33,447 nucleotides of DNA from Crocinitomicaceae bacterium. Its GTDB lineage: Bacteria; Bacteroidota; Bacteroidia; Flavobacteriales_D; Crocinitomicaceae. Below the pieces are notes generated by a model that saw only the letters and a list, made by a program, of their open reading frames with translations, ran no database searches and was not told the origin of the DNA. Location of the stretch: positions 1-33,447 of the forward strand of contig JBNKGN010000001.1 in NCBI GenBank assembly GCA_050289845.1. Direction: 5' to 3'. Shown piece after piece: positions 1 through 33,447 of the stretch; positions within the stretch are counted from its first letter, which is position 1; the number at the start of each line of letters is the position of its first letter. A program made the position numbers and the translations under genes.

Positions 1-204
1 GTGGAAGCACGTATTGCGCGAGTGCACGGCGAGGAGCAAGGTGGTGTTACCTACGCGATTGGGTATGTTGCGCCAAGCCAGGAAAAATACGACGAATATC
101 AGGAAAAACATGCGGCGAGTTTGCAACGTGAACACACCGTTCGTTACGATGGTCGTTTTGCGGCATTTCGAACACTACTCACAATTATAGAAGAGTTTAA
201 GTAA
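1..204 (+). CDS. C-terminal fragment of a DUF4286-like protein (5' end lies outside the window)
   Basis: The open frame runs from the window edge. The segment GGVTYAIGYV...RFAAFRTLL resembles the C-terminal half of the ~100-aa DUF4286 proteins I remember from Flavobacteria. The TAA stop overlaps the rsmA ATG (TAATG). Confidence 0.55.
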   Translation: MEARIARVHGEEQGGVTYAIGYVAPSQEKYDEYQEKHAASLQREHTVRYDGRFAAFRTLLTIIEEFK

Positions 205-983
205 TGCAGGTCAAACCTAAAAAACACCTCGGACAGCACTTTCTGATCGATAAAAATATTTGCAAAAAGATTGCCGATCAATATACGCGCAAGAACGATT
301 GCAACCGCGTTTTGGAAATCGGTCCGGGAACAGGTGCGTTAACAACCTTTCTCGTAGAACGCGAATTGGAAGTTTGGGCCATGGAAGTCGATCGTGATAG
401 CATCGCTTACCTCAAGCACAATCAGATTTTGCCCGAGGAAAGAATTCTCGAAGAAGATTTTCTGAAAACTGACTTACAGACTAAAATGGGCAACGAACCT
501 TATGGTGTGGTGGGGAATTTTCCGTACAACATTTCGTCGCAAATATTGTTCAAATGCATCGAGCATCGCAATCAAATTCCCGAAATAATGGGAATGTTTC
601 AAAAAGAAGTAGCACAACGTGTTGCGGAACCTCCAGGGAGCAAGCAATACGGGATTTTGAGCGTTTTACTTCAGGCGTATTACGATATTGAATACTGTTT
701 CACTGTTGATGAACACGTTTTTGATCCGCCGCCGAAAGTAAAGTCTGGGGTCATCAGATGTACACGAAATAGCCGTGAATCTTTAGGCTGCGACGAAAAA
801 TTGTTCAAACAAATCGTAAAGACGACCTTCAACCAACGTCGTAAAACAGTGCGCAATGGACTCAAGTCGATTTTGCAAGGAAAGCCCTTTGAACATCCCT
901 ATTTGACATTGCGACCAGAAGTGTTAAGTGTCGATCAATTTATCGAACTAACGCAAGCGGTAGAAGCAGCTATGGCAATCTAA
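204..983 (+). CDS. rsmA: 16S rRNA (adenine1518/1519-N6)-dimethyltransferase RsmA/KsgA
   Basis: 259 aa. Motifs: KKHLGQHFL start, SAM-binding VLEIGPGTGALT, and GNFPYNISSQILFK, which is typical of KsgA/Erm-type dimethyltransferases. Confidence 0.95.
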   Translation: MQVKPKKHLGQHFLIDKNICKKIADQYTRKNDCNRVLEIGPGTGALTTFLVERELEVWAMEVDRDSIAYLKHNQILPEERILEEDFLKTDLQTKMGNEPYGVVGNFPYNISSQILFKCIEHRNQIPEIMGMFQKEVAQRVAEPPGSKQYGILSVLLQAYYDIEYCFTVDEHVFDPPPKVKSGVIRCTRNSRESLGCDEKLFKQIVKTTFNQRRKTVRNGLKSILQGKPFEHPYLTLRPEVLSVDQFIELTQAVEAAMAI

Positions 984-1070
984 AATGAATTTAAACAGCG
1001 GTATTTCATGGAGAAATGCTAGCTATATTTAAAAAAATCAGTTTATTTGTAATCTACAATTAGAATAGAT

Positions 1071-1265
1071 ATGACACTTACGGATATTTTTTGGGGAATT
1101 GGTGATTTCATGCAGTGGACATTTACGCTATTGCAAGGTGATATGATTGGAGATATGTTCAACGTTGCTGTAATTTGTTTGGGCTTTGTTGGATTGTTCT
1201 TTTGGTTGAACTGGCAACGTAAGTTCAACGAGCAAGCTGCCAACAATCCGAATCAATTGAAGTAA
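1071..1265 (+). CDS. Small (64 aa) membrane protein, function unknown (possibly DUF6341-like)
   Basis: It is the only sensible ORF in the rsmA-ispD gap. It has one clear hydrophobic helix (FNVAVICLGFVGLFFWL) and is followed immediately by a strong hairpin terminator. Confidence 0.55.
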   Translation: MTLTDIFWGIGDFMQWTFTLLQGDMIGDMFNVAVICLGFVGLFFWLNWQRKFNEQAANNPNQLK

Positions 1266-1286
1266 GAAGATTTTACAGATATTTTG

Positions 1287-1316
1287 AAAGGCTAACGAAT
1301 TCGTTGGCCTTTTTTG
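1287..1316 (+). terminator. Rho-independent terminator after the 64-aa ORF
   Basis: AAAGGCTAACGAA/TTCGTTGGCCTTT forms a near-perfect long hairpin and is followed by a T-run (TTTTTTG). Confidence 0.6.
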
Positions 1317-1350
1317 TTGCCATTCTGGTGCAATTCGATACATTTATCCC

Positions 1351-2010
1351 ATGCAGATTTCAGTCATCATTACCGCAGGAGGCATTGGAAAACGAATGGG
1401 AGGTCCCATTCCCAAGCAGTTTGTCGTAATTGCTGGAGCACCACTACTTTTTCATACGATTTCCAAGTTTCATTCCTACGATGCTACCGCAGAAATTGTT
1501 GTGACTTTGCCCGAAAGCTGGGTGGAATATTGGAAGGAGCTGCTGATAACCTACGATTTTCAAATTCGCCATCAAATTGTATCGGGAGGCGAAGAACGAT
1601 TTCACTCGATTAAAAACGCACTGGAACACTGTAAGGGAACGCATATATTCGTGCATGACGGAGTGCGCCCTTTGGTTTCCGACGAAACATTGGATCGTTG
1701 TATCGAAGCTTTAAAAAAGAGCAAAGCAGTTGTTCCTGTCATTCCCGTCAAAGAATCGCTTCGTAAGATAGCAGGGGAAGGAACTGTAGCTGTTCCGAGA
1801 GCACTTTATCGTGTGGTGCAAACACCGCAATGCTTCGATCGAAACGTATTGCAATTGGCCTACCAACAGGAATTTCATGTCGGAATTACAGACGATGCGT
1901 CACTGGTTGAGGAAATGGGAGTAGACGTAGTTTGCGTAGAAGGCAACGAGGAGAATATCAAAATCACCACCAAAACCGATCTTATTTTAGCCGAAGCAGT
2001 GCTTAAATAA
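1351..2010 (+). CDS. ispD: 2-C-methyl-D-erythritol 4-phosphate cytidylyltransferase
   Basis: 219 aa. The N-terminal VIITAGGIGKRMG nucleotide-binding loop, VHDGVRP and VQTPQCF motifs are typical of IspD. Confidence 0.94.
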   Translation: MQISVIITAGGIGKRMGGPIPKQFVVIAGAPLLFHTISKFHSYDATAEIVVTLPESWVEYWKELLITYDFQIRHQIVSGGEERFHSIKNALEHCKGTHIFVHDGVRPLVSDETLDRCIEALKKSKAVVPVIPVKESLRKIAGEGTVAVPRALYRVVQTPQCFDRNVLQLAYQQEFHVGITDDASLVEEMGVDVVCVEGNEENIKITTKTDLILAEAVLK

Positions 2011-2070
2011 CCATAAATTTTCTTGCAGGAAGTCCAATAAGTGTATCTTTGAGCCCTATTCTAGGAAGGC

Positions 2071-3021
2071 ATGAAGGTTACTGATCATTTAAAACAGGCA
2101 AAAGACACCTTATTTTCGTTCGAAATTCTCCCTCCATTGAAAGGAAAGAGCATCCAATCAATTTTTGATGGGATTGATCCTTTGATGGAATTCGAACCAA
2201 AATTTATCAACGTTACGTACCACCGCGAGGAGTACATTTACAAAGAACGCGAAAACGGATTACTCGAAAAGATCGCCATTCGGAAACGACCGGGAACGGT
2301 GGGGATTTGTGCGGCAATCATGAATAAATATAACGTGGATGCTGTTCCCCATTTGATCTGTGGAGGTTTTAGCAAAGAGGAAACGGAAAACGCGCTAATC
2401 GATCTCCAGTTTTTGGGGATTGATAACGTCTTGGCACTGCGTGGAGATTCTATTAAAACAGAAAGCAATTTCCGTCCGCACAACGATGGTCATGAATATG
2501 CCGTGGATTTGATTCATCAAATGAGCGACATGAACAACGGGAATTATTTGATGGACGATATCAATCTCGAACCAACGGATTTTTGTATCGGAGCGGCAGG
2601 ATATCCTGAAAAACACTTCGAAGCAATGAATTTGCAGACGGATATGCAATACCTCAAACAAAAAGTGGATGCTGGAGCGGAGTACATTGTTACGCAAATG
2701 TTCTTTGATAATAAAAAGTATTTCGAATTCGTTGATGCCTGTAGAGCACAGGGAATTAATGTGCCAATTATTCCAGGATTGAAGCCGATTAAATCGATGC
2801 GCCACATTTCGTTCTTACCGAAGTTTTTCCATATTGATTATCCTGAAGAACTTTCGGCAGAATTATTGAAGTGTAAAACCAATGCCGATGCAGAACGCGT
2901 TGGAATTGAATGGGGAATTCACCAGTCGCGCGAATTAAAAGCGGCCAATGTTCCTTGCATTCATTATTATACGATGTCAAATTCCGATGCAGTAAAAACC
3001 ATCGCTAAAGAAATTTTTTAA
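2071..3021 (+). CDS. metF: Methylenetetrahydrofolate reductase [NAD(P)H]
   Basis: 316 aa. FSFEILPP near the N-terminus, the HLICGG motif, ALRGD and IVTQMFFD are typical MetF signatures. Confidence 0.92.
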   Translation: MKVTDHLKQAKDTLFSFEILPPLKGKSIQSIFDGIDPLMEFEPKFINVTYHREEYIYKERENGLLEKIAIRKRPGTVGICAAIMNKYNVDAVPHLICGGFSKEETENALIDLQFLGIDNVLALRGDSIKTESNFRPHNDGHEYAVDLIHQMSDMNNGNYLMDDINLEPTDFCIGAAGYPEKHFEAMNLQTDMQYLKQKVDAGAEYIVTQMFFDNKKYFEFVDACRAQGINVPIIPGLKPIKSMRHISFLPKFFHIDYPEELSAELLKCKTNADAERVGIEWGIHQSRELKAANVPCIHYYTMSNSDAVKTIAKEIF

Positions 3022-3022
3022 T

Positions 3023-3568
3023 ATGAAATTGATCACCGCACTCAGTCTTTTCTTGCTCGTTTTTGGAACGCACGCACAGAAATCAAAGGAGACACCCTTA
3101 GAATTGAAAAACGTAGTGATCATCGGGCAAATGGATGATCCTGCAGATCGTTATTCTGTGGAAATTAACATGACGGAACTCTTTGGAGCGTACAATGTAA
3201 AGTCGAAAGCATCCTTAAACCTAATGAAACAGGGGGCGGATTCACAAGCGTTGTCTTCCGATTCGGTGACGACAAAATTGGCTGCAGAAGGTTTTGATAC
3301 TTATGTGTTGATCTCTGTGCGCGGCTATGACAAGACGTTTAAAGTGTCTGAAGTGAAGGACAATTTTGAAACGGCTTTATCACGTGGTAATTTGTTCTCG
3401 ATTTATCAAGATGGCGTTGTTTCTGTTTCTTTCGAATTCAAATTCTTTCGAAATGGTGAATTGATTGCGGACGAGATCATTAAGTGTGGCAATGCAGGCG
3501 ATCGCGGAAAAGTATTGGCGAAACTTCGAAAAAAGGTAAAGAAGCGTTTGACTAAGAGCTGGTTGTAG
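3023..3568 (+). CDS. Secreted hypothetical protein (181 aa)
   Basis: It has a signal peptide (MKLITALSLFLLVFGTHAQ) and a lysine-rich C-terminus. Its ATG starts 1 nt after the metF stop. I recognise no family. Confidence 0.7.
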   Translation: MKLITALSLFLLVFGTHAQKSKETPLELKNVVIIGQMDDPADRYSVEINMTELFGAYNVKSKASLNLMKQGADSQALSSDSVTTKLAAEGFDTYVLISVRGYDKTFKVSEVKDNFETALSRGNLFSIYQDGVVSVSFEFKFFRNGELIADEIIKCGNAGDRGKVLAKLRKKVKKRLTKSWL

Positions 3569-3675
3569 TCGTTGTAACGGTCGGAAATAGTTCGCGTACG
3601 ATCGGAAATAGTAAGACGCACGTGTGGCGAATTCAAGATTCCTTTGTTTGAGAAAACCCTCAAATAATAAGTATC

Positions 3676-5529
3676 ATGAATTCTCTTTACAAAACAACGT
3701 TTTTTATTGCGTTACTCCTCGGTAGTCAAGGAGCCAATGCAGCCACTATCTACACCAACGCCACGACTGGTTCTGACATCACCGGAGATGGTACAATTGG
3801 CAATCCTTACGCGTCATTTCATCTGGCTTATACCAATGCTTCCGCGGGAGACACATTGGCATTAAGTGGAACATTCGATTGGACAAATGCGGACGAAACA
3901 GGGGATGTTGCTGTCACAGGTTATTCCTTAGTAAAAAACCTGACGATTATTGGAGAAGGATCCAATGTAACCTTCATTCAAGCAGCATCGGCACCAAATA
4001 CCGCTACGAGTTGTGTTTTCACGATCAATCACGATATTACGTTTAAGAATCTCGCTATTCGTTACGGGTACAACACAAATCAAGCAGAGAATGCCGGTGG
4101 AATTACCGTTCTCGACAATACCCGAAACAATCTGGTGAATTTTGATAATTGTATTATCTCAGAGAACCGAATCGATAATGGAATAACAACCAACTATAAT
4201 TTTGCTGGAGGAATCTATTTGCGAGGAAACACAAGCTACCATCCGAATGTGACATTAACCAATTGTACACTTAACGACAATTCTGCAAATGGTAAGGCGT
4301 ATGGCGCGGGGGCTTTGTATTCACTTCAGTCGAACATTATTACGATTAACGGATGTACGTTTTTTAATAATTCGGGAACGGATGGAAGTAATTTCGGCGT
4401 AGGTTACCACAATGTTGCTGGTGCCATTGGATTCTTTCGTTTTAATACTGTAAAGGTGACCAATAGTACCTTTACTGCAAATTCTGCGGAAACTTCGGGA
4501 GGCGCGTTGCTTTCGTGGTACAATTATACCTATCTGACCAACAATACCATCGCAGGGAATACAGTGACAAGCGCTTCTGGGAAAGGAGGTGGCGTGTATG
4601 TCGTTTTCATGCAACAAAGCCCTGGAAAATTATATCTTCAAAACAATATTATTGCCAATAACACGGTGAACGGCGTCGGAGAAGATTTAAATTTTAATAC
4701 GGATTCATGGGCTTCTTCTATTTATGATAATGGCGGAAATATTATCGAGCACTATACAGGTTCATCCATTGTTATGGATAGTTCAACGAATCTTTTTGGT
4801 GAACAATCGGGGTTGAATTTAAGTGGCACGCTTGAGCAGAATGGAGCGTCAAATGGCGTTAAGACTCTAGCGTTAACTGCGGGGAGTGTTGCGATTGATT
4901 TCGGGGTAAGCACTGCCAATGGTGTTGTGGCTGTGCCAACGTATGATCAGCGGGATTTTGTTCGTGCTTCGACTGTAGACGCAGGAGCGTATGAATTTGG
5001 TGGTTCTGGATTGCCGGTGACACTGGTATCTTTCGCTGCGAAGTTGAATCCGACGGAAGGTGTTGATTTGAATTGGGAAACGGTTTCGGAAAAAGATAAC
5101 GATCGTTTTGAAGTACATCGAAGTACAAATTTGGAGCAGTGGGAATTGATCGCAGAAGTGGATGGCGCTGGAAATAGCACGAGTTCTATTGTGTACACCA
5201 CTGAAGATCGAAATCCTGTGAATGGCATCAATTATTACCGCCTCAAACAAATCGATTATGATGGGAACTACGAAATTTTTGACATCATTTCCGTGAATGT
5301 TCAATCAGACGAAGCTTTATGGGTCTACCCGAATCCTGCCAAAAATTACATCACCTTGAGTGGCATGAAAGGAACAACTTTTAGTATCACTGATGCTATG
5401 GGAAGAAGTTGGATCGAACCTCAAGTCTACCATGAAGGAATGCTTATACCTGTTGGTGATCTCGATCCGGGAATGTACGTTCTTTCGATTGGTACGCAAC
5501 AGGTAAAATTCATGAAATCCTCCGAGTGA
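3676..5529 (+). CDS. Secreted right-handed parallel beta-helix repeat protein with T9SS C-terminal sorting domain
   Basis: The signal peptide ends ...GANAA. N/G/T-rich beta-helix repeats recur (NCTLNDNSA, GCTFFNNSG, VTNSTFTANSA, LTNNTIAGN, LQNNIIANN), followed by a D.GAYEF end cap. Next comes an LPVTLVSF...YYRLKQIDYDGN domain. The C-terminal ~70 aa (VYPNPAKNYITL...GMYVLSI) look like a T9SS type A CTD. Confidence 0.85.
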   Translation: MNSLYKTTFFIALLLGSQGANAATIYTNATTGSDITGDGTIGNPYASFHLAYTNASAGDTLALSGTFDWTNADETGDVAVTGYSLVKNLTIIGEGSNVTFIQAASAPNTATSCVFTINHDITFKNLAIRYGYNTNQAENAGGITVLDNTRNNLVNFDNCIISENRIDNGITTNYNFAGGIYLRGNTSYHPNVTLTNCTLNDNSANGKAYGAGALYSLQSNIITINGCTFFNNSGTDGSNFGVGYHNVAGAIGFFRFNTVKVTNSTFTANSAETSGGALLSWYNYTYLTNNTIAGNTVTSASGKGGGVYVVFMQQSPGKLYLQNNIIANNTVNGVGEDLNFNTDSWASSIYDNGGNIIEHYTGSSIVMDSSTNLFGEQSGLNLSGTLEQNGASNGVKTLALTAGSVAIDFGVSTANGVVAVPTYDQRDFVRASTVDAGAYEFGGSGLPVTLVSFAAKLNPTEGVDLNWETVSEKDNDRFEVHRSTNLEQWELIAEVDGAGNSTSSIVYTTEDRNPVNGINYYRLKQIDYDGNYEIFDIISVNVQSDEALWVYPNPAKNYITLSGMKGTTFSITDAMGRSWIEPQVYHEGMLIPVGDLDPGMYVLSIGTQQVKFMKSSE

Positions 5530-5544
5530 AAGACGGGTGAAAGC

Positions 5545-6537
5545 TCATTTTTTCCGAACTAAGCCCAGAATGCTTGTGATATTCAGGGGGAATTCTAAAA
5601 TAACGTGTAAAAAACTAAAGAATGCGGCAAGCAATAATCCCATGCGCAGATCGGTGTAAAAGACGAAGAGGAGCAATGCCCAAAGTCCAACGATGATGCT
5701 GCTTCTTTTCCACGTGAGTGTTTTGTGCCACTGAATCAACGAGGTTTTTGAAAACCAATTCAAGTAGTGATACATGTAAATAAAGGAGAAGAAAATCATC
5801 ATTTTTATGGCAACTGCTTCGTAGAAAAAGAAGTGTTTTCCGTCGTGAATTCCCAGTAATGAAGCCGTAAGCACTGGAGATTGATGAAAGTTCCCTGATA
5901 CGTACAGATCTTTCGTCCAATCGCTAAAAAGATAGGTGCTTTCGTCAATTGTGGCGCCAGCAAACAGCAGCGGCATGAATAGGGCAACTCCAACGGCGAC
6001 AAATCCAGGGGTACTTTTCGACTTTTTTGCGCCATAGGCCATGAAGATAAGCGTGAAAAGATATACGTGGATCACGGTTGGAATCATCATTCCTAACAGT
6101 TGGTTGTAGGCGGTATTGGAATTCAAAAAGTACGCAATGGCAATTGAAGGGAGTAACAATAGCAGCCAAAACACGCGCTTTTGTATTACAACAAATCCCA
6201 CGGCTGCCACCAAACACAAAAAGATGAACGCATTCGTCCACTGGTTAAAACTCAAAACAAAGGTGAAGACTTGCCCCGTTTTTGCACCTGACACGTAGAA
6301 ATAAAATTTGGGAAACATGATCAGACACGTTGCGGTGAATCCAATCCAAAACCAGATTCGATTTTTGGAAGTCGTGAAATATTGTTTTTGATCCAACCAA
6401 TTGATTTCTGTGAAATAATGGAGTGGTCCAAGGATCACAAAAGCAAAAATGAACAGACCAATAGGAAACACAAACGCGAGAATTGCCGAAAGGAGAATGA
6501 GTCCAATATTTAAATAATCGACGTGTTTTGGTGTCAT
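5545..6537 (-). CDS. Polytopic integral membrane protein, function unknown (330 aa)
   Basis: It has about 9-10 hydrophobic segments and recurrent His-containing motifs (GPLHYFTE, VIHVYLF, MYHYLNW, FLHVILEFPLN). It starts 10 nt downstream of the ribE stop on the same strand. Confidence 0.75.
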   Translation of the reverse strand: MTPKHVDYLNIGLILLSAILAFVFPIGLFIFAFVILGPLHYFTEINWLDQKQYFTTSKNRIWFWIGFTATCLIMFPKFYFYVSGAKTGQVFTFVLSFNQWTNAFIFLCLVAAVGFVVIQKRVFWLLLLLPSIAIAYFLNSNTAYNQLLGMMIPTVIHVYLFTLIFMAYGAKKSKSTPGFVAVGVALFMPLLFAGATIDESTYLFSDWTKDLYVSGNFHQSPVLTASLLGIHDGKHFFFYEAVAIKMMIFFSFIYMYHYLNWFSKTSLIQWHKTLTWKRSSIIVGLWALLLFVFYTDLRMGLLLAAFFSFLHVILEFPLNITSILGLVRKK

Positions 6538-6547
6538 CCCATAAGTG

Positions 6548-7126
6548 TTAACGTGCCATCATTTTCGCGACGTATTTCCCGATGATGTCAAATTCAAGGT
6601 TTACCTGATCTCCTAGCTTTAGCGTGTGGAAATTGGTGTGTTCGAAGGTATATGGGATGATGCAAACAGAAAATCCATTTTTCACAGAATCGACCACCGT
6701 TAAGCTCGTTCCGTTAATGGTAACCGATCCTTTTTCCACGGTAACATCGTCACTTGTATATTCAAAAGTGAATTTGTAACTCCCGTTTTGATCTTCGATG
6801 CCTACACAAGTCGCTGTCGTATCCACGTGCCCCTGAACGATATGCCCGTCCAAACGTCCATTCATGACCATGCAACGTTCGAGGTTTACTTTCGTACCAG
6901 AACGCCATTGACCGAGATTGGTTTTGTCCAACGTTTCTTTGATCGCTGTAACGACGTATTGATCGCCTTCAATTTTAACAACGGTCAAACAGCAGCCATT
7001 ATGTGCCACGCTTTGATCGATTTTCAATTCATGCGTAAATGCACTCGAAACCGTGAAATGTACGTTTTCACCTTCCTTCTCAATGGCTTCGACGAGCCCC
7101 AAACCTTCAATGATTCCTGTAAACAT
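6548..7126 (-). CDS. ribE: Riboflavin synthase (alpha chain)
   Basis: 192 aa. It has the MFTGIIEGLG start, and the internally duplicated lumazine-binding halves are visible (...SVAHNGCCLTV... and ...SVTINGTSLTV...). Confidence 0.93.
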   Translation of the reverse strand: MFTGIIEGLGLVEAIEKEGENVHFTVSSAFTHELKIDQSVAHNGCCLTVVKIEGDQYVVTAIKETLDKTNLGQWRSGTKVNLERCMVMNGRLDGHIVQGHVDTTATCVGIEDQNGSYKFTFEYTSDDVTVEKGSVTINGTSLTVVDSVKNGFSVCIIPYTFEHTNFHTLKLGDQVNLEFDIIGKYVAKMMAR

Positions 7127-7135
7127 GCGCTAAAA

Positions 7136-7543
7136 TTAAGGATTCTTTCGTGTAAAAATGTAGCCAATTGCAACGGCCAAAGTAAACAATACATCTACGA
7201 ACGGAAACCAGGTTGGATGGGGTACAGCGATAAAATTTAAAACATTACCGAGCAACAAAATACAACTGATTGCAATTAAGGTCATCGCGTTGTGACGATC
7301 AATCAAGCGCCCCACAATAAGTCCCGCAAGTAACCCCAGCCCGTGAGACACAATTATCGAAAGGTGCGCACTTAACGGTTGATTGAGCATAAACTCTTTG
7401 AAAGCAGCGGGGCTTTTCATTGACATCAATAATGCTTCATGATCGATGGGGAAAATTCTTCCAAGGAGCCCTTGAATAAGATAAATGGCGAAACCACCAG
7501 AAAGTATACCAGCCAGCACGGCCAAAATGGAACGTCCGTTCAT
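7136..7543 (-). CDS. Small membrane protein (135 aa), function unknown
   Basis: The ORF-track entry 7136..7714 overlaps the ydeP-like gene by 167 nt. The internal ATG at 7543 (MNGRSILAVLAGILSGG...) sits 4 nt after the ydeP-like stop and begins directly with a TM helix. About 4 TM segments. Confidence 0.7.
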   Translation of the reverse strand: MNGRSILAVLAGILSGGFAIYLIQGLLGRIFPIDHEALLMSMKSPAAFKEFMLNQPLSAHLSIIVSHGLGLLAGLIVGRLIDRHNAMTLIAISCILLLGNVLNFIAVPHPTWFPFVDVLFTLAVAIGYIFTRKNP

Positions 7544-7547
7544 GTTA

Positions 7548-9809
7548 CTATTTTTTGATTTTGACTTTGATTGATTTGGAAGCAGGCGTGTGACTCGATC
7601 GGGCATGTAATGCCAAAGGAACCAATGGATTCGCTTCTGGGAAATAGGTGCCAAGACAGCCTTTTGGAATATTGTACGGAACCACAGCGAACCCTTCAAC
7701 CAAGCGTTCCACACCGTCGTAATTGTTGTAAAGCGTCACCAAATCACCTTGGTGCAAGGCCAGTTCTTTTGCATCTTCGGGATTCATGAACACCACCATG
7801 CGTCCATTGTAAACCCCACGATAACGGTCGTCTAAGCCGTAAATTGTAGTGTTAAATTGATCGTGACTACGGGTCGTCATCATTAAATATTCCCCTTCTT
7901 CCAACGTGTTTTCCGCCAGTAAATTGACCGTGAAATTCGCTTTTTTGTTCGGTGTATTGAACTCGCCAAAACGGGCGCCATTCGGCAATTCAAATCCAGA
8001 AGGATGTTCTACACGTTCGTTGTAATTATCAAATCCAGCGATGGTTTTTTCGATCAATTCGCGAATACGACTGTAATCATCAACGAGATATTCCCAGTCC
8101 ACTTTGTCTTGATCTAAGGTTGCTTTTGCAATGTTCGCCACAATCACAGGTTCGCTCATTACAAACTCTGATGGTGGTTGCAATACTCCTTGCGAAGAAT
8201 GAACGATGCCCATGGAATTTTCTACCGTAACAAATTGGGATTTTCCATTTTTCATGTACTTGTCGGTGCGACCCATCGAAGGGAGAATCAATCCCGTTTT
8301 TCCATGTGTTAAGTGCGATCTGTTCAATTTTGTAGAGATCTGTACGGTCAAATCGCAGTTGTGAAATCCCTGCGCTGTATAGTTGGTATCAGGAGCGGCG
8401 GAAAGAAAATTTCCACCCATACCTACGAACACTTTTACTTTGCCTTCGTACATGGCTTTGATTGCGTCTACAACACTATATCCGTCTTCTTGTGGTGGCG
8501 TGAATCCAAAATTTTCGCTGATTTTATCCAAAAGTGCTTTCGAAGGACGTTCGGCAATTCCTACCGTTCGATCCCCTTGCACATTGCTATGACCGCGGAC
8601 GGGGCACGTACCCGCTCCAGGTTTTCCGATGCTCCCTTTCATTAAAAGCAAATTCACAACTTCTTGAATATTGTCGACACCATTTACGTGTTGGGTCAAC
8701 CCCATACCCCAACAACAAATAATTTTGGAGCGGTTGGCTAATAAGTCAACAACAGCGTCAATCTCAGCTTCGGGAATTCCTGTGCGCGCTACCAGACTGG
8801 CAAGGTCATTTTGTAATAAAGCCGCTTTGAACTCCTCAAAACCTGCTGTTTTAGCAGCGATAAATGCTTCATCGAGAATTTCTGGTCGGGTTTCTGCCAA
8901 CTGAAACAACTTGAGCATCATCGCTTTGAGTAGCGCAACATCCTCGTTGATATTGACTTGTAGGAAATGATCCGAAATTACCGTGCCTCCACCTAAAATT
9001 CCTTTGAATGTCTGTGGGTTTTTGAAGCGCACCAATCCCGATTCTTTCAGTGGATTGATGGATACTATTTTCGCACCATTTTCTTTCGCTTTTTCCAAGG
9101 CGGAGAGCATGCGCGGATGATTGGTTGCAGGGTTTTGTCCGAAAATGAGAATCACTTCTGCACGATCCAAATCTTCAAGTGTTGTCGAGCCTTTTCCGAT
9201 GCCTAAAGTTCTGGATAGTCCAACGCCACTGGATTCATGGCACATATTGGAGCAGTCTGGAAGATTGTTCGTACCGTACATTCGAACGAAAAGTTGGTAC
9301 AAAAACGCGGCTTCGTTACTGGTGCGCCCTGAAGTATAAAATGCCGCTTCGTTTGGATGATTGAGCTCTTTCAAATGTTTTCCAATCATCGCATTGGCTT
9401 CGTCCCAGGAAATGGGTTCATAATGCGTTGCTCCAGGCTTGATCACCATCGGGTGTGTGAGACGTCCTTGTTGTCCTAACCAATAATCGCTTTGGTTTCG
9501 AAGTGCTTCAACGGAATACGTTTTGAAAAATGCAGGATCGACACGAGCACTCATGGCTTCCTCAGCAATGGCTTTCACACCATTTTCGCAATATTCTCCG
9601 AGGCGGGAGCGTTTTTGTGGATCGGGCCAGGCACATCCTGGACAGTCAACGCCTTCTTTTTGGTTGAGTTGATTCAACACTTTGAAACTTTTGCCAACGG
9701 GCATTCGCTTGAAAATGTTCTGTAAGGAAATTTTAACGGCCTTCATACCAGCAGCGTGATGTGCAGGTTTGCCAATTCTCAATGGTTTTTTTGGTGTTGT
9801 ATCTTTCAA
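7548..9809 (-). CDS. FdhF/YdeP-family molybdopterin oxidoreductase
   Basis: 753 aa. The N-terminal AAGMKAV...DCPGCAWPDP motif matches E. coli YdeP (AAGGWGAV...DCPGCAWPDP). The length and layout fit a molybdopterin-dinucleotide binding protein. The start codon at 9809 is TTG with no in-frame ATG upstream of the conserved N-terminus, so the start is tentative. There is no in-frame TGA, so no Sec. Confidence 0.88.
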   Translation of the reverse strand: MKDTTPKKPLRIGKPAHHAAGMKAVKISLQNIFKRMPVGKSFKVLNQLNQKEGVDCPGCAWPDPQKRSRLGEYCENGVKAIAEEAMSARVDPAFFKTYSVEALRNQSDYWLGQQGRLTHPMVIKPGATHYEPISWDEANAMIGKHLKELNHPNEAAFYTSGRTSNEAAFLYQLFVRMYGTNNLPDCSNMCHESSGVGLSRTLGIGKGSTTLEDLDRAEVILIFGQNPATNHPRMLSALEKAKENGAKIVSINPLKESGLVRFKNPQTFKGILGGGTVISDHFLQVNINEDVALLKAMMLKLFQLAETRPEILDEAFIAAKTAGFEEFKAALLQNDLASLVARTGIPEAEIDAVVDLLANRSKIICCWGMGLTQHVNGVDNIQEVVNLLLMKGSIGKPGAGTCPVRGHSNVQGDRTVGIAERPSKALLDKISENFGFTPPQEDGYSVVDAIKAMYEGKVKVFVGMGGNFLSAAPDTNYTAQGFHNCDLTVQISTKLNRSHLTHGKTGLILPSMGRTDKYMKNGKSQFVTVENSMGIVHSSQGVLQPPSEFVMSEPVIVANIAKATLDQDKVDWEYLVDDYSRIRELIEKTIAGFDNYNERVEHPSGFELPNGARFGEFNTPNKKANFTVNLLAENTLEEGEYLMMTTRSHDQFNTTIYGLDDRYRGVYNGRMVVFMNPEDAKELALHQGDLVTLYNNYDGVERLVEGFAVVPYNIPKGCLGTYFPEANPLVPLALHARSSHTPASKSIKVKIKK

Positions 9810-9878
9810 AACGTCGCGGATTGATTAGCTAAATTTAGCAGAATTCAGGGAATATCACGTAGAAGAAAGGGATCGGAT

Positions 9879-11174
9879 TTATTCACCAGTTTGTGCTTCG
9901 ATGCCGATTTTGTAGGATTTAAGGGCGCGCTCACGGGCGAATTTATGGTCGACGATTGGTTCTGGATAGCCAAATCCATCTATTTCTGGAACCCATTTAC
10001 GGATGTATTCCATTTTCGGATCGAATTTTTTTAGTTGCTCAGAAGGGTTAAACACGCGAAAATAGGGTGCCGCATCACAGCCTGTTCCTGCAGCCCATTG
10101 CCAATTTCCATTATTTGCAGCGAGATCGTAATCCAGCAATTTTTCGGCAAAATAAGCTTCTCCCCAGCGCCAATCGATGAGCAAATGCTTGCATAAGAAA
10201 CTTGCCGTCACCATCCGAACGCGGTTATGCATGAGTCCCGTTGCATTCAGTTCGCGCATTCCTGCATCCACCATGGGGTAGCCCGTATTTCCATCGCACC
10301 ACGCTTGAAATTCGGTTGTGTTGTTGCGCCATTCAATCAAATCGTACTTACTTCGGAAATTGTTGTTAACGACGTCTGGAAAATGAAAGAGAATTTGCAT
10401 AAAAAACTCGCGCCAGATCAATTCACTGAGAAAAACAGCATTGATTTTAAGTGCTTTTCGGATTATTTCTCGCACACTTACAGTACCAAAACGGAGATGG
10501 GTACTAAGTCCACTTGTACCGTTAATAGCTGGAAAATCGCGCACTTGATCGTAGTTCGTCAAATGATCTAATTGGAAGGGAGGTATACGAATAGCAGAAG
10601 GCGAAAATCCAATGGCATCGAGTCGTGGAAAAGCAAAATTATTGAGATACAAGCGTGAAAAATTCGGAGAAACACTTTCGGGAATCCCTTCTGTGCGTAG
10701 GCGCTCCAACCATTTATTTTTGAATGGTGTATAAACGGTGTAGGGGTTCCCGTCAGGTTTGAGAATATCGTCTTTTTCGAACAATACCTGATCCTTAAAT
10801 GTGAGAAATTCGATGGCGTGATTGGCACACAATGCTGCAACGGAAGCGTCACGCTTCAGGGCATAAGGCTCGTAATCTCGGTTGGTGTAGATGGCATCAA
10901 CATCGTAGGTAGCGATCAATTTTTCCCAAATCTCCAATGGTTGTCCGTGCTCAATTAATAATCCTGAGTTATGTGATTCAAAGATTGCGTGTATTTCAGC
11001 CAATTGCGTGTGGATGAATTGTACGCGTGGATCGGCTTTGGGCAGTTCCTCCAGGATGGTGCGATCAAAAATAAATAATGGGATGACAGGTGTTTCACGG
11101 GAAAGCGCCTGAAACAAACCAACATTGTCTTCTACGCGAAGATCACGACGAAACCAGAAAAAGGAAACTTTCAT
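9879..11174 (-). CDS. phr: Deoxyribodipyrimidine photo-lyase (cryptochrome/photolyase family, class I CPD-type by length and motifs)
   Basis: 431 aa. N-terminal FWFRRDLRVEDN, and an FAD-binding C-terminal domain with TGYPMVDAGMREL, NRVRMVTASFL, WQWAAGTGCDAAPYFRVFNP. Confidence 0.92.
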   Translation of the reverse strand: MKVSFFWFRRDLRVEDNVGLFQALSRETPVIPLFIFDRTILEELPKADPRVQFIHTQLAEIHAIFESHNSGLLIEHGQPLEIWEKLIATYDVDAIYTNRDYEPYALKRDASVAALCANHAIEFLTFKDQVLFEKDDILKPDGNPYTVYTPFKNKWLERLRTEGIPESVSPNFSRLYLNNFAFPRLDAIGFSPSAIRIPPFQLDHLTNYDQVRDFPAINGTSGLSTHLRFGTVSVREIIRKALKINAVFLSELIWREFFMQILFHFPDVVNNNFRSKYDLIEWRNNTTEFQAWCDGNTGYPMVDAGMRELNATGLMHNRVRMVTASFLCKHLLIDWRWGEAYFAEKLLDYDLAANNGNWQWAAGTGCDAAPYFRVFNPSEQLKKFDPKMEYIRKWVPEIDGFGYPEPIVDHKFARERALKSYKIGIEAQTGE

Positions 11175-11175
11175 G

Positions 11176-11637
11176 TTAATTGTAAATCACGATATAGGCG
11201 TTTAAAGAAGTAGCGATACACAACCAGATAAAATAGGGGACTATTAACCAGGTCGCGCCTTTCATTGAATGTCGAAACAGGATGATTTTCAAAAGGAGAA
11301 GTAAGGTAAGCACAACAATGATGAGTAGTGCGGGGAGTGTTTGATGGAAGTAGAAAAAGACAGGATTCCACCCCACATTCAATAGCCATTGAAAGACGTA
11401 AAAGGGCGTCATTTTGATCGAATTTGTTCTGTTCCAGGCTATGCCCATGTATATCGTGTAACAAAGCATGATGAAAGTCCATGCCGCGCCAAACACCCAT
11501 CCTGGAGGCGTCCAGGGTGCCTGATTCGCCGTCGTATACCATTCTGAAGCAACGCCACTTCCCGTAAAGAGACCACCGATAGCGAGCGCGCCAAAATTTA
11601 AAATAAAAAAGACCAGAAAAGGGATCGCACGTTTCAT
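11176..11637 (-). CDS. tspO: TspO/MBR family tryptophan-rich sensory protein
   Basis: 153 aa with five TM helices. It is Trp-rich, with PWTPPGWVFGAAWTFIM and WNPVFF motifs. Its stop is 1 nt from the photolyase ATG. Confidence 0.9.
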   Translation of the reverse strand: MKRAIPFLVFFILNFGALAIGGLFTGSGVASEWYTTANQAPWTPPGWVFGAAWTFIMLCYTIYMGIAWNRTNSIKMTPFYVFQWLLNVGWNPVFFYFHQTLPALLIIVVLTLLLLLKIILFRHSMKGATWLIVPYFIWLCIATSLNAYIVIYN

Positions 11638-12134
11638 TTGAGTTCGTTGTTTCGGAGCATTTCCTCCAGGGTTTGTTTTCGGTACTCAAAAATGGACTGC
11701 AATTTCTTTTTAATAAACATACGGTAAGCTATTGGAGCGAGTATCGCGAATGGCAATTTAAAATGCACATGATCGGTCATTAAAACGCCACCTTCTACTT
11801 CTTCAAATCGGTGCTGGTGGTGCCAAAGTTTGTAAGGACCAAAACGTTGTTCATCGATAAACATTTTTTGGTGCTCTACTGTCGTAATTTCTGTCACCCA
11901 ATTGGATCGAATGAATGGAAAAATGCGAATGCCGTAGGTAATTATTTGCCCTTGATGAATCGGTAAGTTGACAGGTGTTGTGATGCGAAAATCCAAATCA
12001 GATGGCGTCAACTTTTGCAAATTTTGGGGGGTGGAGAAGAAATGCCAAGCGCATTCTAATGTAACAGGAAGTAACTGCTTTGTCTGAAAACTATAAATAC
12101 CAGAATGCTCGTAGAACTCCACCCCTTTAATCAA
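11634..12134 (-). CDS. SRPBCC (START/Bet v1-like) family protein
   Basis: 166 aa. The GPYKLWHHQHRFE motif is typical of the COG4276-type SRPBCC ligand-binding proteins. It overlaps tspO by 4 nt (ATGA). The start codon called at 12134 is TTG. Confidence 0.78.
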   Translation of the reverse strand: MIKGVEFYEHSGIYSFQTKQLLPVTLECAWHFFSTPQNLQKLTPSDLDFRITTPVNLPIHQGQIITYGIRIFPFIRSNWVTEITTVEHQKMFIDEQRFGPYKLWHHQHRFEEVEGGVLMTDHVHFKLPFAILAPIAYRMFIKKKLQSIFEYRKQTLEEMLRNNELK

Positions 12135-12223
12135 AATTGTTTAACAAATATATAAAAAAATTAAACAAAATGGAGGATTCGAAAAAAAATCAATCCTAAA
12201 ATGAAGAAAACGAGTACAAAAGG

Positions 12224-12811
12224 CTATTTCGCCGCGTTCAGAATGCACTCACGCACCCATTCGTTCGGAATCATATCAATGGTTAAATTGATGCGTTCTT
12301 CCTCGGAAGTATTGATCACACTATGAGGATCGGTGAGACGCATGTACCAGCATTCACCAACTTGCATAGGAACATGAGTGCCGTTGAGCAAAAACTGCAT
12401 TTCAGGGTCATTTTGGATGGGAATCGTTAATCGAATGACGGATTTTTCAATTTCCAAACCAAGGGTAGGGTCCGTGTGCGGTGCGATCACGGCTCCTGGT
12501 GCCAAACGTAACAATCGAATCAGCGTCACTTTTGTATGTGCATCGAAATGATCAATGATACTTTTCATGTATGGGGCTTCGCTTAAAATAGGTGCGTCCA
12601 TCCATTCGGTCCAGGAACCATCGGCATAATCATCAGCGGGTGGGGGAAGCGGAAGTGATGGATCGATAAAATGCGCCGGTGCGCGCAATTGAATTACTTT
12701 GTAATATTCGAAGGCACCTTTACAGATATGTGCGGTTTCCTCCATCAATTTTTGAGGATCAAAAGTAAAGGGCAGTTTTACGCGATCAGGCGTTAAAGTG
12801 TTTGTTTCCAT
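12224..12811 (-). CDS. Aspartyl/asparaginyl beta-hydroxylase-like (cupin, Fe(II)/2OG) family protein
   Basis: 195 aa. It has an H-x-D...H facial triad pattern (IAPHTDP ... W..RLTDPHSVINTSEEERINLTID) like the AspH/LpxO Pfam family as I recall it. Confidence 0.68.
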   Translation of the reverse strand: METNTLTPDRVKLPFTFDPQKLMEETAHICKGAFEYYKVIQLRAPAHFIDPSLPLPPPADDYADGSWTEWMDAPILSEAPYMKSIIDHFDAHTKVTLIRLLRLAPGAVIAPHTDPTLGLEIEKSVIRLTIPIQNDPEMQFLLNGTHVPMQVGECWYMRLTDPHSVINTSEEERINLTIDMIPNEWVRECILNAAK

Positions 12812-12987
12812 TGAATAGCATTTTGTGGTTTTGGCAACAGTTTCGTGCCACCATGTGCAAGATACAAAAAGGTGCTTTTGGTCGTTGGATTGTGCAGTTA
12901 ATTTTTTTGAAATTGCCGTAGGAGTTTCATTGCTATTATGTGTACGCTTCTCAAAGTTCAGCTGGGTATACTGAGCGTTTCCGCAAC

Positions 12988-13016
12988 GAAAAAGGCAAGC
13001 TTTTAAAAGCCTGCCT
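12988..13016 (-). terminator. Rho-independent terminator downstream of can
   Basis: The minus strand reads AGGCAGGCTTTT/AAAAGCTTGCCT, a hairpin followed by TTTTT. It begins 25 nt after the can stop. Confidence 0.6.
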
Positions 13017-13040
13017 CAATGAATTATGGATCACATTGTT

Positions 13041-13679
13041 TTACCCATTCGTCAAATTATAAATCTCTTGAATGGATTTCAGTGATTTTTGGAAGTCAAT
13101 ATTAAGATCTATCAATTCGCCAGTAGAAACGTCGAAAACGCAGCCATGCACTTCTGGATAACCTTCGGACAAATATTGTTTTTGCCAAACCGCCATTTTA
13201 ATCACGTTCAAACATTGCTCCTGCACGTTCAATTCGACCAAACGATTGTATTTTTTTTGCTCATCTTTGATGGCGTTCAATTCTTCTTTGTGCAAGCGAT
13301 ATACATCGCGAATGTTTCGGAGCCAGGGATTCAAAATTCCCAAATCAGCACTTTCCATCGCGGCTTTCACACCTCCGCAATAATAGTGACCACAGACCAT
13401 GATTTGTTTCACTTTCAAGTACTTCACAGCGTATTCAATAACAGCAGATGAATTCAAATCGTTATTTGGAATTACGTTTGCCACATTGCGGTGCACAAAC
13501 ATTTGTCCTGGTGAAACACCTGTCATTTCCTCGGCGGTCACACGGCTATCACTACAACCGATATAGAGAATGTCCGGCGTTTGTCCTTTAGAAAGGTCTT
13601 GAAAATAGTTGGCGTCAAGTTTTAGTTTTTCAGTAACCCAAGCTCTGTTGTTGTCAAATATTTCTTCGAATAAATTCAT
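13041..13679 (-). CDS. can: Beta-class carbonic anhydrase (Can-type)
   Basis: 212 aa. It aligns by eye along most of E. coli Can: YIGCSDSRVTAEE..FVHRNVANV...VCGHYYCGGV (Zn ligands C-D-R ... H-x-x-C). Confidence 0.93.
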   Translation of the reverse strand: MNLFEEIFDNNRAWVTEKLKLDANYFQDLSKGQTPDILYIGCSDSRVTAEEMTGVSPGQMFVHRNVANVIPNNDLNSSAVIEYAVKYLKVKQIMVCGHYYCGGVKAAMESADLGILNPWLRNIRDVYRLHKEELNAIKDEQKKYNRLVELNVQEQCLNVIKMAVWQKQYLSEGYPEVHGCVFDVSTGELIDLNIDFQKSLKSIQEIYNLTNG

Positions 13680-13875
13680 GTCGGTGTCTTCTTTTAAAGT
13701 CCTAAATATAGTATCCTATTTGTAGATAACGCCCTTTTTTCTAAAATACGTTAACGCGTCGTGCGGTTTGTTTGGGAGGGTTTGTACTTTTTTTGACCAC
13801 ATCTTCATTATTCAGTTAATTTTGGATTTCATTCAAACGCGAAATAATACATCCGTGAAAACTTTACGAAAATAA

Positions 13876-16572
13876 ATGAAGTTTATTGGTCGTAAAATAG
13901 CAAAATACCTTGTTGTTTCTATATGTATATTCAGCGGTGAAACATGCAGCTACGCGCAGATAGATGCATCGAACCTGAACAAGCAACTGCTAGAACATAA
14001 AATCAAATTGTTGATTGATTCGACGCGGTTGTCGTACCAGCTATCTCCCTTATTTAATGACTCGATACTGTACGTGGCATCGGATCATCACGCTAGGTAC
14101 ATGCTTTCCAAGGGGGAATTGAGCCACACAGAAGACCCTTCGAAAGCGTTTTATCATCCACAAGATCGAGCCAATTTTTATGGTGCACCGAAATCGTATC
14201 TCGTCGGTGAAAATGTAGCGTACGCACCTTACAACTCGAATGTTCGGGTCAAAGGAAAAACCTTTAACACGTATACTTACGACGAAATTGCCCGCTGTCT
14301 GGTGTTTTCCTGGATCAACTCCAAGGGACATTTTAAGAACATTGTTCATCCCGAATATCAAGTCACCGGACTGTCAATTGCGATTGATCCTGAGACCCAA
14401 CGCGTGTACGCCTGCCAAAAATTTGCACAAGTACTTTATCAGTATTCCTTTGAAGAAAATCCTGATTTTTTCCCTTATTCTTCCATGAATCAGGATTCTG
14501 TGAATGCATTAATTGCCAACGTGCCAAAGGATATGTCCTACCCATTTGGATTGCGCTATGATAAAAAAGAGAAGTGTGAAGAATGCAAGCCCGTCTGGGC
14601 GTATTATCCTCCTATTTCTGTGCGCATCGACCGTAATTATTTCGTTCTTAGAGTCGAAGATTCCGAGTTTGTGAAGACATTGATTAAAAATAAACACGAC
14701 GGATTTGCCATTGAATTGGTTCCTTTCGATCCTTTTGCCTGTGGAAATCCACAATATGAGGAGGAACCAAGTAGAAGAAACGGACAAAAAAGAACTTCAG
14801 GGCGCGTGTTGGAACCTGTGTACCGAAATGATCTTATCAAAGGGTTCAAGAAACGCAAACGGGTGAAGAATCTCACTTTTGTGAATTACTTGTTTACGGC
14901 GGATTCCGTGTCGTTTTTCCGACGCTTTGGACAGTACAAACTCGCCAGATTTGAAGCAAAATATTTTGAAGTTAAATTAGGAAAAGTGCCGAAAGACATG
15001 AATTCTTGGTGGAACCACAACCTAATGTACATTCACAACAAACAGATTTGTCACTTCCTCTTTTTAACGAATTATCCTGGGGAATTGGATTTGGAAATGT
15101 TGGATGTACCTTATTTTCCTCCAGTTCCATTGGATGATTACGAATTTGAGTTGGATCATTTCAAAGATACTCTGGAGCTCTTTTATGAAGCAGGGGAAAC
15201 GGTTACAACAAGTAAAGAATTTGAATCGCTCATTCGAAAGTACATCGAAAAGCACGTGACGATTCAACAAATCAGTATTGAAGGCTTTTGTTCCGTGGAA
15301 GGAAATGTCGCGACAAACGAAATGTTGCATCAACAAAGAGCTCAAAACATTCTTACGAGACTTCAATCCATTGTGGTTTCTGATACGATTGCCCAAATAT
15401 ATTCTCAAGTGGCTTGGGATCATTTTTACGCAAATGTCAAGGAAGATTCCAAGTGGAAGTTTTTATATCCTTTGTCGAAAAATGAAATTGTTGCATACCT
15501 CAACGATCCGACGAATGAACGGCCATTAGATATTTTAAGGAACGAACGCAAAGTCAAGGTTGAAATTACAGGAATTCGGGAATTGACATCGAAAAATGCC
15601 AACTATTACATTCAACGCGATTTAAATAAGCTTGTTTATAAGGATTCGCGCGGGAAATTACATTGTTCGAGCATGGATACTTTGCAAAAAATATACGCGA
15701 AGGCCTTTTATTTTTCAACCCTTGATACTATCTCTAAAGCAGATTTTTTAAAAATAAAATTGCCTAAGGTAGTAGAAGAGTTTCCACATAGTTTGGATCA
15801 TGATTTCGCGTTTTATCGGTATCATTATTTGAAAGAAACAGCGACTGATAACGAACGGGAAAACCTAGAATCACAAATCGAATTCGTTTTTACGATGTGC
15901 GGTGCCGCAGCTCATTTGAGTCCGCAATTTCATTATTTATCGGCATGCTTGTTGGTTGATAAAATCAAAGCAAAACCGAAAATTACAGCAGACAATCCTG
16001 ACATTCAAAAAGCATTCAATCGCTTGAACTTGTTGCTCACTTCTTATGATTTGGATAGTAATTTTAAGTTTAATATTGCGAAAGCAAATCTCAATATTGT
16101 CAATATTTTGTGCGAGACTGTTGACCCCGATCAGATTTTTGAATACACCGATATAGTGAATGCCAGTTTGATTCATATCACGGAATTTTATCAAAAATCA
16201 GGAAGTTTAACACCAGAAATAGTGTTGAAGCTGGCAAAGTTGTCGTGTTTTTTCAAAAATGTCGCACTTGCCGTTGAACTTTGCAGTCATTTCCTTGACG
16301 ATGATGAGGTGTTGAAATTGTATCTTCCTTTGGCGTATTGCCACACGTCGTATTTGAGCGGTGATGAAATGTTACAGTTTGAGCGGGACTACCACGCGTT
16401 ACTCCTTGAAGCAAAACAGCGATTGTCGGCAGAAGAATGGTGTGATCTGTTTTATGGAAATTATGGCATTCCCTTTCAAATTATGGACAACAAATCACTT
16501 CACGAGGAGTTCTGCACTACATGTCCCAACCGTTTAAATAAGGTTTTGGAGGAATTTTCTGAAGGGGAATAG
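13876..16572 (+). CDS. Large secreted CAP/SCP-domain protein (898 aa) with a degenerate OmpA-like segment and a helical C-terminal region
   Basis: It has a signal peptide (…ICIFSGETCSYAQ). CAP/PR-1-like motifs lie in the first ~190 aa (…WINSKGHFKNIVHPEYQVTGLSIA…). Mid-protein, IEGFCSVEGNVATNEMLHQQRAQNILTRL resembles the OmpA_C-like core. The rest is unassigned. Confidence 0.78.
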   Translation: MKFIGRKIAKYLVVSICIFSGETCSYAQIDASNLNKQLLEHKIKLLIDSTRLSYQLSPLFNDSILYVASDHHARYMLSKGELSHTEDPSKAFYHPQDRANFYGAPKSYLVGENVAYAPYNSNVRVKGKTFNTYTYDEIARCLVFSWINSKGHFKNIVHPEYQVTGLSIAIDPETQRVYACQKFAQVLYQYSFEENPDFFPYSSMNQDSVNALIANVPKDMSYPFGLRYDKKEKCEECKPVWAYYPPISVRIDRNYFVLRVEDSEFVKTLIKNKHDGFAIELVPFDPFACGNPQYEEEPSRRNGQKRTSGRVLEPVYRNDLIKGFKKRKRVKNLTFVNYLFTADSVSFFRRFGQYKLARFEAKYFEVKLGKVPKDMNSWWNHNLMYIHNKQICHFLFLTNYPGELDLEMLDVPYFPPVPLDDYEFELDHFKDTLELFYEAGETVTTSKEFESLIRKYIEKHVTIQQISIEGFCSVEGNVATNEMLHQQRAQNILTRLQSIVVSDTIAQIYSQVAWDHFYANVKEDSKWKFLYPLSKNEIVAYLNDPTNERPLDILRNERKVKVEITGIRELTSKNANYYIQRDLNKLVYKDSRGKLHCSSMDTLQKIYAKAFYFSTLDTISKADFLKIKLPKVVEEFPHSLDHDFAFYRYHYLKETATDNERENLESQIEFVFTMCGAAAHLSPQFHYLSACLLVDKIKAKPKITADNPDIQKAFNRLNLLLTSYDLDSNFKFNIAKANLNIVNILCETVDPDQIFEYTDIVNASLIHITEFYQKSGSLTPEIVLKLAKLSCFFKNVALAVELCSHFLDDDEVLKLYLPLAYCHTSYLSGDEMLQFERDYHALLLEAKQRLSAEEWCDLFYGNYGIPFQIMDNKSLHEEFCTTCPNRLNKVLEEFSEGE

Positions 16573-16581
16573 TGGTGATAT

Positions 16582-17553
16582 TTACTCTTGCACAGCATGC
16601 TTGTATGCCGCCCTACGCAAACGATCATTGATTGCTTCTCCGATGCCATCGTTGGGAACTTCTTCGATGAGAATGATATCGAGATTGAGGGCATCCATTT
16701 CGTACAACGCTGCGTATAAATGAGCCGCGTATTCGCTCAAATCTCCTTTCGGTGAAAGCGCTTTCTGAGGGACAGTATGGTTCGTTACAAGTAATTCGCG
16801 GAATGTGATAATACCTATTTTTAAACCGACGTAGCGCTGCAGTAATGGTTGTAGGTCTCTCGCCAGCATCAAGGGCGTGTTGGGCGAATAGTGCTTTTTA
16901 AACATCCCAGGACTTTCGGGTGCGACTTCATTGTTCGTTTCGTACACTTCGCAATTTAAGGCTTCTTCAATTTGCGCTTTAGTGATGGCGCCTTGCCGGT
17001 AGAGCAGCACTTTTCCTTCTTTAAAACCCACGATGGTCGATTCAATGCCTCGTGAACAGTTGCCGCCGTTTAAAATGAAAGGTGCTTTTTCTCCGAGGGA
17101 CAGGCGCACGTGCTCTGGACTTGTGGGACTAATGTGATTGGAGCGATTGGCACTAGGGGCGACTAGAGGGAAATCAAGGGAAGCCAACAATTGGAGAGTG
17201 ACCTCATGGTCGGGAACTCGGATGCCGACCGTATTTTTCCCCGCTGTGACCAAATCCGAAATATGTGTTTGTTTTTCGAGGACCAAAGTGAGCGGACCGG
17301 GCCAAAAGAGATCGGCTAGTTTTAGTGCAGCATTAGGAATGTTTTGTGCCACGGTGTGCATTGCTTCCTTTTCCTTGACATGGACAATTAGAGGATTGAT
17401 CGGCGGACGATTTTTTGTGGTGTAGATCAATCGAACAGCGCTGTCCGAAAAGGCATTTCCAGCCAAACCATAAACGGTTTCTGTGGGAATTGCGACCAAC
17501 CTCCCTTCTTTCAGCTCACGAGCGGCGCGGGCAATATCTGCAGTCTGCATCAT
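16582..17553 (-). CDS. tsaC: L-threonylcarbamoyladenylate synthase (long Sua5/YwlC type: YrdC domain plus Sua5 domain)
   Basis: 323 aa. It has a YrdC-fold N-terminus (GRLVAIPTETVYGLAGNA, GPLTLVL, VGIRVPDH, PLVAPSANRS) and a C-terminal Sua5 extension. Its ATG is 2 nt after the stop of the upstream gene. Confidence 0.92.
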   Translation of the reverse strand: MMQTADIARAARELKEGRLVAIPTETVYGLAGNAFSDSAVRLIYTTKNRPPINPLIVHVKEKEAMHTVAQNIPNAALKLADLFWPGPLTLVLEKQTHISDLVTAGKNTVGIRVPDHEVTLQLLASLDFPLVAPSANRSNHISPTSPEHVRLSLGEKAPFILNGGNCSRGIESTIVGFKEGKVLLYRQGAITKAQIEEALNCEVYETNNEVAPESPGMFKKHYSPNTPLMLARDLQPLLQRYVGLKIGIITFRELLVTNHTVPQKALSPKGDLSEYAAHLYAALYEMDALNLDIILIEEVPNDGIGEAINDRLRRAAYKHAVQE

Positions 17554-17555
17554 CG

Positions 17556-18401
17556 TTAAGGATTACAAAAATCACAATACATAGGGTCTTCGAACCTTTT
17601 CGAGTTCGGGAAAGACTTGCGCTCCGAATATAGACATTTTGGACACTTGTAGATGTGTTCCAGTGTCGATTTGGTCGGTAAATAGCATTGTTCACACGGC
17701 AAACCTGCGCACGCTTCTGAGACCCAAAAGCCTGGAGATTCGCAAGAGGGACAGGTACTTTCCAGTTTTTGTATTAGCTGCCGAGTGGCTTTTTCTATCG
17801 CTAGCATACGCGTTGGATTGTGCATGGCCCGCATGTCTGTTTCTATCCAAACTTCGGCATTCCGTTCGAGGAGTTCACCCACCATTTTTTCGAATTTTAT
17901 CGGATCAACCAATCCTTTAACAATGGGGCTGGTGTGCTCCTTTTTTCGAAGGATCAAGCCGTGTGACGGAAATAATGCTTGCGTAGCAAATGCTTCTGCT
18001 TCCTCCAGCGATTTGATTGTGGCACCCTGGAAATTGGTTGCAGTGGTAAGTTCCCTTCCAACGATTTCTAAATTGTTTTTTCGGTCGAGAAGCATCACGA
18101 TTTCATCGTTCGCATGTGCAAATGGAAGCAACGGATGAACTCCAAAGGAACCTTCACTGGCAATCGCAAGATCACACGCCATTACTTCCATCGCCATTTC
18201 ACACTTCTTACGTGCCGTTTCGAGTGGTGTTCCCAGGCGATCAATTTCTCCAGAGAAAGTACCTAAAGTGTCCGTGTTTATCTCAGGAACGACACACAGA
18301 GTTTCCAATTTTTTGATTAGCAGCGGAGCAATAACTGTTTCTTTTTGGTGCATGGTCGCAATGGCAATGGTACGACCCGCAAATAAGGAATTGTCATGCA
18401 T
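17556..18401 (-). CDS. Uncharacterised protein with two C-terminal CxxC...CxxC zinc ribbons (possibly DUF6671-like)
   Basis: The ORF is open from 18431, giving 291 aa. I prefer the ATG at 18401 (MHDNSLF..., 281 aa), which overlaps the upstream ORF by 8 nt rather than 38 nt. The N-terminal region reads IAIATMHQKE...DTLGTFSGE. The C-terminus reads CPSC-x18-CEQC and CPKC-x20-CDFC. The DUF6671 assignment is from memory and unverified. Confidence 0.72.
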   Translation of the reverse strand: MHDNSLFAGRTIAIATMHQKETVIAPLLIKKLETLCVVPEINTDTLGTFSGEIDRLGTPLETARKKCEMAMEVMACDLAIASEGSFGVHPLLPFAHANDEIVMLLDRKNNLEIVGRELTTATNFQGATIKSLEEAEAFATQALFPSHGLILRKKEHTSPIVKGLVDPIKFEKMVGELLERNAEVWIETDMRAMHNPTRMLAIEKATRQLIQKLESTCPSCESPGFWVSEACAGLPCEQCYLPTKSTLEHIYKCPKCLYSERKSFPNSKRFEDPMYCDFCNP

Positions 18402-18696
18402 ACATTCGTTCTCGCGTCTGCTCTGGAGCATTTAACTCGATCGAAAATTGAACGTCGACTTCGGTTTTTTCACTCAGGGAAGTGGCAAAAAACGCTTCTA
18501 TTTCAGCTTTCTTTGCTTGAAGCGCTGCAATTTTTTGTTCCGTTAACGCTGGCGTCGTTGAATGATCTCTTTCCCATTGCGAGATGTACGCGTGTTTGCA
18601 GTTCTCAATTTTTTCATCGATGAGTTTCAAGAGTAAATCTTTTGATTCGTGTCTTTGAAATCCTAAATCTTCAATGTTTAGCTTGCTTGTTTTCAT
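18394..18696 (-). CDS. Small (100 aa) predicted helical cytosolic protein, unknown function
   Basis: It is the only ORF filling the dabA-to-next-gene interval. It starts 12 nt after the dabA stop and overlaps the next gene. It is charged and helical in character (ALTEQKIAALQAKKAEIEAFF), with no signal peptide or TM segment. Confidence 0.6.
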   Translation of the reverse strand: MKTSKLNIEDLGFQRHESKDLLLKLIDEKIENCKHAYISQWERDHSTTPALTEQKIAALQAKKAEIEAFFATSLSEKTEVDVQFSIELNAPEQTRERMYA

Positions 18697-18708
18697 AATC
18701 GATTCAAT

Positions 18709-21165
18709 TTAAACGGTGACTAATTCTTTTTCTTTCTGTGTAATGCTTGTGTTTCCAGTGGCTTCCCATTGACCATTTTCACGGTAGCGGTGGCTTATTT
18801 TTCCGTTGGCATCCATGCGCGATAAGGAGATCCATCCATGATCAAACAATTGTTGAACGTGCGCGTGTTTTTCTATTATACTGTTGATTCCGTCAAGTGA
18901 CGCTTCAATGATTACATTGAGTCGTTGCGGTAAGTGTTCCAATTTTTCTCCATTGTGAACCGATTGCAAGGGAAGTCCGATGCGAAGATCGCCGTTCGAT
19001 CCTTCCATTACCCCAATTCCACCCGTGACGTTGTGCAATGTTTTGTTTCCAGCACCGAAGTGTACCGGGTCCACGGCACTCGCGTAATATTGAAGGTTGA
19101 TCCAGCTTGTTACCACCATTGGAGCGGTCATAATGCTTTCCAGGAGTTGGTGTTCTGCATCTAGTTTCTCGTCGTACGAATGCAAGAAGGCTTTTCCATT
19201 CAGATTCAATCCTTCGGTGCGTGATCTTCGGGCTATAATAAAGGCACTACATCCTGCCAATCCCCATTCTGGTCGAATTTGAGACCAATCTTGCGCTCTG
19301 CTTGCTACCTTCTTGTAAATTTTTTCAAATTGTGTGTCGCTAATCTTGAGGCGTTCCGCGCGTTCCATTCGACTCATGGCACTTGCTTTTTGAAGTGAAG
19401 TTTTGATGGATTGGATCGCTGTTGCGTGTGTTTCTGGAAGAAATTTTTCGTTGAGGATTTCTATTTCATCGGTCGTTGTATCATGCAGACATGCCACGAA
19501 AAGCGTTTTTTCAGGTATGATTGTGCCTTGTTTCGCTAGTTCTGCGCGAACTGTTGGGTCGTTCAAAATTTGTTGGGCAGTAAGTGCGTTTATTTCACCC
19601 GAATGACCACCACAAGCACCGCAATCCAGTCCTGCTGCATGCGGATTGTTCACCGAAGAAGAACCGTGTCCAGCAATCAGTACAACGGGAGCCAAATCCT
19701 TTTTGATGCCGATTCCTGTGAGTGCTCCTTGCGCCATAGCAACTTTTTGTTTGAGGGAAATCGCGGACAAATCAAGAATGCGCTCGTGTTGCAGCCATTT
19801 TTTTAGTCCATCTACTTTTGGGTCTGCTGCTGGCCGCGTCAACCCTGTGGAATCAGCGATGAGTTTCGGAAGATAGAGCAACCCTAATGGACTGACAAAC
19901 CCGAAAGAAGTGATGGCACCCGATCGAAATTTCTTCCAGGTTTTTGCTACCTGGTGTTGTGTTGTGCGTTTTCTTTTGGCACGTGTTTCATCCTTAAATG
20001 TCTCTTTTACGGTGCAAGAAGATGGTATGAGTACGGGGCATTGATTTTTCCCTTCGGAATGTCCCAATGGAACATAATCAATTGCGAATCCAAAAAATCC
20101 TGCAAATCCGAATGTTGCTATGGTTGGATCCAATTGTTCGAGGTTTCTTCGGTACACTTCGGAGCGTACATCGATACAAAAGACCATTTGTGCAGCAGTC
20201 GTGCGTTCGGTAGTATCGATTTTATGTGCAATCAAAGCGGATTCTATTTCGGATTGGTGCGCAATATCGTAGGCGTCCTGAAGGAGCAATTCCGTTTCTA
20301 TTTTCTCGAGAAACACACTGTTTTCTGCCTCGGTACCGTGCATTTTTTTGTACCAATCTTCTTTGATCGTCGTATTCCCAAATCCCTCGAGGAAGTAGAA
20401 TTCCCAAGCCAAAAGAATGGCGAGAAAAGCCTGTAATCGATTGTCTTTCTTTTCGTAGAGCGCATTGTTGAAATCCAGACCAGCGATGTATGAGGACCAA
20501 CCAAGCGTTTTTAATAAAACCGAGTGTAAATATGCTTCAACTGTTTCTTCGGGAAGCTTTATTTTGTTCAGAATGAAGGCAATCGTTTCGAAGGAATCAT
20601 CAGGAAGTGTTTTGATCGTTGCTCGGAAGCGTGGCAATCCCATTAATTCAGCGGACAAATCAACCGTGGCTTCAGCTTTCCAGGCTTGATAAACATCTTG
20701 TTCGGCTTGGGTTGTGTTCCAAAGTGCCACATACTCGTCGAAATATGCCGCAGCCCAGGAAGAAATCCGATCGACCATAAAAGTGTCCCAGTCCTTTTTC
20801 GTTATGGTAGAAGCGATACTCACCAAAGTAGCATCTTGTTCAGGGCTTTCATCGACCGTTGCTGTTAACTTTTCAATATGCTTGATCAACGCCTCAAAAT
20901 TGTTGAGTTGTTTGCCGTGTCTCTGAAATGCTGTGGCGATGGCTTCTGGAGTAATGGTGCCGTTGGTTATTTGCTCCAGGTAAAAGGAAAGCGGCATGGT
21001 CATTCGAATGTTTCCACGTTTGGCGAGGTTTTTCGCGGTATCTGAAAACGTACAGTCAGTAAAGCCTACAAAAGGGTTCACGGCAACGTAATTTTTCAAG
21101 GGCCATACAGGTGCGATGCGTTTGCAGCTCGCGTCAATCAGTGCTTTTACGTTCGTTGTGTTCAT
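18709..21165 (-). CDS. dabA: DabA (DUF2309/YbcC family) subunit of a DAB inorganic-carbon pump
   Basis: 818 aa. It has the typical DUF2309 N-terminus (IAPVWPLKNYVAVNPFVGF). Beta-CA-like Zn-site motifs are present: FCIDVRSE (C-x-D-x-R) and GHGSSSVNNPHAAGLDCGACGGH. It is paired with a NuoL/Mrp-like membrane subunit 10 nt upstream. Confidence 0.92.
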   Translation of the reverse strand: MNTTNVKALIDASCKRIAPVWPLKNYVAVNPFVGFTDCTFSDTAKNLAKRGNIRMTMPLSFYLEQITNGTITPEAIATAFQRHGKQLNNFEALIKHIEKLTATVDESPEQDATLVSIASTITKKDWDTFMVDRISSWAAAYFDEYVALWNTTQAEQDVYQAWKAEATVDLSAELMGLPRFRATIKTLPDDSFETIAFILNKIKLPEETVEAYLHSVLLKTLGWSSYIAGLDFNNALYEKKDNRLQAFLAILLAWEFYFLEGFGNTTIKEDWYKKMHGTEAENSVFLEKIETELLLQDAYDIAHQSEIESALIAHKIDTTERTTAAQMVFCIDVRSEVYRRNLEQLDPTIATFGFAGFFGFAIDYVPLGHSEGKNQCPVLIPSSCTVKETFKDETRAKRKRTTQHQVAKTWKKFRSGAITSFGFVSPLGLLYLPKLIADSTGLTRPAADPKVDGLKKWLQHERILDLSAISLKQKVAMAQGALTGIGIKKDLAPVVLIAGHGSSSVNNPHAAGLDCGACGGHSGEINALTAQQILNDPTVRAELAKQGTIIPEKTLFVACLHDTTTDEIEILNEKFLPETHATAIQSIKTSLQKASAMSRMERAERLKISDTQFEKIYKKVASRAQDWSQIRPEWGLAGCSAFIIARRSRTEGLNLNGKAFLHSYDEKLDAEHQLLESIMTAPMVVTSWINLQYYASAVDPVHFGAGNKTLHNVTGGIGVMEGSNGDLRIGLPLQSVHNGEKLEHLPQRLNVIIEASLDGINSIIEKHAHVQQLFDHGWISLSRMDANGKISHRYRENGQWEATGNTSITQKEKELVTV

Positions 21166-21175
21166 ACGTTTTGTT

Positions 21176-22762
21176 TTATCGATTAAGAGTTGTTTCGGTT
21201 TTCAATTGCAAACTATTCATGATGCGATCGAAGATTAAGTTGAAATACAGCCCGTTTCTAAGGTGAATTCCAATGCGGTTTGCCTTATTTTTATTTTGTA
21301 CGGCGTCCCCAGTAACTTGCAGTGCGACGACTATTAGGAATAGGGCAAGTACTGTTGAGGAAATAACAATAAGTGCGGTACTTGGTAGGTGAATTTCTGG
21401 AATTTGATTTCCAATGGCACTTTGCAAGATCCACTCGAAAAAGAAAAAGAAGTTGATCACCATTCCCGAGCCCAGCATCAGATAGAGGATGGATCGAAGG
21501 CTGTTGTTGGAATCCCATGAGTTGATTTGAACAGAAAGTACCCCCAGGAAGATGATACTTCCGATAATCAACAGTTGAAACTCTGTGTTCCAGGTAACGC
21601 CCCAGAAATACGCGATTGAGAAATATAGTCCTACGGAAACCAAGAGTCCAATTGCCATGCGATACACATGTCCCGAACGTACATAGTTGGAAGCGTTTTT
21701 TGTTTTAACGCGATCCACCACACTCCCCGAAGAAAGGAATCCGTGTGCTTTGTAAAATGAATGCGCAATCAAGTGTAGGAGGGAGGCTGCGTATACACCT
21801 AGTCCACAGACCATCAAAGTGAATCCCATGTGCCCAATACTGGAGTAGGCGAGTGATGTTTTAATGGCAGGTTGGGTAATCGAAACAACCGCTCCGAACA
21901 AGGCACTTAATGCTCCGATTGCGACCAGAACACTACTTGCGGTGCTGGCAACATCCATCAGGAAGGCAAAGCGAATGATGAGGAAAGGCCCAGCATTCAA
22001 GAGTCCGGCGTGCAAGAGCGCTGAAACAGGTGTTGGTGCTTCCATGACATCCAAAAGCCAACCGTGGAAAGGCACTTGCACTGATTTCAAACAGGCACTT
22101 AAAACTAGGAATACTGCGGCGAATTCGATGCGGTAGGAAGTTGTATCGCTGGAAAGCAATTGCAATTTTTCGAAAATCGCTTGGAGACTACCCGTGTTGA
22201 ATTCGAGATAGATTAAGAGTAGCCCGATGAACAGCGAAAGATCGCCCAAACGCGCAACCACGAATTTTTTTCGAGCTGCCAGGACCGCCTTTTTTCGATC
22301 TGGATAAAAGAGTAGGAGTTGGTGCAAACCGACACTCGTCCCTACCCAGGCCACAAATAGCGTAGCAATATTACCTGAGAGTACGAGAATTTGAACGAAT
22401 GCGATGGTGAAGGCAAGCCGACGAAAGAATTGTTTGTGTCTTGGATCGCCTTCAAGGTAGTTTCGACTGAAGCGGACAACCACCATGGCAATAATCGAAA
22501 TCATGGCAAACATGAGGATGCTGAGCGAATCGATTCGAATACTTAGTCCCAAATTTTGCAGGCTAAAAAACGAGACTTCTGTAGCATCGTAATTGAACAG
22601 CCATAGCGCGCCTGAAAAAGCCCCAACAAAAGCAATAATCAGTGCGGCGATCAATGTCGAGAAAACGTTAGACACTTTGTGGAAGGGCTTGCCTGAGATA
22701 CTGGTCGCAAAAAGGAGAAGCGCTGGGATAAGTAGAAGAAGACTTGTTATTGTTGCACTCAT
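21176..22762 (-). CDS. dabB: DabB (NuoL/MrpA-like proton-conducting membrane subunit, PF00361-type) of a DAB inorganic-carbon pump
   Basis: 528 aa and highly hydrophobic, with about 13-14 TM segments. It carries antiporter-like motifs (HGWLLDVMEAPTPVSALLHAGLLNAGPFL, SSIGHMGF, HSFYKAHGFL). It lies immediately upstream of dabA. Confidence 0.9.
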   Translation of the reverse strand: MSATITSLLLLIPALLLFATSISGKPFHKVSNVFSTLIAALIIAFVGAFSGALWLFNYDATEVSFFSLQNLGLSIRIDSLSILMFAMISIIAMVVVRFSRNYLEGDPRHKQFFRRLAFTIAFVQILVLSGNIATLFVAWVGTSVGLHQLLLFYPDRKKAVLAARKKFVVARLGDLSLFIGLLLIYLEFNTGSLQAIFEKLQLLSSDTTSYRIEFAAVFLVLSACLKSVQVPFHGWLLDVMEAPTPVSALLHAGLLNAGPFLIIRFAFLMDVASTASSVLVAIGALSALFGAVVSITQPAIKTSLAYSSIGHMGFTLMVCGLGVYAASLLHLIAHSFYKAHGFLSSGSVVDRVKTKNASNYVRSGHVYRMAIGLLVSVGLYFSIAYFWGVTWNTEFQLLIIGSIIFLGVLSVQINSWDSNNSLRSILYLMLGSGMVINFFFFFEWILQSAIGNQIPEIHLPSTALIVISSTVLALFLIVVALQVTGDAVQNKNKANRIGIHLRNGLYFNLIFDRIMNSLQLKTETTLNR

Positions 22763-22853
22763 AATAATCGTTCTTTGTTTTTTTTGACAAAGCTATGGGG
22801 CTTAATTCATATATTTTCATTTATATTTAGAATGGTAACCATAAAATATATTT
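22763..22853. promoter_or_regulatory. Divergent dabB / LysR control region with candidate -7 box and two dyads
   Basis: This is a 91-bp AT-rich spacer. On the minus strand, TAGCTTTG (22788-22795) fits the Bacteroidota -7 consensus TAnnTTTG about 25 nt upstream of the dabB ATG. An inverted repeat CTTTGT-N8-ACAAAG (22773-22792) overlaps that box. An imperfect palindrome ATATTTAGAATGG-TAA-CCATAAAATAT (22823-22849) lies just before the LysR ATG. Confidence 0.4.
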
Positions 22854-23750
22854 ATGAATTATACAATCAACCAGTTGCGGATTTTCCTGAAAATTGTTGA
22901 AACAAAGAGCGTTACTAAGGCTTCGGAGGAGCTTTTTATGACCCAGCCGGCGGTATCTATTCAACTGAAAAACTTCCAGGAGCAGTTTAAAATTCCCCTT
23001 ACAGAAATCGTTGGGAGAAGTCTGCACGTAACAGATTTCGGGTTGGAAATTGCTGGGATTGCTGAACGCGTTTTTGTGGAATTGGAGGAACTAAAGTACA
23101 AGACAAGCGAATACGAGGGCTTACTTGCAGGACGTTTGAAACTTTCGGCGGCTTCAACGGGAAAGTACGTGTTGCCGTTTTTCTTGTCTGATTTTCTTGA
23201 AGGTCAGCCTGGCATCGATTTGATGTTGGATGTGACCAACAAATCCAAAGTGGTAGAAAGTTTGCGCAATAACGAGATTGACTTTGCTATTGTTTCGATT
23301 TTGCCAGAAGATTTAGACGTTCACGAAGAGTTATTGCTTGAAAACAAACTTTATCTGGTCGGCACCAACGAAAACTATAAAGAGAAAAAAGTTTTGATTT
23401 TCCGTGAAGAAGGTTCGGCAACGCGTCAGGAAATGGAGCATTATTTTCAGGAAAAAGACACAAAGAAACGCAAGAAGGTGGAGCTGACTTCCAATGAAGC
23501 GGTAAAGCAGGCAGTGCTGGCTGGACTGGGACATTCGATCCTTCCGTTGATTGGAATCAAAAACGAATTGATGAATAATTCACTAAAAATCATCAAGAAA
23601 AAAGGGCTTCCGATGAAAACGGATTGGCGATTGATTTGGCTAAAAAACAAACGATTGTCCCCAGTTGCAAAAGCCTTTCTGGAATACATCCAACAGGAAA
23701 AAGCGCAGATTTTGGAGAAGCATTTTAAGTGGTACGAGGAGTTTGAGTAG
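22854..23750 (+). CDS. LysR-family transcriptional regulator
   Basis: 298 aa. It has an N-terminal wHTH (LRIFLKIVETKSVTKASEELFMTQPAVSIQLKNFQEQF) and a C-terminal substrate-binding domain. It is divergent from dabB. Confidence 0.92.
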   Translation: MNYTINQLRIFLKIVETKSVTKASEELFMTQPAVSIQLKNFQEQFKIPLTEIVGRSLHVTDFGLEIAGIAERVFVELEELKYKTSEYEGLLAGRLKLSAASTGKYVLPFFLSDFLEGQPGIDLMLDVTNKSKVVESLRNNEIDFAIVSILPEDLDVHEELLLENKLYLVGTNENYKEKKVLIFREEGSATRQEMEHYFQEKDTKKRKKVELTSNEAVKQAVLAGLGHSILPLIGIKNELMNNSLKIIKKKGLPMKTDWRLIWLKNKRLSPVAKAFLEYIQQEKAQILEKHFKWYEEFE

Positions 23751-23767
23751 CGGGCCTGTAGCCTTGT

Positions 23768-25249
23768 TCACTGCTTTATCAAACGCATCGAATGACTTTT
23801 CTCAACACGGATTAAGTAGACGCCGGATTGCAAGGTTTCAATATCAATAACGCTGGTTGGCTGTGTAAGTTCTCCCGATACTAATTCACGCCCGTTTAGG
23901 TCTACAATAGAATAGCCGATTGCACCTATGAAATTCTCCAATTCAACCTGTAAAAGTCCAGTATTGGGATTGGGATAGATCTGAAAGACTGCGGCGTGTT
24001 CGTTTTCTTCCAACGATGCGTTCGGGCAACCGCTAAGGTTCAATGCGCAAGCGATTCGGGGACAAAGGTAATTGGCAACAGTATCCAAATATGCGTTGGA
24101 TTGGGTCAGACTCATGCCAGGGTTGGTCAGAAATCCCTGATCATTAAATGTTCCGCCAGCAGGGTGGGGAATGTCCCATGTGGTAAAATCCCAATAATTC
24201 CACGGCGAATATTCGGTACTCGTGGTAATGAAAGGATACAATCCATCCAATCCTGCGTTATTCAGGTCGGCTTGAGCGGTATATGCGTCCGAATAGGTGA
24301 TCGAAGAAAAAGGGGTGTTATTCCCATAAAACGCTTGTCTTCGTTGAATTCCCTTGGAGCCAGAGGCATTGATGATAAAATCCCCAGACGTTTGGGTGAT
24401 CACTGCGCCAAAATCATAGGGAGCAAAAGGATCAAAAGGAAGTCCAAGGCTCACCATAGGAACATCGCCAGCTTCAATCCAGGTGGAATCTCCAACATAT
24501 CCTCCCAAATTGAAAGCAAAGTGAATCGCGCTGCTATAGCTAGGATAGTTGGCAATCGTTAGTGGTCTTGTTTGTGTGGCATACACATTTCCAGAAAGGG
24601 ATGAATCCACATAGGACTGCAAGGTTGTTGGGTTGATATATTTTGGAAGGGTCCATTCTTCATAACGGTCGAGGAATGCAAGACTGGCACTGATTTGACC
24701 TCCAACTCCAAAACCACCACTGATGATGCGGCTGGTATCAATTCCAAATGTATTGTTCTGTGCATCTACATCCATCCGCAGATAGCGCACCAACGTAAAT
24801 CCATCTTGAGACGCACGATATTGGGCGTTGAGATACGTACTTGTTCTAATTTCTTGCGTCGAGCCGTTTGGATTCCATCCCAATCGATAATTGTAGGAGA
24901 TTGCCACAAAGCCTCGCTTTGCGAGATTTTCGCAGAAATGTACAATCGCAGAATCGCGCTTATCACCGTATGGCATTCCATTTAGGGACGGCGGAAGAAA
25001 TTCACCATCGTGCGCAATGATAACGACTGGTCGCTCCGTTTCTGTATCACCAATTGGTTCGTAGACGTCCATCAGTAATGTCTCTGCGGACGGAAATCCA
25101 TTAATAACGGTAATACTATTCGCGTAGGGAACGTCATTCGTTACAGAGACATCCGCAAAAACCTCTGAAATATAGCGTTGCGAAAAGGTGCCAAAGCTAA
25201 AAAACAATAGGACGGTTAGAAATAATTGAGTTGCGAGTGAGGACTTCAT
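23768..25249 (-). CDS. Secreted alpha/beta-hydrolase-fold (esterase/lipase-like) protein with T9SS C-terminal sorting domain; catalytic motifs diverged
   Basis: 493 aa with a signal peptide. Block order is typical of Abhydrolase_3/BD-FAE-like enzymes (PVVIIAHDGEF ... ISYNYRLG ... SQDGFTLVRYL ... IDTSRIISGGFGVGGQIS). The C-terminal IYPNPNTGLLQVEL...GVYLIRVE looks like a T9SS CTD. Confidence 0.78.
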   Translation of the reverse strand: MKSSLATQLFLTVLLFFSFGTFSQRYISEVFADVSVTNDVPYANSITVINGFPSAETLLMDVYEPIGDTETERPVVIIAHDGEFLPPSLNGMPYGDKRDSAIVHFCENLAKRGFVAISYNYRLGWNPNGSTQEIRTSTYLNAQYRASQDGFTLVRYLRMDVDAQNNTFGIDTSRIISGGFGVGGQISASLAFLDRYEEWTLPKYINPTTLQSYVDSSLSGNVYATQTRPLTIANYPSYSSAIHFAFNLGGYVGDSTWIEAGDVPMVSLGLPFDPFAPYDFGAVITQTSGDFIINASGSKGIQRRQAFYGNNTPFSSITYSDAYTAQADLNNAGLDGLYPFITTSTEYSPWNYWDFTTWDIPHPAGGTFNDQGFLTNPGMSLTQSNAYLDTVANYLCPRIACALNLSGCPNASLEENEHAAVFQIYPNPNTGLLQVELENFIGAIGYSIVDLNGRELVSGELTQPTSVIDIETLQSGVYLIRVEKSHSMRLIKQ

Positions 25250-25496
25250 AATTGACGGAATTGTGTTTTGCCCAAAGTTATGTCCATAGGTATAGTTATA
25301 AAATGATATAAATCAACTTTATAAGGAATTATTGATAGGGATTGTTGGATGCACCAGGCGACGGTAAAAATGGATTGTACAGGCGGGAGGTTTTTTCACT
25401 TCCAGCAGGGAAGTCTTTACTTTCCAATACTTGTCAACCATACGACTACTAATTTCGTTAGCGTAGTAAAGCTTGAGACATCTAATTTCAAAATCA

Positions 25497-25943
25497 ATGA
25501 AATCAATAATTTTTTTAACGACCCTATCGCTCGCCTTTCTAATCGCATCTGGATGCAAGAAAAAGGTTATGGATAGTCGAAAGAAGTATATCGGAACTTG
25601 GGAAATGACAATACTTAATGAAGGAACGACCTATAGTACTGATATGGGCGGAAATTCTGTAACAGAACATTATTCAAACACGATTGTTCAAGATGTTGAT
25701 ATTACAATGGATGAAACGACTGAAGACGGTCTCATCCTTCATTTTAGTAGTGGTACAAAAGAGATTTCATTAACGAGTAATGGCAAGTTTGAGAAAAAAT
25801 GCAACGCACCTTTGACAACGGTCATAACGGGTTCTTTTCAATCGAAACATGAAATGACAATGGTGATGTCTAATTGGGGTCATTGCAATTCCTATTCAGC
25901 TGGGGGCCATTCGAATCAAACGATCTCAGGAGTAAAAAAGTAA
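25497..25943 (+). CDS. Small lipoprotein (148 aa), unknown function
   Basis: The ORF-track start at 25473 is TTG. The first ATG, at 25497, gives MKSIIFLTTLSLAFLIASGCKKK, a signal peptide with a lipobox Cys. Confidence 0.7.
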   Translation: MKSIIFLTTLSLAFLIASGCKKKVMDSRKKYIGTWEMTILNEGTTYSTDMGGNSVTEHYSNTIVQDVDITMDETTEDGLILHFSSGTKEISLTSNGKFEKKCNAPLTTVITGSFQSKHEMTMVMSNWGHCNSYSAGGHSNQTISGVKK

Positions 25944-26078
25944 GAATGAAAATAGCACGCTGTCCAGATTGATTATACCAGTAATAAGGGATCCACGGAG
26001 GTTTTTTCGAACCGAATTTTTGAAAAAATAGGTTTTCGTGCGGCTTTGGAGTTTCGGTAAGAAATGGGTGATAATAAG

Positions 26079-26105
26079 AAAAGCACTCCGCTAGAAGTGC
26101 TTTTT
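26079..26105. terminator. Probable bidirectional hairpin terminator between convergent genes
   Basis: AAAAGCACT-(8 nt loop)-AGTGCTTTT is a perfect 9-bp stem with A/T runs on both sides. It lies in the 402-bp spacer between the lipoprotein gene and the 2064-aa gene. Confidence 0.45.
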
Positions 26106-26345
26106 GTGACCTTAAGCGGTTGGATGTCTAACTTTTTGGAGGAGGATTTGGAGAAAATTGAAGCTCTTTTTATTGTTAATAAACGCACTGTTGAACAACT
26201 TAACGGGGAAACACCGACAAAAACAGGAATTAATCACAGTCCGAGTTAATATTCCGTAATTCTACCAAATAGCATTTTTTGATTTGGATTTCTATAAAAG
26301 TTTCAACCTTCTAGGTCAAGTATGAATCTATCAATAGAGTCATGT

Positions 26346-29300
26346 TTAATGAACAACAATTTTAGAACATCCTAATCCAGAGACATTGACGAAATAAACA
26401 CCTGGACTTAAATGGCCAATATCCAAGCTTACCGATTTATTCTTGGTGTTCGCATCCAGTAATTTCTTACCATGAACATCCAATATTTCAACGTTTCGGG
26501 GCATTCCGTCTGGTAGTTTAACATTGAGTTTTCCAGAGCTTGGATTTGGGTACAATGTGAATAATTGAATTTCATGTTGTTCTAACGACAAATTGTCTAT
26601 GTCAACGTATTCAACTGTAGACATTTCATCGCATCCATCAAAATTCGTTGTCAACAAAGCGTAGAACCCCGATTGAGTTATAACATACGAATCTTGCGTA
26701 GCTCCGACAATTGGATTAAAATCGAAATACCATTGATAACCGGAACCGATAAAGTCACTTTGAAGCACCGTATCATCCACTACCGTGAAAGACGAGTTAG
26801 TTACCGATGCTATCAAGGTATGACTGTCCTCAGAAATACAACCATCTTGATTGATAATAACAAGAGTTACAGTTCCTGGGCTTGTTGCCGTCACTTGTGA
26901 TATATTCTGAATAGTTATGCTCCAATCGTAATTATTTCCGGACAATATTGGGCTTGCTGTTAGATCAACGCCCGTTCCAGGGCATATTATGGTATCCCCT
27001 AAAATTTCCGCTGGAACTGGTGTAGGCAATAGTGAAATATTTAACGTGTCTACTGAAATACACCCATGAAAATCGGTTGCCGTCAGCGTTACCTGCCCTG
27101 CTGCAGTTACAAAGATAGAATCTGTAACGCTCGAATTTGACCAATTTAATTGCTGATCATTGCTAGACACTGAAGATTGCAGCAAAAGGCTGTCATATAC
27201 GCAGAGAACAGAATCTCCCTGAATCTGAACTTCTTCATATCCATAGTAAGTAAACAAAACAGTATTATTTGCTGCATCGAAATCAGTCAGTCCATTCGGA
27301 AAATCAATGTTTACGAATATGGAATATGTCTCCCCAGACAGGAATGGAAATGTTCCCAAATTTATCTCATCAGCACCACCCGATGCAATAGAACCCGTCC
27401 AAACGCCTGTGATAGGTGTTCCGCTATTCACACTCCATTCATACGTAAATGAAGTCAATGAAGTATCCAAATTGTTTTGAACGAGAATAACTACACTATC
27501 CTGCAAGACACACAACAATCCGTCGGGTGCTAACAAGCTATCGATAGCGATATCATAAAACAAGGTTGAATCAAAATCGAACTCGTCCGCACCAATATCT
27601 GGGAAGTTCAAATCCCTAATCTCCGCGTCAATATCATCTGTTACACTCGGTAAAGGAACTCCGGCACTATCGATGATTGCTGCATTCGTATGTAAGTCCG
27701 TATTCGAGAAGAATTGAGGGTCTCCAAAGATTGAATTATTATCGTTTGCGGTGGTTGATTGCCAAGATGCAAAGCTGTAATTGGCACCGTCTATACTGGC
27801 AAAATCAAGTATTGATCCTCCATGAAAGAGGTTGTAATTGCTTGATACATTCCCCAGATTGTTTACACTTTGACCGAAAAAATAATGGTAGCTACTGTCT
27901 TCGAGTTTGACTATGTTATTTTGAAAATCCAATCCGACGGTATTCTCTAATTGAAGTCCGTTCTCTCCTGCCAAAAAGGAATTATTGTAAATTTTTATGT
28001 CAGCGCAATCACTCGTCCAAATTGGACTCTTCTCAGTAACGATGAAATTGTTTTTGGCAATTGTTTCCCCGGAAATCTGAACCAAATTAAGCCCATTGTG
28101 CGTAGATTTTATGGTATTTTCGGAAATTAAAACTGGTCCTGCACTCCAAGAAATATCAATGGCCGAATTAAAATACTGCTGCGATACGTCAAAGTGGTTA
28201 TTGATAAACTCTAAATTCTCAGAAGAGAAGTGTCTAACAAAGCCATAATCACCGGTGAATTTACAGTCTTGCAATAGAAAATTATCACAATGGTCCACGT
28301 CAATTCTAGTCGTCTTAAAAGTACAACTCTTAAAGCTTAAGCCATCCGCTCCAGGAACGAAAGAATTTTCCGTTTCGAACTCCGATTCAGGTCCGAAATA
28401 ACACGAATCAAATGATAAGTTTGTTGCCTCAAAAAGACTCAAGTCTGGCGAGTTTGAGGTGTTGTTTTTCTCGAAGTTCAAATGTTTGAAATAGACGTTA
28501 TATACTCCATGAAAATCTAACTTACCCGAGAGAGAACCTGAAGAAACGATCACATTGCCCGTATCTGGTATTGCCGACTGGAAATAGATCGCTGTAGTGC
28601 TCGTATTTCCAGGAATTGGACCCAAATCTCCCCAGTTGTTGTAAAATCCTGGGTTTATATTGAACCATACGGTGTCACAGATTCCTACGTGCAAGTTTGT
28701 CAATGCATCTTGAATAGTAGTAAAGTCCGCAGATGTTCCGCCTACTGTGTAAACTCCTGCTAGCTTCGTACTTAACGTGAATTCGAAATCATTGTTCTGG
28801 TATAATGAATCTTCAATTCCATTTGGCATGTTCGAATTCAAGCTAATGACTGGATTTACTCCGAGCACAGCGTAATTACCGATAAATACATTTACTGTAT
28901 CAAAGGAATTGATCAGAGTTTGCACAGAAACAGTATCAATAGTACTTCCATTAATGCTCACGTACACTTCAAAACTATCAATTGGATCGGATCCATAATT
29001 TGACATTTCAACATAGAGGTCTTCCTGCGCATCTTGACATATACTTGTGCCACTTAAATTGGAGCTCGGTAGCATAACCAAATCAATAAGTGGTTTCTCA
29101 AATTCGTGCGATCCCATATCGGGAGAAATGACATCACGTAGATTCAATACAATATCATCCGTTATTCCACCAAGAGGAATTCCATTGTTATCAATCAAGT
29201 CAGTAACGGTAGGCAAAAGCAATGAATCACTTATAAAAACTGGGTCAAAGAAAGTAGAATTCGCATCTTGATTCGTAGCCGTTTTATAGGCTAAGAAATC

Positions 29301-32300
29301 GGACAAAATAGTCCCTTGATTTCTGACAAAAATGCTACCCTCATTGTAGAAATTGTTATGATCAGAATTAAGCCCTACAGCGTTGTCCAACTGGAAGAAA
29401 TATCCCGTTCCGTTAAACACAAACTGATTGTTGTAAAGAAGAAGTGAATCTTGAACTTCGCTGTATATTATTTTGGATACCGTTGTGACTTGGTTCTCTG
29501 CTTGCTCTGAATAGAAACTATTGAAAAGAATTTGCGCTTCATTCACATTGATCAAATCTACTGTAGCACTGTTAGCATTCGATCTTTCAATTTGAGAGAG
29601 CGAGTTATTGTAGAATACAAGCGGCTGATTTCCAGTATTATTTGGGGAGGTTATGCGCACCAAGTTGCCATTACCGTATCCTAGCATCGTATTGTGGTGA
29701 ATGAGAAGACTGTCATTTGCCAAATGCTCAATATCAAGCACCGAAGGAACATTCAAAAAGCTACCGATGTGATTGCTATAATTGTAAGCAATTTCAATAC
29801 TGTCGAAATCCAGAAGAACAATGTCTTCTCTCACAATCGAGTCAAAGTGATTGCTGATTATGCTAATGCCTTGCCCATCAAGGGTATTCATTAAATAAGC
29901 TTCAGAGTGCACTCCTCGAGATCCATTCTGAAAACGGTTGTTTTTAATCGAAATGTTTTTTACCACAGTTGAATCGTACCGTGCCGATTGAATGTACACG
30001 TTATCCACATACTGCGAAAGTTGAGAGTTCTGAAAAATACAAGAATCAATCTTTATATTCTCTGCTCCAATTCCAATCCAAAAATTTGGAACGGTTCCTG
30101 CTTGCGTATTGTTCCTATCGAGAGTTAGGTGCTTGAAAGTTATATTTTTAGAATTGATAATTGAGACCAATGCGTTACTTATAAACGGATTTATTGGGTA
30201 CTTGAGAACAACGTCTTGTGCGGTTTGTGTCTCAGACTGAATTAGAACAGAATCAGTACTTGCATAATTATCAATATTTTCCAGTTCGAATTCCCATTGA
30301 TAGATTCCAGGACGAATATTCAATACTACATTACCGCACGTTCCGTAGGTACTCAAACTCAAGAAGGCATCCTGTGGTGTCGCGTAATCTGGATTTATCC
30401 CTCCAATGGTGTACGTCCCATTTAAGCGGTACAGTGGGAAAACAACTTCACTCGTATCGTTTGCGTTGTATGTATCAGGAACACCGTTAGGATCTTCCAC
30501 CCAAACTGTAAATTCATTGTTTGCTTGAAACTGTCCGTAGTTCAGTACCGTTAGTGGTGTCACAGAATCACCAGGAGACAAATTTCCAGACCAGAAAATA
30601 CTATCTTCTGTTCCAATTGCATCTTCGAAATGAATCCAACAACTTGTCAGATTGTTTTCTCCTTCATTTATTAAGGTGACGATGATATCTTCATTCGTAT
30701 AACATGCGAGGCTGTCGAATTCATTTAATGTTCGAATAGCTGCATCATCAGGAGTACAAGAAACAGGTGTGAATTCTATCTTGAGTGTATCATTTGTTGT
30801 CAAATAGTTCTGCACCCCATTTACATTCGACACCCAAATTTCACACGTGTACGTCGAATCTTGTACATTAAAACTTCCCACAGGAAAATCTTGTATATTT
30901 TGCCCCGAAAGTAAAGAACCTGTCCAATTTACATTAGGCTGTAATATTCCATTCATACTCCAATTAAATACAATATCTGTTACAGGATCCGCTCCCAAGT
31001 TTCCAAAGTCAATGCTAATCGGAGTCAATCCAATGCACGTAGAATCATTTGGCAAATCGCTAGATTCAAAAAGCCATACATCCGTAACAACAGGATGCGA
31101 ACACCCCGTTTGAAAATTTTGATTGTGCGCCTGCGTGCCACAAACGGCATTGGTCGTTGCATAATCCATTACATAATTTCCAGCGATCACATTATAGGGC
31201 TCCAATCCTTGGTTGGCGGATCCAATAGTTGTTGAAAAGTACATAATATCGTCCTGATCCATAACGTGTCCAAGGAGATGAGCATGTCCCAATTCGTGCA
31301 ATGCAACTGAGGTGAAATCGAATTGATTTGTAGGAACATTACCATTGCCGTAATACCAGTTAGTAGTACTACTAAAAACTATGTCTTGTTCGGATACGTA
31401 ATAGTCCACACCGTTGCACGAACTTGAAAACGTATTACAAACGCCTAAAACGCCTGCAGACAACGGCCCATAAAAAACCAAATCAATTCCATCCGAAGCA
31501 ACAGCCCCAACAAAACTTGAGTTACCGGATATTTCCCAATTAATACCCGTTGCGCATTTCCAAGTGTCCATGGCCGAAGCAAACCAAGTTTCACCGGCGG
31601 CACCGAACAAACTCACATTCATTGTCCAAGTTCGCCCCCCAGTTCCATTATCATCATGCAGATATGCGATCTTTTCGTCATTCGCATTAAGTATTGCAAA
31701 TGGAATAATGAGCGAATCAACTGAATTCATCACAATTGAATTTGCTTCCACTTTTATCGGGCCCGTTCCGGCTCTAGTTGGAACAACAACCTCGATCAAT
31801 GAATCCGTCCAAGTCAAGTAATTCGCAAGAGGCGGTTCATAATATATAGGAACACCTCCGCTATTAGCATCCGGAAAAGAAACGAACTCCGACAAATTGG
31901 GGCCAGAAGTACCAAATCCAGAACCAATAACCTTTAATGTGTCGCCTGTACCCGCTGTTATCACTGGAGGATAAAAAGACACGGTGTTGCCTTGACTTGC
32001 AAAGGTGTTAAAGCCAAAGTTTGGTATAGTATAATTGATTATGGCACCAAAAGAACTCGCCAAATCAACTTCTAAAACTTGAACATTTTCTGCATAAAAC
32101 GGACAACTTGCGTAGGCATGGTTATCGTCATATTTCAAAAAACCTTGTTGAGATGCGTAGGTATCATGTAAACCACTCCCGAAACTTCTAGTAAAAAAGA
32201 TTCCATAGTCTCCAATTGTGTATTTCACAAGCGACGAAGTACTATGTATTATATTGCCAACTTTTCCGCCTAAGCTTACGACAATTATCGTATCGGTGCT

Positions 32301-32540
32301 CAACGTACCTTTAAACAGTGCATCCACATGAACCATATTATACGTGTAAATCATGGTGCCAGCAGCATTCCATTGACTGTGCATTTGGATCACTTCACCT
32401 CTCACAATTACTTCAGAAGAGTCTAACTTTTCCTGCATGCTCACAGCATATAAATCAGATTCACATGAAAAAGCAACGTGATAAGTTCCAAATAAGAACA
32501 GAATAAACAACAATAAGAGTCTAATCCTCATGGTGGTCAA
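26346..32540 (-). CDS. Giant (2064 aa) secreted multidomain protein: N-terminal Cys-capped domain, IPT/TIG-like domain, metzincin-type zinc metalloprotease, CARDB-like Ig domains, two paralogous parallel beta-helix modules, Ig-like repeats, T9SS C-terminal sorting domain
   Basis: It has a signal peptide (…GTYHVAFS/C). The zinc site is HELGHAHLLGH, followed by a Met-turn candidate DDIMY. The beta-helix modules begin L.G.YT.GG...D..T.QDA and end TDDI....RD....D.G..EF. The C-terminal LYPNPSSGKLNVKL...GVYFVNV looks like a T9SS CTD. Confidence 0.88.
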   Translation of the reverse strand: MTTMRIRLLLLFILFLFGTYHVAFSCESDLYAVSMQEKLDSSEVIVRGEVIQMHSQWNAAGTMIYTYNMVHVDALFKGTLSTDTIIVVSLGGKVGNIIHSTSSLVKYTIGDYGIFFTRSFGSGLHDTYASQQGFLKYDDNHAYASCPFYAENVQVLEVDLASSFGAIINYTIPNFGFNTFASQGNTVSFYPPVITAGTGDTLKVIGSGFGTSGPNLSEFVSFPDANSGGVPIYYEPPLANYLTWTDSLIEVVVPTRAGTGPIKVEANSIVMNSVDSLIIPFAILNANDEKIAYLHDDNGTGGRTWTMNVSLFGAAGETWFASAMDTWKCATGINWEISGNSSFVGAVASDGIDLVFYGPLSAGVLGVCNTFSSSCNGVDYYVSEQDIVFSSTTNWYYGNGNVPTNQFDFTSVALHELGHAHLLGHVMDQDDIMYFSTTIGSANQGLEPYNVIAGNYVMDYATTNAVCGTQAHNQNFQTGCSHPVVTDVWLFESSDLPNDSTCIGLTPISIDFGNLGADPVTDIVFNWSMNGILQPNVNWTGSLLSGQNIQDFPVGSFNVQDSTYTCEIWVSNVNGVQNYLTTNDTLKIEFTPVSCTPDDAAIRTLNEFDSLACYTNEDIIVTLINEGENNLTSCWIHFEDAIGTEDSIFWSGNLSPGDSVTPLTVLNYGQFQANNEFTVWVEDPNGVPDTYNANDTSEVVFPLYRLNGTYTIGGINPDYATPQDAFLSLSTYGTCGNVVLNIRPGIYQWEFELENIDNYASTDSVLIQSETQTAQDVVLKYPINPFISNALVSIINSKNITFKHLTLDRNNTQAGTVPNFWIGIGAENIKIDSCIFQNSQLSQYVDNVYIQSARYDSTVVKNISIKNNRFQNGSRGVHSEAYLMNTLDGQGISIISNHFDSIVREDIVLLDFDSIEIAYNYSNHIGSFLNVPSVLDIEHLANDSLLIHHNTMLGYGNGNLVRITSPNNTGNQPLVFYNNSLSQIERSNANSATVDLINVNEAQILFNSFYSEQAENQVTTVSKIIYSEVQDSLLLYNNQFVFNGTGYFFQLDNAVGLNSDHNNFYNEGSIFVRNQGTILSDFLAYKTATNQDANSTFFDPVFISDSLLLPTVTDLIDNNGIPLGGITDDIVLNLRDVISPDMGSHEFEKPLIDLVMLPSSNLSGTSICQDAQEDLYVEMSNYGSDPIDSFEVYVSINGSTIDTVSVQTLINSFDTVNVFIGNYAVLGVNPVISLNSNMPNGIEDSLYQNNDFEFTLSTKLAGVYTVGGTSADFTTIQDALTNLHVGICDTVWFNINPGFYNNWGDLGPIPGNTSTTAIYFQSAIPDTGNVIVSSGSLSGKLDFHGVYNVYFKHLNFEKNNTSNSPDLSLFEATNLSFDSCYFGPESEFETENSFVPGADGLSFKSCTFKTTRIDVDHCDNFLLQDCKFTGDYGFVRHFSSENLEFINNHFDVSQQYFNSAIDISWSAGPVLISENTIKSTHNGLNLVQISGETIAKNNFIVTEKSPIWTSDCADIKIYNNSFLAGENGLQLENTVGLDFQNNIVKLEDSSYHYFFGQSVNNLGNVSSNYNLFHGGSILDFASIDGANYSFASWQSTTANDNNSIFGDPQFFSNTDLHTNAAIIDSAGVPLPSVTDDIDAEIRDLNFPDIGADEFDFDSTLFYDIAIDSLLAPDGLLCVLQDSVVILVQNNLDTSLTSFTYEWSVNSGTPITGVWTGSIASGGADEINLGTFPFLSGETYSIFVNIDFPNGLTDFDAANNTVLFTYYGYEEVQIQGDSVLCVYDSLLLQSSVSSNDQQLNWSNSSVTDSIFVTAAGQVTLTATDFHGCISVDTLNISLLPTPVPAEILGDTIICPGTGVDLTASPILSGNNYDWSITIQNISQVTATSPGTVTLVIINQDGCISEDSHTLIASVTNSSFTVVDDTVLQSDFIGSGYQWYFDFNPIVGATQDSYVITQSGFYALLTTNFDGCDEMSTVEYVDIDNLSLEQHEIQLFTLYPNPSSGKLNVKLPDGMPRNVEILDVHGKKLLDANTKNKSVSLDIGHLSPGVYFVNVSGLGCSKIVVH

Positions 32541-32674
32541 TTTTTACATGCAAAAGTACTATTAATTGTAGGTATCCACAAAGCGCTTGTCCTCTGGGAA
32601 TGATGAGCTTTCGTATTGACTGCGCTTTCGATTCTTTTGGATGAATTTCTTGATCTAGAGAAGTAAATCTTAGA

Positions 32675-32704
32675 AAACAAAAAAAGCTTCCATCTCTGGA
32701 AGCT
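32675..32704 (-). terminator. Rho-independent terminator downstream of tRNA-Arg
   Basis: The minus strand reads AGCTTCCA-GAGA-TGGAAGCT, a hairpin followed by TTTTTTTGTTTT. It begins 5 nt after the tRNA 3' end. Confidence 0.6.
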
Positions 32705-32709
32705 TTTTG

Positions 32710-32783
32710 TGACCCCGGCAGGATTCTAACCTGCGACCGCTGGAGCCGAAATCCAGTGCTCTATACAGCTGAGCTACGGAGCC
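32710..32783 (-). tRNA. tRNA-Arg (anticodon TCG)
   Basis: The 74-nt minus-strand sequence GGCTCCGTAGCTCAGCTGTATAGAGCACTGGATTTCGGCTCCAGCGGTCGCAGGTTAGAATCCTGCCGGGGTCA folds by hand into a cloverleaf. It has a 7-bp acceptor stem (two G-U pairs), a 4-bp D stem, a 5-bp anticodon stem with loop TT-TCG-GC, a 5-nt variable loop and a 5-bp T stem. No CCA is encoded. Confidence 0.85.
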
Positions 32784-32958
32784 GAGTCAGGACTTCGAGG
32801 CGAATACATCTAATGTGAAGATGCATGCGCCGAGCCTGTCGAAGTGCAAAATTAACACTGTTCTCCAATTATTCAACTTTTTTATGTGTTATTAGGATTA
32901 CACGATTGCACAGATACAACATTGTCCCATTCAAACAACTTTCGTACCTTTAGTTTGT

Positions 32959-33420
32959 ATGAATTTTTTAACGCGAAGTACAATTCTATTTGTTGCCACG
33001 GTTGTGTTTGTCACAACGACGTGTTTTGCCGCGGATGTGCATTACTGCGAGAATGAAATTCAATCTGTTGCCCTCTTCCATAAAGCAGAGCCATGCGGTA
33101 AAATGGAGAAGAAGGTGGAACGAATGTCCAAATGCTGTTTGGCTCGAAAATTCAAGCTGGAGAAAGAATTACAAGGAAAAACAATTTTTAAGAAGCAAAA
33201 ATGTTGTAGCAATAAATCAGTAGGATTTAAAGCCGATTCAGAGCAGCATTCCACAACGGAAATAACAACTGCTCCTGTGGTTGATTTAGTGGCTGATTTT
33301 AATTTCGAGGTGGTGCACAAAACTTTGGACTTGGCAACTCACCAAGTATCGCATCGAGGACCTCCCGACCATTTTATTCCTTTCGATTTTCAAGTTTTCT
33401 ATCAGGTATTTCGTATTTGA
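32959..33420 (+). CDS. Small secreted protein, HYC_CC_PP-like family
   Basis: 153 aa. It has a signal peptide (…VTTTCFAA), then DVHYCENE, two CC motifs (SKCCLARK, QKCCSNK) and a C-terminal HRGPPDH. These match the motifs that give the NCBI HYC_CC_PP family its name, as I recall it. Confidence 0.65.
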   Translation: MNFLTRSTILFVATVVFVTTTCFAADVHYCENEIQSVALFHKAEPCGKMEKKVERMSKCCLARKFKLEKELQGKTIFKKQKCCSNKSVGFKADSEQHSTTEITTAPVVDLVADFNFEVVHKTLDLATHQVSHRGPPDHFIPFDFQVFYQVFRI

Positions 33421-33447
33421 TGGTGGTTCCTTGTAGGTTAAGAATAC

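Follow-up and report, generated by a model that had tools for sequence, protein, structure and literature searches.

A divergent LysR gene heads a tightly packed dabB-dabA-orf100-DUF6671-tsaC cluster that may belong to a wider family of CO2-limitation operons with swappable carbon-supply modules

TsaC/Sua5 uses bicarbonate as a substrate, and at the locus described here its gene lies behind a DAB pump for inorganic carbon (Ci) and two further genes, orf100 and DUF6671. Do these genes form a dedicated DAB module, as an earlier note on this DNA had proposed, or do they belong to something wider? The window, that is, the whole stretch of DNA that was analysed, is a 33-kb contig from Bacteroidota. 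An ORF check of the block revealed five minus-strand ORFs and one divergent LysR gene, in the order LysR <-91 bp-> dabB-dabA-orf100-DUF6671-tsaC. All gene coordinates and spacings of the earlier note were reproduced, including the control region and the divergent LysR, and the zinc-ribbon protein that it had sized at about 281-291 aa was identified, at the position it gave, as PF20376 (DUF6671) with two Cys4 ribbons. The features are as follows.

LysR gene, 22854-23750, plus strand: divergent regulator, 298 aa (PF00126 and PF03466)
Control region, 22763-22853: 91 bp between dabB and LysR
-7 promoter box TAGCTTTG, 22788-22795, minus strand: putative, Bacteroidota-type, 25 nt upstream of the dabB ATG
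dabB, 21176-22762, minus strand: NuoL/Mrp-type proton-conducting membrane subunit, 528 aa (PF00361 at 164.6 bits, and PF00662)
dabA, 18709-21165, minus strand: beta-carbonic-anhydrase-like cytosolic subunit, 818 aa (PF10070 at 828 bits, model positions 1-747 of 747)
orf100, 18394-18696, minus strand: member of a hydrophilic helical-hairpin family of about 95 aa, without a Pfam entry
DUF6671 gene, 17556-18401, minus strand: 281 aa (PF20376 at 286 bits), predicted ITPase/YjjX-like alpha/beta domain followed by two Cys4 zinc ribbons at the C terminus
tsaC/sua5, 16582-17553, minus strand: L-threonylcarbamoyladenylate synthase, 323 aa (PF01300 and PF03481; TIGR00057 at 183.7 bits, above the cutoff of 123.2 bits)
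Beta-carbonic anhydrase gene, 13041-13679, minus strand: 212 aa, no signal peptide (PF00484 at 169.7 bits)

The genes were found to be closely packed, with gaps of 10 nt between dabB and dabA and 12 nt between dabA and orf100, an overlap of 8 nt between orf100 and DUF6671 (38 nt with a longer 291-aa start, 17556-18431), and 2 nt from the DUF6671 stop to the tsaC start; tsaC and a convergent gene have their stops 9 nt apart. The 8-nt and 2-nt junctions imply that the intergenic DNA is too short for independent promoters. On the minus strand of 16582-22853, TAGCTTTG was the sole exact match to TAnnTTTG, the Bacteroidetes -7 promoter consensus, and its columns A60, T63-65 and G66 are conserved in the intergenic alignment discussed below (A4). 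As previously claimed, no convincing terminator was found in the operon block, the sole minus-strand candidate being a weak 6-bp stem within dabA with a poor T tail; terminator-like sites in 16000-24000 numbered 4, against 8.7 expected by chance. Judged by the tight spacing, the single -7 box and the lack of a convincing terminator, the five genes look like a single LysR-controlled transcription unit.

The pump itself, recognised as DAB in the earlier note, is by sequence an intact two-subunit system of the DAB2/MpsAB type, because DabA matches PF10070 over its full length and retains four conserved zinc-site residues. These residues, C330, D332, H500 and C515, are near-invariant among 75 DabA sequences, and their spacing matches that of the essential zinc-site residues C351/D353/H524/C539 of H. 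neapolitanus DabA2 (bioRxiv 10.1101/476713). In every related locus dabB was found immediately ahead of dabA. Two-subunit DAB systems are also known from non-autotrophs and are proposed there to stand in for carbonic anhydrase (10.1101/476713; PMC6689103). The view that DAB systems are described only as two-component is outdated: DAB1 is a DabA/DabB/DabC heterotrimer with an essential third subunit, DabC (bioRxiv 10.64898/2026.05.01.722082), and in S. aureus a dispensable gene, mpsC, lies downstream of mpsAB (PMC6689103).

The neighbourhood of DabA was then compared across 12 Bacteroidota DAB loci (the window, L001-L010 and L165) and 60 non-Bacteroidota DAB loci whose downstream sequence was long enough to assess. 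In Bacteroidota, the genes behind dabA recur to different extents: an orf100 homologue follows dabA in 8 of the 12 loci (three of these eight without DUF6671) and DUF6671 lies downstream in 5, the other 7 being without it, whereas TsaC is present at only 2, the window included, and the supposed DAB-orf-orf-TsaC module is thus not a conserved unit. Among the 60 non-Bacteroidota loci, DUF6671 was missing from 58, and neither orf100 nor TsaC was found. Conversely, neither DabA nor DabB was present at any of 80 metagenomic DUF6671 loci, which represent 34 clusters at 70% identity, so that counts over them are not phylogenetically independent. On account of these DAB-less DUF6671 loci and DUF6671-less DAB loci, orf100 and DUF6671 are, by their gene neighbourhoods, not DAB-specific, and their proposed role as DAB accessory components is not supported.

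What accompanies DUF6671 instead was seen in the 29 well-flanked loci (3 kb or more on each side), where the neighbours were LysR (14), PyrC (14), IDH (13), an SbtA-like protein (12), TsaC (7) and beta-carbonic anhydrase (3), with none of them in five loci; in Psychroflexus salis no Ci-related neighbour was found. Flavobacterium taihuense shows LysR<->small ORF-DUF6671-Sua5-beta-CA-SbtA. A second, Bdellovibrio-like clade, whose DUF6671 shares about 33-38% identity with that of the window, shows LysR<->DUF6671-SbtA-PII-beta-CA, LysR<->DabB-DabA-DUF6671, LysR<->IDH-DUF6671 and a non-Bacteroidota-like IDH-DUF6671-PyrC(type II)-QueA-methyltransferase-Sua5 arrangement. These gene orders suggest that in Bacteroidota and the Bdellovibrio-like clade DUF6671 typically comes after a divergent LysR and one interchangeable module, namely DabBA, an SbtA-like transporter with PII and/or beta-carbonic anhydrase, or NADP-isocitrate dehydrogenase (IDH), a central TCA-cycle enzyme whose link to Ci is our interpretation. 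Dihydroorotase (PyrC) often adjoins DUF6671, and in Bacteroidota an orf100-family protein of about 95 aa often accompanies it.

A divergent LysR gene was present in all 10 Bacteroidota DAB loci with a visible upstream region (window included). The window LysR is 65-78% identical to those of 9 Bacteroidota DAB loci with the upstream region covered and 53-62% identical to those heading DAB-less DUF6671 loci, and its similarity to second-clade LysR is weak (38% over the HTH, one locus pair). Its best NCBIfam match was CbbR at 161.8 bits, under the cutoff of 450, which does not establish it as an orthologue of CmpR, NdhR or CbbR. In an alignment of 26 intergenic regions from LysR operons (8 DAB-type and 18 DAB-less), mean column identity was 69%, with invariant positions common to both types, and the operator/promoter region of about 90 bp is, at the sequence level, conserved across DAB-type and DAB-less Bacteroidota loci. 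In the window, a conserved block at 22809-22845, which contains the palindrome ATGGTTACCAT at 22832-22842 and is followed by the -7 box, is the putative LysR operator.

For DUF6671, the 281-aa start is likely to be correct rather than the 291-aa one, since homologues of 276-290 aa align from it and in an NCBI MAG that carries the same operon the protein is annotated at 281 aa. The AF2 model (pLDDT 93.8) confidently predicts an ITPase/YjjX-like fold together with two zinc ribbons. Foldseek searches of PDB and BFVD libraries with the N-terminal ~210 residues gave RdgB, YjjX, ITPA, HAM1 and Maf as best matches, at TM-scores of 0.3-0.46 that denote fold-level likeness only. No Pfam or PDB sequence match backed this likeness; hhalign against E. 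coli RdgB returned 12% probability, and weak HcgB matches appeared in 8 of 55 members. The family has 44 invariant residues, including the 8 ribbon Cys and many charged ones. Compared with the ITPase-like superfamily (RdgB/HAM1/ITPA, YjjX, Maf, HcgB), which supplies its best structural matches, DUF6671 carries two extra Cys4 zinc ribbons absent there and has no significant sequence or profile match. The modelled fold points to a soluble enzyme or sensor that binds or hydrolyses nucleotides as its most likely nature; our literature search found no paper mentioning DUF6671. The orf100 family (1122 homologues) is, judging from sequence searches, Bacteroidota-wide, and a profile built from the 93-aa ORFs that precede DUF6671 where DAB is missing matched orf100 over its full length at 28.9 bits. 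The AF2 model of orf100 (pLDDT 77) has two long helices, and its GRAVY is -0.65. Given their tight translational coupling, orf100 is probably a binding partner of DUF6671.

TsaC adjoins DUF6671 in 21 of the 80 loci, in both gene orders, and lies at most 7 genes away in 12 of the 34 clusters; by synteny, it is linked to DUF6671 and not to DAB. The suggested coupling of a Ci pump to TsaC holds in a broader form, in that TsaC and Ci supply genes are co-located well beyond close relatives (F. taihuense and the locus with QueA), but hardly with DAB itself. Past the convergent gene, which encodes 898 aa, sits a beta-carbonic anhydrase gene overlooked in the earlier note, on the same strand as the operon and with a cytosolic product. 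It is 52% identical to the enzyme flanking the LysR gene at locus L141, and in F. taihuense a beta-carbonic anhydrase gene directly follows Sua5. The window gene may be an outlier of the operon's Ci neighbourhood and perhaps belongs to its regulon.

Taken together, we consider the best reading, and a reasonably probable one, to be a family of CO2-limitation operons whose carbon-supply modules can be swapped. The divergent LysR and DUF6671 would be its constant elements, often joined in Bacteroidota by the small orf100-family protein, and the Ci supply module would be exchangeable, with IDH serving as an internal CO2 source. In the window, dabB-dabA-orf100-DUF6671-tsaC would form one LysR-controlled operon, probably responsive to low CO2. 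DabBA would act by its published mechanism as a vectorial carbonic anhydrase, in which the proton gradient drives CO2 to cytosolic bicarbonate, and TsaC, like dihydroorotase in many relatives, would be carried along as a bicarbonate- or CO2-dependent enzyme. Both orf100 and DUF6671 would be generic members of a Ci-homeostasis regulon and not pump subunits, DUF6671 acting downstream of whatever supply module is present.

The tight packing of orf100 and DUF6671 right behind dabA, the recurrence of orf100 there even in three loci without DUF6671, the position of DUF6671 directly behind dabA in the distant clade (L061 and L162/163) and the precedent of DabC (10.64898/2026.05.01.722082) would fit dedicated accessory or regulatory DAB subunits, a third and a fourth, within a specific DAB-TsaC module. 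We regard this as very unlikely, given the absence of DAB from the metagenomic DUF6671 loci, the company of SbtA/CA or IDH that the same two proteins keep elsewhere, their rarity (DUF6671) or absence (orf100) at non-Bacteroidota DAB loci, their solubility as opposed to the membrane protein DabC, and the rescue of carbonic-anhydrase-free E. coli by DabAB without further genes in other systems (10.1101/476713; PMC6689103). Since TsaC and PyrC serve housekeeping roles, the neighbourhood could also reflect inherited synteny without shared function, in which DUF6671, tsaC and pyrC are old Bacteroidota neighbours, a LysR-dabBA(-orf100) cassette landed beside them and read-through is incidental. The high identity of DAB-associated LysR across different orders is consistent with a mobile cassette, TsaC is rare beside DAB, and some DUF6671 genes stand alone. 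Nevertheless, DAB-less loci are headed by the same divergent LysR and conserved operator, the diverged second-clade DUF6671 is paired with three different Ci modules, TsaC-DUF6671 adjacency outlasts gene-order inversions, in another lineage DUF6671 adjoins a type-II PyrC that is not orthologous, with Sua5 three genes on, and the two shortest junctions leave no room for promoters; we hold this explanation to be unlikely.

Another possibility, in our opinion a rather improbable one, is that DUF6671 is tied to TsaC and not to Ci as such, as an ITPase-fold enzyme or carrier for labile threonylcarbamoyl-AMP (TC-AMP) or a similar carbamoyl- or carboxy-adenylate, and that Ci supply genes are co-located only because TsaC needs bicarbonate. 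The TsaC adjacency in both orders, the Sua5 gene in the same operon of a distant lineage, the modelled ITPase/YjjX/HcgB-like fold, which implies chemistry at the nucleotide alpha-phosphate, and the known instability of TC-AMP (PMC7913687) agree with it. However, most DUF6671 loci are without a nearby TsaC, which occurs in 7 of the 29 well-flanked loci and 1 of 8 distinct second-clade contexts, and LysR, IDH and SbtA are commoner partners. A LysR-IDH-DUF6671 core could likewise constitute a TCA-cycle, 2-oxoglutarate or redox regulon that recruited DAB, SbtA and CA secondarily, DUF6671 acting on an isocitrate-, 2-oxoglutarate- or NADPH-linked metabolite. IDH is indeed the commonest first gene (13 of 29 well-flanked Bacteroidota-type loci, 4 of 8 distinct second-clade contexts) and often overlaps the start of DUF6671, and cyanobacterial LysR-type Ci-uptake regulators sense 2-oxoglutarate. 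The chance of this appears slim, as the operons of the window, L161, L172, L162 and L174 lack IDH and hold Ci genes and DUF6671 only, and the sole property common to IDH, DAB, SbtA and CA is CO2/bicarbonate supply. Under the favoured CO2-limitation reading, DUF6671 and orf100 are new candidates for bacterial CO2/bicarbonate homeostasis, because they recur beside three Ci supply systems in at least two phyla.

Among known systems, the window pump resembles DAB2 of Halothiobacillus neapolitanus and MpsAB of Staphylococcus aureus in pairing a PF10070 subunit with a Cys-Asp-His-Cys zinc site and a PF00361 NuoL-like membrane subunit, and shares the mpsA-mpsB gene order with the membrane subunit first. 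It differs in that three more genes follow without gaps, a conserved divergent LysR stands at the head and the gene for a conventional beta-carbonic anhydrase lies another 3 kb downstream, whereas S. aureus mpsC is set off from mpsB by a weak terminator and is not syntenic beyond staphylococci (PMC6689103). DAB1 of Thermocrinis albus and H. neapolitanus likewise has an extra small protein in the operon, there required for function (10.64898/2026.05.01.722082), but DabC is transmembrane and aligns with part of NuoM, whereas orf100 is a hydrophilic helical hairpin and DUF6671 is soluble; both are found also at loci without DAB. Human mitochondrial YRDC/OSGEPL1 offers a parallel from the same TsaC/Sua5/YRDC family: YRDC has a Km for bicarbonate of 13 mM, t6A synthesis is bicarbonate-limited and t6A drops without CO2, so that it tracks a Ci supply for which the TCA cycle and carbonic anhydrase are the main sources (PMC5951830). 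The coupling there is kinetic and physiological, within an organelle; here the putative coupling is genomic, TsaC being co-operonic with bacterial Ci supply genes.

In cyanobacteria, the LysR-type regulators CmpR and NdhR (CcmR) control sbtA-sbtB, cmp and ndhF3-D3-cupA, and SbtB is a PII-like nucleotide sensor. The loci described here share with these regulons a divergent LysR-type regulator at the head of Ci uptake genes, which it would control, and a small soluble protein co-encoded with the transporter, DUF6671 being the putative nucleotide binder; second-clade loci even hold SbtA-like, PII and beta-CA genes after DUF6671. In contrast to the cyanobacterial regulons, no autotrophy genes occur within the available sequence, DUF6671 is unrelated to PII, and the supply module is swappable, with TsaC or PyrC included.

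The ORF listing of the window, a whole metagenomic contig of 33,447 bp, reproduced all the gene coordinates of the earlier note. Family searches bore out its gene names DabA, DabB, TsaC/Sua5 and LysR, and identified its "zinc-ribbon protein" as DUF6671 (PF20376, 286 bits). The genes and features concerned are as follows.

22854-23750, plus strand: LysR gene, PF00126 and PF03466
21176-22762, minus strand: dabB, PF00361 and PF00662
18709-21165, minus strand: dabA, PF10070 (828.3 bits, model positions 1-747 of 747)
18394-18696, minus strand: orf100, a 100-aa ORF without family match
17556-18431 (291 aa) or 17556-18401 (281 aa), minus strand: DUF6671 gene, PF20376 (285.8 bits)
16582-17553, minus strand: tsaC, PF01300 (189 bits), PF03481 (100 bits) and TIGR00057 (183.7 bits)
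13876-16572, plus strand: gene of an 898-aa protein whose N-terminus is signal-like and whose N-terminal domain is of the CAP/cysteine-rich secretory type (PF00188)
13041-13679, minus strand: cytosolic beta-carbonic anhydrase (beta-CA), PF00484 (169.7 bits)
32710-32783, minus strand: tRNA gene, Rfam

The spacings noted earlier were likewise recovered, namely 10 nt between dabB and dabA, 12 nt between dabA and orf100, 2 nt between the DUF6671 gene and tsaC, an orf100/DUF6671 overlap of 8 nt (38 nt from the upstream ATG), and a divergent control region of 91 bp. For DUF6671 we prefer the start that gives 281 aa, because the homologues are 276-290 aa long and align from there, and the copy in an NCBI metagenome-assembled genome (MAG) is annotated in this way. 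The absence of a convincing terminator also held, the sole minus-strand match in the operon block being a weak stem within dabA; the generic scan returned 4 sites against 8.7 expected by chance, fewer than chance alone would give. A sigma-70 promoter scan (16 matches vs 12 expected; a model uninformative for Bacteroidota) was replaced by a search for TAnnTTTG, the Bacteroidetes -7 promoter consensus. Only one match was found on the minus strand of 16582-22853, TAGCTTTG at 22788-22795, which stands 25 nt 5' of the dabB ATG; several other genes of the contig also have TAnnTTTG shortly upstream. An Rfam search of the whole window revealed no riboswitch or leader in the operon, its sole match being the tRNA gene. 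Since degenerate internal promoters are possible, co-transcription is a point that we infer, and dabB-dabA-orf100-DUF6671-tsaC likely form one transcription unit. The same dabA-orf100-DUF6671-Sua5 layout was present in a public MAG on a 7,966-bp contig (NCBI GCA_050290645.1, JBNKIA010000072.1; locus L175), whose orf100 and DUF6671 proteins are identical to those of the window, and on a 3-kb Logan contig of SRR36185835.

In an alignment of 75 DabA sequences, C330, D332, H500 and C515 of the window DabA fall in columns conserved to at least 97%. Their spacing of 2/168/15 compares with 2/171/15 in the zinc site C351/D353/H524/C539 of Halothiobacillus neapolitanus DabA2, where alanine mutants at these four positions did not rescue carbonic-anhydrase-free E. 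coli (bioRxiv 10.1101/476713). The dabB gene, 10 nt upstream, supplies the adjacent PF00361 membrane subunit by which a DAB is recognised, and the gene order, with the membrane subunit ahead of DabA, is that of S. aureus mpsAB (PMC6689103). The pump is thus predicted to be an ordinary, intact two-subunit DAB, and it is classed as DAB2/MpsAB-like because the block holds no small transmembrane DabC: a search for a DabC candidate found no membrane ORF besides dabB. Both orf100 and DUF6671 are soluble by their GRAVY values (-0.65 and -0.16), and orf100, not being a membrane protein, was ruled out as DabC. The earlier note's description of DAB systems as two-component only has been overtaken, given that a DabA/DabB/DabC heterotrimer requiring DabC has been published for DAB1 (bioRxiv 10.64898/2026.05.01.722082), and a downstream, dispensable mpsC for S. 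aureus (PMC6689103). A literature search on the term "DabC" found nothing relevant.

The beta-CA gene lies on the strand of the dab operon, 2.9 kb past tsaC, with the convergent 898-aa gene between; its product is 52% identical to the beta-CA encoded beside the LysR gene in locus L141. A conventional carbonic anhydrase near a vectorial pump is notable, since it could short-circuit bicarbonate accumulation. The stop codons of the 898-aa gene and tsaC are 9 nt apart, and this gene occupies the place where a beta-CA gene directly follows Sua5 in Flavobacterium taihuense; it may be an insertion into an inorganic carbon (Ci) island. Elsewhere in the window, three proteins carry PF18962 type-IX secretion sorting domains (26346-32540, minus; 3676-5529, plus; 23768-25249, minus), and the distribution of this domain assigns the contig to Bacteroidota. 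One of the three is 2064 aa long and has segments that are NosD-like and matrixin-like. Immediately after a photolyase/cryptochrome gene comes a TspO/MBR gene (9879-11174 and 11176-11637, minus), and a molybdopterin oxidoreductase is encoded at 7548-9809; these genes may make up a light- or stress-related cluster with no connection to the dab operon.

To define the gene neighbourhood, the window DabA was scanned against one genome per GTDB species, which afforded 80 loci. Only ten were from Bacteroidota (47-57% identity), the rest being mostly Planctomycetota. With a locus found later (L165) and the window itself, the Bacteroidota DAB set comprised 12 loci. A divergent LysR gene, its product 65-78% identical to that of the window, was present in all ten Bacteroidota DAB loci with a visible upstream region. 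After dabA, an orf100 homologue was found in 8/12, DUF6671 in 5/12 and TsaC in 2/12, the last two being the window and a Crocinitomicaceae MAG (L009), and the genes after DUF6671 in L001, L165 and L009 showed no homology to one another or to other loci. Among the 60 non-Bacteroidota DAB loci that extended downstream by at least 1 kb, neither orf100 nor TsaC occurred, and DUF6671 directly followed dabA in two, L061 and L074. L061 is labelled Bdellovibrionales, and its DUF6671 (12453-13295) is truncated at 246 aa by a change of frame within the zinc-ribbon region. L074 is similar to L061; it is labelled Trueperaceae, yet its DabA and DUF6671 resemble those of L061, and the contig may be misbinned. 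The five-gene DAB-orf-orf-TsaC module put forward in the earlier note is therefore confined to close relatives, and the neighbourhood comparison, the measure which that note had itself chosen, speaks against it.

A metagenome scan with the DUF6671 alignment gave 80 further loci, 48-55% identical to the window protein, none of which encoded DabA or DabB. Their neighbours were defined by crude gene calling, clustering and then family searches. A dihydroorotase was found near DUF6671 in 45 loci (NF006688, 630 bits, above the cutoff), TsaC/Sua5 in 23 (directly adjacent, on either side, in 21), a divergent LysR 53-62% identical to the window's in 22, NADP-isocitrate dehydrogenase (IDH; NF006673, 794 bits) in 19, an SbtA-like Na+/bicarbonate transporter (PF05982, 392 bits) in 18, and beta-CA in 3. 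A 93-aa ORF lay immediately upstream of DUF6671 in 18 loci, and its 80-aa paralogue was present in 11. The typical string reads LysR, divergent from IDH, small, small, DUF6671, TsaC, PyrC (dihydroorotase), SbtA. Among the 29 well-flanked loci, with 3 kb or more of sequence on each side, 18 had IDH, SbtA or beta-CA, 14 LysR and 7 TsaC, and 5 had none of the listed partners. The 80 loci formed 34 clusters at 70% identity, in 12 of which TsaC was at most 7 genes away; the TsaC-DUF6671 link is broad and far from universal. The earlier suggestion that the two proteins between dabA and tsaC are DAB components is contradicted by the finding that both occur in loci without DAB and are missing from most loci that have it. 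The amidohydrolase by DUF6671 was also considered as a novel cyclic-carbamate hydrolase, which was rejected as its scores pass the equivalog cutoffs for dihydroorotase in both lineages. Two further small proteins recur in this neighbourhood, a 164-aa protein that matched no family and whose gene directly precedes the SbtA-like gene (cluster c14: L087, L098, L103, L144) and a 103-aa CutA1-like protein (PF03091, E = 1.5e-4; cluster c18: L097, L098, L101, L126). CutA1 has a PII-like fold, and either protein could be an SbtB analogue.

The regulator was assigned to the LysR family by its PF00126 HTH_1 and PF03466 substrate-binding domains and its divergent position across the 91-bp control region. 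It scored 161.8 bits against the CbbR equivalog of NCBIfam (cutoff 450), and is CbbR-like only. The intergenic regions of about 90 bp from the LysR start to the first operon gene were aligned for 26 Bacteroidota loci, 8 of DAB type and 18 with IDH, CA or DUF6671 first, and gave a mean column identity of 69%. A long block, TTTATG-N6-CATTA-CAAATATAAATAAAAAT-TATGA, corresponding to about 37 bp at 22809-22845 of the window and containing the palindrome ATGGTTACCAT, was strongly conserved whatever the first operon gene, and is followed by a conserved nAnnTTTG box. The shared intergenic region suggests that the same regulator/operator/promoter cassette drives DabBA in one set of genomes and IDH, carbonic anhydrase or DUF6671 directly in another. 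The block is a candidate LysR binding site, with which further members of the regulon could be searched for. The inverted repeats of the control region were set aside, being AT-rich and, in one case, overlapping the start codon of the LysR gene.

The orf100 protein has no match in Pfam or NCBIfam. A profile built on the 93-aa ORFs of the loci without DAB matched it end to end (28.9 bits), and the two align with a common pattern. By profile search the family has 1,122 homologues, about 91-97 aa long and all labelled "hypothetical"; Spirosoma, Flavobacterium and Flavihumibacter are among the Bacteroidota that carry them. Tandem fusions of two family copies (185-188 aa; P0121-P0123, P0130, P0142 and others) match the adjacent 80-aa and 93-aa paralogues of many loci. 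The AF2 model (pLDDT 77) consists of a strand, two long helices and a strand, and in Foldseek its best neighbours were generic helical hairpins (best E = 0.4), none of them informative. A JGI label "YlbF/YmcA-like" on one homologue was backed by no search. The 82-aa ORF after dabA in L002 is an unrelated membrane peptide, and the 141-aa ORF between dabA and DUF6671 in L074 gave no match to the small-protein profile. The family gene is always tight to the next one: the two overlap by 8 nt in the window, and elsewhere they overlap by 4 nt or lie 1-2 nt apart. These junctions suggest that orf100 and DUF6671 may be protein partners.

DUF6671 scored far above the PF20376 gathering threshold (285.8 vs 23.8 bits), and the model spans residues 66-281 only, with the conserved N-terminal 65 residues outside it. 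The family comprises 4,217 homologues when clustered at 90%, or 1,781 clusters at 50% identity, nearly all of about 280 aa, and no paper mentioning DUF6671 was found in the literature. An AF2 model from 55 sequences (pLDDT 93.8, pTM 0.89) was compared with the PDB by Foldseek; the best neighbours were E. coli RdgB, YjjX and human ITPase (probability 1.0, E 2e-4 to 1e-3, but TM-scores of only 0.27-0.46), followed by Maf and CinA-C proteins. The viral library BFVD returned the same kinds of protein (inosine/xanthosine triphosphatase, dITP/XTP pyrophosphatase, potyvirid HAM1). Weak Pfam matches to HcgB, a guanylyltransferase with an ITPase-like fold, were seen in 8 of the 55 members. Sequence homology to ITPase, HAM1, YjjX or Maf is not claimed, in view of an hhalign probability of 12% against a presumed E. 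coli RdgB sequence, where the EGSFGxHP motif and nothing else was aligned with GFGYDP, the lack of Ham1, Maf and NTPase_I-T Pfam matches among the 55 members, and a PDB sequence search with the DUF6671 profile that gave zinc-finger noise only (E at least 0.2). Forty-four positions are invariant, including H18, K20, D44, R55, K66, E83, H89, H147, E187, D189, R191, R198 and the eight ribbon cysteines that would form two Cys4 zinc ribbons. The many invariant charged residues argue for an active or ligand-binding site, not a scaffold.

With the L061 protein as query, 366 DUF6671 homologues were retrieved, several labelled Bdellovibrio or Bdellovibrionales. The contexts of this second clade, read from precomputed Pfam labels, are as follows, each with a divergent LysR gene.

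L161 and L172: DUF6671, SbtA-like, PII, beta-CA
L162/163: DabB, DabA, DUF6671
L164, L167 and L168/169: IDH and DUF6671, in overlapping reading frames
L170/171 (6001-10637): IDH, DUF6671, PyrC, QueA, methyltransferase, Sua5

This second, distant clade repeats the Bacteroidota pattern. The small-protein profile matched none of the ORFs of its loci, and the PyrC of L170/171 is the non-orthologous, homodimeric type II enzyme (TIGR00856, 486 bits). The same operon holds two tRNA-modification enzymes, QueA (queuosine) and Sua5. Among cultured bacteria, F. taihuense has LysR divergent from a small ORF, DUF6671, Sua5, beta-CA and SbtA, which is the window's operon with another carbon-supply module. 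DAB-type isolates include Marinigracilibium pacificum, with dabBA and orf100, and Algoriphagus kandeliae, with dabBA alone. Two counter-examples were found, Psychroflexus salis, whose DUF6671 lacks such Ci-type neighbours, and Flavihumibacter fluvii, where LysR is divergent from IDH and two small genes without DUF6671.

The window's TsaC exceeds the cutoff of its equivalog (TIGR00057, 183.7 vs 123.2 bits) and contains both the YrdC-like and the Sua5 C-terminal domains. Bicarbonate is a substrate of TsaC, and E. coli-type dihydroorotases need a carbamylated lysine derived from CO2. We regard a family of LysR-headed operons serving Ci homeostasis as the best explanation of the facts shown. DUF6671 would be their constant passenger, the small protein having been added in Bacteroidota, and the supply device would be exchangeable among a DAB pump, an SbtA-like transporter with PII and/or carbonic anhydrase, and isocitrate dehydrogenase, whose sole common property is the delivery of CO2 or bicarbonate to the cytosol. 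The frequent inclusion of TsaC and dihydroorotase would fit a logic of supply plus needy consumers. The main alternative for that inclusion, inherited synteny of housekeeping genes, seems unlikely to us. We rather favour one operon under a generic Ci regulon, with DUF6671 as a soluble nucleotide-linked enzyme or sensor downstream of the supply. A wider proposal is offered more tentatively: DUF6671, with its orf100-family partner in Bacteroidota, might be an unrecognised, widespread part of CO2/bicarbonate homeostasis, a LysR-governed nucleotide-dependent enzyme or sensor linking any supply device to bicarbonate-dependent anabolism (t6A, pyrimidine). If so, free-living heterotrophs would deliberately buffer their t6A tRNA modification against limiting CO2.

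To our knowledge, the bicarbonate supply of non-autotrophs at atmospheric CO2 is understood only through carbonic anhydrase or DAB/MpsAB, and we know of almost nothing on its regulators, accessory proteins and prioritised consumers. The pump, TsaC and LysR are of known kinds. What is new is the extended conserved operon architecture, with a LysR/operator module before swappable supply modules; two uncharacterised families tied to it, DUF6671 (no literature) and the ~95-aa family (no Pfam entry); and a recurrent genomic link of Ci supply with t6A/pyrimidine enzymes in free-living bacteria. Targeted literature searches gave no prior description of this link, and a search on TsaC with carbonic anhydrase and operon found nothing relevant. 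Based on comparative genomics, the finding is a testable lead for CO2-concentrating mechanisms, Ci uptake and tRNA modification, as there are cultured carriers such as F. taihuense and the assay in carbonic-anhydrase-free E. coli is standard. Human YRDC has a Km for bicarbonate of 13 mM, and mitochondrial t6A falls on CO2 withdrawal (PMC5951830); the genomic link with TsaC and dihydroorotase would extend this idea of a CO2-sensitive t6A from human mitochondria to bacteria.
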